The notes beneath the pieces were generated by a model. It was not told the origin of the DNA. It saw only the letters and a program-made list of their open reading frames with translations, and ran no database searches. This document shows positions 1 through 64,000 of a DNA stretch of 64,000 bases, in pieces. This stretch comes from an uncultured Anaerolinea sp. Its GTDB lineage: Bacteria; Chloroflexota; Anaerolineae; Anaerolineales; Anaerolineaceae. How positions within the stretch are numbered: position 1 is the stretch's first letter; each line of letters opens with the position of its first letter. The DNA is taken from assembly GCA_964453115.1 (NCBI GenBank), contig CAYVRT010000012.1, forward strand, positions 33,264-97,263, given 5' to 3'. The translations under genes were made by a program, and so were the position numbers.

Positions 1-3
1 AGC

Positions 4-423
4 ATGGGGCGCGTGCTTGCGGTTGATCCGGGAGAAAAACGCCTGGGGCTTGCAATCAGTGATCCAACCGGCACGATTGCCAACCCATGTGGGGTTTTAA
101 AGCATGTTGGGCGGGTGGTGGATGCGGCAACGATTGCTGCTTTGGCACGTGACCAGGGTGCGGAGCGAATTGTGGTGGGCGTGGCGCTGGATGAGGAGGG
201 GGAGGCCGGTCCGGCTGCGCGCCATGCAAAGCGGCTAGCAGAGGCCATTGCACTGCAAACGAATTTGCCAGTGGAATTGTGGGATGAGAGCAACAGCACA
301 TGCGAGGCACAGGCGGCGCGTCGGGCGTTGGGTGTGCGGCGCGATCGGCGCCGTGGACACCTGGATGATCTGGCAGCGACGGTGATTTTGCAAAGCTATC
401 TGGATGCGCATAGCCAAAAGTAG
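4..423 (+). CDS. ruvX: Holliday-junction resolvase-like nuclease RuvX/YqgF
   Basis: 139-aa ORF. The N-terminal VLAVDPGEKRLGLAISD motif is typical of YqgF/RuvX RNase H-fold proteins. It lies directly upstream of mltG, a common arrangement. Confidence 0.85.
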   Translation: MGRVLAVDPGEKRLGLAISDPTGTIANPCGVLKHVGRVVDAATIAALARDQGAERIVVGVALDEEGEAGPAARHAKRLAEAIALQTNLPVELWDESNSTCEAQAARRALGVRRDRRRGHLDDLAATVILQSYLDAHSQK

Positions 424-443
424 AAAGAGGCGAAGAGATAAAA

Positions 444-1586
444 ATGTCAGCACCAAGAGGCGGTGGTTGTGGCCGGGGAATGTTGGTGGGCGGATTGCTA
501 TTGGGGTGTCTGGTGAGCCTGAGCCTGGTGTGGGCTTTGGCAAGCATCCCAACACAGGCCGAGGTGTTGTTTGGGCCGCCTGCACCAACCCTCGATGGGG
601 TACAGAAATTGATGTATGGTGGGCAATTGTTAATGTATCGCGAGGATTTGCTTGTGCCGTTCAATGCTGCGGCAGGGACGCAGACTTTTGATATTGCTCC
701 GGGCGAAACGGTTAACCTGATTACTTTCCGTTTGCAAACCGAAGGGCTGATTGCGAACAGTGATGCAATGCGCCTGTATTTGATTTATGCTGGTCTGGAC
801 ACGCGCATTCAGGCTGGACGCTATGAGCTGAGCGCAGCACAATCGGCATTTGAGATTGCGCAGGATTTTCGTCAGGCAGCACCGGATGGGTTGGTGTTTG
901 GGCTGTTGGCTGGTTGGCGGGCTGAGGAGGTGGCGGATTCGCTGCCCTATTCCGGGTTGAATATTTCGGCGGAGCAGTTTTTGCTGGTCGTTTATCAACC
1001 GGGGTTGAGTGGGCTGCCGGAGCCATGGCGCAGCATGGTGAACCTGGAAGGGTTTTTGATGCCGGGGGAATATGCGGTTGAGCGCGGGATGAGTGCCGAG
1101 GATTTGGTTTCGCTGATTCTGGTTCGTTTTGATCAACAAGTTGAGGCGGAGCTGCGGCAGCGTTACGCCGCGCAGGGGCTGGATTTGCGGCAGGCAGTGA
1201 CGTTGGCCTCAATGGTGGAGCGTGAGGCGGTGGTGGAGGATGAGCAGGCGTTAATTGCTTCGGTTTTTCTGAACCGTTTGCAGCAGGGGATGAAATTGGA
1301 TAGTGACCCGACGGTGCAATATGCGGTGGGCTATGATGCCGGGCGCGGTGGCTGGTGGGTTAACCCGCTAACAGTGGAAGATTTAGGGGTGGATTCGCCC
1401 TACAACACATATCGGGTCATGGGGCTGCCGCCTGGTCCAATTGCCAACCCCGGGCTGACAGCCTTGCAGGCGGTTGCTTACCCGGCACAGACGCAGTATT
1501 TGTATTTTCGGGCGCGTTGCGATGCCTCCGGCAGGCATGTTTTTGCGGTGACTTATGAGGAACATTTGCAAAATGGCTGCCCATAA
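444..1586 (+). CDS. mltG: endolytic murein transglycosylase MltG (YceG-like)
   Basis: 380-aa ORF with an N-terminal hydrophobic anchor (LLLGCLVSLSLVWAL). YceG-like C-terminal motifs: LDSDPTVQYAVGY and YNTYRVMGLPPGPIANPG. Confidence 0.85.
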   Translation: MSAPRGGGCGRGMLVGGLLLGCLVSLSLVWALASIPTQAEVLFGPPAPTLDGVQKLMYGGQLLMYREDLLVPFNAAAGTQTFDIAPGETVNLITFRLQTEGLIANSDAMRLYLIYAGLDTRIQAGRYELSAAQSAFEIAQDFRQAAPDGLVFGLLAGWRAEEVADSLPYSGLNISAEQFLLVVYQPGLSGLPEPWRSMVNLEGFLMPGEYAVERGMSAEDLVSLILVRFDQQVEAELRQRYAAQGLDLRQAVTLASMVEREAVVEDEQALIASVFLNRLQQGMKLDSDPTVQYAVGYDAGRGGWWVNPLTVEDLGVDSPYNTYRVMGLPPGPIANPGLTALQAVAYPAQTQYLYFRARCDASGRHVFAVTYEEHLQNGCP

Positions 1587-1637
1587 GTTGCAGCTATGCT
1601 AGAATTACGCTATACGGATTTTTTTGGAGGTGCGGGA

Positions 1638-2378
1638 ATGGCCGTTTTGGGCATTGATTTTGGTGGCTCGGGCATTAAGGGGGCGCTGATTGATGTGGAA
1701 AAGGGACAGTTGCTGGGGGAGCGGCTGCGTTTGCCAACGCCAGAAGGTGGAAAACCGCAGGATGTGGCCGGGGTGATGAAACAAATCGCCCATCACTTCC
1801 AGTGGAATGGGCTGACGGGGTGCGGTTTTCCAGCTGTGATTTTGCATGGGGTGGTACAGTCGGCGGCCAACATTCATTCCTCCTGGGTGGGAATGGACGC
1901 CAATGCGTTGTTTGGGCAGACACTGGGTTGTGCGGTGCATACTGTCAATGATGCAGATGCAGCCGGTGTGGCGGAGATGCGTTTTGGGGTGGGGCGTGAA
2001 TTGCCGCGCGGGGTGGTGGTGATGTTGACGGTTGGTACCGGGATTGGTTCGGCGCTGTTTGTGGATGGGCAGTTGGTGCCAAATACAGAATTTGGACATT
2101 TGATTGTGGATGGCAAGGATGCTGAGCGACGTGCTTCGGATGCGGTACGCAAGCGCAAGCAGCTTTCCTGGGAAGAATGGGCCGGGCGTTTTCAGCGCTA
2201 TCTGGAAGTGTTGAACGCACTCATTTGGCCGGATGTGATTATTGTGGGTGGTGGAATCAGCAAAGAGCCGGAGCGGTTTTTGCCTTATTTGAAGTCGCGG
2301 GCAAAAATCATCCCCGCCCGTTTGCAGAATCAGGCCGGGATGATTGGCGCAGCAATGTTTGCGCTGGAGAATAGTTAG
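1638..2378 (+). CDS. ppgK: ROK-family polyphosphate glucokinase
   Basis: Motifs GIDFGGSGIKGALID and TVGTGIGSALF are typical of ROK/PpgK. The ATG at 1638 is preceded by GGAGG (1626-1630). The longer ORF from 1596 cannot be excluded. Confidence 0.75.
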   Translation: MAVLGIDFGGSGIKGALIDVEKGQLLGERLRLPTPEGGKPQDVAGVMKQIAHHFQWNGLTGCGFPAVILHGVVQSAANIHSSWVGMDANALFGQTLGCAVHTVNDADAAGVAEMRFGVGRELPRGVVVMLTVGTGIGSALFVDGQLVPNTEFGHLIVDGKDAERRASDAVRKRKQLSWEEWAGRFQRYLEVLNALIWPDVIIVGGGISKEPERFLPYLKSRAKIIPARLQNQAGMIGAAMFALENS

Positions 2379-2394
2379 ACGAAGTAGGCGTTAA

Positions 2395-3843
2395 TTAACC
2401 GCCGATGCCGCCGCCGATGATGCCGCCATTGGTGAAGCGGTGCAGGTTGTTGAAAATGGTTTCGATTTGTTCGGCGGTGATTGTGACGCCTGTCTCGCGG
2501 TGGTGGAGGGCGTTTTGGCGTGCCTTTTCCAGTGCAAGTTCGCGGATGGTGATGCCGCGCAGGTTGGCTTCTTTGACCAGGGCAGCCCCCACTGCGTAGC
2601 CAAGCACCGGGTTGAGCGCGGTGATGAGGATGGGGTTTCGCTCGAGCCATGCTTCGGCGCGGGGGCGATTGGCCTGAATGCCGCAAACGCATTTTTCGGT
2701 AAAGGCCTGAATGGCGCCAATTGTGACTTGCATGGCTTCAAACAGGTTGTGGGCGATGATGGGCATCATCACATTCAGTTCCAGCTGGCCGGCCTGGGCT
2801 GCCAGGGCAATGGTTGTGTCGCAGCCGATGACGTGGAACATTGCCATGTTGAGCATTTCGGCCAGGACGGGGTTGACCTTGCCGGGCATGATGCTGGAAC
2901 CGGGTTGCACAGCCGGTAGCCGGATTTCATCCAGGCCGGTGGCTGGGCCAGAAGAGAGCAGGCGCAGGTCATTGGCGATGCGGATGAGGGTTAGGGCGAG
3001 GGTGCGCAGGGAGGCCGAAAAATCAACCATATCGGCCATGGATTGCATGGACTCGAATAAATCATCGGAGGGGGTGAGCCGCAGCCCGGAGCGTTGACTG
3101 AGGGCGGTGACCATGCGGGCATGGTATTCGGGATGGGCATTCAGGCCGCTGCCGACTGCTGTGCCGCCGATGCCCAGCCGGCGCAGCGTTTCGCCTGCGC
3201 GGCGGATGCGCTCGGCATCGCGCTCGATGGCACAGGCATAGGCGCCAAATTCCTGGCCCAGGCGGATTGGTACTGCGTCTTGCAGATGGGTGCGGCCCGA
3301 TTTGACAATCCCATCGAATGCCTCGGCTTTTTGGCGCAGGGCGGTTGCCAACCCGGCGATGCTTGCCAGTAACTCGTCCAGTCGCCACAGGCAGCCCAGG
3401 CGGATGGCTGTTGGGATGACATCGTTGGTGGATTGTGACATGTTGACATGGTCGTTGGGGTGGACGCGATATTCTCCCAGGGTGCCGCCGAGCAGTTGGG
3501 TGGCGCGGTTGGCGATGACTTCGTTGGTATTCATGTTATGGCTGGTGCCAGCGCCAGCCTGGAAGGGGTCTACGACAAATTGAGCATCCCAACGACCTTC
3601 AATGATTTCGTCAGCGGCATGGACGATGACTTGTGCGATGCCGGCATCAATCAGATCCAGTTCGTAGTTGACGCGCGCGGCGGCATACTTGATGAGCCCC
3701 ATGGACCAGATGAAGGCGCGCCATGGACGCAGGCCAGAGATGGGAAAGTTTTGTACGGCGCGCTGGGTTTGGGCGCCATACAGGGCTTCAGTGGGAACAG
3801 ACACTTCTCCGAGCGAATCGCGTTCAATGCGCACTTCAGACAT
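2395..3843 (-). CDS. aspA: aspartate ammonia-lyase (fumarate-lyase superfamily)
   Basis: Superfamily signature GSSIMPGKVNP. AspA-type motifs QAGAGTSHNMNTNEV, NDLRLLSSGPATGLDEIRLP and VIGCDTTIALAAQAGQLELNV are present rather than the FumC-type GSGTQSNMN. Confidence 0.75.
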   Translation of the reverse strand: MSEVRIERDSLGEVSVPTEALYGAQTQRAVQNFPISGLRPWRAFIWSMGLIKYAAARVNYELDLIDAGIAQVIVHAADEIIEGRWDAQFVVDPFQAGAGTSHNMNTNEVIANRATQLLGGTLGEYRVHPNDHVNMSQSTNDVIPTAIRLGCLWRLDELLASIAGLATALRQKAEAFDGIVKSGRTHLQDAVPIRLGQEFGAYACAIERDAERIRRAGETLRRLGIGGTAVGSGLNAHPEYHARMVTALSQRSGLRLTPSDDLFESMQSMADMVDFSASLRTLALTLIRIANDLRLLSSGPATGLDEIRLPAVQPGSSIMPGKVNPVLAEMLNMAMFHVIGCDTTIALAAQAGQLELNVMMPIIAHNLFEAMQVTIGAIQAFTEKCVCGIQANRPRAEAWLERNPILITALNPVLGYAVGAALVKEANLRGITIRELALEKARQNALHHRETGVTITAEQIETIFNNLHRFTNGGIIGGGIGG

Positions 3844-3920
3844 GGTAGATCCTTTCTTGCCGGGTAAAAAAATTCTGGGCGGGGAACAGTGTCCGCCCAG
3901 AATCTTGCCGTGGTGAGGAA

Positions 3921-4328
3921 TTAGCGGGCGCTATAGCCTGGGCCTTCTTTGAAGAAGGCTGCATTGGTTTGAATGGCTGGGGTGAGGTCAATGGTTGTGC
4001 CAGCTTTGAGGATGAAGGTGGCCTTGAGGGTTACCTCATCGCCATCATGATTGGTGCCGGTGTATTCTTCGGTATAGCCAGGGGTGCCAACCGGTTGGGA
4101 GAGGCGCACATCTTTGCTGGATTTGAAGGCGGCGGGGACTTCTTCTTCGGGGAAGATGGCTTCCCAGGGGCATTCGGGGACGCAGGCGCCGCAATCAATG
4201 CAGGTTTCGGCGTCAATATAGTACCAGGGCCACTGATCGGTGGGCTGGCCGGGGACGATGCATTCGACTGGGCAGACGGTGGCGCAGCCACCATCGCGCA
4301 AGCACAGGCTGGTAATTACATGGGGCAT
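3921..4328 (-). CDS. 4Fe-4S ferredoxin with C-terminal extension
   Basis: 135-aa ORF. Cys motifs CLRDGGCATVCP and CIDCGACVPECP. GGAGAAAC lies upstream of the ATG. Confidence 0.75.
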   Translation of the reverse strand: MPHVITSLCLRDGGCATVCPVECIVPGQPTDQWPWYYIDAETCIDCGACVPECPWEAIFPEEEVPAAFKSSKDVRLSQPVGTPGYTEEYTGTNHDGDEVTLKATFILKAGTTIDLTPAIQTNAAFFKEGPGYSAR

Positions 4329-4371
4329 GGGTTTCTCCTTATCAAATAGAGGATGGATGAATGAAGGGAAG

Positions 4372-4980
4372 TCAGGCTGTCAGATAGCGGGCTTCCACTT
4401 TTTTCCAGTCAATTAGATTCCAGAAGTTGCTTAAGTAGTCGGCACGGCGGTTCTGGAACTTGAGGTAGTAGGCATGTTCCCAAACATCTATGGTGAGGAT
4501 GGGGTAGAGGCCTTCGGAGAGGGGGCAATCCTGGTTGGCGGTGGAATGGATCAGCAAGGAGCCATCGGGGCGTTTGCTGAGCCAGGCATAGCCGCTGCCA
4601 AAGCGGGTGAGGCCAGCTTTTTCTAATTCGGCTTTGAAGGTTTCGAAACTGCCAAAACTGGTTTGAATGGCCTGGGCCAGGCTGCCAATTGGCTGTCCGC
4701 CGGCATTAGGGCCAAGCATGGCCCAAAACAGGGCATGGTTGTAGACTCCGCCACCGTTGTTGCGTACAGCGGTGCGGATGGCCTCTGGCACCTGGGTGAG
4801 GTCTTTGAGCAGGTCTTCCAGAGCGTGTTCAAAGAGGGCCGGGGCGGATTCGACGGCTTTGTTGAGGTTATTCAGGTAGGTTTGATGATGTTTGGTATAA
4901 TGGATTTCGACCGTACGCGCATCCATCCAGGGTTCCAAAGCGTCCAATGCATAGGACAAAGCTGGCAGTTCAAAAGGCAT
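4372..4980 (-). CDS. sodA: superoxide dismutase, Mn-type
   Basis: The internal ATG at 4980 gives MPFELPALSYALDALEPWMDARTVEIHYTKHHQTY..., plus STANQDCPL and DVWEHAYYL motifs. The 139 aa upstream in the tracked ORF are Pro/Ala-rich junk. Confidence 0.9.
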   Translation of the reverse strand: MPFELPALSYALDALEPWMDARTVEIHYTKHHQTYLNNLNKAVESAPALFEHALEDLLKDLTQVPEAIRTAVRNNGGGVYNHALFWAMLGPNAGGQPIGSLAQAIQTSFGSFETFKAELEKAGLTRFGSGYAWLSKRPDGSLLIHSTANQDCPLSEGLYPILTIDVWEHAYYLKFQNRRADYLSNFWNLIDWKKVEARYLTA

Positions 4981-5117
4981 GGTCTGGCATCTCCTTGATA
5001 TGATTTTGGCCTGGGCAGGGGTGTTGCGGCGAACAGGCCTGATTTGTACCCACGCGAACAATTTAATTCTAGCGATGGAGAGGGTCTTTGTCAAGCGATG
5101 CAAAAGAGGAAAAACGT

Positions 5118-6080
5118 ATGCAACGACGACTGGTTGTTTCGCCCTATGGTGTTCTGGCGGGGGGGATTTTGGCGGTTTCAACGGCTTCGGTATTGATTCG
5201 ATTCGCGCAACAGGAACTGCCCTCGTTGGTGATTGCGGCGGGTCGGCTCTCGCTTGCGGCATTGCTTTTGGCGCCACTGGCGTTGCTGCGCCGTCGGCAA
5301 GAGTTGGCCGGGTTGGGGTGGCGTACCTGGGCGTTGTTGGGGCTGGCCGGAGTGTTGCTGGCGCTGCATTTTTCGGCCTGGATTTCTTCGCTGGCATTGA
5401 CTTCGGTGGCTAGCTCGGTGGTGTTGGTGACAACAACGCCGATTTGGGTTGGGCTGCTTTCGGGGGTGGTGTTGCAGGAGCGGCCGGCAGGGGGCATTTG
5501 GCTGGGGATGGCGGTGGCTTTGACTGGTGGGATGATTGTGGGTTTTAGCGAAATTTGCAAGCTGGGGATGGACGGGTTGCGCTGTGGCGGGTTGGGAAGT
5601 TTATTGGGAGGTAAGGTGCTGTTGGGTAATTTTTTGGCGCTGTGCGGGGCCTGGTTTGCGTGCGGATATTTGCTGGTTGGGCGTGGAGTGCGGGGGCAGG
5701 TTTCGCTGTTGACCTATGTGTTTGTGGTGTATAGTGCGGCAGCCATGACGCTGGTGTTGTTTGCGGCTTTGAGCGGGGCAAGGTTGGGTGGCTATTCGGG
5801 GCGTGCCTGGGGGTTGTTGTTTTTGTTGGCGCTGGTGCCGCAGTTGTTGGGGCATTCGGCGTTGAATTGGGCTTTGAAACAGGCTTCGGCATCGTTTGTT
5901 GCGCTGGCTTTGCTGGGCGAGCCAATCGGTTCAATTTTTCTGGCAATGGCCTTGTTGGGTGAATTGCCGACCTGGCTAGAGATGGCTGGCGGCAGCCTGA
6001 TTCTGGTGGGCATTTACCTTGCGGGGTGTGCTTCTACACCGCCGGCAGAGAAACAACAAGGCTCATCCGATTTGGGATGA
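5118..6080 (+). CDS. EamA/DMT-family transporter
   Basis: About 10 hydrophobic segments in a two-fold repeated EamA-like pattern. The ATG at 5118 follows AGAGGA. The tracked ORF starts at TTG 5088. Confidence 0.7.
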   Translation: MQRRLVVSPYGVLAGGILAVSTASVLIRFAQQELPSLVIAAGRLSLAALLLAPLALLRRRQELAGLGWRTWALLGLAGVLLALHFSAWISSLALTSVASSVVLVTTTPIWVGLLSGVVLQERPAGGIWLGMAVALTGGMIVGFSEICKLGMDGLRCGGLGSLLGGKVLLGNFLALCGAWFACGYLLVGRGVRGQVSLLTYVFVVYSAAAMTLVLFAALSGARLGGYSGRAWGLLFLLALVPQLLGHSALNWALKQASASFVALALLGEPIGSIFLAMALLGELPTWLEMAGGSLILVGIYLAGCASTPPAEKQQGSSDLG

Positions 6081-6086
6081 GCCTTG
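6057..6086. terminator. perfect 12-bp hairpin between convergent EamA and malQ genes
   Basis: CAAGGCTCATCC (6057-6068) pairs with GGATGAGCCTTG (6075-6086) around a 6-nt loop. It overlaps the EamA stop codon (6078-6080). There is no clean U-tract on the plus strand; on the minus strand the following sequence is T-rich. Confidence 0.45.
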
Positions 6087-6108
6087 TCATTCGAATGGGG
6101 TGTGGGTC

Positions 6109-7605
6109 TCAGGCGGCCAGGCGGCTGTAAAGCTGATTGACCTCATACATGCGCCGAGATAGGGCCGGGTTGAGCGTTTCGGCTGTCATGCGCCAGTTCC
6201 AGTTGCCGCTTGGGCGACCGGGGAAGTTCATGCGCCCTGAAGAATCGAGGCTGAGCAGGTCTTGCAGGGGGGCGATGCCGAAGATGGCAACGGATGACCA
6301 GACGGCGCGGATCATATCCCAGGAAATGTCATCGCCGGAGCGGGCCAGGTAGCGGCGGCAGAAGTCGCGTTCGTGTTCGGGTGCGGTCAGATACCAGCCA
6401 AGTGCTGTGTCGTTATCATGTGTGCCGGTGTAGGCAACGCAATTGGCGGGGTAGTTGTGGGGCAGGAATGGGTCGTCGCTATCGGAGCTGAAGGCAAACT
6501 GGAAGATTTTCATGCCGGGGAGGAAGAAATCGTCGCGCAGTGCTTCAACATCCGGGGTAATTTTACCCAGGTCTTCGGCAATAATGGGCAGGTCGCCAAG
6601 TGCATCGCGAATGGCTTTGACGAAATGTTTGCCCGGGCCAGGTACCCAACGGCCAATTTCGGCAGTGGGCATATTGGCTGGCACTTCCCAATAGCCGGCA
6701 AAGCCGCGGAAATGGTCGAGGCGAACGATATCCACGGTTTGCAGGGTGGCCTTGAAGCGCCGGATCCACCAGGCATAGCCGGTTTGACGATGGATGCGCC
6801 AGCGGTACAGCGGGTTGCCCCAAAGCTGACCGGTGGGGGAGAAATAATCCGGTGGGACGCCAGCGACAACGGTGGGGTGGCCTTTTGAATCCAGGAAGAA
6901 TAAGTCGGGGTTGGCCCATACATCTGCGCTGTCATAAGCGACGAAGATGGGAATGTCGCCGATGATGCGGATGCCTTTTTGGTTGGCATAGGTACGCAGG
7001 GCGTTCCATTGACGGAAGAAGAAGAACTGGCGCAGCATGTGCCGCTGGAGGGCTGATTGGTGGCTGACGCAAAAATCGGCCAGGGCCTGAGGGTCTCGTT
7101 GGCGCAGGTTTGCGGGCCAGTCTTTCCAGGCAACGCCGCCCTGGGATTCTTTGATTGCCATGAAGAGGGCAAAGTCATCCAGCCAGTAAGCTTGTTGGTT
7201 GCAAAACGTTTGGTAGGCCTGGTGCAGTTCGGGGGAGGCGCTTTGGGTGAAGTGGGCAGCGGCGCGGTCGAGCAGGGTGAGTTTCCATTGGATGACTTCG
7301 CCATAGTTGACCGTTTCGACCGGGAAGGTGGGGCGGTCACTCAGGTCGGCGCGGCTGAGGAGGTTGTCTTCCATCAGCAGGGCGGGGCTTATCAGGTAGG
7401 GGTTGCCGGCAAAGGCTGAGAAGCATTGATAAGGCGAATCGCCATAGCCGGTGGGGCCAAGGGGTAGAACCTGCCAGAGCGAGCAGCCGCATTCTTTTAA
7501 GAAGTTGACCCAGCGATAGGCTTCAGGGCCCAGGTCACCAATGCCGTCCGGCCCAGGCAGGCTGGTTGGATGAAGTAGAATCCCAGAGGCGCGATTAAAT
7601 TTCAT
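6109..7605 (-). CDS. malQ: 4-alpha-glucanotransferase (amylomaltase)
   Basis: Start [26 protein letters not shown] is the classic MalQ N-terminus. The ATG at 7605 overlaps the glgC stop region. Confidence 0.9.
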   Translation of the reverse strand: MKFNRASGILLHPTSLPGPDGIGDLGPEAYRWVNFLKECGCSLWQVLPLGPTGYGDSPYQCFSAFAGNPYLISPALLMEDNLLSRADLSDRPTFPVETVNYGEVIQWKLTLLDRAAAHFTQSASPELHQAYQTFCNQQAYWLDDFALFMAIKESQGGVAWKDWPANLRQRDPQALADFCVSHQSALQRHMLRQFFFFRQWNALRTYANQKGIRIIGDIPIFVAYDSADVWANPDLFFLDSKGHPTVVAGVPPDYFSPTGQLWGNPLYRWRIHRQTGYAWWIRRFKATLQTVDIVRLDHFRGFAGYWEVPANMPTAEIGRWVPGPGKHFVKAIRDALGDLPIIAEDLGKITPDVEALRDDFFLPGMKIFQFAFSSDSDDPFLPHNYPANCVAYTGTHDNDTALGWYLTAPEHERDFCRRYLARSGDDISWDMIRAVWSSVAIFGIAPLQDLLSLDSSGRMNFPGRPSGNWNWRMTAETLNPALSRRMYEVNQLYSRLAA

Positions 7606-8854
7606 AAGGCTGTCTCCCAGTTTGGATATATTCTCCGCTGCGAACCAGGGGAGAGGAAAAGTCGCTGGCAATGACATCGGTTCCTACAATGCCGCCTGCT
7701 TCAATGATTGTGGAGGGAGGGACACAGGAGGCTTTGCCAATCATTGCAATTTGCACATCCTCTTCACTGCCTTTGCCGCCGACTTTGCACTCGGTACCTA
7801 CTTTGACGCGCTTATCCAGGACGGCGCGTTCGAGAATGGCTTTTTCGCAAATGATTGAATCGGTCATGATGATTGATTCTTCGATGACAGCATTGGATTT
7901 TACCACAACTCCGGGAGATAGCACACTGCGAATGACGCGCGCGCCGGGCTCAATTGTGCAACCATTGCAAATCAGGCTGTCCTCAATAATGGATGAGCGG
8001 TGAATGCGAACCGGCGGGCGTTCTTCGGTGCGGGTATGGATGATCCAATCCGGGTCGTACATATCAAATGCCGGGGGGGTATCTACCAGGTCCATGTGTG
8101 CTTTCCAATAGGATTGGATGGTGCCAACGTCCATCCAATAACCGCTGTAAGGGTATGCAAAGACAGATGCATTGCTTTTGATCATGGCGGGGATGATGTC
8201 TTTGCCGAAGTCGTGGCTGGAGTCGGGGCGTTTGCGGTCTTCCCAGAGGATTTCATCCAGAATTTTACGGTCGAAAACATAAATGCCCATGTTGGCAAGG
8301 TTGGAAGGTGGGTTGGCTGGCTTTTCGACGAAGGAGGTAACACGGTAGCGGCGGTCTATGCCAACAACCCCAAAGCGCGAGGCTTCTTCTTTGGGGACGG
8401 TGATGGTTGCCATGGTCAAATCGGCTTGATGATCGAGGTGGAAATCAATCAGGCGGGTGTAATCCATGGTGTAGATGTGATCGCCAGAGAGAATTAGCAC
8501 CAGGTCGGCATTGCTGCGTTTGACGAAGGTGAAGTTTTGCTGGACGGCATCGGCAGTGCCAATGAACCAGTTGGAGGTGGGGGCTTTGAATGGGGTGAAA
8601 ACGCGCACACCGCCGGTGAAGTCGCGGTTCAGGTCCCAGGGGCCACCGGCGCCAATGTGTTCGATGAGCGAGTGGGGGCGATATTGGGCGATGACCATTA
8701 CATCAAACAAATTTGAATTGACACAGTTGGAGAGGGGAAAATCAATGATGCGGTATTTCCCGGCAAATAGAACCGCCGGTTTGGCACGGCGTGCGGTTAG
8801 CACGCCCAGGCGGGTACCTTCTCCGCCGGCAAGAATAATAGCACGGGTTTTCAT
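7595..8854 (-). CDS. glgC: glucose-1-phosphate adenylyltransferase
   Basis: [28 protein letters not shown] nucleotidyltransferase motif with a C-terminal left-handed beta-helix repeat region. ATGA overlap with the glgA stop at 8851-8854. Confidence 0.9.
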
Positions 8855-10335
8855 TGCAGTTCCTCCATGAGTTTGAAATAGATATCGGCATAGGCAATTG
8901 CCGATTGACTCCACGAAAAATCTTGTTCCATGCAGCGAATTTGCAGGGCATGCCAGGCCGGGCGGTTGGGGTAGAGGGCAAGGGCGCGCAACAGGGCGAC
9001 GCTGAAATTGGAGGGCTGCGGCTCTTTGAACAGGAAGCCTGTGTTTTCACCGGGTTGGCGCGTGTCTCGGATGGTGTCGTGCAGGCCGCCGGTGTCGCGG
9101 GCGACGGGGACACAGCCGTAGCGCATGGCGATCATTTGTGCCAGGCCGCAAGGCTCGTAGCGCGAGGGCATCAGCAGGATGTCACCGCTGGCATACATGC
9201 GGTGTGAGAGGTCGCGGTCAAAGCGGATGATGGCGCGCACCCGGTCAGGCCATTCGGCTTGCAGGCTGCGGCAGGCGCTTTCGAGCAGCAGGTCGCCAGT
9301 GCCAAGGAAGACCATTTGCCAGGGCTGGTCTGTGACCATTTGCAGTCCTTCGATGGCAATGTCCATTCCTTTTTGCTGATCCATGCGTCCGATGGCAATT
9401 AGCAAGGGAATTTCGGGATTGACTGGCAGGTCGAGGGCTGCTTGCAGGGCAAGTTTGTTCTGCTTGCGTTCCTGGAATGTGGCGAGCGAGAAATGATGCT
9501 CGAGAAGCGGGTCGCTAGCGGGGTCCCATACTTCCTGGTCCAGGCCATTCAGGATGCCGGAAATGGAAGTTGAACGGGTGCGCAGAAAGTCTTGCAGGCC
9601 GCAGCCAAAAGCGGGGGTGAGAATTTCGCGGGCATAGTTGGGTGAGACGGCAACGATGTGGTCGGCGACACTGAGGCCGAGCGGGAGGGGGAAGGAGCGC
9701 GCCCAATCGGGCAGGAGCGGGTCGTTGCTTGGTTCGAAGCCGAAAGCGGGCAGGGTCTTTTCGGCGCTGCCGCCCAGAAAAGGCAGGTTGTGGATGGCAA
9801 GCAGGCTGCGCGTGGCCGCAAAGAAGGGGTCTTGGGCGCGGGTGCGCGCCAATTGGTAAACGGTCATGGCGGTGTGCCAGTCGTTGGCGTGTAAAATGTG
9901 GGGCTGCCAATTGAGGGCGCGCATGGCTTCGAGGCAGGCGAGCGAGAAGAAGAGGTACTTTTCGGCGTCTTGCTGCAAGTTGGTTGTGTTATAGACCGGT
10001 GCCTCAGGTGGGATGGGCGCACCTTCGATTAAGTAAACGGGGATTGCACCGATGTGGGTCAGGTAGACCTGGCCGGGTAAATTGCCTGCCGGGGTAGGGA
10101 CAGAGAAGGAGGCAGCGGGCAGTGGGGAGGGTAATTTTTGACGAACAATGCCATGAAATGGGATGGCAAGACGTACATCCAGGTTGTAGCCGTGAATGGT
10201 TTGCGGCGGCAAGGAGCGCAGTGCCAGGGGCAGGGAACCGGCTACGTCGCCCAGCCCACCAACCTTGACCAGGGGGTCAGCCTCGGATGCAATCATCAGG
10301 ACGCGCAGGGTTTTGGTTTCGGGTTCTGTGGGCAT
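8851..10335 (-). CDS. glgA: glycogen synthase (ADP-glucose type)
   Basis: [30 protein letters not shown] motif. The ATG at 10335 is preceded by AGGAG. The tracked ORF begins 2 codons earlier at TTG. Confidence 0.9.
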
Positions 10336-10344
10336 GGACAACTC

Positions 10345-12330
10345 CTATACGGGGTGGGATGTGAGCATTTCAATGTAGTCTTGGGCGGTGGTTTCATCGG
10401 GCGAGGCGCCGAGCAACTGAATGAGTTCGACGACCAGGCGCGATTTGTCTTGGGCATCCTGTCGGCTCCAGGTGCGGCTTTTGATTTCCAGAAAGTGACC
10501 GAGTGCTGGTTTGTGGACGGTGTCTACATTGACGAAGAATTCAATCTCGTGATAGCGAATCAGGAATCGTTGCCGATCTTTTTCAATTTCGGCTTCACGC
10601 GAGGGTTGGAAGTATTCGCGATAGAAGCGCAGGCTTTGCAGCGCGTTTGCCAGGTAGCGGCTGCGTGAGAGCAGCACTTGTTGGGGGAAGTGTTGTTCAC
10701 GGGCTGGGCCGATGAGGGTGAGCCGGGAGCGGACATTGGTGACTTTGCCCGTGTTGGCAACAAAGTGATCTTCGCGGAAGCGCACATAGCCTTGTTGTGG
10801 GTCGTTGAAAGAAAGGTAGGTGTCATATTGGCGGTAGTGGCGTTTGCGGATGATTTCAATTTGCGGGTGATGCTGTAATGCATCCAGGATGGGTGCCGGG
10901 TCTTCGATGCGCACTTTGGCCTGCACTTCGTAGCTTTCTTCTTCGGTTGCGCCGCCAATCGCGATCAGTTTGGAGAGCAGCGATTGCTCACGCTGGATCA
11001 GGAATTGGTCAATGCGTTGGGCGTAGTTCCGGCCTTGCTCCAACAAGTCTTGTTCGTTGAGGGTGAGTAGTTTGTGCGAGCGCATCAGCCATTGTCCATT
11101 GACCATTACGTCGCTTACATCGCTTGATTTGGCTGCATAGACGATTTGGGCATAGGCGTTTTGGGGGTCGCGCTGGAAGCGCGGCGAATTGTGCAATGGG
11201 CTGACATCTACCAGGATTAAATCGGCGCGCTTTCCGGGTTGCAGCGAACCGGTTAGATGGCCGAGGTGCATGGCATTGGCGCCGATGCGGGTTGCCATTG
11301 CCAGGACGGTGCGGGCAGGCAGGGCGGTTGGGTCGCCGCTTGCGCCTTTGCCCAACAGGGCGGTGAGTCGGATTTCCTCAAACATGTCCAGGTCATTGTT
11401 GGAGGCCGGCCCATCGGTGCCGATGCCAACATTCAGCCCAAGTTCCAACATGCGTCGCACAGGTGCAATGCCAGAGGCAAGTTTGAGATTGGAGGTGGGG
11501 TTGTGGGCAATGCCAACATGGTGATGCTGCATGGTGCGCATTTCACCTTCGTCAATGTGGACACAATGTGCGGCGAGCACTTTGGCTTCGAGCAGGCCTT
11601 GTTTGCGCACGTAGGGAATGACCGGCATGCCTTGCTCATTGCGCATGTTCTCCACTTCCAGGGCGGTTTCGGATAGGTGTGTGTGGAGCGGAACATCAAA
11701 TTCAATTGCCAGTTCGGCGCAGGCGCGCAGGATTTCGGGTGTGCAGGTGTAGGGGGCGTGCGGGGCAACCCCAGGAACGATCAGGGGGTGACCTTTCCAG
11801 CGGCGAATGAAGTCGCGTGTGGCTGCCAGGGAATCTTCATAGAACTGTGCATCGGGGGTGGGAAATTTGAGGACAGTTTCGGCACACAGGGCGCGCATTC
11901 CGGCCTCGGCAGTGGCTTTGGCAATGTCTTCTTCGTAGTAATACATATCGGCAAAGCAGGTCACACCGCTGCGGATCATCTCGGCACAGGCCAGCAGGGT
12001 GCCAAGGCGGACGAAGTCAGGTGAGACGAATTCGCGCTCGACTGGCATCATGTAACCAAGCAGCCAGACATCCAAACGCAGGTCATCGGCCAGGCCGCGC
12101 AGCAGGGTCATGGGGACGTGGGTGTGGGCATTGATCAGACCGGGCATCAGCACCCTGCCGTTGCAATCCAGGGTGTGGGTGGCGGCAAAGGATTGTTGTA
12201 ATTCGGCAGATGGACCCACTGCAACGATTGAATCGCCGTGAATGGCGACTGCGCCGGGTTCATATTGATGAAATTCTTCATCCATTGTCAGGACGATGGC
12301 GTTGGTTAACAACCAATCAACAGTTTGCAT
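10345..12330 (-). CDS. amidohydrolase (MtaD/SAH-MTA deaminase-like) fused to a C-terminal CYTH-like domain
   Basis: The N-terminal ~430 aa carry PGLINAHTHVPMTLLRG, HLSET and GIGTDG metal-binding motifs. The C-terminal ~185 aa (10393-10941) have CYTH-like strands YEVQAKVRI and GHFLEIKSRTW. Confidence 0.7.
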   Translation of the reverse strand: MQTVDWLLTNAIVLTMDEEFHQYEPGAVAIHGDSIVAVGPSAELQQSFAATHTLDCNGRVLMPGLINAHTHVPMTLLRGLADDLRLDVWLLGYMMPVEREFVSPDFVRLGTLLACAEMIRSGVTCFADMYYYEEDIAKATAEAGMRALCAETVLKFPTPDAQFYEDSLAATRDFIRRWKGHPLIVPGVAPHAPYTCTPEILRACAELAIEFDVPLHTHLSETALEVENMRNEQGMPVIPYVRKQGLLEAKVLAAHCVHIDEGEMRTMQHHHVGIAHNPTSNLKLASGIAPVRRMLELGLNVGIGTDGPASNNDLDMFEEIRLTALLGKGASGDPTALPARTVLAMATRIGANAMHLGHLTGSLQPGKRADLILVDVSPLHNSPRFQRDPQNAYAQIVYAAKSSDVSDVMVNGQWLMRSHKLLTLNEQDLLEQGRNYAQRIDQFLIQREQSLLSKLIAIGGATEEESYEVQAKVRIEDPAPILDALQHHPQIEIIRKRHYRQYDTYLSFNDPQQGYVRFREDHFVANTGKVTNVRSRLTLIGPAREQHFPQQVLLSRSRYLANALQSLRFYREYFQPSREAEIEKDRQRFLIRYHEIEFFVNVDTVHKPALGHFLEIKSRTWSRQDAQDKSRLVVELIQLLGASPDETTAQDYIEMLTSHPV

Positions 12331-12342
12331 GGCATACCTCAA

Positions 12343-13473
12343 CTAAGGAGTGGATAAGAAACCGCGCCGTAGAAAATCGAGAGCGGTGTTGATGGCCCAG
12401 GTGGGGGCGAGAGCTGCGGGCCCACCATAGGAACGTTCATCGCAGAGGGTTGTTTGGTTCCCCTGCAGGGCAAGAAGCAAAGTTTGCTGCCATTGACCGG
12501 GGAAGAAGGCGGCAGCCAGGGTGAAAGTGGCCGGGATGTGTGTTGCGGCGGCGAGCAGGTCGGTTGCTGGCAGTGGGTCGGGGCGCTGAATAACCTGGGC
12601 GTTTGGCAGGGTCAGGTTGGGTGGGATGGGTAACCCACACAAGAGCAGAGCCGCAGTGGCGTTTTGAGCGCTGAGCGCAGCATTGATGACTTCAGCCAGG
12701 GTTTGCTCATTTTTCCCAAAGATGTGGTTGCCCATTCGTTGGCAAATTTCTGCGCTGAGCTGATTGAGCATGGCCTGAGCCTCGGCTTCTGAATCGGCTT
12801 TGGCAGTGATGCGAATATCAATGATGCCGGCATGGGCAGCAAGGCCAACAGTTGGGTTGGTGAGGGTTTCAAGGTCACCAATCCATTGGTCAACCTGCGA
12901 TTCGCCAACGCCAGCGCTATGCAGGGTGATGGATTGAATGATGCTGTGCAGGTCAAAGTGTTGGCGCAGGAGCGGGGCAACAGCCTTTTCGAGCAGATAT
13001 TCCATCTCGCGCGGCACGCCGGGCAAGCTGATGATGATGTTTTTGGGATTGTGATAGAAAAAGGCTGGAGCGGTGCCGACCGGGTTTTCAATGGGGATGG
13101 CACCTTGGGGAATGTAGGCCTGGCGGCGATTGTTCTCGGTTGGCTGACGGTGAAAACGTAGAAAGCGCTGTTGAACCTGTTCCCATAAATCGGGGCGGAA
13201 TTCAAGCGGGCGGCCAATGGCCTGGGCAATTGCCTGACGGGTTGGGTCATCTACGGTGGGGCCAAGCCCGCCGGTGGTGATGACGATGGGGCTGCGCTCG
13301 AATGCCTCTTGGATTGCCTGGGCAATGCGATTGGGATTATCCCCAATCAGAGTGGCACGGTACAGGTCAATCCCCAGGTCGCGCAGGAAGCGGGCCAGGT
13401 GGCGCGTGTTTGTATCCTGGATTTCTCCGAGCAGTAATTCCGTGCCAATGGCGATAATTTCAGCGCTGGGCAT
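12343..13473 (-). CDS. cinA: CinA-family competence/damage-inducible protein (MoCF-binding domain)
   Basis: AEIIAIGTELLLGEIQDTNTRHLARFLRDLGIDL and ITTGGLGPTVDDPT motifs. Confidence 0.8.
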   Translation of the reverse strand: MPSAEIIAIGTELLLGEIQDTNTRHLARFLRDLGIDLYRATLIGDNPNRIAQAIQEAFERSPIVITTGGLGPTVDDPTRQAIAQAIGRPLEFRPDLWEQVQQRFLRFHRQPTENNRRQAYIPQGAIPIENPVGTAPAFFYHNPKNIIISLPGVPREMEYLLEKAVAPLLRQHFDLHSIIQSITLHSAGVGESQVDQWIGDLETLTNPTVGLAAHAGIIDIRITAKADSEAEAQAMLNQLSAEICQRMGNHIFGKNEQTLAEVINAALSAQNATAALLLCGLPIPPNLTLPNAQVIQRPDPLPATDLLAAATHIPATFTLAAAFFPGQWQQTLLLALQGNQTTLCDERSYGGPAALAPTWAINTALDFLRRGFLSTP

Positions 13474-13487
13474 AGGCCAGGCAGGTC

Positions 13488-14003
13488 TCAGGCCTTCTCT
13501 TTGTTGCGACGGGTAAATTGTTGTGAGAGTAGGGCCTCGCGAATGCGCAAATCGGAATTGCGGATTTTTTGTGCCAGGTCGGCAGCCAGGTTGAAGAGGA
13601 CACGGTAGCCAAGCTGTGGGTTGGTCTCGCAGAGATCAAGCAGGCGCTGGCGGGCAATGCGTAACATACGCGTATTGCGCAGCGAGCAGCGCACGCTGGC
13701 TGAGCGAACGCCTTGATCAACGAGTGCGATTTCACCAAAAGATTGGCCGCGCCGCAGGATGGAGACGATGTGTGGCTCGGTTGTGGTTGTTTGACGGGTT
13801 TGCACTAGGCTGGGGTCAATCAGTACCTCGGCTTCGCCGCGTAGAATCAGGTATAGCTCATCTTCGCGCGAGCTTTCGGCAACAATTACAGTTCCTTTGT
13901 CGTAGTCCACAACTTCACAAATGGCTTCGACCTGTTCCAATTGTTCCTGTGTCAGGTTGTAGAACAGTTCAGTTTCCTTAAGAAAATTGATGTATTTGCC
14001 CAT
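13488..14003 (-). CDS. stand-alone cyclic-nucleotide-binding domain protein
   Basis: The internal ATG at 14003 gives 171 aa with ELYLILRGEAEV and FGEIALVDQGVRSASV cNMP-binding motifs. No HTH domain follows. Confidence 0.7.
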   Translation of the reverse strand: MGKYINFLKETELFYNLTQEQLEQVEAICEVVDYDKGTVIVAESSREDELYLILRGEAEVLIDPSLVQTRQTTTTEPHIVSILRRGQSFGEIALVDQGVRSASVRCSLRNTRMLRIARQRLLDLCETNPQLGYRVLFNLAADLAQKIRNSDLRIREALLSQQFTRRNKEKA

Positions 14004-14095
14004 ACTGCCTCCAGTACTGATAAGTTTAACATGAAACTGTAAAAAGCGGGGTGGGAAAATGGAGTTTTCTTTGTTGAACGGGTATAATTGCGGCG

Positions 14096-14455
14096 ATGAA
14101 ACGCTGGAATCAACGGATTGGTGCATGGGGCGAGACAGTTGCTGCGGCGCATTTGCAGGCGCAGGGGCTGGAGGTGTTGGCACACAATGTGCGCACGCCA
14201 TATGGTGAATTGGATTTGGTAGCCCGCGAAGGGCAGACACTGGTTTTTGTTGAGGTGAAGGCGCGCTCCAATGTGCGTTTGGGGTATCCAGAGGAGGGGG
14301 TTGGGGCAGCTAAGCAGCAGCATTTGCTTGCGGCCATTGAGGCCTATTTGCTTGACCAGCCTTGGGCTGGGGATTGGCGCGTGGATGTGGTGGCTGTGGT
14401 GGGGCGTCCGGGCGAAATTCCACAAGTGGAGTGGTTTCGGAATGCGTTTTCTTGA
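14096..14455 (+). CDS. yraN: YraN-family (UPF0102) endonuclease-like protein
   Basis: 119 aa with GETVAAAHLQAQGLEVLAHNVRTPYGELDLVAREGQTLVFVEVKAR, the family pattern. Confidence 0.8.
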   Translation: MKRWNQRIGAWGETVAAAHLQAQGLEVLAHNVRTPYGELDLVAREGQTLVFVEVKARSNVRLGYPEEGVGAAKQQHLLAAIEAYLLDQPWAGDWRVDVVAVVGRPGEIPQVEWFRNAFS

Positions 14456-15389
14456 TCATCCGCGCCGATTGCTGGTTCTGATTGGCCCAACAGCTGTGGG
14501 CAAGACAGAGGCCGCACTGCACCTGGCTGAGCAGTTGAACGGTGAGGTGGTTTCGGCTGATTCGCGATTGTTTTACCGTGGGATGGATATTGGCACGGCC
14601 AAGCCAACGGTAGAAGAACGGCGGCGGGTGGTGCATCATTTGATTGATGTGGCAGACCCTGGCGAGACATGGAGCTTAGCCGTCTTTCAGCAGGCGGCTG
14701 CGGCTGTCATTGCCGAAATTCAGCAGCGCGGACGGCTGCCGATGTTGGTGGGTGGGACAGGGCAGTATGTTCGGGCTGTGGTTGAGGCCTGGCAACCGCC
14801 GGCCATTTCGCCCAACCTGGCGCTGCGAGCAGCCTTGGAGGCCTGGGCGGCAGAAATTGGCGCACCGGCATTGCATGCCCGGCTGCAACGGCTGGATGCG
14901 GCAGCAGCGGAGCGGATTGAGCCAAATAACCTGCGCCGGACGGTGCGGGCGCTGGAGGTCATTTTTTGTACAGGTATTCGTTTTTCGGCCCAAAGACAGC
15001 GTAGCGTTTCGCCCTATGCCGGGTTGCAAATGGGGCTGTGCCGTCCGCGCTCTGAATTGTATGAGCGAGTGGATCGGCGGATTGATCAGATGCTGGCCGA
15101 TGGCCTGGTGGATGAGGTGCGTGGATTGCTCGCGGCGGGTTGTTCTGCCGATTGGCCGACCTTTTCGGCGATTGGGTATCGTGAGATGGCGGCTTTTTTG
15201 GCCGGACGGATGACACTGGAGCAGGCCGTGGTTGAGATGAGGCGCCTGACACGGCAGTTTGTGCGCCGACAGGCAAATTGGTTCAAGGCCGGTGACCCGG
15301 CGATTCGCTGGTTTGCTGCTGGGCCGCAGGTGGTGGAGGAGATGGTGCAATTTGTGATGCAGGCGGAGGTGGCGGATGACGGTGGTTGA
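14442..15389 (+). CDS. miaA: tRNA dimethylallyltransferase
   Basis: The ATG at 14442 gives LLVLIGPTAVGKTEAALHLAEQLNGEVVSADSRLFYRGMDIGTAKP (P-loop and MiaA motifs). The tracked ORF is extended 57 codons upstream through yraN. Confidence 0.9.
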   Translation: MRFLDHPRRLLVLIGPTAVGKTEAALHLAEQLNGEVVSADSRLFYRGMDIGTAKPTVEERRRVVHHLIDVADPGETWSLAVFQQAAAAVIAEIQQRGRLPMLVGGTGQYVRAVVEAWQPPAISPNLALRAALEAWAAEIGAPALHARLQRLDAAAAERIEPNNLRRTVRALEVIFCTGIRFSAQRQRSVSPYAGLQMGLCRPRSELYERVDRRIDQMLADGLVDEVRGLLAAGCSADWPTFSAIGYREMAAFLAGRMTLEQAVVEMRRLTRQFVRRQANWFKAGDPAIRWFAAGPQVVEEMVQFVMQAEVADDGG

Positions 15390-17034
15390 GCGACCCTGGT
15401 TGAAGATGTATGATGCGGCGGTGATGCGTCAGGACATGGATTACTACCCACAGCAGCCGTTGTTTCACTTTTTGCGTCAGGCCGCGGGGCGGTATCCGCA
15501 GCAGGTGGCGTTGCGGTTTGGTAAAGCAACACTGAGGTACGCAGTTTTGGAACAGCTGACACAGCGTTTGGCCGATGGCCTGGTGCAGGCTGGTGTGAGG
15601 CCGGGTGAACGGGTGGGGGTGATGATGCCGAACTTGCCGCAATTTGTGCTGTCCTATTATGCTGTGTTGAAAGCTGGTGGCGTGGTTGTGGCTTGCAATC
15701 CGGCTTATCGGCGGCGCGAATTGGCGCATCAATTGCGGGATGCTGGTGTGCAGCGGCTGATTGGGCTGCGCGAGGACGCTGCAATCATTGCTGAGGCTGG
15801 AGAAGAGGTCGGGCTGCAAGAGGTGATTTGGAGTGAGATGCAGGATGCCTTTGACCTGGAAGGCTGGTTAACCCTCTCTCCGCAGCTTTTGCCATCAGGC
15901 GAACGAACCTTGCGAGCGGTTTTGCAGGCTGGACGTTTGGAGGCCGAACTGCCAATGGTCACGGGGGAGGATGCAGCCGTGTTGCAATATACAGGAGGAA
16001 CGACCGGGCAGCCCAAGGGCGCAATTGGCCTGCACCGCAACCTGGTGGCGAATACATTGCAATTTCAACGCTGGCTGCATGGGATGCAGGAAGGTGCTGA
16101 GGTGGTGCTATGTGCCATTCCATTGTTTCATGTCTATGGGATGGTGATAGCAATGAATATGGGGGTGGCATTGGCGGCAACCCTGGTGCTGTTCCCGAAC
16201 CCGCGCGATGTGGTTGGGCTGCTGGAAGAAATTCAGCAGCACCGGGTCACTTTATTCCCTGGTGTGCCAACCTTGTATCAAATGATCAATAACTGCTCGC
16301 AGGTGGGCGCGTATGATTTGCGCTCGATTAAGGCCTGCATTTCTGGTTCGGCTCCACTCTCGCCTGAGACGAAGCGGGTTTTTGAGGCATTGACCGGTGG
16401 AAAGTTATTGGAAGGGTATGGCCTTTCGGAGGCGCCGACTGCGACGCATTGTAATCCGTATCAGGGCGAGAACCGCACCGGCTCCATTGGTCTACCGCTG
16501 CCGGGTGTGGATTGTCGGATTGTGGTTGGTGAGGATGAACAAGATGCCGCGATTGGCGAGGCGGGCGAGTTGTGGGTGCGCGGGCCGCAGGTGATGGCCG
16601 GGTATCAGGGGCAGGCTGAGGAGAGCGCAGCTGCGCTGCGCGATGGATGGCTGCATACGGGCGATGTGGCGTGTATGGATTCGCAGGGCTATTTTTATTT
16701 GGTGGGGCGCAAAAAGGAATTGATTAAGGTCAGCGGCTATCAGGTTTGGCCGAATGAGGTGGAAGAGGTGTTGCGACGGCATCCGGCGGTGCGCGATGTG
16801 GGGGTGGCTGGGGTGCCGGATGTGCAGCGCGGTGAGCGGGTGAAGGCCTGGGTGGTGCTGAAAGACGGGCAATTGGCTGGGGAAGAGGAATTGCTGGTCT
16901 GGTGTCGGGCTGAACTGGCGTATTATAAACTGCCGGTGGATTGGGCATTTGTTGAGGCCCTGCCGCGCAGTACGGTTGGAAAGCTGTTGCGCCGTGAACT
17001 GCTGCGTTGGCATTTGGAGGGGAATCGGGAATAA
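15376..17034 (+). CDS. AMP-dependent acyl-CoA synthetase/ligase (FadD-like)
   Basis: AMP-binding motifs LQYTGGTTGQPKGA, GYGLSEA, TGDV and a C-terminal GKLLRREL. Confidence 0.85.
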   Translation: MTVVERPWLKMYDAAVMRQDMDYYPQQPLFHFLRQAAGRYPQQVALRFGKATLRYAVLEQLTQRLADGLVQAGVRPGERVGVMMPNLPQFVLSYYAVLKAGGVVVACNPAYRRRELAHQLRDAGVQRLIGLREDAAIIAEAGEEVGLQEVIWSEMQDAFDLEGWLTLSPQLLPSGERTLRAVLQAGRLEAELPMVTGEDAAVLQYTGGTTGQPKGAIGLHRNLVANTLQFQRWLHGMQEGAEVVLCAIPLFHVYGMVIAMNMGVALAATLVLFPNPRDVVGLLEEIQQHRVTLFPGVPTLYQMINNCSQVGAYDLRSIKACISGSAPLSPETKRVFEALTGGKLLEGYGLSEAPTATHCNPYQGENRTGSIGLPLPGVDCRIVVGEDEQDAAIGEAGELWVRGPQVMAGYQGQAEESAAALRDGWLHTGDVACMDSQGYFYLVGRKKELIKVSGYQVWPNEVEEVLRRHPAVRDVGVAGVPDVQRGERVKAWVVLKDGQLAGEEELLVWCRAELAYYKLPVDWAFVEALPRSTVGKLLRRELLRWHLEGNRE

Positions 17035-17083
17035 AAAATTCACCCCGCCATCATCTGGCGGGGTGAGAAAATGAGCGGGAAAG

Positions 17084-18940
17084 TCAGGGTTGGAGCGGTG
17101 AAGGGGTGCCGGTCTTTTTGGGCTGTGGGGGTGGGAAGATGCGTTCAAATTCTTCGCGCGAGAGCGTTTCCACTTCCAGTAGTTTGTTGGCAATTGCATC
17201 CAACTCGGTGCGATAGGTGTTGAGGATTTGGCGTGCCTGGTTGTAGGATTCGTTAACCAGACGGCGTACTTCCTGATCAATTCGCTCGGCAACCGATTCG
17301 GAGTAATCACGCTGTTCGGCAATTTCGCGCCCGAGGAAGATTAATTCTTCTTTTTGACCGTAGACCATTGGGCCAAGCGCTTCGCTCATGCCCAGTCGGG
17401 TGACCATGGCGCGAGCAATTTGGGTAACGCGTTCGATATCATTTGAAGCACCAGAGGTGATGTCATCGAAGACGATTTCTTCGGCGGCGCGCCCGCCCAG
17501 CAGGCTCACCATTTCGGCCAGAATCTTCTTGCGCGACATGAGTGTGCGTTCTTCCTGCGGCAGCGACATGGTGTAGCCGCCAGCCATACCTCGGGCTATG
17601 ATTGAAACTTTGTGAACGGGGTTGGCTTCGGGGAGGGCATTCATCACAACGGCATGGCCGGCTTCGTGATAGGCAACAATTCGTTTTTCTTCAACGCTAA
17701 TCAGCCGGCTCTTGCGTTCTGGCCCAGCAATGACACGTTCAATCGCCTCTTCAAATTCGGCCTGGGTGATGCTTTTCTTGTTGCGGCGGGCAGCCAGGAT
17801 GGCGGCCTCGTTGACCAGGTTTTCAATATCGGCCCCAACAAAGCCGGGGGTGGCACGCGCCAGAATGCCCAAATCAACTTCGGGCGCAAGCGGCTTGCCT
17901 TTGACATGCACTTTGAGGATTGCCTCTCGCCCACGCATATCGGGACGGTCAAGGACGACGCGGCGGTCGAAACGACCGGGGCGCAGCAGGGCTGGGTCGA
18001 GAATATCGGGGCGATTGGTGGCGGCCATGATGATGATATTGGTGTCCGTATCGAAGCCATCCATTTCAACCAGCATTTGGTTGAGGGTTTGCTCGCGCTC
18101 ATCGTGGCTGCCGCCCAGGCCGGCCCCGCGCTGACGGCCCACAGCATCAATTTCATCTACGAAGATGATGCAGGGGGAGTGCCGCTTGGCCTGGTCGAAC
18201 AGGTCGCGTACACGGCTGGCGCCTACGCCGACAAACATTTCAACAAATTCCGAGCCGGAGATGGAGAAGAAAGGCACACCGGCCTCGCCGGAGACGGCCT
18301 TTGCCAGGAGGGTTTTCCCGGTGCCGGGTGGGCCAACAAGCAGAACGCCTTTGGGAATTCGGGCGCCGAGGGCGATGAATTTTTGCGGCTCGCGCAGGAA
18401 TTCGACAACTTCTTTTAGCTCTTCTTTCGATTCGTCAATTCCGGCGACATCGGCAAAGGTGACGGTTGGATGATCGCCGCTGAACATGCGGGCGCGCGAT
18501 TTTCCAAATGAGATGGCGGAATTGTTGCTACCTTGCGCCTGACGGAAGATGAAGAAGAAAGCGCCAACCAGAATCAGCAGAGGCAGAATGTAGCCAAGGG
18601 CCGTCAGGACATTTGGCCAGGCACTGGGTGGGGAAATCTTCAGCTTCAGATTGGCAGGAGCAAGCTCCTCCGGGAGGACGCCGAGATCGAGCAATTGTTT
18701 GACGAGTGTTTCGCCGACCTCTTTGTTCGAGCGGCCTTGGCTTCCGTCTTTATAGGTGATTTCAAGGCGGTTTTCTTTTTCCTCAATGGCAGCAACTTTG
18801 CCTTGCTGGATTTGTTGCGCCAACTCGTTGAGATTGACATCTTGTGTGCCGCTGCGGGGATTGAAGCTGAAAATGGCAAACACAACAATGGCAATTAACA
18901 GGAGCAGGTAAATCAGGTACGATTGGTTGCGTGCGTTCAC
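17084..18940 (-). CDS. ftsH: ATP-dependent zinc metalloprotease FtsH
   Basis: Walker [14 protein letters not shown], Walker [13 protein letters not shown] region, HEAGH zinc motif, N-terminal TM. GTG start at 18940 preceded by GGAGG. Confidence 0.95.
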
Positions 18941-19010
18941 GAATACCTCCAGGGTTCGCTAACCATGCTTTGTGAGAAATGGCATGGAATTCTTGGTTCA
19001 ATTTACAAAG

Positions 19011-19019
19011 ATTATACCA
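19011..19019 (-). promoter_or_regulatory. candidate extended -10 element (TGGTATAAT) upstream of ftsH
   Basis: The reverse complement of 19011-19019 reads TGGTATAAT, about 70 nt upstream of the ftsH start. There is no good -35. Confidence 0.4.
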
Positions 19020-19096
19020 ATCTCCCTGCTTTGCTTCCAGTTTTTGGAGAAGGAAATGGGCGAATCTTATACAACTCTTATTGGCGAAATGCTGTT

Positions 19097-20308
19097 TCAA
19101 ATCGGCTGAGTTTGCAACAGAGCCAGGGCTTGCTGCAAGTGGTTGCGGTCGTGCTGCAAAATGAAGAGTGAAAGCTCAAGCATTGTGGTTGGGCCAAAGA
19201 TGGCGTGTCGGGCGGGGCGTTTCCAATCTTCGGGTTGAAGGGTTTGCAACCAGGCGCTGAGGGTTGTGCGCTGTTCGGAAAACTGACGTAAGGCAAGCAG
19301 TCCATTTTGTGCTTGATAATTGCGCTCGCTTGCCCACACATCGCTGACGATACCGGCAAGGAAGGGGTTCTGTTCGGCCAGGACTTTTTGCAGGCGGGGC
19401 AGGTTGACTTCAACATCCAGGTCGCGTAGGTGATAGATGATCTCGGTCAGGCTCCATTCGTTGGCAGCTGGGCGATGCTGCCATGCCTGGGCGGAAAGAC
19501 CAGCGCACAGGCTATCCAGAGCGGCAGGGATGGCCTTGAGCAGCGGGGGGACGGTGCGGCGCGAGTCGAAGGCTGGTTTTTCGGCCTGTTCTTCAACGAT
19601 TTCGAGCCAGGCAGGAATTTGTTCCAGCGAGCCTGACCCGCTGATGGCGCCGCTGGTTGGGGCTGGAACGGTGCTTTGGTCTTTGTTGAGGTAGAAGGTG
19701 GAAAATTGCAACCGGGCAGTGGGGAGAATGTCATCCGACAGGTTGTTGCCGATCATGACAAAGCGGTCTTCAGGCCAGCCAAGTTGGGCTAGAATTTCAC
19801 AATAATAGGCCGGGTTGGGCTTGCAGAAGTGGAAGGTTTCGTAGGAGCTGATGAGGGCAAAGGGGTAGGCGTCTGGGCGCAGGCCGGCCCAATCCAGTCG
19901 CTGCAGGATGGCAGTGCGAGGGAAGAGCGGGTTTGTGGCAATGACAACACGATAGCCGCGCTGAAAGGCCTGTTCAACCAGGCGGATGGCAGCAGGGCGC
20001 GGTTGGGTGAGGGAGCGCAAGCCGGGGAACTGTGTGGCGTAGAATTCGGCGATGCGGTCAGAGAGTGCTTCTTTCTCCAGTCCCAGTGGGGTGTAGAAGT
20101 TGGCGTCAAAAGTATCTTGCAGGGTGCCGAGAGCTGTGTCCTTGCTCAGCATGGCATGAACTGCTTTTGACATTTGGTGCAGCATGGCGTCGGGAGCGAC
20201 AAATTGGCGCAGGAATTCGGCCAGGCGCTGTAAATAGACCTTTTGAAACTGGTCTATGTCGTTGGAGAGCAGGGTATCATCCAGGTCGAGCAGGAGGGTG
20301 AGGGTCAT
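19097..20308 (-). CDS. HAD-superfamily hydrolase fused to a DinB-like domain
   Basis: N-terminal LLLDLDDTLL (HAD motif I) and IGNNLSDDI (motif IV-like). The C-terminal ~150 aa are a DinB-type four-helix region (WSLTEIIYHLRD ... HDRNHLQQA). The ATG at 20308 forms an ATGA overlap with the upstream gene's stop. Confidence 0.65.
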   Translation of the reverse strand: MTLTLLLDLDDTLLSNDIDQFQKVYLQRLAEFLRQFVAPDAMLHQMSKAVHAMLSKDTALGTLQDTFDANFYTPLGLEKEALSDRIAEFYATQFPGLRSLTQPRPAAIRLVEQAFQRGYRVVIATNPLFPRTAILQRLDWAGLRPDAYPFALISSYETFHFCKPNPAYYCEILAQLGWPEDRFVMIGNNLSDDILPTARLQFSTFYLNKDQSTVPAPTSGAISGSGSLEQIPAWLEIVEEQAEKPAFDSRRTVPPLLKAIPAALDSLCAGLSAQAWQHRPAANEWSLTEIIYHLRDLDVEVNLPRLQKVLAEQNPFLAGIVSDVWASERNYQAQNGLLALRQFSEQRTTLSAWLQTLQPEDWKRPARHAIFGPTTMLELSLFILQHDRNHLQQALALLQTQPI

Positions 20309-20643
20309 GAGTTGTTTTTGTTGAAGGACGGAGGCAGGGGGTGGCATTCACCGCAGCCAATTTCAGGTTGGGTGACGCGTTGGAGTGTTTTTTTGCAAAC
20401 AGCAACAATTTTGACATGTCGTTTGCCCAGGCCCAAAAAGCCGCGCTCGATGTGAGCATCCAGGACGAGGTTAGGGCAGGCATTGGCGCGCAAAATGCCC
20501 GGTACCGGGCAGGTCTTACAGAGGTCAGCCGTCCATTGGTTGGCAGCCCCGCGATTTTCAAGCAGGCGGCATTCTTCCAGGTCGCGCCCACGGTGATAAT
20601 CGCCATAAAAATACGGGCATTCAAAACCAGCAGGAGTGCGCAT
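20305..20643 (-). CDS. small Cys-rich hypothetical protein
   Basis: 112 aa with 8 Cys (ECPYF, CKTCPVPG, ACPN, CGEC). Codon usage resembles its neighbours. It is translationally coupled (ATGA) to the HAD-DinB gene. Confidence 0.55.
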   Translation of the reverse strand: MRTPAGFECPYFYGDYHRGRDLEECRLLENRGAANQWTADLCKTCPVPGILRANACPNLVLDAHIERGFLGLGKRHVKIVAVCKKTLQRVTQPEIGCGECHPLPPSFNKNNS

Positions 20644-20690
20644 GGCAAAAGACCAGAGGGGAGGGCAAATTCCCCTCCGGCAATCGCTCC

Positions 20691-21254
20691 CTATTTGGTC
20701 ACACGGGTAACGTATTGTCCAGTGCGGGTATCTACACGGATGACATCACCCTGGTTGACGAACATGGGGACTTCAACTTCGGCCCCGGTTTCGACTCGGA
20801 CGCGTTTGGTGACGCCGGTGGCAGTGTCGCCGCGCACAGCGGCATCGGCCTGAACGATTTTCAGGTCAACCGAGGTGGGCAGTTCAATGTCAATGGCTTC
20901 TTCTTTGTAAAAGGTCAGTTTGACCTGCATTTCTTCCTTCAAAAACCCGGCAACGTCTTCAATGACATCACGACGGATGGGGTATTGCTCATAGGTTTCA
21001 ATGTCCATGAAGTAATACAGTTCACCATCGTTGTAGAGGTATTGGGCGTTGTGAAAGTCCAGGCGGACATCCTGAACACCGGTGCCGGAGTTGAAGGTCT
21101 TTTCAATTGTGGCGCCAGTGAGCAGGTTGCGAGCTTTGATGCGGATGGTTGCGTTGCCACGACCGGGTTTGTTGTGACTGTATTCCAGCACGCGGAATAA
21201 GTTGCCATCCAGCTCGAAGGTGACGCCCTTGCGAAGATCGTTTACATCAATCAT
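20691..21254 (-). CDS. efp: translation elongation factor P
   Basis: 187 aa with MIDVNDLRKGVTFELDGNLFRVLEYSHNKPGRGNATIRIKARNL, the classic EF-P N-terminus. Confidence 0.95.
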   Translation of the reverse strand: MIDVNDLRKGVTFELDGNLFRVLEYSHNKPGRGNATIRIKARNLLTGATIEKTFNSGTGVQDVRLDFHNAQYLYNDGELYYFMDIETYEQYPIRRDVIEDVAGFLKEEMQVKLTFYKEEAIDIELPTSVDLKIVQADAAVRGDTATGVTKRVRVETGAEVEVPMFVNQGDVIRVDTRTGQYVTRVTK

Positions 21255-21338
21255 ACTTCTTTCCTTTTTCTTGCTTTTAGATTTTAACAGGCCTGATTAT
21301 AGCGCAGGCTATGCTGGGTGACAAGATGGAAACAGCGG

Positions 21339-22409
21339 TCAGGGGGCTGGGGTGAGGCCGGCGTTGCTGCTTGTGAGGGGCAGGCCCAAAGAGAATTCGC
21401 CAGGAGCGCGAAAGGAGAAGTATGTGATTGTGCCGGGTTGAATGGTGAGGGGGTAGAAGTATTCCTGGTCGGCATGGACGAAGTGTAGAAGATAGTCTCC
21501 AGCGGGCAGATCGCCGCGCGCCAGGTTCTCGCGCAGCGCTGGTTCGCTATAGGTGCGCCCGGCATAGGTGCGGGCGGGGTATTGTTCGCCAGTGGATTGA
21601 TGGATGAGTTCGATATCCAGGCTGGTGATTGGGTCGTCATCCTCTTCAAGCATGCGTCCGGCAAGGACGCCCATGCCAAGTGGTGGTGTGACCCACAGCT
21701 CGGGGTTTTGGAAGGAGCCGTAGCGCCCGCCAACGCGCACTTCAAAATGCAGGTGTGGCCCGGTGGTGGCGCCGGTGTTACCAACCAGGCCCAGTTGCGT
21801 GCCGGTTTCGGCACGTTGGCCGCGCTGGACATCAATCCGGTCCATGTGCCCGTAGACGGTGTAGAGTGCTTCGCCGCGATAGCCAAAATCGTGCAAAATC
21901 ATGACGGCCAGGCCGTAGGGGTCAGCAGGGTCATCTTTTCCAAGCTGCAATCCATAGCCGGTGAAGACAACTTTGCCAGGCCCGGCAGCCAGGACGGGGG
22001 AACCGCGCTGTGCATCAATATCAACCCCAATGTGAACCACATTTTCCAGGCCAGGAAAGTAATAGCCATAGCGATAATCACCGAGCGGCCAGTTTACGGT
22101 ATCTACGGCGATGGGGCGGGTAAAGTAGAAATGGTCGAGCGGGCCGATGGCAAGGGGGGCTTCGTAGAGCGGGGGACGCCAGAGAGAATCGGGTGCATCG
22201 GGGGTGGCAAATTCGACGCGCAGTGGTGGTTCGTTAAGTTGGGCCTGTGGGGTGGCGCGGGCAATGGTTGGTAACTGGATGGGTGTGCCCAGGGTTGCGG
22301 GCAGGATGGGGGAAGGGCTTGGTTGGGGGGGGGCCTGGTTGGGGGTTGGGAGCGGCTGACAGGCGGCTAAAAAGAAGAGCAAGAGGGTGAGCAAACGGAG
22401 AGCTTTCAT
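21339..22409 (-). CDS. M23-family metallopeptidase lipoprotein
   Basis: Lipobox LFFLAAC. M23 motifs HIGVDIDA and GNTGATTGPHLHFEV. ATGA overlap with the upstream TolB-like gene. Confidence 0.85.
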   Translation of the reverse strand: MKALRLLTLLLFFLAACQPLPTPNQAPPQPSPSPILPATLGTPIQLPTIARATPQAQLNEPPLRVEFATPDAPDSLWRPPLYEAPLAIGPLDHFYFTRPIAVDTVNWPLGDYRYGYYFPGLENVVHIGVDIDAQRGSPVLAAGPGKVVFTGYGLQLGKDDPADPYGLAVMILHDFGYRGEALYTVYGHMDRIDVQRGQRAETGTQLGLVGNTGATTGPHLHFEVRVGGRYGSFQNPELWVTPPLGMGVLAGRMLEEDDDPITSLDIELIHQSTGEQYPARTYAGRTYSEPALRENLARGDLPAGDYLLHFVHADQEYFYPLTIQPGTITYFSFRAPGEFSLGLPLTSSNAGLTPAP

Positions 22410-24313
22410 GGTTTGGCTGTTGGGGGCGGGGGCGTCCAGGTGGGGCGCAGGGTGGTGCTAGGGATGGGCGTGGGGGTTTGCGTTGGTGGGGCAGGTGTGT
22501 GGGTGCGTGCCAGGCGCAGGGTGGCGGTTGGGGTGGGGATGATGGGTGTGGGTGTGTAGGTGGGGATGAAGGTTGGGGTGGAGAGTGCTTCAGGTGGGTA
22601 TAGCTCGGCCATGGCTGCTGACCAACTCAGGCCATTGGTAAAGGCTAATTGATTGAAGCGTGCAGCAGGGTAGAAGCTGCGCCAGTTACGCAACGCTGGC
22701 AGGCGCTGCCAGCCGCTGCGTTGGGCCAGGTCGGTCAGGTCAATCCAATATCCAGCCGGGATGGGGTTGATGCGTCCACCTTGCTCATAGGCTTTGGGGT
22801 CGCCGCTGAAGCGGGCGTTCAAATCCCAGGGTGATTGGGTAAGGGGGATGCCCTGGGAACCGTCCTGGTAACGCGCTTTGAGGTAAACGCGCCAGAAGGT
22901 TTGTCCATCAAATTCCTCCCGCATGACAACCATCCAGCCTGCCTGTTGGGCGAGTGGGTTGAACGCGATGGCGCGCCCAGTGTAGAGCCAGTCTTCGTAG
23001 ATACTGGGGGTGGGCGGCTCGGTCAGCGGCAGGTAGGCGTTTTCCAGGTTGAGGAGCAGGTCCCAGCCGGTTTGTTCCGCAATCAACTGTCGCAAGGCAA
23101 TGAATGCTTCATCGGCGGCATCGTGCAGGAAGGGGTACGGGGCATTGACATCTTGTATAGGAACAATGCCGTAGCGTCCAAGGGGAGCAACCGGGAAAAG
23201 GGTCAGCACAGGCTGATAGGGGATAGGTTGTGGCGGTTGGATGGCTTGTGGGAGGAGCAGGTTTTGTCCATTGCCAGACATACGCTGCCAATCCAGCCCG
23301 GCAATTTGGCCGGGGAGGGGCAGGGGGGGCAGGACAATGCGTGCATCGCTGATTTGATAGGCAGTCAGCAGGGTTTGGTTGGGGTCCTGAATTCCAGTCA
23401 GGAGAATATCTCCCTGGGGGCTGAATGCAGGCCAATCGCCGCGCCCAAGCAGACGAGCGGTTTTAATGTCGGTATCGGTTTGCCAAAGCCAAATTTGGCG
23501 CCGCCCGTCTTTATCAGAAGACCAGGCCAGCCAGCGGCCATCGGGTGACCAAACAGGGTGATTTTCCTGAGCATCGCTGCTGTTGGTGAGGTTGAGGAAG
23601 CGCTGGTCATTGCTGTTCAGGTCAGCCAACCAGATATCGGCATTGCCAGAGCGGGTGGAGATAAATGCAATTTGCCGTCCGCCGGGCGACCATGCCGGGG
23701 AGAAATCGGGTGCGGGATCATCTGTGAGGGGAATGGGCTGATCGGGAGAATTGACGTTGCTGAGCCATAGTTCCAGGTTGTTGTTGAACCAGGTTTCATA
23801 GACCAGCCATTGGTTATCGGGTGACCAGGATGGGCTGCCCTCATAGCCTGGGGTATCGCTAAGCTGCACCTGAACACCGCTGGTAACATCGAGCAGGTAG
23901 AGATTCCAGTAACCGTTACGACGTGAGGTGTAGGCAATGCGTGTGCCGTCGCTGCTGATTGCGGGGTTGAGGTCATCCCAGGCATTGTTGGTGATGCGGG
24001 TGAGCGGGAAGAGCTGTGGATGGTAGGCAAACAGGTGTTGGTGATAGCCATCACTGAGTGAAAGCAGGATGGCACCTTGTTCCTGTAGCTCAACTGGAAT
24101 GGGAAGGGTGGCAATGGGTTGGGGTGTGGCGGATGGTAGTGGGCTGGAGAGGGGTTCGGGCTGGGTTTGCTCGGTGAGGTCGGCTGGTTGCGTGGTGGGG
24201 GCTGGGGCGGGTTGGGTGAGCTGATAGGCAACGTAACCGCTAGATGCAAGCAGGAAGAGGAGCAGGGCTGCCGCCAGCAAACGCAGAGTCTTTTTGAGGG
24301 GAGCGGTTTTCAT
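22406..24313 (-). CDS. membrane-anchored TolB-like (PD40 beta-propeller) protein with unknown C-terminal domain and Pro/Thr tail
   Basis: N-terminal TM followed by repeated PD40-like units (PAISSDGTRIAYTSRRNGYWNLYLLD; PSWSPDNQWLVYE; PAWSPGGRQIAFIS; PVWSPDGRWLAWSSD). The C-terminal ~300 aa have no motif I recognise. The last ~60 aa are TP-rich. Confidence 0.7.
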   Translation of the reverse strand: MKTAPLKKTLRLLAAALLLFLLASSGYVAYQLTQPAPAPTTQPADLTEQTQPEPLSSPLPSATPQPIATLPIPVELQEQGAILLSLSDGYHQHLFAYHPQLFPLTRITNNAWDDLNPAISSDGTRIAYTSRRNGYWNLYLLDVTSGVQVQLSDTPGYEGSPSWSPDNQWLVYETWFNNNLELWLSNVNSPDQPIPLTDDPAPDFSPAWSPGGRQIAFISTRSGNADIWLADLNSNDQRFLNLTNSSDAQENHPVWSPDGRWLAWSSDKDGRRQIWLWQTDTDIKTARLLGRGDWPAFSPQGDILLTGIQDPNQTLLTAYQISDARIVLPPLPLPGQIAGLDWQRMSGNGQNLLLPQAIQPPQPIPYQPVLTLFPVAPLGRYGIVPIQDVNAPYPFLHDAADEAFIALRQLIAEQTGWDLLLNLENAYLPLTEPPTPSIYEDWLYTGRAIAFNPLAQQAGWMVVMREEFDGQTFWRVYLKARYQDGSQGIPLTQSPWDLNARFSGDPKAYEQGGRINPIPAGYWIDLTDLAQRSGWQRLPALRNWRSFYPAARFNQLAFTNGLSWSAAMAELYPPEALSTPTFIPTYTPTPIIPTPTATLRLARTHTPAPPTQTPTPIPSTTLRPTWTPPPPTAKP

Positions 24314-24403
24314 GTGGGCGTCTGAAAGCCTTTCAACCGGGTGGGGTGCAGGGATGCACGGCCCGTTGCTTTAGTTTACCATAGATGCAGGGGGAATGGC
24401 TTT

Positions 24404-24748
24404 TCAGGCTTGCGGTGCTTCAAACTGGAATGAGATGGAATGTTCGTCCTGTACATCGCTTCCTTCATAATAGAGCCGGGCGGTGAGGGTGTGCGGGGCA
24501 GCGGGTTGTGCGGGTTGACGGAGGTGCATGGTGAAGAGCAGGTCGGGCATGGCGGTTTCGATGATGAAGACGCGAGCAACTTCTTCGCCGGTTGAGTTCA
24601 GGACGATGCATTCCAGGCTGGGGTTTTGTTGGAACGGGGTGATGGAGATGCGCACGCGCAGGCGGCGGCCATCTGTTTGTGGCTCAGCGGATAGGTTGAG
24701 CAGGCGCACTGCTTCGGGGGGTAAGGCATCCTCACGGGGTAGGGGCAT
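24404..24748 (-). CDS. hypothetical protein (114 aa)
   Basis: The internal ATG at 24748 starts downstream of the DUF1015 gene. No recognisable motif. The 5' part of the tracked ORF overlaps the DUF1015 3' end and is rejected. Confidence 0.45.
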   Translation of the reverse strand: MPLPREDALPPEAVRLLNLSAEPQTDGRRLRVRISITPFQQNPSLECIVLNSTGEEVARVFIIETAMPDLLFTMHLRQPAQPAAPHTLTARLYYEGSDVQDEHSISFQFEAPQA

Positions 24749-24815
24749 ATCATCTTCCTTTGATGATGAAAAAGCAAGGGGGGCAGAAAACTGCCCCCTT
24801 GCGGAGCTTTGAAAT

Positions 24816-26132
24816 TCAGGCGATGGAGCGGCATTCCATGTAGAAGCGCTTTTCAATTGCCTCGCCCATCGAGAAAGTTTTGCGTGGCAGAGCGCCATCC
24901 AGTAAAACGGTTTTGAACAGGTCATGCTTGGGCATGGCTGGCAAATAAAACCCGAGGTGACCGGGTTTTTGTCCCAATTCACACAGCACATCCTGTCCGT
25001 GAACATAATCAATCTTGCCCGCTCCACCCGTCTTGAGCCAGGCATCCAGGAAGGTTTGCAGGGTGCCAACTGGCAAATTGGAGGAGGGGTTGGTAACGAA
25101 TGCGACCTGATAGCCCTGAGGTGTGACGATGCCGAAGGCCTGTTCTCTGCCGGTTTGTGCATGGACTGTGGTTGTCATGGCAGCGGCTGTTGGTGCGGTT
25201 TGCAGGCGCAACGAGTGGCCAAAATGGGCTGTGAGGGCAGTGTGCAGATCTTCTTTGACATCAAACAGGACGCGATGAATGGGTTCAAATTCCAGGCCCT
25301 CATCGTGGACGTTTTCAAGCTCAATCAGGGCGTAGCGTGCTGGATGATCCATGCCAACTTGCGGCTTGAGCTGTTCCCAGATGGATTTGGCAGTGGCGAG
25401 CGAGTGGTTGCCATCGCCAACAGCGAATAACAACACGCCCAGGTCGTCACCCACGCCGTAGCGTTGCTGAAAGAAGTGAGGGTTGGCGAGCGCTTCCAGC
25501 GCGCTGACAACTTGCTGTTCGAGGGCCGCGTTGTTGATATGCCAGCCGCGCAAATGTCCGCTGCCGAGCATCAATTCAAAATCATAGACCTGTTGCAGGG
25601 AACTGCTTGCGGCAGCGATTGGCTCAATGACGGTCTTTTGGGGGTCGTCAATCAGCACCAGAATGTGTGGCAGTTCCAACGGGGCGCCCTGACGAATGCG
25701 GATGCGCGGTGGTAAGCGGTCGAGGATGGTTCCTTCGGTGGCGCGCACCAGGGTTTGAGAGCCTTTGTTGAAGTTGTAGTGTTCCAGGTCGAGTGCAAGC
25801 ATGAGACCGTGCCTGGTTTTGCCAGCGACACTGCGTTCAACATAAATCAGTCCTTCACGGCGCACAAGCAGGCCTTCCTTCAGGTAATGTTGCATGGTGT
25901 GCTGCGTGGTATGGATGCGCTCGGTTTCGGCGGGGGTGCCAAGCATGACCTCTGGTAGAATCATGTGATAGGTGGAAGGAGAACTGCCGACGTGTTCGGC
26001 GACTGATTGCCAGTATTCAGGCTGAGAGGTGAACTGATCGCAGGCGATGACAGCCCACTTGTTCAGGTCTGTGCCAGGGGCAGGCAGGAGAATATCGGCA
26101 ACTTGAATGCCAACACTGGAATAATTTTTCAT
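24816..26132 (-). CDS. DUF1015-family protein
   Basis: 438 aa. The N-terminal pattern WAVIACDQFTSQPEYW and the overall size recall the DUF1015/COG4198 family. Assignment is from memory of the family pattern. Confidence 0.6.
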   Translation of the reverse strand: MKNYSSVGIQVADILLPAPGTDLNKWAVIACDQFTSQPEYWQSVAEHVGSSPSTYHMILPEVMLGTPAETERIHTTQHTMQHYLKEGLLVRREGLIYVERSVAGKTRHGLMLALDLEHYNFNKGSQTLVRATEGTILDRLPPRIRIRQGAPLELPHILVLIDDPQKTVIEPIAAASSSLQQVYDFELMLGSGHLRGWHINNAALEQQVVSALEALANPHFFQQRYGVGDDLGVLLFAVGDGNHSLATAKSIWEQLKPQVGMDHPARYALIELENVHDEGLEFEPIHRVLFDVKEDLHTALTAHFGHSLRLQTAPTAAAMTTTVHAQTGREQAFGIVTPQGYQVAFVTNPSSNLPVGTLQTFLDAWLKTGGAGKIDYVHGQDVLCELGQKPGHLGFYLPAMPKHDLFKTVLLDGALPRKTFSMGEAIEKRFYMECRSIA

Positions 26133-26212
26133 GGAGCCTCACCTTATTTTATGGAAAGAGTTTTGATGAAGCTATTGTACCAGACTCAATGCCGGGTGGA
26201 TATTGAGGATAC

Positions 26213-27070
26213 TCACATCCCGGCTGTGAAGGTCAGTCCAACGCAGCCGGGGCCGGTGTGAACGCCAATAACGGGGCTGACATCGGCAATGGCTGTTTGG
26301 TTGACGGCCGTCAGGCTAAAGCGGGCGCGGGCCTTTTCGAGCAGAGCTTCGGCCATTTCGGGCCCGGCGGCATGGACGGCGGCTAGATGAATGGGGGTAC
26401 GTGCGCCAACGCGTTGCTCAATCAGGTCCAGAAGGCGTTCGGTGGCTTTGCTCATGGTGCGGATGCGTTCGACGGCTTCAATGCGTCCGCCGCGCAGTTC
26501 AAGCAGAGGTTTGAGGTTGAGTGCCGTACCGAGGAAGGCGGCTGCGCCGCCAATTCGTCCACCACGGTGCAGAAATTCGAGCGTGTTGACGGCAAAAATG
26601 ATGCCGCTGTTGTGGCATGCCTGCTCAGCAAGGATTTTGCATTCCTGTAAGGTGGCGCCCTGTTCAGCGGCGCGAGCGGCAATCAGCACTGGGTAGCCCA
26701 TGCCCATCGAGGTCAGCTGTGAATCAATGATTTCGATTGGGGCATTGGGTAGCATGTTGCGCGCTTGTTGGGCAGAATCAACGGTGCCAGAGAGTTTGGA
26801 GGAGATGTGAACGCTAAGAATTTGGTACCCCTGGCTGAGTAACTTCTCATAAACCCCTTTGAAGGCAGCCGGGGAGGGTTGCGAAGTGGTAGGCAGGGTA
26901 CGGGTTGTTTGCAGGCGTTGGTAAAATTGGGCGGGCTGAATATCCACTCCGTCACGTTGCGTTTCATCTCCCCAAATGACTTGCAAGGGAACGGTTTCAA
27001 TGGTGGCTTGCTTGCTCAGTTCGGCGGGAATGTAGGCGGTGCTGTCGGTTACAAGTGCTACTTTGGACAT
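26213..27070 (-). CDS. DegV-family fatty-acid-binding protein
   Basis: The ATG at 27070 gives MSKVALVTDSTAYIPAEL...; SSKLSGT and HTGPG motifs. Confidence 0.85.
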   Translation of the reverse strand: MSKVALVTDSTAYIPAELSKQATIETVPLQVIWGDETQRDGVDIQPAQFYQRLQTTRTLPTTSQPSPAAFKGVYEKLLSQGYQILSVHISSKLSGTVDSAQQARNMLPNAPIEIIDSQLTSMGMGYPVLIAARAAEQGATLQECKILAEQACHNSGIIFAVNTLEFLHRGGRIGGAAAFLGTALNLKPLLELRGGRIEAVERIRTMSKATERLLDLIEQRVGARTPIHLAAVHAAGPEMAEALLEKARARFSLTAVNQTAIADVSPVIGVHTGPGCVGLTFTAGM

Positions 27071-27154
27071 GGGAACTCCTGAAAAAGGGTAAAAATAATT
27101 CGATTTTGCTATGCTTAACCCTGATGAGGTAAAAAAGTTTCTTTGTTGCAAACC

Positions 27155-27183
27155 TTGACCGTTCGCATGTTACAGGCTAAAAT
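27155..27183 (+). promoter_or_regulatory. candidate sigma-70 promoter for ffh
   Basis: TTGACC (27155-27160), 17-nt spacer, TAAAAT (27178-27183), about 60 nt upstream of the ffh GTG start. Confidence 0.5.
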
Positions 27184-27246
27184 CAAAAACTGCGTGTGCT
27201 GGGCATTCTGGCGCGCGAGGTTGTTATTCTGTTTGCAGGTTAAATC

Positions 27247-28569
27247 GTGTTCGAGTCACTCTCACAACGGCTGAATCAAATTTTTGAAAATCTGCGTCGG
27301 CGTGGCAAGCTGACAGCTGAGGATGTTGACGCGGTGATGCGCGAGGTGCGTCTGGCGCTTTTGGAAGCGGATGTGCATTACAGCGTGGTGAAGAGTTTTG
27401 TGGCTCGGGTGCGAGAACGAGCCGTGGGGGCTGAAGTTTCGAAGGCACTGAACCCGGCGCAACAGGTGATCAAGATTGTGCATGAAGAATTGATCGCAAC
27501 GTTGGGCGAGCCGGAACGCCTGAATTTGAGCGGAGCGCGCCCGCGTGTGGTGATGTTGGTGGGTTTGCAGGGTTCGGGCAAGACGACTGCGGCCTCAAAA
27601 CTGGCCCGGTTGTTGCGCACACAGGGTGAACGGGTGTTGCTGGTGGCAGCTGACCCCTACCGTCCGGCGGCGATTAAGCAATTGCAGACGATGGGCGAAC
27701 GGGTGGGGGTGCCGGTGTTTACGGAGCAGGGCGTTAAACCGCCTGACCTGGCGGCACGGGCCTATGACCAGGCGCAAAAAGGCGGCGTGACGGTGATGAT
27801 TATTGACACTGCCGGGCGTTCGCAGCTTGACCAGGATTTGATGGATGAGCTGCGGGCAATTGCCAGACGCGTGCCAGTGGTTGAGACGTTGTTGGTTGTG
27901 GATGCGATGATTGGTCAGGAGGCGCTGCATGTGGCAGAGGGCTTCCGCGATACGGTATCGTTGACCGGGTTGATTTTGAGCAAGATGGATGGTGATGCGC
28001 GTGGCGGTGCGGCCATTTCAATCCGCAGTGTCACGGGGGTACCGCTCAAATTCCTCGGCATGAGCGAAGGCGTCGAAGATCTGGAAGTCTACGACCCGCG
28101 CCGTTTGGCCTCGCGCATCCTTGGAATGGGGGATGTGATTGGCCTGATTGAGCGCGCTGAGGCAGCCTTTGATGAAAAGACGGCCAAGGAACAGGCTGAC
28201 CGAATGATGTCGGGCGAGTTTACGCTGGAAGATTTTGCCCAGCAATTGCGCCAGATTCGCAAGATGGGGCCATTGAGCCAGATTTTGGAAATGCTGCCCG
28301 GTTCGATGGGGCAGATGGCACGCCAGGTTTCGCCGCAGGATGCAGAGCTGCAATTGAAGCTGACCGAGGCAATTATCAATTCGATGACGGTGCAGGAGCG
28401 TCGCCATCCAGATATTCTCAATGCCAGCCGACGCCGCCGAATAGCGCGCGGTTGTGGGCATGATGTGCAGGATGTCAATCGTTTGATCAAGCAATTCCGC
28501 GAGGCACAGCGTTTGATGAAAACCCTGCAGAAGACGGGCGGGCGCGGCTTGCCGCGTCTGTTTGGCTAG
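27247..28569 (+). CDS. ffh: signal recognition particle protein Ffh
   Basis: GTG start. MFESLSQRLNQIF, GLQGSGKTT, DTAGR and the Met-rich M domain. Confidence 0.95.
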   Translation: MFESLSQRLNQIFENLRRRGKLTAEDVDAVMREVRLALLEADVHYSVVKSFVARVRERAVGAEVSKALNPAQQVIKIVHEELIATLGEPERLNLSGARPRVVMLVGLQGSGKTTAASKLARLLRTQGERVLLVAADPYRPAAIKQLQTMGERVGVPVFTEQGVKPPDLAARAYDQAQKGGVTVMIIDTAGRSQLDQDLMDELRAIARRVPVVETLLVVDAMIGQEALHVAEGFRDTVSLTGLILSKMDGDARGGAAISIRSVTGVPLKFLGMSEGVEDLEVYDPRRLASRILGMGDVIGLIERAEAAFDEKTAKEQADRMMSGEFTLEDFAQQLRQIRKMGPLSQILEMLPGSMGQMARQVSPQDAELQLKLTEAIINSMTVQERRHPDILNASRRRRIARGCGHDVQDVNRLIKQFREAQRLMKTLQKTGGRGLPRLFG

Positions 28570-28680
28570 TGCAAAGGCTGGGACGGGCGTCATTCGCTTC
28601 CCTTCAGCGACCCTCATCCGTTTTGGCCAGGCAAGTTCGTTTCAAAAATATTCTTTGTCAGTCTAAGGAGATACAATTCG

Positions 28681-29034
28681 ATGGTTCGTATTCGTTTACG
28701 CCGCACTGGTTTGCATGGGCAGCCAACCTACCGCCTCGTGGCGGCTGAAAAGGAAAGCCCCCGCGATGGTCGCTTCTTGGAGATTTTGGGCTTCTACAAC
28801 CCACGCACTGAGCCTTTTACCCTGGAAGTGCAAGAAGATCGCATTTACGACTGGATGAGCAAGGGCGCACAGCCTAGCGATTCGGTGCTGATGCTGTTCC
28901 GCAGCGTTGGCCTGATGGATCGGTACGAGCGCTTCAAGAAAGGCGAGGCGGTTGAAACCTTGCTGGCCGAGGCCAAAGAAGCCTATGCCAAGCGGGCTGT
29001 CAACCCGAAGACGCTTGCCTCTCAGAAAAAATAG
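28681..29034 (+). CDS. rpsP: 30S ribosomal protein S16
   Basis: MVRIRLRRTGLHGQPTYRLVAAEKESPRDGRFLEILGFYNP; AAGGAG RBS at 28665-28670. Confidence 0.95.
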   Translation: MVRIRLRRTGLHGQPTYRLVAAEKESPRDGRFLEILGFYNPRTEPFTLEVQEDRIYDWMSKGAQPSDSVLMLFRSVGLMDRYERFKKGEAVETLLAEAKEAYAKRAVNPKTLASQKK

Positions 29035-29043
29035 CTTGCGGCC

Positions 29044-29280
29044 ATGAAAGAGCTGATCGAGTACATCGCTCGTTCTCTGGTCGAAGACCCGACACAGGTA
29101 CAGGTGCGCCAGGAACGGATTGGCGGACGTGTTCACCTGGAATTGCGCGTGGCAAAAGAGGATATGGGCCGGGTAATTGGCAAAAGTGGCCGTGTGGCGA
29201 ATGCAATGCGCGTTTTGTTGCGCGTGGCTTCGGCACAAGAAGGAAAGCAAGCGACGCTCGACGTGGCGGAACCGCGATGA
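29044..29280 (+). CDS. khpA: KH-domain RNA-binding protein (KhpA/YlqC-like)
   Basis: 78 aa with a GRVIGKSGRVANAMRVLL KH motif, in the conserved position between rpsP and rimM. Confidence 0.85.
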   Translation: MKELIEYIARSLVEDPTQVQVRQERIGGRVHLELRVAKEDMGRVIGKSGRVANAMRVLLRVASAQEGKQATLDVAEPR

Positions 29281-29843
29281 AACGGCGCGTGCCGAATTCC
29301 CCCTCAATACCGAATGCTGAAAACACAGGCTCGTCTGTCCTGGGCGGGCCTGTGTTTCTCGCGGTTGGTCTGCTGCGCCGGCCGCATGGGCTGAAAGGCG
29401 AAATGTTGATGGAGGTGTGGACAGAATTTCCGGAGCGTTTGAGAGCCGGAAAGCGTGTCTATATTGGCGAGAACCATGCTGCGCACCGTATTCGCTCGGC
29501 GCGAGCGATGGATCGGTCGCGCTTGGTGCTGCTTGAAGGCCTGAATACCCCCGAAGATACATTTGCATTTCGCAATCAGATCATGTATGTGCGCGCCGAT
29601 GAACTGCCGCGCTTGCCAGAGGGCCGTTACTATCATCACGAGTTGCTTGGCATGACGGTGCTTGACCCAGAAGGACGCCTGCTGGGTGTTTTGTCTGAAA
29701 TCCTGGAAACAGGTGCGAATGATGTGTATCTGGTGAAATGCGAGGGCGGAGAATTGCTTTTGCCAGCGATTGCGGATGTTATTCTGGCGGTAGATGTGGA
29801 TGCGCGTCAGATGCAGGTGAAACCGCCCGTTTGGGACGACTGA
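29277..29843 (+). CDS. rimM: 16S rRNA processing protein RimM
   Basis: VGLLRRPHGLKGEMLMEV and a PRC-barrel C-terminus. ATGA overlap with the KH gene. The true start may lie further downstream. Confidence 0.85.
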   Translation: MKRRVPNSPSIPNAENTGSSVLGGPVFLAVGLLRRPHGLKGEMLMEVWTEFPERLRAGKRVYIGENHAAHRIRSARAMDRSRLVLLEGLNTPEDTFAFRNQIMYVRADELPRLPEGRYYHHELLGMTVLDPEGRLLGVLSEILETGANDVYLVKCEGGELLLPAIADVILAVDVDARQMQVKPPVWDD

Positions 29844-29851
29844 AGGCCGTT

Positions 29852-30979
29852 GTGGACGAGCGAGCCTATTGGGTGGGGTTCAATCGCGTTCGCGGGATTG
29901 GTGCTGTGCGGGTGCGCGCCTTGCTGGACTTTTTTGGCAGCCTGGAGATGGCCTGGCAGGCAACACCAATTGCATTGCGCAGTGCTGGGTTGCCCGAAAA
30001 AGTGGTCGAGGCGGTGCTGGAAAAGCGGCGTGTGTTGACCTTGGAGCAGGAATTGGAACAAATCCAAGAATCTGGGATTGGCTTGCTCACCTGGCTGGAT
30101 GATGGCTATCCGCGCCGTTTGAAAGAGATTGCACAACCGCCGCCGGTGATCTATGTGCGCGGTGAATTGCTGGATGAAGATGATTGGGCCGCTGCCATTG
30201 TTGGCACACGGCGTGTGACGGCTTATGGTCGGCAGGTAACGGCAGATGTTGCCACCTACCTGGGGGCGCACACCGTCACGGTGGTCAGTGGGTTGGCACG
30301 TGGCGTGGATGCAATTGCACATGATGCGGTCTTGAAGGCGGGCGGACGGACGATTGCCGTGTTGGGCAGTGGGGTAGACCGCATTTATCCGCCGGAGCAC
30401 GAGCGGCTTGCGGCCCGAATTGCGGAGGCAGGGGCCGTGATTAGCGATTATGCGCCCGGTACGCCACCCGATTCGGTCAATTTTCCGCCACGTAACCGCA
30501 TTATCTCCGGGCTGTCACGGGTGGTGGTGGTGATTGAGGCCGGGGATGATAGTGGGGCAATGATTACGGCCGCTTTTGCTGCGGATCAGGGCCGGGATGT
30601 GCTTGCGGTGCCGGGTGGCATTTACGCGCCACAGAGCAAAGGCACCAACTTGTTGATTCAGCGCGGGGCGCGTCCATTGCTGCGCCCTGAGGATGTGTTG
30701 GATGCGATGGATATTCACCCCCAACAAATGCAGCAACAACGTTCGGCACGGCGATCCTTGCCGGCCAATGAAGTGGAGGCGCAATTGTTGCGCGTCTTGA
30801 GCAGCGAACCGCTGCACATTGATGAGATTGGACTTCAGTCTGGGCTACCGATGGACCAGGTTTCGGCGACGCTGACGATGATGGAGCTAAAAGGTCTGGC
30901 GCGCGCGGTTGGCGGCATGCAATATATTCTTGCTCGTGAAGCAGCGGGCGATTATCAGGTGAAAAACAATGAAGCATGA
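29852..30979 (+). CDS. dprA: DNA-processing protein DprA
   Basis: SGLARGVDAIAHDAVLKAGGRTIAVLGSGVDRIYPPEH and a C-terminal winged-helix-like region. I chose the GTG at 29852, just after the rimM stop (29841-29843). The tracked ORF from 29738 overlaps rimM, so the start is uncertain. Confidence 0.8.
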   Translation: MDERAYWVGFNRVRGIGAVRVRALLDFFGSLEMAWQATPIALRSAGLPEKVVEAVLEKRRVLTLEQELEQIQESGIGLLTWLDDGYPRRLKEIAQPPPVIYVRGELLDEDDWAAAIVGTRRVTAYGRQVTADVATYLGAHTVTVVSGLARGVDAIAHDAVLKAGGRTIAVLGSGVDRIYPPEHERLAARIAEAGAVISDYAPGTPPDSVNFPPRNRIISGLSRVVVVIEAGDDSGAMITAAFAADQGRDVLAVPGGIYAPQSKGTNLLIQRGARPLLRPEDVLDAMDIHPQQMQQQRSARRSLPANEVEAQLLRVLSSEPLHIDEIGLQSGLPMDQVSATLTMMELKGLARAVGGMQYILAREAAGDYQVKNNEA

Positions 30980-32063
30980 TTCTTACTATGCAGTGATTAT
31001 GGCTGGTGGCGGCGGTGTGCGGCTTTGGCCGCTCTCGCGGCAGCAGCATCCCAAGCAGATGATTCAATTATGGGGCGAGCGTTCGTTGTTTGAACTGGCA
31101 GTGCAGCGCCTGGAAGGGGTCTTTGATCCCGAACAGATTCTGGTTGTGACGGTGGCAGAGCAAGCGGTGCAATTGCAGGCGCTTTGTCCGCAAATTCCGG
31201 CCCAGAATTATATTTTGGAGCCGCTTGGGCGCGGCACGGCGCCGGTTGTTGGTCTCGCGGCGGCAGTGCTGCACAAGCGCGACCCGCAGGCGGTGATGGC
31301 AGTCCTGACCGCCGATCATTTTATTGAGAATGTGGCTGGCTTCAGGCAATTGTTGTCTGCCGGCTATGAGGCGGCACAGGCCAATTACCTGGTGACGCTT
31401 GGCATTCAGCCCTCATTTGCAGCAACTGGCTATGGTTACATACAGCGCGGCGCGGCATTGGGGCAATTTGGGGGTGTGGCAGCTTTTGAGGTGCAACGCT
31501 TCAAAGAGAAGCCGGACTTGCAAACTGCTCAGCAATTGTTGGCGCAGGGCGATCATGACTGGAATTCGGGCATGTTCTTCTGGCGGGTGGAACGTATCTG
31601 GCAGGAGTTTGAGCAGCATATGCCGGGGCTGGCAAAGGTGTTGCGGCAGATTGAGGCTGCCTGGGCAACGGTTGAACAGGAAACTTGCTTGCAGCAATTG
31701 TGGCCCGAGATTGATGCAGTAATGATAGATTATGGTATTATGGAAAAGGCCAGTCGGGTGCTGGTTTTGCCGGCAGGGGCGCTGGGCTGGAACGATATGG
31801 GAAGTTGGGAATCGGCTTTTGAGGTTTTGCCAACAGATGAAAACGGAAATATCATTCTATGTGATCGTTTTCTGGGCCTTGACACGAATAATACCTTTGT
31901 TTATGGACGTGAACCGGGCCGGATGGTGGTTGGTGTGGGTTTGAAGGAGTTGATCATTGTGGATACGGCGGATGCAGTTTTGGTTTGTAACCGTCACGAT
32001 GCACAGAGTGTACGCAAGGTGGTGAACCTTTTGAAGGAAAAAGGGTATACCTGCTATCTTTAG
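30969..32063 (+). CDS. mannose-1-phosphate guanylyltransferase (nucleotidyltransferase family)
   Basis: YAVIMAGGGGVRLWPLSRQQHPKQM ... GYGYI ... DMGSW motifs. Confidence 0.8.
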   Translation: MKHDSYYAVIMAGGGGVRLWPLSRQQHPKQMIQLWGERSLFELAVQRLEGVFDPEQILVVTVAEQAVQLQALCPQIPAQNYILEPLGRGTAPVVGLAAAVLHKRDPQAVMAVLTADHFIENVAGFRQLLSAGYEAAQANYLVTLGIQPSFAATGYGYIQRGAALGQFGGVAAFEVQRFKEKPDLQTAQQLLAQGDHDWNSGMFFWRVERIWQEFEQHMPGLAKVLRQIEAAWATVEQETCLQQLWPEIDAVMIDYGIMEKASRVLVLPAGALGWNDMGSWESAFEVLPTDENGNIILCDRFLGLDTNNTFVYGREPGRMVVGVGLKELIIVDTADAVLVCNRHDAQSVRKVVNLLKEKGYTCYL

Positions 32064-32067
32064 GAGG

Positions 32068-34416
32068 ATGGTTTTGGAAGCTTATTGTTTCAAATGTAAG
32101 GCGAAACGAGAGATGCAAGACCCGCAGGCCGGGTATAACAAGGCTGGGGCAGCAATGACGAGCGGTAATTGCCCGGTGTGCAGTGGTAAGATTTTTCGCC
32201 TTGGGCGAACACCGGCGCACGAGGGGCTGGAGAAGCCAACTGTGGAACGTGCACCGCGCATGCCGGGTAAGAAGAAGTCGGGCCGGGGCGGCAAACTGGT
32301 GATTGTGGAATCGCCAGCCAAGGCGCGCACAGTGGGGCGTTTCTTGGGTAAGGAGTATACCGTGCGTGCCTCGGTGGGACATGTGCGCGATTTGTTGCGA
32401 TCTGAGCTTTCGGTAGATGTCGAGAATGGCTACCGCCCCAAATACCGCGTGCCGAATGAAAAACGGGCCGTGGTCAAGGAATTGAAGGCCCTGGCAGAAG
32501 AAGCGCAGGAAGTGTACCTGGCAACCGACCCGGACCGCGAGGGCGAGGCGATTGCCTGGCATTTGATGGAGGCAGTAGGCATTGCCCCTGAAAATTCGCA
32601 GCGTGTGGTGTTTCATGAAATTACACAACCGGCAATCGCTGAGGCTTTTGCGCATCCGCGCCAGGTGAACATGGACCTGGTTAATGCACAACAAGCGCGG
32701 CGCATTCTGGACCGGCTGGTGGGCTATAGCATTAGCCCATTGTTGTGGGAGAAGGTGCGCAGCCGCCTTTCGGCTGGTCGGGTGCAATCGGTGGCCTTGC
32801 GTATGGTGGTGGAGCGCGAACGCGAGATTGATACCTTTGTGCCAGAGGAATATTGGACGTTGGAGGCAGAACTGCGCGCCCAGGGTCACCGACAAACCTA
32901 TGTGGCGCGGTTGGTGCGGGTGGATGAGGAAGATGCTGCACTGAAGAACGAGGCACAGGTGCAGGCGCTGCTCGCTGACCTGGAGGGTGGGCAGTTTGTG
33001 ATTGAACGCCTCAAGCGCAGCGAGCGACGGCGCAAACCGCAGGCCCCCTTCATCACCAGCACAATGCAGCAAGAGGCCTCAACCAAGTTGGGCTTTACGG
33101 CGCGCCGGACGATGATGGTGGCGCAGCAACTGTATGAAGGTTTGGAGGTTGGCGAAGGCGGAGCAACGGGTTTAATTACGTATATGCGCACTGATTCGAC
33201 GAATGTCTCGGAACTGGCGCAGAATGAGGCCCGGCAGATGATTTTAGAGCGCTATGGCAAGGACTATTTGCCGCCGACGGCGCCGCAATATCGCACGCGG
33301 GCAGCCTCGGCGCAGGAGGCACACGAGGCCATTCGCCCGACCTCGGTTCAGCGGTTGCCGGAACAGGTCAAGCCCTTCCTGACGGCAGAACAATTTAAGC
33401 TCTACCAACTGGTATGGCAGCGATTCTTAGCCTCACAGATGGAAGCGGCTGTTTTTGATGTTTTGACGGTGGAAATTGGGACGCGCACCAACCAGCATCA
33501 ATATTTGTGGCGCGCTTCGGGCTCGACGCTGCGTTTTGCAGGCTTTTTGGTGGTGTATGTGGAAGGGCGGGATGAGGATAAGCGGACGGAGGAAGATGAT
33601 GAAGTTCGCATTCCGCCAGGGTTGGAAGAAGGACAGCCCCAGCATTTGCAGCGCCTGATTCCAGAACAGCATTTTACCCAGCCGCCGCCGCGTTACTCGG
33701 AGGCCTCGCTGGTGCAGGTGTTGGAAGAAAACGGGGTTGGACGACCTTCGACTTATGCGCCAATCCTTTCGACAATTCAGGAACGCGGTTATGTGGTGCG
33801 TGAGGCGCGGCGTTTGCTGCCAACCGAGACGGGGGTGCTGGTCAATGATTTGATGGTGCGATACTTTCCGGATGTGGTCAACCTGGGCTTTACGGCCAAC
33901 ATGGAGGCAGACCTGGACCAGGTTGCCGAGGGGGAGCGTGCCTGGGTGGATGTCATTGATGCGTTCTATGGCTCGTTTGCGCCTACTTTGCAGCGGGCCC
34001 AGCAGGAGATTCCGGTCACGAAGGCTGAATTGGAAAAGGTGGGGCGTACCTGTCCAGGCTGTGGGCGCGAACTGGTCTTTCGCTGGGGGCGGTATGGAAA
34101 GTTTATTTCTTGCAGTGGATTTCCGGAATGTCGGCACACTGAGCCTTTCTTACAGACGATTGGTGTGACCTGCCCGGATTGTGGCGGAGAAGTGGTTGAG
34201 CGAAAAACGCGCAAGGGACGAGTTTTTTATGGGTGTGCGAACTATCCAACCTGTAATTTTACCAGTTGGAAGCGACCGGTTGCTAAACCTTGTCCCAAGT
34301 GTGGGGGGATGCTGGTGGTTGCCAATAAACGTGAGCTGCAATGTCTACGCTGTGAGGAGACATTTTTGAGTGAGCAAGTGCTGGATGCCGAAGAAATGGG
34401 CAAAGAACGTGCCTGA
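32068..34416 (+). CDS. topA: DNA topoisomerase I with extra N-terminal zinc ribbon
   Basis: TOPRIM LVIVESPAKA and the catalytic region YMRTDS. Three C-terminal CxxC...C..C zinc ribbons. An additional N-terminal CFKC...CPVC ribbon precedes TOPRIM. Confidence 0.95.
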   Translation: MVLEAYCFKCKAKREMQDPQAGYNKAGAAMTSGNCPVCSGKIFRLGRTPAHEGLEKPTVERAPRMPGKKKSGRGGKLVIVESPAKARTVGRFLGKEYTVRASVGHVRDLLRSELSVDVENGYRPKYRVPNEKRAVVKELKALAEEAQEVYLATDPDREGEAIAWHLMEAVGIAPENSQRVVFHEITQPAIAEAFAHPRQVNMDLVNAQQARRILDRLVGYSISPLLWEKVRSRLSAGRVQSVALRMVVEREREIDTFVPEEYWTLEAELRAQGHRQTYVARLVRVDEEDAALKNEAQVQALLADLEGGQFVIERLKRSERRRKPQAPFITSTMQQEASTKLGFTARRTMMVAQQLYEGLEVGEGGATGLITYMRTDSTNVSELAQNEARQMILERYGKDYLPPTAPQYRTRAASAQEAHEAIRPTSVQRLPEQVKPFLTAEQFKLYQLVWQRFLASQMEAAVFDVLTVEIGTRTNQHQYLWRASGSTLRFAGFLVVYVEGRDEDKRTEEDDEVRIPPGLEEGQPQHLQRLIPEQHFTQPPPRYSEASLVQVLEENGVGRPSTYAPILSTIQERGYVVREARRLLPTETGVLVNDLMVRYFPDVVNLGFTANMEADLDQVAEGERAWVDVIDAFYGSFAPTLQRAQQEIPVTKAELEKVGRTCPGCGRELVFRWGRYGKFISCSGFPECRHTEPFLQTIGVTCPDCGGEVVERKTRKGRVFYGCANYPTCNFTSWKRPVAKPCPKCGGMLVVANKRELQCLRCEETFLSEQVLDAEEMGKERA

Positions 34417-34440
34417 TGTGAAAAATTGATGAAAAAGAAG

Positions 34441-34470
34441 GCCCAAAATAGTTGCTTGTTTTTGGGTTTT
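34441..34470 (+). terminator. weak candidate terminator after topA
   Basis: CCCAAAA (34442-34448) pairs with TTTTGGG (34460-34466) around an 11-nt loop, followed by TTTT. The stem is AU-rich, so confidence is low. Confidence 0.35.
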
Positions 34471-34543
34471 GTTCTACAATTACAATACTTGATATTGTAC
34501 TTGTTGCAAAAGAGCGGCTCAACCTTCTAGAGGAGTGTAACGC

Positions 34544-35554
34544 ATGGAAAAGATCATGGAATATCTACGCAAACCGGCAATCGCCATTGGCCTGGGGGTC
34601 TTGCTGGGGTTGATTCTAGGCCTGGTGATTGGCTGGGGCATTTGGCCGGTGGAATATGTTAACCTGGAGCCTCAGCATTTGCGCGATGATTTGAAGCCCG
34701 ATTATCTATGCATGGTCATGCAATCGTATGCCAAGACGATGGATGTTGAGCGTGCCAAGCAGCGGTGGGCCTTGCTGGGTGAGGGCGCTCCGCAAGTTTT
34801 GGAGAAAATTTCGCCTGAGATATGCAGCCATGTGACGGCAGAAGATAAGATGGCCTTTGCGGCGATTGTGGGCGTGACCTTAACCCCGGTGCAGCCCGGA
34901 CAGGAAACTCCTGTTCCAACACCGGCGCCAGAAGAAGGTGGCATATCCTCCTTTGCAATTGTGGCGATCTTGTGCGTGACAACCCTGCTGGTTGGCGCGG
35001 CGCTGGTCTATTTCCTCCTGTTGCGCAAACGCGGCGGCAAGGGGAACACACCGCAATCACAGGCACTGGAAGCCAGCCGGACGGCAGTGATGACGGATTA
35101 CAGCAAGCAGGAACATGAGCCGCCCGTTTCTCAATTTATGACGACCTATGTCGGCGGGGATGATCTGTATGATGACTCGTTCAGCGTTGAGACACAAACT
35201 GGTGAATTCCTGGGCGAATGTGGTGTTGGCATTTCAGAGACGATTGGCGTTGGCGACCCAAAGAAGGTGACGGCATTTGAGGTGTGGCTGTTTGATAAGA
35301 ACGACATTCAGACCGTTACCAAGGTGCTGATGAGCGCCAATGCCTACAATGACCCGGCGCTGCGCGCTCGTCTGGCCTCGAAGGGGGAGGCCGTCCTGGT
35401 TGAGCCGGGCAAGCACGTATTGATGGAAACCCAAACCCTTCAATTGCAGGCACGCGTTGTGGATATGTCTTACGGTCAGGGTGCGTTGCCAAACAGCAGT
35501 TTCTTCGAGCGCATGACGCTTGAACTGGCAATTTGGCAAAAACCCAAGGCCTGA
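34544..35554 (+). CDS. hypothetical two-TM membrane protein
   Basis: 336 aa. AGGAG RBS 8 nt upstream. TM1 IAIGLGVLLGLILGLVIGWGIW, TM2 FAIVAILCVTTLLVGAALVYFLLL. The C-terminal ~150-aa soluble domain has no motif I recognise. Confidence 0.6.
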   Translation: MEKIMEYLRKPAIAIGLGVLLGLILGLVIGWGIWPVEYVNLEPQHLRDDLKPDYLCMVMQSYAKTMDVERAKQRWALLGEGAPQVLEKISPEICSHVTAEDKMAFAAIVGVTLTPVQPGQETPVPTPAPEEGGISSFAIVAILCVTTLLVGAALVYFLLLRKRGGKGNTPQSQALEASRTAVMTDYSKQEHEPPVSQFMTTYVGGDDLYDDSFSVETQTGEFLGECGVGISETIGVGDPKKVTAFEVWLFDKNDIQTVTKVLMSANAYNDPALRARLASKGEAVLVEPGKHVLMETQTLQLQARVVDMSYGQGALPNSSFFERMTLELAIWQKPKA

Positions 35555-35569
35555 AATTGAGCTTGATGC

Positions 35570-35604
35570 AAAAAAAGACCCGGTTTTGTGCCGGGTCTTT
35601 TTTT
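35570..35604. terminator. bidirectional rho-independent terminator
   Basis: A7 - GACCCGG - TTTTGTG - CCGGGTC - T7. It sits exactly between the convergent genes ending at 35554 (+) and 35615 (-). Confidence 0.85.
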
Positions 35605-35614
35605 GCAGGATGGG

Positions 35615-36082
35615 CTATTCAATTTTGAGGATTTTAAATTGAATTTTCCCGTTGGGGGTTTCGGCAATAACCAGATCGCCAACGCGCTTGCCAAGCAGGG
35701 CGCGGCCAATGGGTGATTCGTGAGAGATACGCCCTTTGCGCGGGTCTGCCTCTTTGGGGCCAACAAGTTGGAAGACTTCAGGTTCGAAATCATCTTCCTG
35801 AATGGTGACATGTGCGCCAACGTTGACAACTTCGCGGTTGGTTTGTTGTTCATCAATCAGGGTGTAATTGCCGAGGATTTGTTCCAATTCCTGAATGCGG
35901 CCTTCCAAAAAGCCTTGTTCCTCTTTGGCGGAGATATAATCGGCGTTTTCAGAGAGATCGCCTTGTTGAATGGCAAACCGTAGGCGCTGGGCAAGCTGTT
36001 CGCGAGCAGGGCCCTTCAAGTTTTGAAGCTCTTGCTGAAGGTTGGCAAGGCCTTCGGCGGTGAGGTAGTGTGTTTCTGACAT
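35615..36082 (-). CDS. greA: transcription elongation factor GreA
   Basis: 155 aa with the LTAEGLANLQQELQNLK coiled coil, ENADYISAKEEQ, and a C-terminal FKBP-like domain. Confidence 0.95.
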   Translation of the reverse strand: MSETHYLTAEGLANLQQELQNLKGPAREQLAQRLRFAIQQGDLSENADYISAKEEQGFLEGRIQELEQILGNYTLIDEQQTNREVVNVGAHVTIQEDDFEPEVFQLVGPKEADPRKGRISHESPIGRALLGKRVGDLVIAETPNGKIQFKILKIE

Positions 36083-36151
36083 GCTGAAAAACCTTTCTCA
36101 ATAAGATAGCGGGGCTTCATCCTACCACTTGAGACCGGAAACCGTCAAGGT

Positions 36152-37303
36152 CTAGGGCAGGATGGCCGGGTCAAAGAGGCGTTGATGTTCATCAATGGCA
36201 TAGCGATCGGTCATGCCGGCCAGGTAATCGCACAGGGTGCGTTCCAGGCCGTTTTCAGCAATACCCGCCTGCACGTGATAAGGCAGGATATTGGGTTCGG
36301 CGCGATAGGCGTTGAATAGATCGCTGAGAATGCGCTCGGCTTTGACCGCCATGCGTACGACGCGGGGGTGACGATAGAGGTTGTTGAACAGAAAATCTTT
36401 GAGTTGTCGGTTGCGACTGACCATGGTTTGACTAAACCCAACAACATTGAAAGCCAGGGTCTGAATTTGTTCTACAGAGCGGAGCGTGTTTTCGTTCAGC
36501 CGGCCATCGGTGGCCTCAATCAGGTCGTTGACTTCCATGCCAATTAATTCTCGGATGATGCAATGCCTTTCCAGGTCGCTCAGACGCCCACCGCTCCAGC
36601 CAATGCGTCGGGTGGCAATTTGCCACAGGTCAATGCTGGTGAGCATATCGGTGTTAATCATGCCGGAGCGCAGGCCGTCATCCAGGTCATGGGCGGTGTA
36701 GGCCAGTTCATCGGCGACATTGGCAATTTGGGCTTCCAGGTGGCCGCGCAACTCGGGGTTGAAATCTTTGGCATCGGTGCGGTCGTATTCGGTTTCATGT
36801 TTGACCATGCCTTCGAGCGTTTCCCAGCTCAGGTTGAGGCCGGGGAAGGCATCGTAGCGGCGTTCCAGACGGGTGACAATGCGCAGAGATTGCTTATTGT
36901 GTTCAAAGCCGCCGGAATCGCGCATCAGGCGTGCCAGGGCTGCTTCGCCGGAGTGTCCAAAGGCTGGATGACCGAGGTCATGCGCCAGGCAAATGGCTTC
37001 TGTCAGGTCGGGGTTGCCGCCCAGAGCAATTGCCAGGCTGCGGCCAATTTGGGCAACTTCCAGCGTGTGGGTCAGTCGGGTGCGGTAGTAATCGCCTTCG
37101 TAATTGATGAAGACTTGGGTTTTGTATTCCAGGCGGCGGAAGGCGGTCGTGTGCAGGATGCGGTCGCGATCGCGCTGATAGCAGGTGCGGTAATCGGCCT
37201 CTGCTTCTGGATAGAGCCGACCGTGCGTGTTCTTGCTGCGAATGGCATAGGGTGCCAGGGCCTGATCTTCGTTTTGTTCGAGTTGGGTGCGGTTGTAGCG
37301 CAT
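36152..37303 (-). CDS. dgt: dGTP triphosphohydrolase-like HD-domain protein
   Basis: RDRDRILHTTAFRRLEYKTQVF, TRLTHTLEVAQIGR and HDLGHPAFGH motifs. Confidence 0.9.
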   Translation of the reverse strand: MRYNRTQLEQNEDQALAPYAIRSKNTHGRLYPEAEADYRTCYQRDRDRILHTTAFRRLEYKTQVFINYEGDYYRTRLTHTLEVAQIGRSLAIALGGNPDLTEAICLAHDLGHPAFGHSGEAALARLMRDSGGFEHNKQSLRIVTRLERRYDAFPGLNLSWETLEGMVKHETEYDRTDAKDFNPELRGHLEAQIANVADELAYTAHDLDDGLRSGMINTDMLTSIDLWQIATRRIGWSGGRLSDLERHCIIRELIGMEVNDLIEATDGRLNENTLRSVEQIQTLAFNVVGFSQTMVSRNRQLKDFLFNNLYRHPRVVRMAVKAERILSDLFNAYRAEPNILPYHVQAGIAENGLERTLCDYLAGMTDRYAIDEHQRLFDPAILP

Positions 37304-37322
37304 GGAAAACCTTCTCTTTCAA

Positions 37323-38123
37323 TTAGGAATGGGATAAAACACTGCCGGGGAGCGAACCCGTCAATGCCTGATGGAGCAGACCGGGTTGTAAGCCGGAGAA
37401 GATGGAAATTTGCAGTTGTGTAGGGCGGAGGAGCAGGGAAATCATGCGCTCGACTTTGGCCTCCATGCCGCCGGTGACATCGGTTGAGGCGGAACCGCGT
37501 AATTGTGAGCGCAGGTTGCCAAAACTTGGGGGGGTGATGGTTGGAACGAGTTGGGTGCAGGCGGGAAAGTCGGCCCAGACGCCGGGTTCAATGCCAGCCA
37601 GCAGGATGCGCTGCGGTTGTAGTTGAGGGGCAAGGTGGAAAAACAGGTCTTCGGTGGAGAGGATGGTGCCGCCGAGGATTTCATCAAATACAACATCGCC
37701 TTGCAGGACGGGCAGCAGGCCGCTTTGCAAGGCACGCTGAATGAGGGAGAGATCCCAGCGCAGCACGCTGCCGCGCTGGGCAAGGACGCAGGCCGAGGGT
37801 GGAAAGGCGAGGACGGGCAGGCCCGCCTGGCTGAGGGCTTCCAGGACGATTTGATTGAGCGTTCGGGCGGATTTCCAGACTTCGGCGAAACCCAGCCAGT
37901 TGGCGGAAGTTTGCACACCGGCTCGTGTGCCGTATTTTTTGGCGGCAACATGGCCGAAGGAGCCTGAGCCATGTCCAATCAGCAATTGGAAGTCGGGGCG
38001 CGCAGCCCGGGCAGCGGCTATTTCCTGTGCCAGGCGTGCCAGAACGCTGGGACGTGGGGTGTTGGGGGTATCCTTATCGGTGATGAGCGAGCCGCCGAGT
38101 TTGAGGAAGTATAAATCAGTCAT
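37323..38123 (-). CDS. isopentenyl phosphate kinase (amino-acid kinase fold)
   Basis: LKLGGSLITDKDTPNTPR and GHGSGSFGH motifs. Overlaps the mevalonate kinase gene by 8 nt. Confidence 0.8.
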   Translation of the reverse strand: MTDLYFLKLGGSLITDKDTPNTPRPSVLARLAQEIAAARAARPDFQLLIGHGSGSFGHVAAKKYGTRAGVQTSANWLGFAEVWKSARTLNQIVLEALSQAGLPVLAFPPSACVLAQRGSVLRWDLSLIQRALQSGLLPVLQGDVVFDEILGGTILSTEDLFFHLAPQLQPQRILLAGIEPGVWADFPACTQLVPTITPPSFGNLRSQLRGSASTDVTGGMEAKVERMISLLLRPTQLQISIFSGLQPGLLHQALTGSLPGSVLSHS

Positions 38124-39063
38124 GTGTCACCTCAACGGTGGTCATCAGGCAGCGGTGTGCGCCAGCCTGAATGAGGGCGCTGGCAATGGTTGCAGCTCGC
38201 TCGGCGGGTATCAGTGCAATTAGATTGCCACCCCTCCCCCCGCCAGAGAGCTTGGCGCCAAGTGCGCCTTCCTGCCGGGCAATGCTCACCAGCCGATCCA
38301 GTTCGGGGGATGAGACGGTCATTTTTTGCAGTAGAGCATGGTTTTCATCCATCAAAGGGCCTAGCCGATCAGGATTCCCTTGCTCAATGATCTGGCGAGC
38401 TGCATGGGTCAGGTCAGCAATGGCGTCAAACAGGGTCTCGAAGCGCTCCGGGTCTTGTTGCCAGGCAGAACGGACATCACCAACAACCAGGGCGGTGCTG
38501 CTTTGGATGCCACTATCGGCAATCAGCAGGGTGAATGGCTCGGCAACGTGCAGGGGCTGGAAAGGTTGGCCTTTGATGAAGTAGATGGGACGGGCAAAGG
38601 CAATGACGGTGTTATCTACACCAGAGGGATTGCCATGTTGCAGTTTTTCAACGGCATAGGCCAGCTCGGAGATGCGTGCGGCATTTAATGTTAGGCCAAG
38701 AAAACCAGCAACAGCGCGAATGAGGGCAATGGAGACGGCTGCGCTAGAGCCGAGACCAGCGGCGCGCGGGATGGTGGATGTGATGCGCAAATGCATGGCC
38801 GGTGGGCGGGCAATGCCAGCAGCGTTCAGTGTCAGCCGTACAGCCAGGGCAAGCGGAGAATCGTCTGGCAGGCGATCGAGTTCTTCTTCCAGGTCAATAT
38901 CGGGTGCGCTGAGCAAGGTTTGGGTTGCGCCGATGCGCGGGCTTGCAATGGCATGGGCGCTCACCTGTGTAACCGGGATTGCCAGAGCCGGTCGGGCATA
39001 AACAGCGGCGTGTTCGCCGAATAGAATGCTTTTTCCGGGGGCGTAGGCAGAGAAGGCAGGCAT
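38116..39063 (-). CDS. mvk: mevalonate kinase (GHMP kinase)
   Basis: APGKSILFGEHAAVYARPALA, GHMP motif IPRAAGLGSSAAV and KLSGGGRGG. Confidence 0.8.
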   Translation of the reverse strand: MPAFSAYAPGKSILFGEHAAVYARPALAIPVTQVSAHAIASPRIGATQTLLSAPDIDLEEELDRLPDDSPLALAVRLTLNAAGIARPPAMHLRITSTIPRAAGLGSSAAVSIALIRAVAGFLGLTLNAARISELAYAVEKLQHGNPSGVDNTVIAFARPIYFIKGQPFQPLHVAEPFTLLIADSGIQSSTALVVGDVRSAWQQDPERFETLFDAIADLTHAARQIIEQGNPDRLGPLMDENHALLQKMTVSSPELDRLVSIARQEGALGAKLSGGGRGGNLIALIPAERAATIASALIQAGAHRCLMTTVEVTHD

Positions 39064-39066
39064 GGT

Positions 39067-39936
39067 TTATAAAATGTACAGGAAGAGCAATACAAAGATG
39101 CCCCACAGAACCACAGTGGCCTGTAGGGGACGGTCACTGAGTAGCATTTCTTCTGGTTCGCCGCCCGCTTTTTGCACCTGAATGAGATACAAGTAGCGAA
39201 AGATGCCGTAGATGACAAATGGGATGGTCAGCATCATCGAGTGATTGGCAGGTAGGTTGGGGGCCGAAAAGGTGTAAAGGCTGTAAGCGACGATGGTCGT
39301 GCCGGAGACGATGGTGATGAATTGATCAAGCAGGGGTAAGGTGTAGCCGGAGAGCACGCGGCGGTGCGCATTGGCATCATTTTCCAGCAGGGTTAGTTCG
39401 GCGCGTCGTTTTCCAAATCCCAGGTAGAGTGCCAGCAAGGTTGTGACGACATAGAGCCAGGGAGAGAAGCGCTGCACCTCGATGATTGAAACGCCAGCGC
39501 CAACGCGCAGCACAAAGCCAGAGGCAAGTACGAGGACATCAATCAACGGAATGTGTTTGAGCCAGATGGAATAGGCCAGGTTGGTGATGAAGTAGATCAG
39601 TGCAATCCACAGAAAATTGAGTGAGAGCAGGCCGGCAGCGGTGCATGTGAACAGAAACAGGCCAATGGCAAACGGGACGGCAACCCGCACGGGCAATTTG
39701 CCTGAGGCAATGGGGCGGTTGCGCTTTTTGGGATGCAGGCGATCGGCCTCAATGTCAGCCAGATCGTTGATGATATAGATGGAACTGGAGAGCAAGCAGA
39801 ACAACAACATTCCAAGCACAGAGCGCCAGACAGCCTGTGGGTTGGTGATTTGTCCATCAAAGACGATGGCGGCCAGGACGAAGGCATTTTTCGTCCATTG
39901 ACGGGGACGCATGGTTTTGAGCAGGGCTTTGAACAT
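39067..39936 (-). CDS. UbiA-family prenyltransferase (decaprenyl-phosphate phosphoribosyltransferase-like)
   Basis: MRPRQWTKNAFVLAAIVF, NDLADIEADRLHPKKRNRPIASG and about 8 TM segments. Confidence 0.75.
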   Translation of the reverse strand: MFKALLKTMRPRQWTKNAFVLAAIVFDGQITNPQAVWRSVLGMLLFCLLSSSIYIINDLADIEADRLHPKKRNRPIASGKLPVRVAVPFAIGLFLFTCTAAGLLSLNFLWIALIYFITNLAYSIWLKHIPLIDVLVLASGFVLRVGAGVSIIEVQRFSPWLYVVTTLLALYLGFGKRRAELTLLENDANAHRRVLSGYTLPLLDQFITIVSGTTIVAYSLYTFSAPNLPANHSMMLTIPFVIYGIFRYLYLIQVQKAGGEPEEMLLSDRPLQATVVLWGIFVLLFLYIL

Positions 39937-40025
39937 AATTTTAAGTATAACACAGGAGCCTGTTAGGGGTGTGCAAAGTATGTGTTTTGGCTATAATGGT
40001 ACTATCTTTTCTTGAGGAGCTTGTA

Positions 40026-40973
40026 ATGAGCGAAACAACAGCCAAACAACACGTGGTGTTTGAAGGTGTGGAGCTGGGGCTGGGAACCTGGTCTTGGGGT
40101 GACCGATTGTTTTGGGGATATGGGCGTGGCTATCGTGATGAGGATATTCGCAAGGCGTATGATGCAAGCCTGGAAGCGGGTGTATTCTTCATGGATACGG
40201 CAGAGGTTTATGGTCAGGGGCGCTCAGAAACGTTGTTGGGGAAGTTTTTAGCTGAAACACAGCAACAGGTGGTGGTGGCGACTAAATTTATGCCTTTCCC
40301 GTGGCGTTTGGGGCGAGGGACTTTACTGCGGGCGTTGCGCCATAGCCTGAAGCGTTTGGGCCTTTCAAAAGTGGCATTGTATCAGGTTCACTGGCCTTTG
40401 CCGCCTGTGCAAATTGAGATTTGGATGGAGGCGATGACAGACGCGGTGCAGGCTGGTTTGACGGAGGCGGCGGGTGTATCCAATTATGATCGTAAACAGA
40501 TGCAGCGTGCTTATGATGTGTTAACGCGGCAGGGGGTGCCGCTGGCCTCTAATCAGGTTGAATATAGTTTGTTGGATCGGCGGGTGGAAAAGAATGGCCT
40601 GTTGAAGCAATGTCAGGAAATGGGCGTCAAGCTGATTGCCTACAGTCCACTGGCGATGGGGATGTTGACTGGTAAATACACGCCAGAGAATCCACCACAG
40701 GGTTTTCGGGCGCGGCGTTACAATGCCGGGTATCTCGCATCTATCAAACCGCTGGTTGATCAACTGAAGCGGATTGGAGCGGATCATGCTGGCAAGACGG
40801 CGGCACAGGTGGCGCTGAATTGGGTGATTTGCAAGGGTGCCTTGCCAATTCCAGGAGCCAAGACTCTGTCTCAGGCGCAACAGAACGCGGCTGCGTTGGG
40901 ATGGCGATTGACCGATGAAGAGGTGGCGCGGTTGGATGAAGTGAGTGATCGGGTGCAGAAGGCAACGGCCTGA
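40026..40973 (+). CDS. aldo/keto reductase
   Basis: The ATG at 40026 gives LGLGTWSWGD, FMDTAEVYG, YQVHWP and IPGAKT motifs. Confidence 0.85.
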   Translation: MSETTAKQHVVFEGVELGLGTWSWGDRLFWGYGRGYRDEDIRKAYDASLEAGVFFMDTAEVYGQGRSETLLGKFLAETQQQVVVATKFMPFPWRLGRGTLLRALRHSLKRLGLSKVALYQVHWPLPPVQIEIWMEAMTDAVQAGLTEAAGVSNYDRKQMQRAYDVLTRQGVPLASNQVEYSLLDRRVEKNGLLKQCQEMGVKLIAYSPLAMGMLTGKYTPENPPQGFRARRYNAGYLASIKPLVDQLKRIGADHAGKTAAQVALNWVICKGALPIPGAKTLSQAQQNAAALGWRLTDEEVARLDEVSDRVQKATA

Positions 40974-40990
40974 GCGAAAGGGCGATTTGG

Positions 40991-42658
40991 ATGATGCGAG
41001 CATTGCGGCCTGGGCTGTGGCTGGTTGTTTTTTTGTTGTTGGTGGGATGTGATGGGAGGGCAACCCCTACACTGTCTCCGCAGCTTCCCTCTGTGACGGC
41101 AACGCGGACTCGCCGCCCGCCCACTTCAACCCCTGTGCCAACAGCAACGCCTGTGTTGCCATTGGTAGTGTTGGATGATGCGTTGCCTGTGGCGCTCCAT
41201 CGGCAGATGCAGGAGAGTGGTTTGCGCCTGGTGAAAGCTGAGGAAGGTCAGGTGTTGCGTTTTGGGATGGTGAGCGAAGAAGCACCCTGGGCTGTGGGGT
41301 GGGTATATGCGCTGGTTGCACCATTTGGTACACTGGCGGATGAATGTGAGCTGAGTCTGTTGCAAGCCGTTTGGCAGGGGCAGCCGCCGGAAGGAGGCGT
41401 GCTGCAAGACCTTTACCTTTCTCCTGAGACGATGGCGGTTTGGAAACAGGCTTGGGGAGAGCCAGAGGCATTGCACGTGCATGTTGTCGCAGATTCGGCA
41501 TTGCTGAGCACAGTATGGGAACAGCCCAGGGCCTGGGCAATCCTGCCGTTTGAACAATTGCAGCCGCGCTGGAAGGTCATCCGCCTGGCGGGGCGCTCGC
41601 CCTTGGATTGGGAATTTGACCCGGATGCCTATGCATTGACGGCGCATTTTGGCATGTCGGGCGATGCGGTGATGCTGGCGGCTTTGCCTGCTTCTCCGCC
41701 ATTGCTGAGCAACCGCGATGCACAGCGTTTGACGGTCGTGGTGATGACTGGCACGACGGCAATGGTGCGTCATACAGCAGAAAAGATGGAACTGAAAGGA
41801 TTGGACTATCCCTACACGCTGATTCAACCCTGGCTGGAGCAGGGCGATTTTCTACACATCAGCAATGAGGCGGTGTTTTATTCTGAATGTCCGCCGGCGG
41901 TACCATTCCGTACCCGGGCGCAGTTTTGCAGTGCGCCGGGATATTTTGCCGTTCTTGAGGCGCTGGGGGTGGATATTGTGGAGCTGACTGGCAACCATTT
42001 GCTGGATTGGGGTGGGCCTGCCTTGCAGGAGACATTGGCGCGTTATGAGGAAAACGGGTTGCTAACCTATGGTGGCGGAGAAAATTTGGATGCTGCTCGG
42101 GCGGTTTTGAAGATTGAACACCATGGCAATCGGCTGGCGTTTTTGGGCTGTAATGCCATTGGCCCGCAAACCGTTTATGCAACAAGAAATTCGCCCGGCG
42201 CAGCGCCCTGTGACTTGATGGGGTTGGAAAAAACGGTGCGCCAATTGCGACGGGAAGGCTATTTGCCAATAGTCACCTTTCAACATTTGGAGGTGGAGAG
42301 CAATCAGGCGCCTTCTGCGCTGCGTACCGATTTTCGACAGATGGGGTGGGCTGGGGCGGTAATTGTCAGTGGAAGTCAGGCACATGTTCCACATGGTTTT
42401 GGGTTTGTGGTGGCGGAGGATTGGACACCGGAGGGCTTTTTGAGTTATGGGCTGGGGAACTTGTTCTTTGATCAAATGTTCCCGCTTGCCCGGCCCGGGT
42501 TGATTGAGCGGCACATTTTTTATGATGGGCGCTACCTGGGAAATGAAATTTTGGTGACGATGTTGGAGGATTCGGCACAACGCCGCCCGGCAACGCTGGA
42601 GGAACGCCAAAAATTGCTAGACATTTTATTTGCAGAGAGTGACTTGAAATTGCCATGA
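40991..42658 (+). CDS. CapA-family (PGA_cap metallophosphatase-like) lipoprotein, copy 1
   Basis: Lipobox LLLVGC. The ~230-aa N-terminal domain precedes a CapA-like core (VVVMTGTTAMVR, ELTGNHLLDWG, GSQAH). Confidence 0.7.
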   Translation: MMRALRPGLWLVVFLLLVGCDGRATPTLSPQLPSVTATRTRRPPTSTPVPTATPVLPLVVLDDALPVALHRQMQESGLRLVKAEEGQVLRFGMVSEEAPWAVGWVYALVAPFGTLADECELSLLQAVWQGQPPEGGVLQDLYLSPETMAVWKQAWGEPEALHVHVVADSALLSTVWEQPRAWAILPFEQLQPRWKVIRLAGRSPLDWEFDPDAYALTAHFGMSGDAVMLAALPASPPLLSNRDAQRLTVVVMTGTTAMVRHTAEKMELKGLDYPYTLIQPWLEQGDFLHISNEAVFYSECPPAVPFRTRAQFCSAPGYFAVLEALGVDIVELTGNHLLDWGGPALQETLARYEENGLLTYGGGENLDAARAVLKIEHHGNRLAFLGCNAIGPQTVYATRNSPGAAPCDLMGLEKTVRQLRREGYLPIVTFQHLEVESNQAPSALRTDFRQMGWAGAVIVSGSQAHVPHGFGFVVAEDWTPEGFLSYGLGNLFFDQMFPLARPGLIERHIFYDGRYLGNEILVTMLEDSAQRRPATLEERQKLLDILFAESDLKLP

Positions 42659-44325
42659 AACGGATGCGAATGGCTCTTCTTTTGCTGGGGGTGTTGGTTG
42701 GCTGTGTTCGCACATTGCCGCAGCCGCAAAGTACCCCCGTGACCGAAACCCGGTTGCCAACAGCAACCTTGCTGCCAACCATCACTGCAACCCCGCTGCC
42801 CGGGTTGGGTGAGCTGCAAGCCTGGGTTTCGGCAGCAGCGCCTGCTGAACTGGCAAATGCCTGGCATTTGCCTGAAGCTGTGCAGCACACGTCAAACCCG
42901 GCAGAAGCAGATTTGCGCTTGCAGCCAGATGTTAATGGGCCAATTGCCTGGGTCTACGCATTGGTGACGCCTTTTCCAAACCTGTTGGATGAGGTGAGCC
43001 TGGAAGAATTGAGCGCCGCCTGGGCCGGACAATTGGATTGGGCAGCCGGTGTGCCGTTGGGCATGTCTTCGCAAACCCGCGCTGCATTGGTTGCCTTGTG
43101 GGGCGAGCCAGCTGCTGGGGCGGTGTGGGTGGAGGAGGATGGGCAGCGCTTGTTGGAGCAGGCCTGGGGTGCTGGGCGCGCCTGGGCGATTGTGCCATTT
43201 GCTGAACTTGAGCCGCGCTGGAAGGTCATTCGAATTGAGGGCCAATCACCCTTGGATCGGCAATTGGATGTGATGGCCTACCCGCTTACCCTGCGTTTGT
43301 CTGTGACGTTTAATGAGCGGGCGCAGGTGGCGTTTGAAGCAGCTGGGCTGCCTTTGCCAGTGGAATTATCTGGCAACCGCGACCCGCAACGGTTGAGCAT
43401 TGTTCTGCTGACGGGAACAACCGCATTGGTGCGTGCAACCGCCTATACAATGAATCAGAAAGGGGTGGAGTATCCGGCTGGGGATGTGTTGCACTGGCTC
43501 GAGGCAGCCGATAGGGTGCATATCAGCAATGAAGCGTCCTTCAACCCCAATTGCCCTGAGCCGGGTCTATATGATGCGACGATGCTATTTTGTAGCGATC
43601 CAGCCCATGTTGAGCTGTTTTCGGCGATGGGGGTGGATGTGGTGGAGTTGAGTGGCAATCATTTGGCCGATCATGGTCGAGATGCATTGGTTGAGACAAT
43701 GCGCCTGTTGCAGGAACGCGGAATTCGCACCTATGCCGCTGGTGAAAATGCGCAAGCTGCGCGGCAGCCATTGCGGTTTGAAGATCATGGCAATCGGTTG
43801 GCTTTCATTGGATGCAACAATGCCGGGCCAGATCATGTTTGGGCAACCAATGACCTGCCAGGGGTTGCCAATTGTGAAGACTTGCGCTGGATGGAGGAGT
43901 CGGTGCAGCAATTGCGCAATGAAGGCTATTTGCCGATTGTAACCTTCCAGTATAAGGAATCACTGGCTTCGCTCCCCGCCCCTTGGGAGGTGGAGGACTT
44001 TCGCCGTATGGCAGAGGCTGGCGCGGTGGTGGTGAGCGGTAGTCAGGCGCATTACCCAATGACCTTTGAGCTTTATCAGGGGGCATTGATCCATTATGGG
44101 CTGGGAAATTTCATCTTCGATCAGATGTATGAATTGGGAACGCGGCAGGAGATTCTCGATCGGCATGTGTTCTATGATGGGCGCTACCTGGGTGTTGAGG
44201 TGTTGACGGCGATGCTGGAAGATTATTCGCGCCCGCGCCCCATGACAGATGCTGAACGTCAGGATTTGTTGAGGCGAATTTTTGCTGATAGTGGCTGGAA
44301 AACTTTCGATTTTAAAAAGGAGTGA
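42655..44325 (+). CDS. CapA-family lipoprotein, copy 2 (paralogue of copy 1)
   Basis: Lipobox GVLVGC. Collinear similarity to copy 1 along the full length (WVYALVTPF, PRWKVIRIEGQSPLD, LLTGTTALVR, ELSGNHLADHG, GSQAH). ATGA overlap with copy 1. Confidence 0.7.
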   Translation: MKRMRMALLLLGVLVGCVRTLPQPQSTPVTETRLPTATLLPTITATPLPGLGELQAWVSAAAPAELANAWHLPEAVQHTSNPAEADLRLQPDVNGPIAWVYALVTPFPNLLDEVSLEELSAAWAGQLDWAAGVPLGMSSQTRAALVALWGEPAAGAVWVEEDGQRLLEQAWGAGRAWAIVPFAELEPRWKVIRIEGQSPLDRQLDVMAYPLTLRLSVTFNERAQVAFEAAGLPLPVELSGNRDPQRLSIVLLTGTTALVRATAYTMNQKGVEYPAGDVLHWLEAADRVHISNEASFNPNCPEPGLYDATMLFCSDPAHVELFSAMGVDVVELSGNHLADHGRDALVETMRLLQERGIRTYAAGENAQAARQPLRFEDHGNRLAFIGCNNAGPDHVWATNDLPGVANCEDLRWMEESVQQLRNEGYLPIVTFQYKESLASLPAPWEVEDFRRMAEAGAVVVSGSQAHYPMTFELYQGALIHYGLGNFIFDQMYELGTRQEILDRHVFYDGRYLGVEVLTAMLEDYSRPRPMTDAERQDLLRRIFADSGWKTFDFKKE

Positions 44326-44964
44326 ATGATGAAAATCCATGATGTTTCTTTGTTGATTGAGCCAGGCATGGTGGTGTGGCCGGGCGATCCTGAGGTGGAA
44401 TTGTATCGTGTGTCAAAAATTGAGGAGGGGGCGAATGCGAATGTTTCTCATATGCGCCTGGGGGTGCATACTGGCACGCATGTAGATGCGCCGTATCACT
44501 TTTTGGCGGATGGACGAAAGGTGGAGACTTTGGCGCTGGAGGCTCTGATTGGCCCGGTGCAGGTGGTGGATGTTGGCGAGATGGTGGATGAATTGAATGA
44601 GGCTGTGTTGCGCTCAGCCGGGCTTGCCGAGGGTGTGGAGCGGGTGCTGTTCAAGACGCGCAATTCGGCGCACTGGCAGCGTGGCGAGCGCAGCTTTCAG
44701 ACCAATTTTGTTGCCATTCCGGCAGATGGCGCGGCCTATTTGGCCGGGCGCGGCATCCAATTGGTGGGGGTGGATTATCTTTCCGTTGCGCCGTATAAGA
44801 ACAGCCGTCCGACGCATGAGATTCTTCTCCGGGCAGGGATGGTTTTGTTGGAAGGTGTCAATTTGAGCGGAATTGCAGCAGGCTGGTATGAATTGTGTTG
44901 CTTGCCGATGAGGTTGGCGGGTTCGGATGGGGCGCCGGCGCGCACGGTGCTAATCGAGCGTTAG
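44326..44964 (+). CDS. putative cyclase / kynurenine formamidase-family hydrolase
   Basis: HTGTHVDAPYHF metal-binding motif. The start abuts the stop of CapA copy 2. Confidence 0.75.
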   Translation: MMKIHDVSLLIEPGMVVWPGDPEVELYRVSKIEEGANANVSHMRLGVHTGTHVDAPYHFLADGRKVETLALEALIGPVQVVDVGEMVDELNEAVLRSAGLAEGVERVLFKTRNSAHWQRGERSFQTNFVAIPADGAAYLAGRGIQLVGVDYLSVAPYKNSRPTHEILLRAGMVLLEGVNLSGIAAGWYELCCLPMRLAGSDGAPARTVLIER

Positions 44965-45402
44965 TTGATTGGGTGAGTCGTAGTGCAGCGGCGGAAGATG
45001 CCGTGCATCAAATTCGGCAATCCGATTGGGGCCGAGTTGAAGCACTTCGGCTTCCACCTGACGTGCATCCTGGCGCAGGCGGGCAACATCAATTCCATAG
45101 CAACGATCTGGATAGGGTGCAAGCCAGCGTTGGGCGCGGGTGAACATTTTGATTGTGCCGATGTAGTTGCCGCGCAATAGGTGATAGTAGGCAACCGCAA
45201 TTTGCAGAATGCCGCGGTAGAGTTCGCGCACCAAACCGTGCTCGGCTTGCCAGGCAAGTTCCAATTCCTCATGGGCATCAAAATAGCGCCCTTGATTGAA
45301 GAGTGCCAACCCGCGCTGCGCTGCAACGGGCAGGCTGCCCTGATGGCAGGCTGCCGCAGCTTCAGCAGCAGAGAAGGTGGGGCCAGGAACATTGCTTTCC
45401 AT
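44950..45402 (-). CDS. DUF309-domain protein
   Basis: GLALFNQGRYFDAHEELELAWQ is the DUF309 hallmark. Confidence 0.7.
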   Translation of the reverse strand: MESNVPGPTFSAAEAAAACHQGSLPVAAQRGLALFNQGRYFDAHEELELAWQAEHGLVRELYRGILQIAVAYYHLLRGNYIGTIKMFTRAQRWLAPYPDRCYGIDVARLRQDARQVEAEVLQLGPNRIAEFDARHLPPLHYDSPNQLTLD

Positions 45403-45520
45403 GGGTTGATTGTAACATGGAGTGGCGCTTGTCTGCTTTTTTTGTGATGTTGGCTACCTGATGGGCGGGGACTTTTGTGTTAAGATAGAGGTACTGAATT
45501 TTCATCAAATCGAGGAGCCT

Positions 45521-46870
45521 ATGTTGAACTTACCGGACGATCAAATTTTACCGCTTTCGCTGGAGCATAACTTTTGGACCTGGTCGGCACAGGGCAAAGT
45601 CAGTCCGATTCCTGTGCAACGTGCCGAGGGGGTGTATTTTTGGGATGTGAATGGCAAACGGTATCTGGATATGAATTCGATGGTGATGTGCTGTAACATT
45701 GGGCATGGTGACCGACGGGTGATTGAGGCGATTGTGCAGCAGGTGCAGGAACTGCCATTTGCCGGCCCGGGGATGGCAACCCGGCCGCGAGCATTGCTTG
45801 GCAAGGTGTTGAGTGAAATTACACCGCCGGGGCTGGACCGTTTTTTGTATACCCTGGGTGGGGCCGACGCGAATGAAAATGCCATCAAGCTGGCGCGTGC
45901 ATATACCGGACGCTCCAAAATTCTGGCACGCTACCGCTCTTATCATGGCGCAACCTATGGGGCGATTGCCGCAACGGGTGACCCGCGTCGCACTGCCTGG
46001 GAGCCGACGGTGATGCCGGGCGTGGTTCATTTTTTGGATCCTTATCGCTATCGTTCCACGTTTCACCGCACCAATCCAGAGATTTCGGAAGAAGAATTCA
46101 ACCAAGATTACCTCAATCATTTGGAAGAGGTCATCCAATATGAGGGGCCAAAAACGATTGCTGCCATTCTGATCGAGTCGGTGACTGGCACCAATGGCAT
46201 TTTGATCCCGCCTGCGGGGTATATGCAGGGCGTGCGTGAAATTTGTGACCGATATGGGATTGTGATGATTTGCGATGAGGTGATGAGCGGTTTTGGTCGA
46301 ACGGGGCGCTGGTTCGCGGTGAATCATTGGAATGTGACGCCGGATATTATGACGATGGCGAAGGGCCTGACCTCCGGTTATGCACCATTGGGGGCTGTTG
46401 CAATGCGGCAGGAAATAGCTGACACTTTCAAAGACCATGCTTATGAAGGCGGCTTGACCTATAATGGACATCCGCTCTCGCTGGCTGCGGCGATTGCGAC
46501 GATTGGGGTGATGCAACAAGATGGGCTGGTGGAGCGCTCGGCGCAGATGGGACAGGTGATGGCGGAGATGATGGCAGAATTAACCGATCGGCATCCTTCC
46601 ATTGGTGAAGCGCGCTCGATTGGTTTGTTTGGTGTGTTGGAACTGGTGCGAAACCGTAAGACGCGCGAGCCGATGGCGCCATTCAATGGGGCTAGTTCGG
46701 AGATGGCAGCCTTGCGCAAGAATTTGCTGGATCAGGGTGTGTTTTTGTATACGCATTGGCACACAGTTCTGCTCATCCCGCCATTGATTATTACGTCGGA
46801 GCAATTGGGCGATGCGTTTGCGGCGCTTGACCGAGCATTGCAAATTACGGATGGGGCTGTCAAGGAATGA
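45521..46870 (+). CDS. class III (omega) aminotransferase
   Basis: The ATG at 45521 follows GAGGAG. Motifs GGADANENAIKLAR, CDEVMSGFGRTG and TMAKGLTSGY (PLP Lys). Confidence 0.85.
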   Translation: MLNLPDDQILPLSLEHNFWTWSAQGKVSPIPVQRAEGVYFWDVNGKRYLDMNSMVMCCNIGHGDRRVIEAIVQQVQELPFAGPGMATRPRALLGKVLSEITPPGLDRFLYTLGGADANENAIKLARAYTGRSKILARYRSYHGATYGAIAATGDPRRTAWEPTVMPGVVHFLDPYRYRSTFHRTNPEISEEEFNQDYLNHLEEVIQYEGPKTIAAILIESVTGTNGILIPPAGYMQGVREICDRYGIVMICDEVMSGFGRTGRWFAVNHWNVTPDIMTMAKGLTSGYAPLGAVAMRQEIADTFKDHAYEGGLTYNGHPLSLAAAIATIGVMQQDGLVERSAQMGQVMAEMMAELTDRHPSIGEARSIGLFGVLELVRNRKTREPMAPFNGASSEMAALRKNLLDQGVFLYTHWHTVLLIPPLIITSEQLGDAFAALDRALQITDGAVKE

Positions 46871-46933
46871 TGTTACTTTTGGATGGAAGTTGCATCTGAT
46901 AGAGAGATGAAACCGATTTTGAGAGGTTGAACA

Positions 46934-47914
46934 ATGGATTTTAAGTTGAGTTTTTCACCACAAAAAGCACAGGAAAAACTGGCCGAGACGGTGCCGGTGT
47001 TGATCCTTGGGGCTGGGCCGGCTGGCCTGACAGCAGCCCTCTATGCGGCGCGGGCGGAACTGCATCCAGTGGTTCTGACGGGGATGGCGTTGGGCGGGCA
47101 GGCATCCACAACCCACACGATTGAGAATTACCCCGGTTTTCCGGAGGGGGTGGGCGGTGCAGAATTGGGTGAGTTGTTTCAAAAACAAGCTGAGCGCTTT
47201 GGGGCGCGATTTGAGTTCGATTCGGCGACAGAGGTTGACCTTTCGCAACGTCCCTTTCGCGTTCAAACCTATGGGCGTGAATACCTGGCCCAGGCTTTGA
47301 TTTTGGCAACGGGTGCTTCGCCGAATTATCTGAATGTGCCTGGGGAGAAAGAGTTGACGGGCAAAGGTGTTTCGTACTGCGCAACTTGCGATGGTTGGTT
47401 CTTTAAGGGAAAGAAAGTGGCTGTAGTTGGCGGCGGGGATAGCGCACTTGAAGAGGCCATCTTCCTGACGCGTTATGCCGAGTCGGTGACGATTATTCAC
47501 CGTCGCGATGCGCTTCGCGCCGGGGCGATTTTGCAGCGTCGCGCGCTCAGTCATCCGCAAATTGAAGTAATTTGGGATACGGTAGTGACCGAGGCGGTTG
47601 GGGAACAGGCGCTGCGGGCTGTTAAGCTGCGCAACGTTCGGACGGGGGCAGAGAGCGAAATGCCGTTCGATGGATTGTTTATTTTCATTGGCAATCAACC
47701 CAACACAACGCTGTATCAGGGGCAGGTGGAGATGGATGAACGCGGCTATGTACGTTCGAACATGAACATGGAGACGAGTGTTCCAGGGGTGTTTGTCGCC
47801 GGCGAGGTGACAGACGCAACTTTTCGGCAGGTGATTACCTCTGCTGGGATGGGCGCTGCGGCAGCGATTCAGGCTGGGCGCTTTTTGGAACATGAGTCGT
47901 TGAAGGCTGAGTAA
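46934..47914 (+). CDS. trxB: thioredoxin-disulfide reductase
   Basis: GAGPAG FAD motif, redox-active [21 protein letters not shown] motif. Confidence 0.9.
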
Positions 47915-47987
47915 AAACCGGGCTGATTGGTTATCAAAAAACATCTGATGGGTTAGCATCAGATGCTTTTTGATTGGTTGAGAGGGT

Positions 47988-49115
47988 TTAGGGCGCTCCG
48001 CCCGGCCACCAGATGAAGTAACGGAAAATGCTCACGGCTCCGGCAGGCTCCCAAATTGGTTCGCCATCGGCTGTGGTGCCAGTGGAGCGCACAACCACGA
48101 CCGACCAGCGCAGATTGTGCGGTTGATTGTCAATTGGGCGCAGGGCTGCCGGCACGGTGGAACTGTTGGCGGTGGTGTAAATCACTTGGCGGTTGCCGCT
48201 GCCAGAGGTGACATCCTCAATCGTCACGGCGTAGGATTCGCGCTCGCGCAATGGTTCATTGGCTGACCATTGCAGCGAGATGACATCCGAACCGCCTCGG
48301 AAGACGAATCCATCGGCTGGTTGCAGCAGGTCGGGGGCTGGGTGTGGCGGGGGCAGCGTGGCTGTGGGCGTTGGGCCGGCAGTTGGCAGGCGCTCGCAGA
48401 GCGGAATTTTCAGCTTTTGGCCGGTGTAGACGTTGTCTGAGACCAGGCTATTGTAGGTTTTGATGGATGTGACCGAGACGCTGAAGTTTGCTGCAATGCT
48501 GCTGAGTGTATCACCATCTTTAACGGTGTAATCGTACTTCTGGCAAGCAGAATCGGTAGCCTGAGCCTGGCTGACGGTTGAACTGGGCATGGGGGAAGGA
48601 GTGGCGGTTGGCTGTGGGATAAGCAGCTTTTGGCCGATGCTCAATGTGGTGCAATTGGTATCCAGGTTGTTGAGGGTGATGATGCTGTTGACGGATACAT
48701 TGTAGAAGTAGGCAATTGAAATGCACGAGTCATTGGCCTTGACGGTATATTCGACCGGCGGCAGTGGGGTGGCGGTTGGCTCCAGGGTGGGTGTCAGGGT
48801 CAGGGTGGGTGTAACGGTGATCGTGACGGTGATGGTTGGGCTGGGTGTGGGGGTCGGTTCCACCACGCGTCCGGTGCCGCTCAAGATGCCGAAGACAGCG
48901 CCTGCGCCAATGGCAAGCAGGAGGATGACAAGGCCAATGGCAATTGGCAGTGAAATGGTCACTGCCGGAATGCGGGCGCCTTGTACGGTTGCGGGTTTGT
49001 CTGCTGTGCTGGGGCTGAAACTGCGCCCACACACCAGGCAACGGGTGGCATTCTCAGCCAGCCGCGTTCCGCAAGTTGGACAGGTTTGAGGGGTAGAAGA
49101 ATTTTCTGGACTCAT
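47988..49115 (-). CDS. zinc-ribbon / TM / Pro-Thr linker / 2x LysM envelope protein
   Basis: The ATG at 49115 gives CPTCGTRLAENATRCLVCG and then TM PIAIGLVILLLAIGAGAVFGIL. Two LysM repeats (YTVKANDSCISIAYFYNVSVNSIITLNNL...; YTVKDGDTLSSIAANFSVSVTSIKTYNSL...). Confidence 0.75.
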   Translation of the reverse strand: MSPENSSTPQTCPTCGTRLAENATRCLVCGRSFSPSTADKPATVQGARIPAVTISLPIAIGLVILLLAIGAGAVFGILSGTGRVVEPTPTPSPTITVTITVTPTLTLTPTLEPTATPLPPVEYTVKANDSCISIAYFYNVSVNSIITLNNLDTNCTTLSIGQKLLIPQPTATPSPMPSSTVSQAQATDSACQKYDYTVKDGDTLSSIAANFSVSVTSIKTYNSLVSDNVYTGQKLKIPLCERLPTAGPTPTATLPPPHPAPDLLQPADGFVFRGGSDVISLQWSANEPLRERESYAVTIEDVTSGSGNRQVIYTTANSSTVPAALRPIDNQPHNLRWSVVVVRSTGTTADGEPIWEPAGAVSIFRYFIWWPGGAP

Positions 49116-49226
49116 AGTTTTTCTTGGTTTGAATTTGCCGGGGAAGCCCCCCGGCGTTCCCATTATACCATAACCGAAAATTTGGCAAGGTTTGCCGAAT
49201 TTTACGAGTTGTGTTATCCTCAGGTC

Positions 49227-50402
49227 ATGTCCTATAGCCTGTATATACATATTCCATTTTGTCGGCGTCGGTGTGGGTACTGTGACTTTAATACGTATGC
49301 TGGACGAGAAGAGCTGCTTGAGGTTTATGTTGCTGCATTGTGCCGCGAGGTGCAGTGGGCGGCACAGGCTGCCGGGCAACGGTTGCCGGTTGGGACGGTG
49401 TATTTTGGCGGTGGAACGCCTTCTTTGTTAAACCCGGCGCAGGTGACGGCGGTTTTGCAGGCAATTGTAGCCGGCTTTGACCTGGATTGCGGGGCTGAGG
49501 TGACGCTGGAGGCCAACCCCGGCACGCTTTCACAGGCTGGGCTGGCAGGGTTGCGCAGTGCCGGTGTGAACCGGCTCAGCCTGGGTATGCAGTCGGCAGA
49601 TGCTCAAGATTTGCGCATACTGGGCCGGCAGCATGAGACTGGGCAGGTGTTGGCAGGGGTGCGCATGGCACGACGAGCGGGTTTTTCCTCGCTCAGCCTG
49701 GATTTGATCTATGGCATTCCGGGGCAAACGCTGGAGCGTTGGCAGGCTGGGCTGGAATTGGCGCTGGGGATGGGGGTTGAACATTTGTCGCTCTATGCAC
49801 TGACGGTTGAGGACGAGACGCCGCTGGCGCACTGGTTGAGGCGCGGGTTGCTGCTTTCACCGGATGATGACCTGGCAGCCGATATGGCAGAGTGGGCCAG
49901 GAATCGGTTGGCGGAAGCTGGTTTTGAACACTATGAGGTTTCAAACTGGGCGCTCGGGCCGCAGTTTCGCAGCCGGCACAATTTGCAATACTGGCACAAC
50001 GCACCGTATTTGGGCCTGGGAGCAGGGGCGCATGGTTGGGCGGCTGGCTATCGCACGGTGAACGAGTTGACGATTGAGGCCTATCTAGCGCGTATGGGGC
50101 AAACACAGGCTGGGGAATTTCCATTCGGGCCGGCAAATGCCGTTCGGCAGTTGGTGGACCGCCAAACCGAGATGCAGGAAACGATGATGGTGGGGTTGCG
50201 GTTAATTCAGGATGGTGTGTCAGAGCAGGGGTTTGAGCAGCGCTTTGGGATGCCGCTGATGATGGCCTTTGGTGAGCCGATTGAGCGCCTGACTCGTCAG
50301 GGGCTGCTGGAATGGGCTGGGGCGATCGAAGACCGGCACCTACGGCTGACACCGCGTGCCTGGTTGATTGCAAACCGGGTGTTTGCAGAATTTGTCGCCT
50401 AG
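49227..50402 (+). CDS. hemW: radical SAM heme chaperone HemW (HemN-like)
   Basis: The ATG at 49227 gives LYIHIPFCRRRCGYCDF (CxxxCxxC) and a GGGTPS motif. The tracked ORF is extended 82 codons upstream. Confidence 0.85.
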   Translation: MSYSLYIHIPFCRRRCGYCDFNTYAGREELLEVYVAALCREVQWAAQAAGQRLPVGTVYFGGGTPSLLNPAQVTAVLQAIVAGFDLDCGAEVTLEANPGTLSQAGLAGLRSAGVNRLSLGMQSADAQDLRILGRQHETGQVLAGVRMARRAGFSSLSLDLIYGIPGQTLERWQAGLELALGMGVEHLSLYALTVEDETPLAHWLRRGLLLSPDDDLAADMAEWARNRLAEAGFEHYEVSNWALGPQFRSRHNLQYWHNAPYLGLGAGAHGWAAGYRTVNELTIEAYLARMGQTQAGEFPFGPANAVRQLVDRQTEMQETMMVGLRLIQDGVSEQGFEQRFGMPLMMAFGEPIERLTRQGLLEWAGAIEDRHLRLTPRAWLIANRVFAEFVA

Positions 50403-51442
50403 GCGACAGTGACCAGCGTGCCGAACCCGATATTATTGGCCTTATCGGGGTTGACGATGGGGGTTGTCCAGCGGTAGAGCCAGAGGGCATCTTCGTTACA
50501 TAAATTGACGCAGCCATGGCTCATCGGCACGCCGTAATTGGTGTGCCAGTAGGTGCCGTGCAGAGCGACGCCAGTTTTGGGCTCAAAAAAGGAAACCCAG
50601 GGCACACCTGGTAGTTCATAGGCTTCGGGATCGGCGGTGACATTGCCGTCGCCCATGTGTTTGGATGGCACTTTGGAGGCAATGCGGAATTCTCCGCGCG
50701 GGGTCTCGGTTGGGATGGCGCCGGGAGCAATGTTACGGTTGGGAACACCCGTTGCAACGCTGGCCTGCCTGACAATTTTCCCGTCCTCATAGGCGGTGAG
50801 AGTCTGCCGTGTCAGGGAAACATCAATCCGTTTGGCACCGGGCGGTACTTCAGGGGAGAGGGGGCTGATCTCTTCGGGAGCAATCAGGCGCAGGTGTTGG
50901 GCAGGGACGCAGTATTCAATTTTGAGCAATTCATCCTTTAATTTATACCAGGGTTCACCATCATGGCCTTCAATCAGCCCTGTTACCCAATGGATGGAAC
51001 TGTAGTATAGGCGGTAAATGGGCTGCCATTCGCGACGGTAAGGCATCCACATTGCCTGGGTTTGGGGAACTGTCACTTCGGCAATTTGTGGCTTGGTGAT
51101 TTGGGTTGCAACCGGGTTGAGGCGATAGTGAACGCGTTGCGTATTGCCGCTGTGAATGTAGCCGCCCCACACGCGGTACCAAAGCGGGTTGTAATAGGGC
51201 CCTTCCGGGGAGATTACTTCATCATAGATGTGGACGATTTCGTCTCGGTAGCGCTGGAAGAGGATGTCGCTTTTATCTGATGGTTTGCGGTAGACGCTGA
51301 CGCTGCTGATGGCAACCCGCACCAGGGGGACTCCATCCAGGTTGGGGCGAGGAAGTTGGGGTGAGGAGGCCAGGCTGCTTAGCGCAGCCAGACCCAGTGC
51401 GGCACGGCGCAGAAATTGACGACGAGAAATGCGACTGATCAT
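50399..51442 (-). CDS. L,D-transpeptidase (YkuD domain) with Tat-like signal
   Basis: SRRQFLRRAALGLAAL twin-arginine signal. The C-terminal HGTYWHTNYGVPMSHGCVNL is the catalytic motif. Confidence 0.85.
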   Translation of the reverse strand: MISRISRRQFLRRAALGLAALSSLASSPQLPRPNLDGVPLVRVAISSVSVYRKPSDKSDILFQRYRDEIVHIYDEVISPEGPYYNPLWYRVWGGYIHSGNTQRVHYRLNPVATQITKPQIAEVTVPQTQAMWMPYRREWQPIYRLYYSSIHWVTGLIEGHDGEPWYKLKDELLKIEYCVPAQHLRLIAPEEISPLSPEVPPGAKRIDVSLTRQTLTAYEDGKIVRQASVATGVPNRNIAPGAIPTETPRGEFRIASKVPSKHMGDGNVTADPEAYELPGVPWVSFFEPKTGVALHGTYWHTNYGVPMSHGCVNLCNEDALWLYRWTTPIVNPDKANNIGFGTLVTVA

Positions 51443-51498
51443 ATCTGGATTATATCATATGCGTCAAGGCCTGCTCAATACCAGGTGGGTGGTAGGGA

Positions 51499-51828
51499 CT
51501 AAGCCCGGGGGCGGCGGGGGCGTTTGGGGGCTGGCGGCGGGGTTGCAGCCTCAAGCAGGCCAATGATGCGATGACTGAACTCCTGGTTTTCAATATCCAG
51601 GATGTAGTGCGGTTTTGCGCCGGGGTAGGGGGAACCGGTTTCGGCGTTTTGCATTTCTTGCTCAAGGCAGGCAAGCATTTTGATGTATACGGTGTTATCA
51701 CAAACCAGGAGCAGGGGTTTGCCGTTGACATAGACCATGTATTCGCCAAACATTTTCTTGTGGGTGATGGTGCCGATGCCGGCAATTTGTTCACAAACAA
51801 ATTGAATGAAGTCGAGACTGCTGGACAT
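51499..51828 (-). CDS. TfoX N-terminal-domain protein
   Basis: 109 aa with KKMFGEYMVYVNGKPLLLVCDNTVYIK, the TfoX_N pattern. Confidence 0.7.
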   Translation of the reverse strand: MSSSLDFIQFVCEQIAGIGTITHKKMFGEYMVYVNGKPLLLVCDNTVYIKMLACLEQEMQNAETGSPYPGAKPHYILDIENQEFSHRIIGLLEAATPPPAPKRPRRPRA

Positions 51829-51909
51829 GAGAAACTCCGGTTACAGGCGTGTGGATAAAGCCGATTGCTGGTAGTATATCATGTTTCTACTGAGCAGGAG
51901 GATGGCTGC

Positions 51910-53124
51910 TTAGCTGTTAGCAGCCTGTGCTTGCTGGGCGGTGCGCATGGCGAGCAGATAGGCCCCAAGCAACACGGCATATAGGCCAAACAGGATAATT
52001 GGTACCATCTCAAGCGAAATTTGACGAGCCAGCACGCCCATCAGACTGGGGATGAGGGCCGCGCCAAGGCCGGTTGCAGCCATTTGCATTCCAATTGTGT
52101 TGGCAGCATAGGATTCGCCGACTCGAATCCGTGTGCCAGACATCATGGCGGGGAAGATGGGGGCGATGGATATGCCAATTAGTCCTACTGCAATCACGTT
52201 TGCCAGTTCGAAAGGGTTCCAGATGAGAAGGCCTGCGCCTAGCAATGCTCCGGACAGGCCGGCCAGTATGAGCTTGTTCACGCCCGTGCGGTTGGCAATC
52301 AGGCCGGCCAGGATGCGTCCAACGGTGAACATGAACCAGTAGCTTCCGGCGAAGAAACCTGCCAGGGTTGGGTCTACATGGCGTGATTCGGTGAGCAAGC
52401 TATACACCCAGGTGCCCAGGGAGCTTTCGCCGCCGACATACAGAAAAAAAAGAATGATGCTTAGCCAAACTTGTGGCTGCCGCAGCGTTTGCCCGAGAGG
52501 GGTTTTATAATCGGTCAGTTTTTTCTCTGACTGTGCGGCCTTGGCGGGTGGTTGATTGCGACTCCACATTGAGAGCGTGAGAACGAAGCAGATGGCTAAT
52601 GCTAGCTGAAAAAATCCTACCGTTCGATACCCGAAGTGCCAGGAGTTGAAGGTAGATAGCCCCAGGGTCATGATGACTGGGCCGAGGGTGATGCCAATGC
52701 CGTAACTGGCGTGCAGCCATTGCATCAGCCCTTCTCCAAAATGGGCTGCGACATAAGTATTCAGGCCGGCATCAATTGCGCCAGCGCCCATGCCACCAAA
52801 CACGCCAAGAAAAACCATCATCCACCAGATTGGCACCAGGGTATAACCGATCAGGGCCAGACCGGTGAGCAAGCAACTGACTGCAAGCAGCCGCCCTACG
52901 CCAAGTCGTGAGAGCAGGAAACCGGTCAGGAAACTGGAGGTCATGTAACCGGTTACGGATGCTGCCAGCAACATGCCAATGGCATCGAGCGGGATGGAGA
53001 AGTCGGTTCGGATGGAGGGCCAGCCGACACCCAACAAACCATCGGGTAGTCCGAGGGCGATAAAGGCAATAAATGCCAGAAGGATCAGACCTGATTTGGG
53101 GGAAGATATGAGTTTTGGGGGCAT
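51910..53124 (-). CDS. MFS transporter
   Basis: The ATG at 53124 gives 12 predicted TM segments and an MFS-like loop motif (LSRLGVGRLL). The tracked ORF's extra 75 codons read through the duplicated tRNA-flank repeat and are rejected. Confidence 0.8.
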   Translation of the reverse strand: MPPKLISSPKSGLILLAFIAFIALGLPDGLLGVGWPSIRTDFSIPLDAIGMLLAASVTGYMTSSFLTGFLLSRLGVGRLLAVSCLLTGLALIGYTLVPIWWMMVFLGVFGGMGAGAIDAGLNTYVAAHFGEGLMQWLHASYGIGITLGPVIMTLGLSTFNSWHFGYRTVGFFQLALAICFVLTLSMWSRNQPPAKAAQSEKKLTDYKTPLGQTLRQPQVWLSIILFFLYVGGESSLGTWVYSLLTESRHVDPTLAGFFAGSYWFMFTVGRILAGLIANRTGVNKLILAGLSGALLGAGLLIWNPFELANVIAVGLIGISIAPIFPAMMSGTRIRVGESYAANTIGMQMAATGLGAALIPSLMGVLARQISLEMVPIILFGLYAVLLGAYLLAMRTAQQAQAANS

Positions 53125-53153
53125 GGTGATGGGAGCAAAAAGGGGGATTTTAA

Positions 53154-53270
53154 GGGAGCAACGACCTTGCCCTTCAGTGGGACTGAAAATGTGAGACCAT
53201 CCAAGATTGAGTAACAAAAACCATCGCTTTGAACGATGGTTCTCGATACAGTCGGGGCGAGAGGATTTGA
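53154..53270. repeat. direct repeat copy 1 (117 bp, identical to 53286-53402)
   Basis: Base-by-base comparison shows 117/117 identity at an offset of 132 nt. It contains a copy of the last 19 nt of tRNA-Pro plus its terminator hairpin and 60 further nt. Confidence 0.95.
53213..53241 (-). terminator. duplicated copy of the tRNA-Pro terminator hairpin
   Basis: Same sequence as 53345-53373: AACCATCG-TTCAAAG-CGATGGTT followed by TTTGTT on the minus strand. Confidence 0.6.
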
Positions 53271-53285
53271 TAGCACCCCTCGATG

Positions 53286-53458
<173 letters not shown>

Positions 53459-53462
53459 ATTG

Positions 53463-53487
53463 ATTATATTGAACGCCGGTTATTATA
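53463..53487 (-). promoter_or_regulatory. two TATAAT-like boxes upstream of tRNA-Pro
   Basis: The reverse complement shows TATAAT at 53482-53487 and at 53463-53468. No convincing -35, so this is tentative. Confidence 0.3.
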
Positions 53488-53519
53488 CCGCGTTTTCAAA
53501 ATTTGGGGAGGGTTTTCCC

Positions 53520-54269
53520 TTAAGTTTCAGGAACATGCCCGAGCGCGTAAAACGTGGGAATATAGAGCAATCGTTCGCCGCGCGCTCGCGCCTCTTGTTC
53601 TGTTTGTTGTAAGGCGTCCAACTCTTGCGCTGAGCAAAGGGTTTGCAAATCTTCGCGCAGCACAAGCCATTCCAATTCATCGGTTGAGGGCATGGATTGG
53701 TGATCCCAAAAACCGCCCAGCACACCGCTTTGCACCTTTTGCAGCCCGGCCTGCTGAAACAGGCTGCCCAGACTGCGACCGATGCATGGCTGCGCACCTT
53801 GCTGCCGGAGTGCCTCGGTTTGTAACTGTCCCAGGCTTGAAAGGCTGGGTGGGTAATCAATCCGTCCACCATAGTCGGGTTCTGCCAGGGCAAGGATCAT
53901 TCCGCCTGGGACGGTGACGCGGCGCATTTCGCGCAGTGCGGCGAGCGGGTTTGGTAGCCAAAGGAGCAGAAAATGACAAAAGCTCAGGTTGAATGCGGCG
54001 CTGGCAAAAGGCAGGTTGCATGCATCGCCGGCGGTGAATGCAGCGCGGGGGATGACTTGCCGGGCAAAGTGCAGGGCCATCAGGTCATGATCCAGGCCAC
54101 AGGTCAGCGGATTGGTAGAGACTTCACCAAGCAGCGCACCGGTTCCGCAGCCAAGGTCGAGAACGCGGCGGGCAGTTTCAAGCTGTGCTTGCGCAAACAG
54201 GTGCTGGCGCAAGGTCTGTGTCCAGCGAGCTTGCTGCTGATAGCGAGCGTGCCAGTCTTTCAGGTTCAC
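53520..54269 (-). CDS. class I SAM-dependent methyltransferase (operon gene F)
   Basis: VLDLGCGTG motif I and a downstream acidic/aromatic motif pattern. The GTG start forms a GTGA overlap with the stop of gene E. Confidence 0.8.
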   Translation of the reverse strand: MNLKDWHARYQQQARWTQTLRQHLFAQAQLETARRVLDLGCGTGALLGEVSTNPLTCGLDHDLMALHFARQVIPRAAFTAGDACNLPFASAAFNLSFCHFLLLWLPNPLAALREMRRVTVPGGMILALAEPDYGGRIDYPPSLSSLGQLQTEALRQQGAQPCIGRSLGSLFQQAGLQKVQSGVLGGFWDHQSMPSTDELEWLVLREDLQTLCSAQELDALQQTEQEARARGERLLYIPTFYALGHVPET

Positions 54270-55435
54270 AGCCGGGTGCGGGCTTTTTCCCAGATTGTGT
54301 TCCAGTCGTCATTGAGCAGGTTGCCAAGGACGTGTTCGAAGCCTTGACCAGGCAGCACATCGCCATCTGGCTCGACATACAACCAGGCGCGTCCGGCACC
54401 TTCAATCGGCGTTTCACCCTCGGACAGCTCCAGGCTGAGTGGGTGGAAACTGGAATAGGGGACAGGTAAATCCCAGGTCAGTGAAAGGCCGAGCAGGAAA
54501 GCCAGATCCCGCAAGGTGTTAAGCGCCGGGCGCAGCTCAGCGCTGTTGGCACTGAGCGAGAGCGAATGGACGCCCATCTGATGCAGCTTGCGGATCAGAT
54601 CTTCGACGCTGCTCTGGTTATTTGGGGTGAGGGTGATGTGAACGGTGATGAAGAGATCCTGAGCCAGGACATCGCGCAGGGCCTCCCATGAGATTTCAGA
54701 AGCGGGGTCGAGGATCAGCATCAGGTGATCGAGGCCGCTTTGCAAGACTTGTTGCAAATAGTTTGGCTCGCAAAGCCGCTGTCCATCGCTGAGTAGGCCG
54801 GTTACCTGTCCGAGTTGTTCGGCGTGAGCAATCAGTTCGGGCAGGTCAGGGCGCAGGGTTGGCTCACCGCCAGTGAAGATGATATGCGGAATGCCGGCCT
54901 GCCAGGATTTGCTGAGGATGGTTCTCCATTCTTCAGTTAGCAGTTCTCGCGTAACCCGGGTGGTGGGTGCCAGGTCGGGGGCAAGGCCTTCGCTCAGGCG
55001 ATAGGTGAGGGCACAATCCAGGCGGTAGGGGGCGGTCAGGGCGCGGGCATAGGGATCAACACGTTCGAAGCCGAGGAAGGTTTCGGGGTCGAGGTCGGGG
55101 GTTTCTATCAGTGTGTGCAAACGTTCTTGAAAATCGTTGAAATCGTTGGCGGCCTGGGCGCGTGAGACGCGGTAGCGCTGTGAGACCAGGTGTGCGACCT
55201 TCTCGGCAGGGGTTTGCTGAATTAGATGATAGGCATATTCGGCGGCGGTTTCGTTCAGGTGTAGAACGGTGCTGGCGTTCAGAATCAGCAGGGCATCGCT
55301 GCTTGCATCCACGCGCAAGTGCAAACGGTAGGGCGGTTGTACCTCAGGGGGGGATTGATAGGTGTAGATGCCGGGGGCCAGACGGGTTGGATGGCCAAAG
55401 AGGCGATCGAGCAAGGTGCTGAAGGCGCGTTTCAT
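54266..55435 (-). CDS. PqqD-like domain + degenerate radical-SAM/SPASM paralogue lacking all Fe-S cysteines (operon gene E)
   Basis: 389 aa, collinear with gene C (LAPGIYTY, RLHLRVDASSDALLILNASTVLHLNETAAEY, GIPHIIFTGGEPTLRPDLPELIAHAEQLGQVTGL, YVEPDGDVLPGQG). The CxxxCxxC position reads YRLSEGLAPD (54974-54997) and no SPASM Cys remain. GGAGG RBS before the ATG at 55435. Confidence 0.8.
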   Translation of the reverse strand: MKRAFSTLLDRLFGHPTRLAPGIYTYQSPPEVQPPYRLHLRVDASSDALLILNASTVLHLNETAAEYAYHLIQQTPAEKVAHLVSQRYRVSRAQAANDFNDFQERLHTLIETPDLDPETFLGFERVDPYARALTAPYRLDCALTYRLSEGLAPDLAPTTRVTRELLTEEWRTILSKSWQAGIPHIIFTGGEPTLRPDLPELIAHAEQLGQVTGLLSDGQRLCEPNYLQQVLQSGLDHLMLILDPASEISWEALRDVLAQDLFITVHITLTPNNQSSVEDLIRKLHQMGVHSLSLSANSAELRPALNTLRDLAFLLGLSLTWDLPVPYSSFHPLSLELSEGETPIEGAGRAWLYVEPDGDVLPGQGFEHVLGNLLNDDWNTIWEKARTRL

Positions 55436-55445
55436 GGTAGACCTC

Positions 55446-56990
55446 CTAGGGAGTAGGAACAGTTGGGAAAAGGAATTGATTGAATAGAATGGCAAGCAAG
55501 CAGACGATGGAGAGGAGAATGACGCTGATGATGATGGCAACAGTTAGCCATTTTGAGGATGTGGAGGGTTTTTCGGGTTGGGCAGAAACCGTGAGGGCGT
55601 CGAATTCTTCTGGTTTTCCAATCAGTCGGTGGCGGCGGAAGAAAAGAATGAAGAGCAGGTAAGGCAGGCCAAAGAGAAAAACGCTCAGAGCAAAGAGCAG
55701 GTTGACAGCAGTTTGCAACTCGCGGTTGAGCAGGCCGGTGAGGGCATCGCGCTGATTGATGGAAATGAGGGTGACGCCAAGGACGGATAGCACGAGGCCA
55801 AAGCCGAGTAAAATGCGGCTGCTGCGCGGCGCCAGTTTGCCATCTTTTTCGGAAAGGCGCACGCCCAGGCTGAGGGTGCTATGGGCAATCAGTGCTGCAA
55901 AGACGAGCAGCGAAGGGCCAAGGCCGATTTGTTCGGTTGTAAACTCGAGCGGGTCGTAGATGTTGGTGCCGCCCAGGGCCAGCACCAGACCCAGTGTGAA
56001 GGCCGGTGAGGCAATGCTGACCGCCAGCCAGGTGGCAGCGTTGCGGGCATTCCAACGCCGGGCAATGAGCAGAATGGCAGCAACAATCAGCACCGGGAGC
56101 GAGAAGAAGAAGTCGAGCCCAACGGTCATGGTCAATGGGCCAGGTTCGGGCAATTCACCGCCACCCGCTTTGAGGATGTCGTTCATGGCGAGGATCAGGG
56201 CCAGGGTGGGGCGGGTGATGATCAGAAAGGCAGATAATGCCTTGAGAACATCATCGCCGAAGCGCTTGCGAACCAGGTTGATAAAACGTTTGCCAAGGTC
56301 TACGGCGGCATCTACAACGGCCAGGCCGGAAGCCAGCCAGAGTGGGATGAGCAGGAAGGAGATGAGGGCAAAGATGCCGCTCAGGTTGGAGGCGAGTTGG
56401 GACAGGCTGCCACTGCTGAGGGCATAGAGCAGGAAGAAAAGGCCGGTGATACCGAGCCAGATGAGGAATTCGCCAATTTGGAAGTTCTTCCAGAAAGGTT
56501 TTTTATAGGTGAAGAGGTGTGTGGTTGTGCTGCCAATCCATAGCAGCGGGGCGGTGCAACACCAGGCCAACATGGCTGCGTTTTGTTCAAGAGGCATAAC
56601 ACAGAGCAGTTGTGCGCCGAATAGTAGAACGATGGGAATGAACAGAACCGGGTGACCATCTGTGGCGCCGGTGAGCAGGAAGGCCCAACTGAGCGCCATT
56701 GCCAGCAAGCCGGCAATGAGTGCAAGGATGGGGATTTGTTGCAAGGTGGGCGAATCGCCGGGCGGGGTGAAGACAATTTGTGAGATGTTGTGCTGGAAAA
56801 TTTCGGTGATGAAGACCGAAGAGAGCAGGATGGCAACCGAGGTGTAGCCGATGATGCTGAGGATGCGAATCTGCCGCGGAAATTCTTTGAGGTTGTGAAA
56901 GGCTTCCTCAAATGGAATCAGGTAGAAGTAGTAGGCAAACCGCCAGATGAGGTTGCCAATGAAACGAAGGGAGGTGAAAAGACGGTTCAT
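55446..56990 (-). CDS. polytopic integral membrane protein of unknown function (operon gene D)
   Basis: 514 aa from the ATG at 56990 (ATGA overlap with the gene C stop). About 12 or more hydrophobic segments. No motif I recognise. Confidence 0.7.
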   Translation of the reverse strand: MNRLFTSLRFIGNLIWRFAYYFYLIPFEEAFHNLKEFPRQIRILSIIGYTSVAILLSSVFITEIFQHNISQIVFTPPGDSPTLQQIPILALIAGLLAMALSWAFLLTGATDGHPVLFIPIVLLFGAQLLCVMPLEQNAAMLAWCCTAPLLWIGSTTTHLFTYKKPFWKNFQIGEFLIWLGITGLFFLLYALSSGSLSQLASNLSGIFALISFLLIPLWLASGLAVVDAAVDLGKRFINLVRKRFGDDVLKALSAFLIITRPTLALILAMNDILKAGGGELPEPGPLTMTVGLDFFFSLPVLIVAAILLIARRWNARNAATWLAVSIASPAFTLGLVLALGGTNIYDPLEFTTEQIGLGPSLLVFAALIAHSTLSLGVRLSEKDGKLAPRSSRILLGFGLVLSVLGVTLISINQRDALTGLLNRELQTAVNLLFALSVFLFGLPYLLFILFFRRHRLIGKPEEFDALTVSAQPEKPSTSSKWLTVAIIISVILLSIVCLLAILFNQFLFPTVPTP

Positions 56991-58339
56991 GGGTGGGGTG
57001 GGAGATGATTTCGTTCGAGGGGGCAGCCGCCGCCGCATTCAGGCAGCAGGCCGCAGGTTTGACATTCGGCTGGCAGGTTGCGCCGTTCGCGCAGGCTCAA
57101 TGCCAACTCGTGATTCCAGATGGCTTCCCAGGGTGTTTCGAGAATGTTGCCCAGGCTGGTGTAATAGGACTGACAGGGCAAGACGCTGCCGTCGGATTCA
57201 ATGCACATATTGTAGAGCGCAGCAGTGCAGCCTTTGACGCCCAAATCCATCTGGACGGGGTCAAAGTGGCAGTATTGGGTTGGTGTGTACCAGATCAGTC
57301 GCTGCCCTTGCTGCTCGGTGAGGGTACGGGCCATTTCCAGCAGGGCGGGCAAATCGCCGGCAGGTAATCCGCTGCCAACGCGAGCGCCATGACCGGCGTA
57401 AATGAGCGCATTCAGACCAATGGTTGGCACGCCCAATTGACCGAGGAATTGCAGGGTTTGGAATAAGAAGCGGCTATTGCTTTGCAGCATGGTGGTGTTT
57501 GTCATAACGTATAGGCGGGAGGTGAGGGCGTTTCGGATGCCGGCAACGGTTTCTTGCCAGGCGCCGGGTGAGCGCACCATGCGATCATGAAGGATGGGGT
57601 CGTGCGATTCGAGTGTGATTTGCACGTGGTCCAGGCCGACATTGACCAGGCTTTGCAGGTAATTGGGGTCGCTCAGGCGACGGCCATTCGTGTTGAGGCC
57701 GGTGATTTGTCCGAGCTGTTCGGCGTAGGCGATCAACTCGGGCAGGTCGTCGCGCAGGGTGGGTTCGCCACCGGTGAAGACGATGTGCGGAATGCCAGTT
57801 TGCCAGAGCTTGTCGAGGATGCGTTTCCAGGTTTGGGTGGAGAGTTCGGGGTGGTTGCGCGGGCGATCATTGTAACAATGAGCGCAGGCATTATTGCAAC
57901 GATAGGTGATGGCCAGGTCCATGCGGTAGGGCGCGCTGGGGTGAGCAGAAAAAGGGGCGGTAGTTTCCAGATCCAGCTCGCAGACCGGGCAGGGGCCATC
58001 GGGGTCGAGCAGGGCTTCTAATTTGCTGCAAAAGTCTGCGTAATCCTGGCGGGCCTGGGTTGGTGTGACCTGATAATGGCGCACCAGGGCGTTTGTGGCT
58101 GTGCGTGGGGGAACTTGTTGTAGGATGAGGTGGGCCATGAAAGCTGCGCTGGGGTTGAGGTGCAGGAAACGGGCAGCATTGATGATCAGCAGGGCGCTGC
58201 CATCACTTTCCACGCGTAAATGCAGGCGGGCGCGTCCTTGCTGGCTGTGGCGCTCAAAAGAGTAGATCCCGGGTGCGAGGGCCTGCTGGGTGGGGCGGGG
58301 GCGCAAAGCACCCCGAAGCTGCTCAAGCCAAAATGGCAT
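56987..58339 (-). CDS. radical SAM / SPASM maturase with N-terminal PqqD-like (RRE) domain (operon gene C)
   Basis: 450 aa from the ATG at 58339. N-terminal LLIINAARFLHLNPSAAFMAHLILQQ...QVTPTQARQDYADFCSKLEALL resembles PqqD. CNNACAHC (57875-57898) is CxxxCxxC. GGEPTL SAM motif. C-terminal CIESDGSVLPC ... CQTCGLLPECGGGCP (57023-57229) fits the SPASM Cx2Cx5Cx3C pattern. Confidence 0.9.
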   Translation of the reverse strand: MPFWLEQLRGALRPRPTQQALAPGIYSFERHSQQGRARLHLRVESDGSALLIINAARFLHLNPSAAFMAHLILQQVPPRTATNALVRHYQVTPTQARQDYADFCSKLEALLDPDGPCPVCELDLETTAPFSAHPSAPYRMDLAITYRCNNACAHCYNDRPRNHPELSTQTWKRILDKLWQTGIPHIVFTGGEPTLRDDLPELIAYAEQLGQITGLNTNGRRLSDPNYLQSLVNVGLDHVQITLESHDPILHDRMVRSPGAWQETVAGIRNALTSRLYVMTNTTMLQSNSRFLFQTLQFLGQLGVPTIGLNALIYAGHGARVGSGLPAGDLPALLEMARTLTEQQGQRLIWYTPTQYCHFDPVQMDLGVKGCTAALYNMCIESDGSVLPCQSYYTSLGNILETPWEAIWNHELALSLRERRNLPAECQTCGLLPECGGGCPLERNHLPPHP

Positions 58340-58341
58340 GG

Positions 58342-60045
58342 TTACCTGCCACCGCCGGCACAGGCGCAGGCACAGCCGGCGCATGCACAGGCACAGGCGC
58401 AAGACCGTCCACTGCCGCCGCCGCCCCGTCCACGCGACGAGCCACTGCTGCTGCTGGTTGTTTGTGGAACGGGATTGGTGCGGTTGGTGATGCCGCTGGT
58501 GAAACTGGTCACATCGCCCACAATATCGGAGGAAAGGTTCTGAACGCTGTTAACGACGCGTGCGGCAAAATCGGAGCCGGGCAGGTGAGGCAGACTGGTG
58601 GGAGCGCTGGAAGCTGCTGCTCCGCCGCCCTGGAAGGCGGCTGGTGCTGCGCCGCTGATGGGGCGGGCAAAGGTTGGGTCGAGCCGTGACCACCAATTGG
58701 GAATGTAGACCGGGCTGCTGGTGAAGACTTCGCGGGTACGGCGGTCATAATCACGGTCGAGCATCGTCCAGCCAAGCAGTTCATCGTAACGCTGGCTCTT
58801 AACTTCGGGAGTGTTGGCTGCCTCGACCTGTTCCCATGCCTTTGCCATGATGCTTTTGTAATATTCGAGAGTTTCTTTGCGGCTGAAGCCTTTCATCTTT
58901 TCGCCCACGCTTTTGACCAGTGCGACGACCATGGATTGAAGGGCCTTTTGGCGTGCTGTGCCCTCTTTTTCTTTGAACGCATCCAAAAATTCGATTTCGT
59001 AGGGTTGGAGCGTTTCGGGCAGCGGGTCAGAGCGTTCCAGGGTTAGAGGTTTGGGACTGGTGATGGTTGCGGCACCTTTCTTCAGAATGCTGAAGAGTGT
59101 CATTGTCAGGACTTTGTCGAGTGGTTGCTCCATCAGGATGGCAGCCTCGATGGCGGTCAGGCCGCGCTTGATGCCGTGTCCTTCAACTGAGATGCGGGGG
59201 GGCATGTATTGCAGGCGGCGCTTTTTGGCTGCCTGAGCACTGGTGATGCTGATGAAGGCGATGAAGCCAGCAAATCCGGCACAACAGCCAACCGAAAGGG
59301 CTGTATCCGTGTCAATGCCCAGGCTATCCCACAGTGTTGGGCGTTTGAGAACGCCCTCTGGCAGGATGCGCGCCGGAAAGGAGGCACCAAAACGGTATTT
59401 GCTGATGGTGTTGGCCTCTGTGCTGCGCCAGCGATAAAAAACATTGCCTTGCTGGTCGTAGCCCGATTCGGGCTCGGCAGCCCCGGGCCAGCCAGAGGGG
59501 GTAAAGTAGCGTGGCTCTTCTGGTTCAATGCCGGGGGGGAGGTGCAGGGTGAGGGTGTAATCGGTATTTCCGGTAACCAGGCTGGAGTCAAAATAATTGG
59601 GCTGGAAGTTGAAACTGGCATAGTCTTGGTTGTTGACTGGTTTGGTGAAGAACAGCATACCTTGAATGTCCGTGATTCGGGCATGGAAGGTGCCTTTTTT
59701 GCCGGGGGGAATCGAGTTGGTGCCCAGGCCAAAGGCAATGCCGTTATCAATGTAGGTTGAGGTGCTGATATCGGTGATCTTTTTCCCGTTTACATCGGCG
59801 CTGGCATTGGATGTGCTGTATTGACGGGTGGGCATGCCAATATCCACATACTCGATTGCTGCGCCGCTGGGTTGGTTGGCGAAGACGTAGACGTAATCTA
59901 GCGTGGCGGTGCCATCGGCCTGGATGTACAGGTGAACATCGGCGCGTTCAACGGCAAAGTAATAGGATTGAGCAGAGGCGCGAACAAACGAACCGGCCAG
60001 AGCAAACAAAATTAAAAAGATAGATAACCAACGAATGAGGCGCAT
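58342..60045 (-). CDS. DUF2207-like single-pass membrane protein with C-terminal Gly/Ser-rich and (Cys-Ala)n tail (operon gene B)
   Basis: 567 aa from the ATG at 60045 (GGGAG 6 nt upstream). Signal peptide MRLIRWLSIFLILFALAGSFVRASA. Ectodomain start YYFAVERADVHLYIQADGTATLDYVYVF is DUF2207-like. TM ALSVGCCAGFAGFIAFISITSA. The RGLTAIEAAILMEQPLDKVLTMTLFSILKKGA and LQPYEIEFLDAF segments are also DUF2207-like. It ends ...SSSSGSSRGRGGGGSGRSCACACACAGCACACAGGGR. Confidence 0.75.
   Translation of the reverse strand: MRLIRWLSIFLILFALAGSFVRASAQSYYFAVERADVHLYIQADGTATLDYVYVFANQPSGAAIEYVDIGMPTRQYSTSNASADVNGKKITDISTSTYIDNGIAFGLGTNSIPPGKKGTFHARITDIQGMLFFTKPVNNQDYASFNFQPNYFDSSLVTGNTDYTLTLHLPPGIEPEEPRYFTPSGWPGAAEPESGYDQQGNVFYRWRSTEANTISKYRFGASFPARILPEGVLKRPTLWDSLGIDTDTALSVGCCAGFAGFIAFISITSAQAAKKRRLQYMPPRISVEGHGIKRGLTAIEAAILMEQPLDKVLTMTLFSILKKGAATITSPKPLTLERSDPLPETLQPYEIEFLDAFKEKEGTARQKALQSMVVALVKSVGEKMKGFSRKETLEYYKSIMAKAWEQVEAANTPEVKSQRYDELLGWTMLDRDYDRRTREVFTSSPVYIPNWWSRLDPTFARPISGAAPAAFQGGGAAASSAPTSLPHLPGSDFAARVVNSVQNLSSDIVGDVTSFTSGITNRTNPVPQTTSSSSGSSRGRGGGGSGRSCACACACAGCACACAGGGR
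58357..58401 (-). repeat. imperfect (TGY-GCN)n codon repeat encoding CACACACAGCACACA
   Basis: Codon-by-codon reading of 58345-58404 on the minus strand shows 7 Cys alternating with Ala/Gly. The same DNA produces AQAQAQ and LCLCM strings in other frames of the ORF track. Confidence 0.9.
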
Positions 60046-60068
60046 AGAGGGCTCCCTTCGGGCGAAAC

Positions 60069-60449
60069 TTACCACTTTGGTTCTTCACTAATTTGATAGG
60101 TCGTTTTGCAATAGGGGCAGCTGACCATCGCGGCACCGTTGACGACTTTGATGTCATCGCCGGAGAGAACGCCACCGCAAGACTGACATTTGATCGTTTC
60201 CATGGCAACTTTGCCGGGGAGGTCAATTTTCAGGGTCACCTGTTGGGCCGCGGCGGGCGCTGCCGGGGTGAGAAAACGCAAGGCAACAAAAATAAGGACG
60301 AAACTGATCCCAACCAAAATTAACCCGGTCAGGATGAGGCCGCCTGGCGTGCCTTGCGCTTCGGGGCTGAAGGCGGCGAGAATGAACAACACACCAAACA
60401 GCAGCAGAATGGCTGCAACAATCAGGGCGATGATTTTGAGAACTTTCAT
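60069..60449 (-). CDS. two-TM protein with C-terminal zinc ribbon (operon gene A)
   Basis: 126 aa. GGAGG 7 nt upstream of the ATG at 60449. TMs IIALIVAAILLLFGVLFILAAF and LILTGLILVGISFVLIFVALRF. C-terminal CQSCGG...CPYC. Confidence 0.7.
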   Translation of the reverse strand: MKVLKIIALIVAAILLLFGVLFILAAFSPEAQGTPGGLILTGLILVGISFVLIFVALRFLTPAAPAAAQQVTLKIDLPGKVAMETIKCQSCGGVLSGDDIKVVNGAAMVSCPYCKTTYQISEEPKW

Positions 60450-60544
60450 CAGAATACCTCCGAGGATACATATAGTTTAGCATATTCTGGAAAAAACACT
60501 GTAGCAGATTTTGTTTTCTCTTCCCAACACATCGAGAGCGCTGC

Positions 60545-60573
60545 TTGACGTGCCGTTCCGGAAAGAGTATCAT
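60545..60573 (+). promoter_or_regulatory. candidate sigma-70 promoter for the cyclase-ATPase-TPR gene
   Basis: TTGACG (60545-60550), 17-nt spacer, TATCAT (60568-60573), about 43 nt upstream of the ATG at 60616. It lies in the 166-bp divergent intergenic region shared with the rSAM operon. Confidence 0.45.
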
Positions 60574-60615
60574 TTCTTCGTGTGGCAATCAGAAAAACAG
60601 AAAGAGCCCTGTTCT

Positions 60616-63600
60616 ATGAAAAATCTTGTCCCGCTTTTCATTCAACAACAATACCGGCGGCGTTGCTTTGCTGGGCAGATGCAAGCTGCCAGTATGTTTG
60701 TGGATATTTCTGGCTTTACGCGCATGACCGATGCGCTGATGCAGCATGGCAAAGAGGGTATTGAGACACTTTCTGATATTCTTGGTTATATTTTCGACCC
60801 AACCGTTCGCAGTATTTATGCTGCTGGTGGTTTCATTTCTACCTATGCTGGAGATGCATTCACGGCGCTTTTTCCAGCTTGTGCAGATTCCAACCAGGCG
60901 GCGCTGCGTGCCCTTTCCGCCGCACAGGAAGTTGCCCGTTTTTTTCAAACAGGCGGTGTATATGCTTCGGCACTGGGGCAGTTTTCCTTTTCGGCGAAAA
61001 TTGGGCTGGGTTTTGGGGAGGTAGAGTGGGAGATTTTGGGGGATGAGGGTTCTCGGTTGTTTTATTTTCGCGGCGATGCAATAGATGCTTGTGCGCAGGC
61101 TGAGCATTATGCCGAGTCGGGTGAACTTTGGGCCGAGCAAACCTTTTTGGCACAGGCGGCACTGAGCAGCCCTAGCCGGACGCAGGGCCGTTTTGCGCCG
61201 ATTGCAACCTTCCTGGAGCAGCAGAATGCGCATCTGGAGATGGAACCACTCCTCTTTTCTGAGCAGGAAATGCGCTTGTTTGGTGGCGAAGACGAGTTTC
61301 AGTTCCCGGAAGGTGAGTTTCGTGAGGTTGTTTCAGTCTTTATTGCCTGGGAACATTTGCCACATTTGGCTGATTTTGTCTATTCTGCATTGCAATTGCA
61401 GCAGCGTTATGGGGGCAGCCATTTGCAGTTGGATTTTGGCGACAAGGGCAGCAAGATGTGGCTGTTCTTTGGTGCCCCAGTGACGCATGAAAATAAGGAA
61501 GAACGAGCATTACAATTCATTACCGAACTCTGGCGGCAGATGCCGACTTCTGCGCGGGCAAGGGCTGGAATGACACGCGGGGTCGTATATGCTGGTTTTT
61601 ATGGCGCAGCTTTGCAGCAGGCTTTTTCTGGTCTGGGCAGTGCGGTTAATCAGGCGGCGCGCTTTATGGCGCGAGCGGAGTGGGGGCAGGTTTTGGGTGA
61701 TGCGAACCTGGCAAAAACGCCGGGTTATTCCTTTACCTTTTTGGGCGACTTTGCTTACAAGGGGCGTTCCCAGCTCATCTCAACCTATGCATTGCGCACC
61801 GATTCTGTATCAGTTGAGCCGCCGCCGCACCTGTTGCAATCTTTGCATTTGCTCATTGGCCGTCAGAGTGAATTGCAATTCTTGCACAATGCCTTGCAGC
61901 CGCTTCAAATGGGGCAATTTGGCGGTGTGCTATATGTGGATGGCGAAGCAGGGCTGGGTAAAAGCCATTTGCTTCAGGCTTTCAGGCAGCAAATCTCCCA
62001 ATTCCAATGGTTTGTTTTGCCCTGTGATGAGGTGCTGCGCAAAAGTCTCAATCCATTGGTGTATTTCTTGAAACAATATTTTGAGCAAAGAGAAGGCGAT
62101 TCTTTGGAGCAGAATCAGCAGCATTTTGAAGAGCATTTCAATCATCTCTTTCAGCAAGTGCGTGACCCTGATTTGAAACGGGACTTGAAACGAGGTCGCT
62201 CTTTTTTGGCGGCTTTGTTGCAACTTCCTGAGGAAGACAGCCTCCGACAATTGGACGCACAAGCCCGTTATGAAAGCACCCTCGATGCCTTGAAAGTGCT
62301 CATCAAGGCTGAAAGTGCCCGGAAGCCGGTTGTTCTTTTCCTGGAAGACGCTCATTGGGTAGATCCCGACTCGCTGGAGTTCTTTCGTTATCTGACCCGG
62401 AATGTGGAAGCAAGCCCCTTCTTGTTGCTGACAGCTTGTCGCTATCAGGATGATGGCGCACTTTTTCACCTTGCTTTGGATGCAGAGGTCCCGGTGCAGC
62501 GTTTGACATTGAGGCCGCTTGCGATGGCGGAAGCGGAAAAGCTGATTGCCTTTACGCTGAAGCAACCCAATTTGCCTGTGCCTTCAACAACGCTGGCCTT
62601 CATTCATCAGCGCAGCGCTGGCAACCCATTTTTTATTGAGCAAATCAGCCTGTATTTGAAAGAAAATCGGTTGTTGGATGATCAAAATAACCTGGATGAG
62701 CGTGTGATCAGCGGTCAGGCTGAATTGGAAATACCCAACACCATCAATGCCATTCTGGTGGCGCGCATAGATCGCCTGGCCGTTGAACTGAAGAAAATTG
62801 TCAAAACAGCTTCGGTGTTGGGGCAGGAATTCGCCGCAAGCATTCTTTCCACTATGTTGCAAAAGACAGGCGACTTGCCAGCAAAAACGCTGCAGCGCTA
62901 TTTGGTTGCTGGGGAAGAGCAGACCATCTGGCAGGCGCTTTCTGAATTGCGGTATATCTTCAAACATGCTTTGATCCGCGATGCGGTTTATGGCATGCAG
63001 CTGAAAAAACAACTGCGCGCTTTGCATCGGCTGGCTGGCGAAACGATCGAAGAACTTTTTCGTCAAGATTTGAAACCCTACTATGTGGATCTGGCTGAGC
63101 ATTATGAAAAGGCGGCCCTGCCTGAAAAAGCCATTCTCTATCTTACCCTGGCTGGACAGGATGCCCTCGAGTCCTACCGCAATCAGCAAGCGGTTGCACT
63201 CTACGAACGGTTGCTCAAGCATCCGCTTGAAGCTGAGGCGGAATTGCAAGCCTGGGAAGCCAAAGGACGGGCGCAACGTATGGCGGGGGATTGGGACGGG
63301 GCAAAACAAACCTGTGCGCGGATGCTAGAGCGTGCTGAAGCGCTTGCTGAACCGCATTGGCAGGCAAAAGCTGCCAATGCTCTGGCTTATTTCTTGCTTG
63401 CGCATGGGGAGATAGATCGGGCATTTGCGGTGGCAAAGCGCGCCCAAACACTGTCCATTCAAATCGGCGACCGCTTTGAGCAGGCGCAGGCACTGCGCAA
63501 CCTGGGGCTTGTTTGCATCAAGACCGGTGAATGGGAGCAGGCGCGGCAGATCCATACTGAACTGCTGGCATTGGCAAAGGAGATTGACGACCTGAACTCG

Positions 63601-64000
63601 ATTGTTTCGGCATTGTTTCAGTTGCGAGAACATTTGTTGGAAGAAGGCAATCTGGTTGCCGAATTTGAAACGTACCTGCGTCGTGCCGAAGAGAAAAAAG
63701 ATTTGCGTTTGATGAGTGTGATTTTGTTTTATATCGGGGATGTGTATCTGCTGCAGCGTAATTATGCCGCTGCCGAGCAGACCAATCGTCGGATGTATGA
63801 AATTGTTGATCAAATTGGGGATAAGCAGGGCATGTGCTATGCCATTGGTGACCGAGGCATTGTGCTTTCGGAGATCGGCCGGTTTGAAGAAGCGATTGAA
63901 TGCTACCGCGAAAAACTTGTTCTGGCGCGTGAAATTGGCGATGGCTATAATATTTGGGAGGGGCTTTTCAATTGGGCGTCAGCAGAAACGTTTCAAGCAC
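60616..64000 (+). CDS. multidomain regulator: tandem class III nucleotidyl cyclase domains + P-loop NTPase + TPR repeats (3' end beyond window)
   Basis: Not in the ORF track because no stop falls inside the window. I translated frame 60616+3n by eye to 64000 and saw no stop (1128 codons). Motifs: SMFVDISGFT and YAGDAFTALF (domain 1), GSAVNQAARF (domain 2), Walker A GEAGLGKS (61942-61965), LFLEDAHWVD (Walker B-like), then TPR-like repeats (ALRNLGLVCIKTGEWEQA, IGDRGIVLSEIGRFEEAIECY). Confidence 0.85.
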   Translation, partial: MKNLVPLFIQQQYRRRCFAGQMQAASMFVDISGFTRMTDALMQHGKEGIETLSDILGYIFDPTVRSIYAAGGFISTYAGDAFTALFPACADSNQAALRALSAAQEVARFFQTGGVYASALGQFSFSAKIGLGFGEVEWEILGDEGSRLFYFRGDAIDACAQAEHYAESGELWAEQTFLAQAALSSPSRTQGRFAPIATFLEQQNAHLEMEPLLFSEQEMRLFGGEDEFQFPEGEFREVVSVFIAWEHLPHLADFVYSALQLQQRYGGSHLQLDFGDKGSKMWLFFGAPVTHENKEERALQFITELWRQMPTSARARAGMTRGVVYAGFYGAALQQAFSGLGSAVNQAARFMARAEWGQVLGDANLAKTPGYSFTFLGDFAYKGRSQLISTYALRTDSVSVEPPPHLLQSLHLLIGRQSELQFLHNALQPLQMGQFGGVLYVDGEAGLGKSHLLQAFRQQISQFQWFVLPCDEVLRKSLNPLVYFLKQYFEQREGDSLEQNQQHFEEHFNHLFQQVRDPDLKRDLKRGRSFLAALLQLPEEDSLRQLDAQARYESTLDALKVLIKAESARKPVVLFLEDAHWVDPDSLEFFRYLTRNVEASPFLLLTACRYQDDGALFHLALDAEVPVQRLTLRPLAMAEAEKLIAFTLKQPNLPVPSTTLAFIHQRSAGNPFFIEQISLYLKENRLLDDQNNLDERVISGQAELEIPNTINAILVARIDRLAVELKKIVKTASVLGQEFAASILSTMLQKTGDLPAKTLQRYLVAGEEQTIWQALSELRYIFKHALIRDAVYGMQLKKQLRALHRLAGETIEELFRQDLKPYYVDLAEHYEKAALPEKAILYLTLAGQDALESYRNQQAVALYERLLKHPLEAEAELQAWEAKGRAQRMAGDWDGAKQTCARMLERAEALAEPHWQAKAANALAYFLLAHGEIDRAFAVAKRAQTLSIQIGDRFEQAQALRNLGLVCIKTGEWEQARQIHTELLALAKEIDDLNSIVSALFQLREHLLEEGNLVAEFETYLRRAEEKKDLRLMSVILFYIGDVYLLQRNYAAAEQTNRRMYEIVDQIGDKQGMCYAIGDRGIVLSEIGRFEEAIECYREKLVLAREIGDGYNIWEGLFNWASAETFQA

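Follow-up and report, generated by a model that had tools for sequence, protein, structure and literature searches.

We report here that a six-gene cluster of an uncultured Anaerolinea sp. is probably one instance of a widespread protein-maturation system in which a radical SAM enzyme (gene C) would modify, in cis, the Cys-Ala tail of a membrane protein (gene B). In what follows, the window is the whole stretch of 64,000 nucleotides that was analysed, and the genes, labelled A to F, are listed in Table 1 together with the two segments of B that are most relevant for the argument. The system is widespread in bacteria and archaea, is undescribed, and constitutes a variant of RiPP-type maturation. 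No curated Pfam or NCBIfam model claims any of its components, and a literature search on Cys-Ala repeats, on Anaerolineae SPASM/PqqD proteins and on radical SAM enzymes acting on full-length proteins or Cys-rich tails returned nothing relevant.

Table 1. Features of the operon and their positions in the window.
Feature	Coordinates	Strand	Description
Gene A	60069..60449	-	ORF and RBS read; 126 aa; two TM helices, cytoplasmic CxxC...CxxC zinc ribbon, C-terminal ...EEPKW
Gene B	58342..60045	-	567-aa DUF2207-like membrane protein (basis: AF2 model, sub-threshold Pfam matches)
B pre-tail segment, residues ~486-527 (LPHLPGSDFAA...FTSGITNRTNPVP)	58465..58590	-	Conserved, amphipathic, upstream of Gly/Ser spacer; putative recognition ("leader-like") sequence
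B tail, residues 549-567, CACACACAGCACACAGGGR	58345..58401	-	Invariant C-terminal tail with 7 Cys; putative core (substrate) peptide
Gene C	56987..58339	-	450 aa; PqqD-like RRE, radical SAM core (CNNACAHC), SPASM with 7 invariant Cys; putative maturase
Gene D	55446..56990	-	514 aa; all-helical, polytopic, membrane-embedded; lineage-specific insertion between C and E
Gene E	54266..55435	-	389-aa paralogue of C; conserved pseudo-radical-SAM partner
Gene F	53520..54269	-	249-aa class I SAM methyltransferase, cassette-specific (Pfam and NCBIfam)

The six genes form a minus-strand run at 53520-60449, and its junctions, read straight off the sequence, match exactly the tight packing given in a preliminary description of this DNA. 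Namely, A and B are separated by a 23-nt spacer that contains GAAGGGAG, B is followed after 2 nt by C, C and D share an ATGA overlap, D and E are 10 nt apart with TAGGAGG spanning the stop of D, and E and F share a GTGA overlap. A scan for promoters and terminators inside the operon gave the same signal counts as shuffled sequence, none of them beyond chance, and this fits, if weakly, a single operon. While all six genes of the unit proposed earlier are present in the window, the unit is better regarded as four core genes, to which E adds a partner of the Anaerolineae type and D an accessory insert. As far as sequence comparison goes, the core is B-C-F, usually accompanied by A.

In the AF2 model of B (mean pLDDT 80), a signal/anchor helix is followed by a beta-sandwich ectodomain, one TM helix, a cytoplasmic winged-helix domain plus helical bundle, a disordered linker and, finally, the Cys-Ala tail. 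Because of the signal/anchor helix, the ectodomain, the single TM helix and the KKRR stretch that follows it, the tail is predicted to lie on the cytoplasmic side, together with the enzymes; a C-terminal sorting signal was rejected as an explanation, given the tail's placement in the cytoplasm after a long soluble domain. In an alignment of 60 B sequences, 19 out of 19 tail columns are invariant, as compared to a mean column identity of 55% for the same sequences, and no other stretch of B is fully invariant. Of 120 B homologues, 118 share an identical tail, although their overall identity is only about 50%. What is more, the conservation covers the exact sequence, including the Ala residues, the central Gly and the terminal GGGR, and not merely the number of Cys residues. 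The same peptide is encoded by 67 distinct DNA sequences across 70 genomes; since synonymous sites vary this freely, we conclude that the tail is kept by selection at the amino-acid level, and a DNA-level simple repeat was rejected as its origin on the same grounds. Within the window, the tail coding pattern is unique (58345-58401 only), with a chance expectation of 0. Finally, B has more than 3900 homologues, none of them named, which form 1139 clusters at 50% identity, and in the best 150 of these clusters essentially all full-length members end in a C-x-C-x-C tail. Judged by these alignments, the Cys-Ala tail defines the whole B family.

The preliminary description had called B a DUF2207-like protein with a cytoplasmic (Cys-Ala)n tail. 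The tail stands, but the match to DUF2207 is sub-threshold only, with PF09972 scoring 16.5 (gathering 24.4, E=0.01) and PF20990 scoring 12.7 (gathering 33, E=0.1), and with the N and C models matching only 3 and 9 of 60 B members, respectively, at E<=1. That said, a remote relation is plausible, since the matches are colinear and the architecture corresponds: DUF2207 (PF09972 plus PF20990) and TIGR04222 proteins share with B the order of ectodomain, TM helix, cytoplasmic winged-helix-like domain and Gly-rich low-complexity tail. In contrast to these proteins, B ends in a fixed (Cys-Ala)n...GGGR sequence that is genetically coupled to a radical SAM enzyme. DUF2207 has no known mechanism, and the only study found concerns a phenotype in S. 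mutans (PMC10457818). A PDB profile search with the B alignment gave nothing meaningful. Foldseek matched the B model to ribophorin I and to the N-domain of M1 aminopeptidase (ectodomain and overall layout), and as this likeness is at the level of the fold only, no function was drawn from it.

A scan of genomes for the tail found it in at least 120 species genomes, always at the C-terminus of a B-like protein, with carriers among Anaerolineae, Planctomycetota, Acidobacteriota, Fermentibacterota, Methanomassiliicoccales, Asgard archaea and others. Cultured carriers exist as well, namely Ornatilinea apprima P3M-1 and Leptolinea sp. HRD-7. In 88 of the 120 tail-seeded loci, an orthologue of C is encoded within 8 kb (same block), and in most of the loci without it the block ends on the side where C would be expected; four loci carry B with no C within 3-4 kb. 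In the reverse search, a B ORF ending in the tail lies upstream of C in 63 of 64 informative C-seeded metagenome loci, with a transposase-like insert between the two genes in four of these 63. A definition by co-occurrence, i.e. a B-like protein ending in (C-x)n...GGGR beside a C-clade RRE-rSAM-SPASM gene, thus describes the window as well as the 88 tail-seeded and the 63 C-seeded loci. The linkage between B and C spans Chloroflexota, Planctomycetota, Acidobacteriota, Fermentibacterota, Hydrogenedentota, Zixibacteria, Methanomassiliicoccales, Thermoplasmatota and Asgard archaea. The earlier proposal had been made to depend on conserved synteny, and the order A-B-C-E-F does recur in Anaerolineae, as does B-C(-F) in ten or more further phyla of bacteria and archaea, the Asgard cassettes being minimal (B-C-F). 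Within Anaerolineae the cassette is class-wide, at 55-68% identity, much like a housekeeping function, and its flanks vary between genomes, with no small-molecule pathway genes conserved around it.

Gene C is an RRE-rSAM-SPASM enzyme with a complete cysteine set, as originally proposed: all three Pfam domains score above their cutoffs (PF05402, PqqD, 26.5 bits against 23.4; PF04055, Radical_SAM, 88 bits; PF13186, SPASM, 41.8 bits against 21.5). The CxxxCxxC motif (C148-x3-C152-x2-C155) is invariant in ten phylum-spanning orthologues, and the SPASM cysteines 357, 371, 389, 426, 429, 435 and 439 are invariant across phyla, even though the orthologues from other phyla are only 41-47% identical to the C of the window. 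In a neighbour-joining tree of C orthologues, the grouping is by lineage, and the tail variants correspond to the clades only loosely. The closest solved relative of C is the sactisynthase SkfB (E 6e-17), with PqqE also among the best. The PqqD RRE, a domain that binds peptides and that scores above its threshold here, the full set of radical SAM and SPASM cysteines and the proximity to SkfB all speak for the proposed action of C on the tail of B. As for membership in characterised maturase families, which the preliminary description had named as the finding that would count against it, no NCBIfam model scores above its cutoff for the C of the window or for its archaeal and planctomycete orthologues, and all scores fall far below. 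The top NCBIfam matches, likewise under cutoff, are NirJ2, AhbC/D and PqqE, none of which is a thioether enzyme. It should also be noted that SPASM similarity does not predict reaction type.

The choice of the tail of B as the substrate, which the preliminary description considered the most economical, is thus strongly, if indirectly, supported by its invariance, by the selection acting on its amino acids, by its family-defining character and by its linkage to C in both search directions, and we infer from this that modification of the tail by C is the best reading of the data. One can argue, on the other hand, that the tail stays unmodified and serves to bind metal or Fe-S, like a metallothionein, or as a redox relay, or that it is a docking handle for the RREs of C and E that tethers a radical SAM/methyltransferase complex at the membrane for some other substrate, such as a lipid or a small molecule. 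Cysteines at positions i,i+2 line one face of an extended strand in CxC-rich metal-binding proteins, as the seven Cys of the tail would. Among the solved relatives of C are GDGT-MAS, a lipid-modifying radical SAM enzyme, and BlsE; tetrapyrrole enzymes top its NCBIfam list, and quinone and lipid methyltransferases are among the closest NCBIfam matches of F. What is more, members of the DUF2207/TIGR04222 superfamily often have Gly/Cys-rich low-complexity ends with no radical SAM enzyme at all, although B matches these families weakly only. Against this stands the known role of PqqD-type RREs, which is to present a peptide substrate to the enzyme they are fused to or partnered with. In addition, the exact sequence of the tail is conserved, and not just its Cys count, and the variable flanks hold no conserved small-molecule pathway genes. 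All in all, we regard an unmodified tail as unlikely.

How would the modification of the tail proceed? The core of the system would consist of C, F and the cytoplasmic C-terminus of B, the latter being made up of a recognition segment, a variable Gly/Ser spacer and the invariant (Cys-Ala)n...GGGR-COOH tail. The putative recognition segment contains ten invariant residues (P489, G490, A494, F515, T516, T520, T523, N524, P525 and P527), is predicted to be helical over 490-523 in the AF2 model, and includes a ...TNPxP motif that recurs in B proteins of bacteria and archaea. The PqqD-like RRE of C would dock on this segment, and C would then employ 5'-deoxyadenosyl radical chemistry to modify the Cys-Ala tail, in cis and with the membrane protein still at full length. 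Our favoured guess at the chemistry, on the sole basis of the Cys-rich core and the SPASM/RRE architecture, is Cys-S to carbon thioether cross-links of the sactionine or ranthionine type, which would fix the tail as a compact knot, possibly one that binds metal. F may add a methyl group, possibly to a thiol or to the free C-terminal carboxylate. E, which would be a non-catalytic partner or scaffold of C, A, as a small zinc-ribbon membrane protein that is usually present, and D, as an accessory insert, would complete the set.

In this arrangement, the leader-like segment and the core are embedded at the C-terminus of B instead of being encoded by a separate precursor gene. In agreement with the original observation that no short leader-core ORF lies in or beside the operon, no family of small ORFs (20-110 aa) extends beyond 11 of the roughly 120 related loci, and the families that were found look like out-of-frame or antisense artefacts. 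The combination of an RRE-rSAM-SPASM enzyme, a methyltransferase and membrane proteins is the typical make-up of a RiPP cluster, and one could claim that the present operon is just that, with a short precursor that was missed and with transport or immunity as the task of B, A and D. However, beyond the lack of a conserved small ORF, for which a missed precursor was rejected, the intergenic gaps in the window measure 0-23 nt, the cassette contains no protease and no ABC exporter, and its class-wide conservation in Anaerolineae is unlike that of patchy RiPP clusters. A classical cluster of this kind is hence very improbable indeed.

A different question is posed by gene A. Its identification as a zinc-ribbon protein with two TM helices holds, despite weak Pfam zinc-ribbon matches, as the CxxC...CxxC pattern is kept in 69 of 69 orthologues. 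In 68 of these 69 the protein also ends in PKW, with such orthologues ranging from Anaerolineae to Methanomassiliicoccus and Pirellulales, and it is possible that the invariant ...EEPKW C-terminus makes A a second substrate or a partner. In a stronger form of the same idea, the C-terminus of A (...EEPKW-COOH) is the substrate, or one of two, carrying for example a Lys-Trp cross-link as introduced by SPASM enzymes of the StrB/SuiB type, with B as a partner or second substrate and with C and E each binding one tail in Anaerolineae. The conserved end, the position of A as the first gene of the operon, its membrane anchoring, the cytoplasmic location of its C-terminus and the presence of SuiB and WgkB among the weak relatives of C all speak in favour of it. 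That said, A is absent beside B-C-F in four Asgard loci despite 2-4 kb of upstream sequence, and C is no closer to KW-crosslinking enzymes than to other SPASM families. Moreover, lineages with a single radical SAM protein still carry both A and B, so that RREs and tails do not pair off one to one. We therefore find this form of the idea decidedly improbable, and return to the tail of B as the preferred substrate.

The remaining genes differ widely in their conservation. E is a paralogue of C, as had been stated, with 37% identity in a pairwise alignment and with no Fe-S ligand left: what remains is the RRE and the GGEPTLRPDL motif, with CxxxCxxC and all SPASM cysteines lost (Radical_SAM 36 bits; PF05402, PqqD, 25.4 bits against a cutoff of 23.4; SPASM sub-threshold). 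It was, however, wrongly called cysteine-less, as it has 2 Cys, of which C141 is the single invariant Cys over 120 family sequences. Orthologues of E number in the thousands in Anaerolineae, at 55-62% identity, planctomycete-type loci have an analogous dead paralogue, C', and E-like dead paralogues are recurrent. F matches Methyltransf_11/25 in Pfam, which bears out its assignment as a SAM methyltransferase, and its orthologues adjoin B or C in bacteria and archaea. Its best solved relative is LahSB, the C-terminal carboxyl methyltransferase of lanthipeptides (PMC11285071). As for D, the window does contain the polytopic membrane protein of about 514 aa that had been counted as an operon member, but only 6 homologues exist, one of them inside a cassette and one alone next to priA, and no match was found in any of the 120 tail-seeded loci. 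Its AF2 model, built from 6 sequences, is of low confidence (pLDDT 58). From this distribution, D is an accessory, lineage-specific insert outside the conserved system.

It is instructive to compare the system with those already known. The maturases of sactipeptides and ranthipeptides (SCIFF), i.e. SkfB, AlbA, CteB and PapB, share with C the RRE-rSAM-SPASM architecture and act on a Cys-rich core peptide, and the thioether chemistry proposed here is modelled on them. However, the scores are far under cutoff, for the C of the window (SkfB 70.8 against 300, StsB 70.2 against 625), for archaeal orthologues (AlbA 56-81 against 850) and for a Heimdall orthologue (PapB 72.5 against 340). What is more, the substrate in those systems is a peptide of 40-60 aa and not the C-terminus of a membrane protein of about 570 aa, and the present system has no protease or exporter, includes a dead paralogue, is lineage-wide and occurs in both domains. 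PqqE/PqqD and MftC/MftB are alike in combining a PqqD-type RRE with a radical SAM-SPASM enzyme that acts on a ribosomal product at its C-terminus or close to it, and PqqE belongs to the best matches of C in both NCBIfam and PDB. The scores again stay below cutoff, with 112.5 bits for TIGR02109 (PqqE; 112-152 with orthologues, cutoff 381) and 80.7 bits for TIGR03962 (MftC; 81-106 with orthologues, cutoff 265). No pqq genes (pqqA/B/C/D) were found in the window flanks or related loci, nor any mft genes (mftA/B/D/E/F) in related loci, and the tail lacks the Glu/Tyr or Val-Tyr targets of the PQQ and mycofactocin peptides.

Precedents for SPASM enzymes that act on a full-length protein rather than on a released peptide are anSME, which converts a sulfatase Cys or Ser to formylglycine, and QhpD, which forms thioether cross-links in the Cys-containing QhpC subunit. 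Unlike in those settings, no sulfatase or quinohemoprotein amine dehydrogenase gene lies near the cassette, and CACACACAGCACACAGGGR is devoid of any C/S-x-P/A-x-R motif as used by anSME. In addition, C has a fused PqqD RRE, and neither anSME nor QhpD is among the best 25 of its 71 NCBIfam matches (E<=0.01). A further parallel is offered by the uncharacterised radical SAM/SPASM and repeat-peptide systems defined in silico by Haft (TIGR04340 ACGX-repeat, GeoRSP, FxSxx-COOH), which are alike in the pairing, in the Cys repeats or free C-terminal motif, and in being defined by co-occurrence. Yet TIGR04340 gives 55-79 bits against a cutoff of 400 for archaeal and bacterial C, and the repeat here is CA and not ACGX; for GeoRSP, C scores 93-125 against 400. 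The repeat unit, carrier protein and accessory genes differ from those of all these systems. For E, the haloarchaeal pseudo-SAM/SPASM family TIGR04347 is a precedent of a conserved radical SAM/SPASM-like protein without radical SAM Cys, but the score is 34.7 against a cutoff of 525, and E also lacks the SPASM Cys and carries an RRE. In short, the system does not match PQQ, mycofactocin, sactipeptide or related systems, just as the preliminary description had it, with all NCBIfam scores below cutoff and the partner genes absent.

To our knowledge, the search for radical SAM/SPASM enzymes with an RRE has been directed almost wholly at producers of small secreted peptides. The present case departs from this picture, as the "core peptide" here consists of the 19 C-terminal residues of a membrane protein of about 570 aa. 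It is conceivable, and in our estimate somewhat short of probable, that C and F turn this tail into a new protein-borne structure, be it a thioether ladder or a Cys-derived metal-binding or redox cofactor, tethered to the membrane on its cytoplasmic face, and that the pathway is ancient or widely transferred, reaching many anaerobic bacterial phyla and archaea including Asgard. The hypothesis can be tested directly, given a short putative substrate fragment, soluble enzymes and carriers in culture. If the tail is indeed modified, it would represent a new protein PTM on an unusual alternating Cys-Ala sequence and a natural example of an active radical SAM enzyme paired with a conserved dead paralogue, and it would open a first way into the mechanism of the DUF2207/TIGR04222 superfamily, membrane proteins whose tails are of low complexity.

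The locus consists of six consecutive genes, here called A to F, and our reading of the minus strand between 53300 and 60800 matches the preliminary description in their order and junctions. Within this block, promoter-like and terminator-like matches show no excess over shuffled controls, none of the six proteins reaches the cutoff of any NCBIfam model, and B and D have no family assignment in either Pfam or NCBIfam.

Features of the locus and of the proteins B and C (nucleotide positions are those of the window)
Feature	Position	Strand	Remark
A, 2-TM zinc-ribbon protein	60449-60069	minus	GGAGG upstream; read from sequence
B, membrane protein	60045-58342	minus	23-nt spacer after A, containing GAAGGGAG
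C, PqqD/RRE-radical SAM-SPASM enzyme	58339-56987	minus	2 nt after B
D, 514-aa polytopic membrane protein	56990-55446	minus	ATGA overlap with C
E, paralogue of C	55435-54266	minus	10 nt after D; TAGGAGG across D stop
F, methyltransferase	54269-53520	minus	GTGA overlap with E
tRNA-Pro(GGG)	53458-53383	minus	next after F
117-nt direct duplication	53154-53270 and 53286-53402		perfect; spacing 132 nt
Open frame	~60500-64000	plus	at least 1165 aa; runs past window end
CPxC pair of C	residues ~117-123 (57970-57990)		DPDGPCPVCELD
B, N-terminal signal/anchor helix			AF2 model
B, beta-sandwich ectodomain	residues 30-225		AF2 model
B, single TM helix, then KKRR	residues 246-278		AF2 model
B, cytoplasmic winged-helix	residues 298-338		AF2 model
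B, cytoplasmic helical bundle	residues 348-441		AF2 model; then disordered stretch
B, two amphipathic helices spanning conserved pre-tail segment	residues 490-523		AF2 model
B, disordered Gly/Ser spacer and tail	C-terminal end		AF2 model

The tRNA-Pro also follows F in L001 (L-numbers denote homologous loci in other genomes or metagenomes). In the window, the 117-nt duplication lies just downstream of it, the second copy covering its last ~20 nt, and may have arisen by tandem duplication or be what remains of an integration event at this tRNA gene. The long open frame, divergent from the operon, looks by eye like an adenylate/guanylate-cyclase-like N-terminus followed by an ATPase and TPR repeats, and GC content falls to 0.50-0.51 over this region. 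The GC skew of the whole window (1-64000) is very strong and positive throughout on the plus strand, every 2-kb interval giving a value of +0.08 to +0.28. At third codon positions, plus-strand genes show +0.3 to +0.5 and minus-strand genes -0.13 to -0.5 (about -0.4 in seven of eight sampled); the asymmetry therefore tracks the DNA strand and not gene orientation, and is an unusually large bias of the replication-strand type.

The defining and most constrained feature of B is its cytoplasmic C-terminus of alternating Cys and Ala, (Cys-Ala)n...GGGR, hereafter the tail. Namely, the exact 19-residue C-terminus recurs in 118 of the best 120 B homologues (~50% identity), none of which carries a Pfam domain and the few named ones of which are called 'hypothetical protein'; four orthologues terminate in ...CACACACAGCACACAGGGR. 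In a 60-sequence alignment of B, all 19 tail columns are invariant at a mean column identity of 55%, and several more invariant residues lie ~25-80 residues upstream, in the pre-tail segment (LPGSDFAAS...FTSGITNKTNPVP). What is more, 70 genomes encode the identical tail peptide by 67 different DNA sequences, synonymous codons being used freely, and selection therefore acts on the peptide; a DNA-level repeat as the reason for its constancy is ruled out on the same grounds. The tail coding pattern occurs in the window at a single site, inside B, with 0 expected by chance. When 1.84 billion cluster representatives were searched with a profile, 1139 clusters fell into the B family at E<=1e-3, and 448 did so at E<=1e-30. 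Among the best 150 of these, a C-x-C-x-C tail ends essentially all full-length members, the remainder being fragments; x is Ala, sometimes Val, with occasional two-residue interruptions.

As modelled by AF2 (mean pLDDT 80), the succession of domains in B places the tail in the cytoplasm, together with C, E and F. Foldseek matches to this model are limited to fold-level similarity with ribophorin I and M1 aminopeptidase N-domains. B had earlier been called DUF2207-like, and its matches to TIGR04222 and to both domains of DUF2207 (N and C) are indeed colinear, which supports a putative remote relationship of that kind, although all of them are sub-threshold.

The tail is widespread. A scan for the back-translated CACACAGGGR-stop pattern, with one genome per GTDB species, gave at least 120 matches, and in all 120 listed the tail is the C-terminus of a B-like ORF wherever this is uncut by the end of a block or contig, full-length ORFs being ~450-1090 aa long and mostly 500-700. 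Among the matches listed, bacterial carriers are Anaerolineae and other Chloroflexota, Planctomycetota, Acidobacteriota/Aminicenantes, Fermentibacterota (Sabulitectum, Hyd24-12), Hydrogenedentota, Zixibacteria, Coatesbacteria, Myxococcota and Clostridia, while archaeal ones are Methanomassiliicoccales, other Thermoplasmatota, and Heimdall-, Hod- and Promethearchaeota; among the carriers in culture are Ornatilinea apprima P3M-1 (L063) and Leptolinea sp. HRD-7 (locus P0173). The tail comes in three variants. One has x+3 CA units about a central Gly, another, with x+4 units and a different upstream motif (TGDhhxAL), belongs to planctomycete-type loci, and in most archaea (CA)5-6 runs without interruption. 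Some genomes have two tail-bearing B paralogues, in tandem in L098 (66-1514 and 1533-3482). In one Planctomycetota MAG, where L034 is the second copy and B-C-F stands on another contig (L086), only one of the two adjoins C and F.

Across bacteria and archaea, B and C belong to a conserved cassette and are genomically coupled in both directions. Starting from the tail, in 120 arbitrary 8-kb blocks searched with the window proteins by tblastn and phmmer, a C orthologue (40-68% identity) is present in 88 of the 120 loci listed; the remaining 32 are mostly truncated on C's expected side, and the clear exceptions, having B without a nearby C, are L011, L038, L088 and L120. Starting from C, a profile of ten phylum-spanning orthologues retrieved 80 metagenome loci, 64 with upstream sequence, and in 58 of the 64 a tail-ending ORF lies 0-186 nt upstream of C. 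The other six comprise one with the variant ending ...GGSR, four in which a transposase-like insert has displaced B, and one whose sequence begins inside such an insert. The insert (~0.7-1.7 kb; L164, L172, L180, L193, L198) sits exactly between B and C, splitting an otherwise tight junction, and encodes a conserved protein (...WWNYWDTCIRSE.DYY..LRY.FWNP.KHGLV) which, by its motif, looks like a REP-associated/IS200-type tyrosine transposase.

Anaerolineae and many others arrange the cassette as A-B-C-(E)-F. Planctomycete-type loci have the arrangement A-C-C'-B-F, C' being a radical SAM-like paralogue, and Asgard archaea have B-C-F without A. A shows weak zinc-ribbon matches (Pfam/NCBIfam), and its orthologues have CxxC...CxxC in 69 of 69 cases and a PKW end, mostly EEPKW, in 68 of 69. 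A rival reading takes the C-terminus of A as the substrate, or as a second one. The preliminary description asked whether orthologues of B, C, D and E co-occur. Those of B, C and E do, the order A-B-C-E-F being repeated on three long contigs whose flanks are unrelated, with mreB/minCDE on one and ligA on the other two; D is on none of the three.

D had been described as one of the genes of a six-gene operon. Only six homologues were found in 5.8 billion clusters, one between C and E of a relative (L126) and another standing alone beside priA (L127); D does not belong to the core and is an accessory gene inserted at a hot spot. In other Anaerolineae the C-E junction is occupied by one or both of two other proteins, a PAS-like one of 113 aa and one of ~335 aa (L010, L017, L021, L052, L073, also L012 and L101). 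The former is conserved, scores 21 bits against PF08448, just under the cutoff, and may have been added for sensing or regulation; the latter matches no Pfam family and carries a TM helix at its C-terminus.

C itself scores 26.5 bits for PqqD (cutoff 23.4), 88 for Radical_SAM and 41.8 for SPASM in Pfam, and its nearest solved structures are SkfB and PqqE. Membership of C in a characterised maturase family had been named as an outcome that would speak against a new system; no such family claims C above cutoff in the lineages tested. A CPxC pair between the RRE and the radical SAM core, kept in many but not all orthologues (CPIC, CPTC, CSTC; CPVH in L004), may be an extra metal site. E, whose homologues number thousands (55-62% identity, all Anaerolineae/Chloroflexota), scores 36 bits for Radical_SAM and 25.4 for PqqD, with SPASM sub-threshold. 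It is a paralogue of C, as described earlier (37% identity across 395 residues), yet not a cysteine-less one: CxxxCxxC and all SPASM cysteines are gone, while a single Cys, C141, is invariant among 120 orthologues. As near-invariant motifs persist in the same set (including RLHLRV, NASTVLHLN, FTGGEPTLRPDL and YVEPDGDVLP), E is, judged by sequence, a conserved pseudo-enzyme. C' (the gene between C and B in L066, L060, L071 and L106) also lacks CxxxCxxC, and it retains the terminal SPASM motif CxxCx5Cx3C that is absent from E. The loss of radical SAM function in a partner paralogue is therefore either repeated or old.

No small-ORF family is conserved across the related loci and the cassette has no peptide precursor, as had been claimed; a classical RiPP with a missed precursor is essentially excluded. 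We infer that the RRE of C would bind the conserved pre-tail segment of B and that C would modify the tail. To our knowledge, thioether formation is the reaction of all SPASM enzymes characterised so far that act on Cys-rich cores (sactipeptide and ranthipeptide synthases, QhpD), and by this analogy the most likely reaction is the formation of thioethers from Cys-S to carbon. One may speculate that the tail forms a hairpin at its central Gly, each Cys facing an Ala. E, or C' in planctomycete-type loci, would be a non-catalytic partner. A rival to tail modification by C is that the tail serves to bind metal or Fe-S, or for docking, and that the chemistry takes place on something else. F, a class I methyltransferase by Pfam/NCBIfam, would methylate a thiol or one of the invariant free C-termini. 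Its nearest solved relative is LahSB, a C-terminal carboxyl methyltransferase of lanthipeptides (PMC11285071), and the match, being confined to the SAM-binding core, is a lead and not an assignment.

B, A and D are covered by no model of Pfam or NCBIfam (June 2026), C, E and F exceed the cutoff of no model in any lineage tested, and full-text literature searches returned nothing on the tail motif or on the system. The cassette would work like an RRE-dependent radical SAM/SPASM maturation system, from which it differs in lacking a separate short precursor, in its type of substrate, its dead paralogue, its housekeeping-like conservation and its spread across domains, and there is a substantial chance that its product chemistry is new.

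Follow-up and report, generated by a model that had tools for sequence, protein, structure and literature searches.

A conserved Cys-Ala tail on a membrane protein, paired with a radical-SAM enzyme

Why should a membrane protein end in cysteines that alternate with alanines, immediately in front of a gene for a radical-SAM (rSAM) enzyme? The question was raised by a preliminary description of a 64,000-nt stretch of DNA (the window), made from the sequence alone, in which a C-terminal Cys-Ala tail was noted on the product of one gene (protein B) with a stop codon 2 nt from the ATG of an RRE-rSAM-SPASM gene. The tail was proposed to be cytoplasmic and to be a substrate for Cys-derived crosslinks, a metal or Fe-S binding tail, or a lipidation site.

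The observation was first checked on the minus strand and in the ORF list, and it is correct. The ORF for protein B spans 58342..60075 (577 aa) from a GTG, whereas the database version (P0001) starts at the ATG at 60045 and has 567 aa (58342..60045, minus strand). The ORF ends ...SSSSGSSRGRGGGGSGRS-CACACACAGCACACA-GGGR, with AGG (Arg) at 58347-58345, TAA at 58344-58342, CC at 58341-58340 and the ATG of the next gene at 58339-58337, and the seven Cys, the single Gly break and the 2-nt gap are exactly as described. The tail core CACACACAGCACACAGGGR comprises the last 19 residues (549-567; 58345..58401, minus strand). The back-translated pattern CACACAGGG occurs once in the window, and 100 dinucleotide-preserving shuffles gave 0.00 matches.

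Protein B contains, in order, a signal/anchor helix (residues 3-21), an outside beta-sandwich (residues 30-224), a TM helix (residues ~246-279), a cytoplasmic winged-helix-like plus helical domain (residues ~290-441), a helical hairpin (490-523) and the tail. The signal/anchor helix and the single TM helix, predicted at residues ~249-267 and followed by AAKKRR, place the C-terminus in the cytoplasm, and an AlphaFold2 model (mean pLDDT 84) agrees with this and shows residues 530-567 as disordered. The N-domain resembles ribophorin I/OST1 and the N-domain of M1 aminopeptidases. The tail core is preceded by a variable Ser/Gly/Arg-rich linker (58402..58464, minus strand; pLDDT <50), in which composition is conserved but sequence and length are not. 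About 20 residues before the core lies the conserved motif FTxxITN(K/R)TNPVP (residues 515-527; 58465..58503, minus strand), in which F515, T520, T523, N524, P525 and P527 are invariant in 85 sequences. The motif is also present in the archaeal clade and lies at the end of the helical hairpin; a role as a leader-like recognition element for the RRE is an inference.

No Pfam or NCBIfam family passed its threshold for protein B. The label 'DUF2207-type' given in the preliminary description is weakly supported at best: no Pfam hit at E<0.01 was obtained for protein B, and the only DUF2207 (PF09972/DUF2207_C) matches were sub-threshold hits to the DUF2207 N-domain, at E about 0.003, in 2 of 24 proteins of the second architecture described below (type II). 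For NCBIfam TIGR04222, protein B gave 15.8 bits (E 0.0085, residues 305-394, in the juxtamembrane domain) against a cutoff of 43, and 16 of 85 type I family members gave sub-threshold hits (best E 3e-4), which is remote similarity only. NCBIfam scans of three tail peptides at E up to 10 gave only noise.

The downstream gene (56987..58339, minus strand, 450 aa) encodes a protein with PqqD (PF05402, 26.5 bits, gathering cutoff 23.4), Radical_SAM (PF04055, 88 bits) and SPASM (PF13186, 41.8 bits, cutoff 21.5) domains. The RRE is at about residues 54-108 (58016-58180), and the CxxxCxxC motif is C148/C152/C155 (57875-57898), conserved in all nine catalytic homologues aligned. The SPASM cysteines are complete here and in type I enzymes, but type II enzymes have fewer C-terminal SPASM cysteines. 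The closest solved relatives by sequence are SkfB, PqqE and CteB. The enzyme scored far below the curated cutoff of every NCBIfam maturase family, among them SkfB, AlbA, StsB, PqqE, MftC, ScmE/F and HxsC; the best hit was NirJ2 at 129 bits against 500, PqqE scored 112 against 381 and SkfB 71 against 300, and the same holds for the Clostridial and archaeal enzymes.

To ask whether the tail is maintained as a peptide, homologues were aligned. The tail core is the most conserved 19-residue stretch of the protein, with 99.9% column identity in 120 homologues that share 42-100% identity overall. In 15 loci compared at the DNA level, 20 of 22 variable sites in the tail codons are third positions and none changes an amino acid, which speaks for purifying selection on the peptide. 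Every full-length relative among 149 further cluster representatives (50% identity) ends in a (CA)n...CACACAGGG(R) tail, and the 45 without one are mostly fragments or frameshifts. The last block, (CA)3GGGR, is fixed, and only the first block differs between close relatives, with 4 units in 105 and 5 units in 14. Length variation by slippage, which the preliminary description had considered conceivable, is not supported.

Genome and metagenome collections were then scanned with DNA patterns. A first genome scan with (TGYGCN)x4 was too loose, 98 of its 120 rows being CA/TG microsatellites, other reading frames or chance matches, and these 98 loci were reused as the negative control. One metagenome match (locus L150) was a high-GC chance hit and was excluded. 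Two independent scans gave 139 loci (numbered here with the prefix L) with an in-frame (CA)3GGGR, in two architectures. Type I stops right after GGGR and was found in Anaerolineae, in Methanomassiliicoccales/Thermoplasmata archaea and in a Planctomycetota MAG. Type II continues GGGRAGCSxKDFY and was found in Clostridia, including those of the human gut. The outside-facing N-terminal domains of the two types are homologous (hhalign 99.8%, E 6.6e-29), and their only common cytoplasmic element is the Gly-rich linker plus the tail. Of 127 testable tail-bearing ORFs, 123 matched tail-less HMMs of type I or type II B proteins and the other four are truncated or frameshifted, so that no Cys-Ala tail was found on an unrelated protein.

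A homologue of this rSAM was found in 115 of the 139 loci and in none of the 98 control loci, the sampling having started from the tails and not from the enzyme. For type I canonical tails the count was 61 of 65 loci with at least 900 nt downstream, of which 56 start within 300 nt on the same strand, and for other type I tails it was 8 of 8. For type II it was 39 of 50, all 11 without a hit having less than 1.2 kb upstream, and for the xG4 variant it was 7 of 12, the five without a hit having less than 0.9 kb upstream. Of the 24 loci without a hit, 20 have too little flanking DNA to judge, and four type I loci with enough flanking DNA (L028, L213, L018 and L198) lack an adjacent rSAM. The linkage survives rearrangement: the order is tail then rSAM in Anaerolineae and archaea and rSAM then tail in Clostridia, and the rSAM lies 2-7 kb upstream in the variant cassettes. 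The sequence-based conditions named in the preliminary description as able to overturn the proposal came out in its favour: every full-length orthologue keeps a tail, and no Cys-Ala tail was found on an unrelated protein.

The cassette has further genes. Directly upstream of B lies a small protein with two TM helices and a C-terminal zinc ribbon (60069..60449, minus strand, 126 aa), a regular partner in type I cassettes, present in 43 of 47 type I loci that have at least 2.3 kb upstream and also in archaea; a similar zinc ribbon sits inside some type II proteins. A pseudo-rSAM paralogue (54266..55438, minus strand), 39% identical to the rSAM, has the RRE and the rSAM barrel but has lost CxxxCxxC and all SPASM cysteines. 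A separate copy is present in L001, L003, L011, L021, L027 and L029, and it may be a non-catalytic substrate-binding partner, which is an inference. Between the two rSAM paralogues a polytopic membrane protein is encoded (55446..57038, minus strand, 530 aa, about 12 hydrophobic segments), for which no Pfam or NCBIfam hit and no tblastn match in any other tail locus was obtained, and its membership of the system is uncertain. The last gene encodes a class I SAM-dependent methyltransferase (53520..54269, minus strand), a frequent partner in type I cassettes, present in 29 type I loci and 0 of 50 type II loci. In the (CA)nG(CA)4 variant cassettes the methyltransferase gene lies directly after the tail gene, and it is present in the archaeal cassettes. 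No protease or exporter is conserved in the cassettes.

Taken together, the earlier interpretation is partly supported: the Cys-Ala periodicity and the neighbouring maturase are indeed what make the tail special, and the tail is predicted to be cytoplasmic and disordered, so that a cytoplasmic enzyme could reach it, but the data do not decide among crosslink substrate, metal or Fe-S binding, and lipidation. The most likely reading, to which we give a probability of about 0.6, is that the tail is a tethered 'core peptide' modified after translation by the rSAM. In this view the PqqD-like RRE would dock on a conserved segment of B near the tail, namely FTxxITNKTNPVP in type I and the AGCSxKDFY follower in type II, and the flexible Gly-rich linker would feed the CA repeat into the active site. 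5'-deoxyadenosyl radicals would then abstract hydrogen atoms from the repeat, and Cys-derived products would form, the candidates being thioether (sacti/ranthipeptide-type) crosslinks to neighbouring residues or SbtM-type thiooxazoles made from each Ala-Cys unit. The modified tail would stay attached to the membrane protein on the cytoplasmic face, where it would most plausibly act as a metal- or redox-active module, and in type I cassettes the methyltransferase, the zinc-ribbon membrane protein and sometimes the catalytically dead rSAM paralogue would assist. What the analysis itself establishes is the conservation, the predicted topology, the domain content of the enzyme and the gene linkage, whereas the identity of the tail as substrate, the chemistry and the physiological role are inferred, with no biochemical evidence at all. 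Classical RiPP cores are usually variable and their leaders conserved; the invariant core seen here fits a cofactor-like or structural module but also an unmodified metal site. The reduced SPASM cysteines of type II enzymes suggest that the chemistry may differ between the two types. There is precedent both for such chemistry, in SbtM, which makes thio(seleno)oxazoles from Gly-Cys (PMC9204691), and for membrane-protein substrates, in the TIGR04222 proteins proposed as MNIO substrates (PMC12452194).

Of the alternatives, the one that survives best, although we consider it unlikely, is that the tail is an unmodified thiolate metal-binding or Fe-S-binding module, a membrane-anchored metallothionein-like CxCxCxC site, and that the rSAM works in the same pathway on another substrate such as a cofactor, a lipid or the small zinc-ribbon protein. 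Seven Cys in C-x-C spacing, as is typical of metallothioneins, could bind metal without any modification, invariance suits a precise metal site, and the system is found only in lineages known as anaerobes, where free thiols are stable. Neighbouring genes sometimes concern metals, with MgtE and Nramp in L001, NifU, Rieske and a class V aminotransferase in L003, and hypD and hypE in L018 and L198. These wider neighbours are not conserved, however, and the only partner found throughout, with the exceptions given above, is the rSAM with its peptide-binding RRE. In Clostridia no other conserved candidate substrate is encoded beside it, and the strict demand for Ala between the Cys residues and for GGGR is not needed for thiolate clusters.

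It is less likely still that the tail serves the enzyme, as a docking, regulatory or sulfur/cluster-donating arm that recruits the rSAM to the membrane to modify something else. The linkage and the cytoplasmic location fit this equally well, the dead RRE-bearing paralogue suggests that complex formation matters, and lipid-synthesis genes are inserted into the cassette in L003 and L004. However, no lipid or cofactor genes are conserved across the cassettes, a docking peptide would not need seven invariant Cys, and SkfB, PqqE and CteB act on the peptide they bind. Lipidation (S-acylation-type) or membrane association of a Cys-rich tail close to the membrane, with an incidental rSAM, is very improbable, since no acyltransferase is conserved in the cassettes and the adjacency is far from incidental. 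A slippage-prone repeat or low-complexity appendage without specific function, suggested by the imperfect TGYGCN repeat and the 4 or 5 units of the first block, is refuted by a peptide that is invariant while synonymous sites are saturated with changes, that is kept in bacteria and archaea and that is the most conserved part of the protein.

If the tail is modified by the rSAM, this is a large, unannotated post-translational modification system. The type I search found more than 3800 protein clusters at 90% identity and the Clostridial search more than 1700, some of which hold thousands of gut-metagenome sequences. The substrate would be a full-size membrane protein rather than a secreted peptide, which would extend radical-SAM 'RiPP' logic to tethered protein cofactors, and the system would provide an anaerobic parallel to the MNIO/TIGR04222 and bufferin systems. 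A motif kept across the bacteria-archaea divide implies a basic cellular function, perhaps in metal handling, redox chemistry or signalling at the membrane. The system is directly testable, as the predicted substrate is a 19-residue peptide with a predictable mass read-out (in a digest, the tail peptide SCACACACAGCACACAGGGR). A more far-reaching version, which is doubtful on present evidence, is that this is the anaerobic, radical-SAM counterpart of the oxygen-dependent MNIO/bufferin-TIGR04222 systems. Each Ala-Cys unit would be converted by the rSAM into a thiooxazole by SbtM-type chemistry, or the tail into a dense thioether ladder, to give a permanently membrane-tethered, cytoplasm-facing metal- or redox-active prosthetic module, an ancient protein-derived cofactor shared by Anaerolineae, gut Clostridia and Thermoplasmata archaea.

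The literature was searched for the motif and for related pairs. No paper contained CACACACAGCACACA or CACACAGGGR, and none combined DUF2207 with radical SAM, or CACACA with radical SAM and SPASM. A search for the ACGX-repeat/rSAM pair reportedly described by Haft returned only unrelated papers, and the ACGX rSAM model was only a weak hit of a Clostridial enzyme (49.7 bits against a cutoff of 400).

Known systems were compared one by one. In SCIFF/ranthipeptide and sactipeptide systems (CteB, Tte1186, SkfB, AlbA), as here, an RRE plus radical SAM plus SPASM enzyme is encoded next to a Cys-rich substrate, and CteB (5v1q) and SkfB (6efn) are among the closest solved relatives. Like SCIFF, the present system is widely conserved in anaerobes with a near-invariant Cys pattern and unknown physiology. 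Here, however, the proposed substrate is not a short stand-alone precursor of about 45 aa that is processed and released but the C-terminus of a 340-780-aa bitopic membrane protein, and the Cys residues alternate strictly with Ala. The TIGR04222 membrane proteins (PMC12452194) likewise have an unstructured, Ser/Gly-rich, Cys-bearing C-terminal tail genetically linked to a Cys-modifying maturase. The maturase there is an O2-dependent non-haem iron MNIO (DUF692) and the tail is described as periplasmic, whereas here the enzyme is an O2-independent radical SAM, none of the six cassette proteins is an MNIO, and the tail is predicted to be cytoplasmic and is an invariant motif rather than a diffuse composition. 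The taxa are mostly Actinomycetota there, and lineages known as anaerobes (Anaerolineae, Clostridia and Thermoplasmata) here.

SbtM/SbtA (PMC9204691) gives a concrete chemical precedent for converting Ala-Cys units, since an rSAM/SPASM enzyme oxidises a Cys next to a small residue into a thiooxazole. SbtM (TIGR04082) is not among the 25 best of the 71 NCBIfam hits of the window's rSAM, all of which fall far below their cutoffs, the tail's own match to TIGR04082 is noise (E 8.9), and the SbtM substrate is a short Sec/Cys peptide limited to Geobacter and Desulfobacteria. The anaerobic sulfatase-maturing enzyme motif (C/S)-x-(P/A)-x-R is absent: no Cys lies four residues before the Arg (the tail ends ...C-A-G-G-G-R), and within the repeat position +2 is Cys, not Pro or Ala. 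The PQQ and mycofactocin pathways (PqqE/PqqD/PqqA; MftC/MftB/MftA) use RRE-dependent rSAM-SPASM enzymes that act on an invariant motif at or near the C-terminus of the substrate, PqqE is one of the best NCBIfam and PDB matches, and the invariant core resembles a cofactor precursor more than an antibiotic. Their substrates are free peptides, the chemistry is C-C crosslinking or decarboxylation of Glu/Tyr or Val-Tyr and not Cys chemistry, the products are released cofactors, and the scores are far below the family cutoffs (112 against 381 bits; 81 against 265 bits). In QhpD/QhpC (quinohaemoprotein amine dehydrogenase maturation), an analogy of principle, an rSAM-SPASM enzyme installs several Cys thioether crosslinks in a protein subunit that keeps them as a permanent structural feature and not as a secreted natural product; QhpC is a small soluble periplasmic subunit with Cys-to-Asp/Glu links. 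Metallothionein-type clusters share the repeated C-x-C spacing with small residues between the cysteines, but metallothioneins are free soluble proteins with variable spacers and no dedicated rSAM.

Reading of the minus strand confirmed the Cys-Ala tail and the short distance to the radical SAM (rSAM) gene reported in the preliminary description. An ORF at 58342..60075 (-), encoding protein B, ends in SSSSGSSRGRGGGGSGRSCACACACAGCACACAGGGR; it has 577 aa when read from a GTG, whereas the public version, P0001, starts at the ATG at 60045 and has 567 aa. The TAA stop at 58344-58342 is followed by CC and then by the ATG (58339) of the next gene. The back-translated CACACAGGG pattern occurs once in the window and was never found in 100 shuffles. 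The next gene encodes PqqD/RRE (26.5 bits, above the 23.4 gathering score), Radical_SAM and SPASM domains. Further downstream on the same strand lie a 530-aa polytopic membrane protein with no family, a paralogue of the rSAM, a class I methyltransferase and tRNA-Pro, and upstream lies a 126-aa protein with two TM helices and a zinc ribbon. The genes are separated by small gaps or overlaps, which suggests one operon from 60449 to 53520. The rSAM paralogue (54266-55438, -) is catalytically dead by sequence, as the RRE and the barrel are retained but CxxxCxxC and all SPASM cysteines are replaced. It is conserved as a separate gene in several Anaerolineae cassettes, and resembles the concept behind the 'pseudo-SAM/SPASM' family TIGR04347 but scores far below its cutoff.

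The cassette is followed by tRNA-Pro(GGG) at 53383-53458 (-). A perfect 117-nt direct repeat with 132-nt spacing was found at 53154-53270 and 53286-53402, the second copy overlapping the 3' end of this tRNA gene; this could be an att-like duplication left by an integrated element, or an assembly artefact. On the other side, about 3.4 kb at ~60600-64000 has lower GC (0.48-0.55, against 0.56-0.60 next door) and no credible ORF on either strand. The five longest ORFs gave no Pfam hit, and no tandem repeat and no Rfam family at gathering score were found in this unexplained region.

A search with protein B found more than 3800 clusters (90% identity), mostly from Anaerolineae MAGs and Leptolinea sp. 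HRD-7. In the best 120 hits (42-100% identity), 119 end in (CA)4-5-G-(CA)3-GGGR, while the preceding Ser/Gly/Arg linker varies freely. Column by column, the 19-residue tail is the most conserved stretch of the protein (99.9%), more so than the juxtamembrane motif YLPPKIxVEGHGIKRGLTAVEAAIL. In 15 loci, all 19 tail codons vary at the third position; of 22 variable sites, 20 are third positions, the other two are the CGN/AGR Arg choice and the stop codon, and there are no amino-acid changes. The tail is therefore under strong selection at the protein level and is not a DNA repeat maintained or varied by slippage, a source of length variation that the preliminary description had considered conceivable. 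The only length variation among close relatives is 4 versus 5 units in the first block. A full HMMER scan with the tail-less protein found 798 related clusters at 50% identity. Of the 149 further representatives, 64 carry the canonical tail and another 40 carry variants, namely (CA)3G(CA)3, (CA)3G(CA)4, (CA)2G(CA)4, (CA)5, (CA)3, and interruptions such as DS, VS or S, nearly all of which end in CACACAGGGR. The 45 without a tail are mostly fragments or frameshifted reads. The minimal invariant is (CA)3-GGGR.

Two DNA pattern scans, using (TGYGCN)x4 in species-representative genomes and CACACAGGGR in metagenomes, gave 139 loci with an in-frame motif (numbered here with the prefix L). Type I proteins stop right after GGGR, and occur in Anaerolineae and also in a Thermoguttaceae (Planctomycetota) MAG, an Acidobacteriota-labelled MAG and a Methanomassiliicoccaceae archaeon. 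The archaeal clade is real: it has about 60 clusters with a (CA)5GGGR tail, including proteins that NCBI labels Methanomassiliicoccales or Thermoplasmata archaeon, and shows the same cassette on a 462-kb contig. Type II proteins continue ...CACACAGGGR-AGC(S/T)xK(D/N)(F/L)Y plus 11-33 residues, and occur in Clostridia (Lachnospiraceae, Oscillospiraceae, Eubacteriales), including human-gut assemblies. A type II query found at least 1760 clusters, none with a name or a Pfam domain and some with more than 2000 member sequences; in 106 of the best 120 the tail is identical.

All tail proteins share one predicted topology, with a K/R-rich N-terminus and signal/anchor helix, an outside domain of about 200 residues, one TM helix, and a cytoplasmic C-terminus with Gly-rich stretches and the tail. 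The AlphaFold2 model of the window protein (mean pLDDT 84) shows a beta-sandwich (residues 30-224), a TM helix (246-279), a winged-helix-like plus helical cytoplasmic domain, a helical hairpin (490-523) and a disordered tail (530-567). The outside domain (59374-59958, -; residues 30-224) is predicted with high confidence as a beta-sandwich, and its best structural matches are ribophorin I/OST1 of the eukaryotic oligosaccharyltransferase and the N-domain of M1 aminopeptidases. Profile-profile comparison showed that the type I and type II outside domains are homologous (99.8%, E 6.6e-29, 160 columns). The large cytoplasmic domain of type I is absent from type II, and the only shared cytoplasmic element is therefore the Gly-rich linker plus the tail. 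Tail-less HMMs of the two types recognise 123 of 127 testable tail-bearing ORFs, and the remaining four are truncated or frameshifted; the motif was therefore not found on any other protein family.

Linkage was assessed by tblastn with the window, Clostridial and archaeal rSAMs, and a homologue was found in 115 of the 139 loci. For type I canonical tails the count was 61 of 69 loci (61 of 65 with at least 900 nt downstream), and 56 of these start within 300 nt downstream on the same strand. For other type I tails it was 8 of 8, downstream on the same strand (7 within 300 nt). For the (CA)nG(CA)4 variant it was 7 of 12, with the rSAM 2-7 kb upstream and often with two tandem tail genes; the five without a hit have less than 0.9 kb upstream. 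For type II it was 39 of 50, 38 immediately upstream and 1 downstream, and all 11 without a hit have less than 1.2 kb upstream. None of 98 unrelated control loci, taken from the loose (TGYGCN)x4 genome scan, has a hit. Four tail loci with adequate flanks lack the enzyme nearby: L028, L213, L018 and L198. In the last two, the hydrogenase maturation genes hypE and hypD, identified by reading the ORF translations, converge on the tail gene from downstream.

The rSAMs are 31-69% identical to the window enzyme, which is much closer than to any characterised family; the best NCBIfam score is 129 bits against a cutoff of 500, and the best PDB sequence match is SkfB at 65 bits. All keep CxxxCxxC, and type I enzymes have a full SPASM Cys set whereas type II enzymes have a reduced one. 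In type I cassettes the zinc-ribbon membrane protein is present in 43 of 47 loci with enough upstream DNA, and the methyltransferase is present in 29 loci and lies directly after the tail gene in the variant cassettes. Neither occurs in type II loci, and the universal pair is therefore the tail protein plus the rSAM. Some type II tail proteins (L038, 1797-3098, -; L144 and L185) contain an internal zinc ribbon (PF13240, E 9e-6), the same kind of module that forms the separate small membrane protein upstream of type I genes, which suggests a conserved functional partnership. Some cassettes carry two tandem tail-bearing paralogues (L229, at 6347-10356, L179, L131, L139 and L142; L122 and L185 for type II), and in L229 and L179 a Ser/Thr-kinase-like ORF lies between the rSAM and the tail genes. 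In L003/L004 (13764-16793), which encode a 776-aa variant of protein B, four phospholipid/PIM-type genes are inserted between the rSAM and the pseudo-rSAM, namely a CDP-alcohol phosphatidyltransferase, two lipid A-type acyltransferases and PAP2.

The invariant peptide, its predicted cytoplasmic and disordered state, an enzyme with a peptide-recognition domain and SPASM clusters, linkage that survives changes of gene order across two domains of life, and the tail being the only cytoplasmic element common to both protein types together make the tail the most likely substrate of the rSAM (probability about 0.6). The interpretation offered in the preliminary description was supported in part. Conservation, domain content and gene linkage were established here from sequence, and topology by prediction, whereas the assignment of the tail as substrate, the chemistry and the biological role are inferred. 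The main rival, which is unlikely, is an unmodified metallothionein-like metal site with the rSAM acting on something else. Docking or sulfur-donor roles and lipidation are less likely still. Functionless low complexity is excluded.

No Pfam or NCBIfam model reaches its cutoff for the tail proteins or the enzymes, and no searchable paper contains the motif. The pairing of an rSAM-SPASM maturase with a Cys-rich substrate is already known. A membrane-protein substrate, the strictly alternating Cys-Ala core ending in GGGR, conservation across bacteria and archaea, and the abundance in gut Clostridia appear undescribed, and there is a real chance of new chemistry or of a new type of protein-derived cofactor. 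Thioether crosslinks are the commonest outcome for RRE-SPASM enzymes acting on Cys, and SkfB and CteB were among the relatives recovered. SbtM shows that an rSAM-SPASM enzyme can also turn a small-residue-Cys unit into a thiooxazole by abstracting hydrogen from the Cys beta-carbon (PMC9204691). Thiooxazoles are the metal-binding groups that MNIO enzymes make in bufferins, and TIGR04222 membrane proteins with Cys-bearing tails are proposed as MNIO substrates (PMC12452194). Protein B gives recurrent sub-threshold TIGR04222 hits in its juxtamembrane domain. The lineages that carry the tail (Anaerolineae, Clostridia, Methanomassiliicoccales) are anaerobes. An attractive but unproven reading follows, in which this would be the anaerobic, radical-SAM analogue of those systems, with the product remaining tethered to the membrane.
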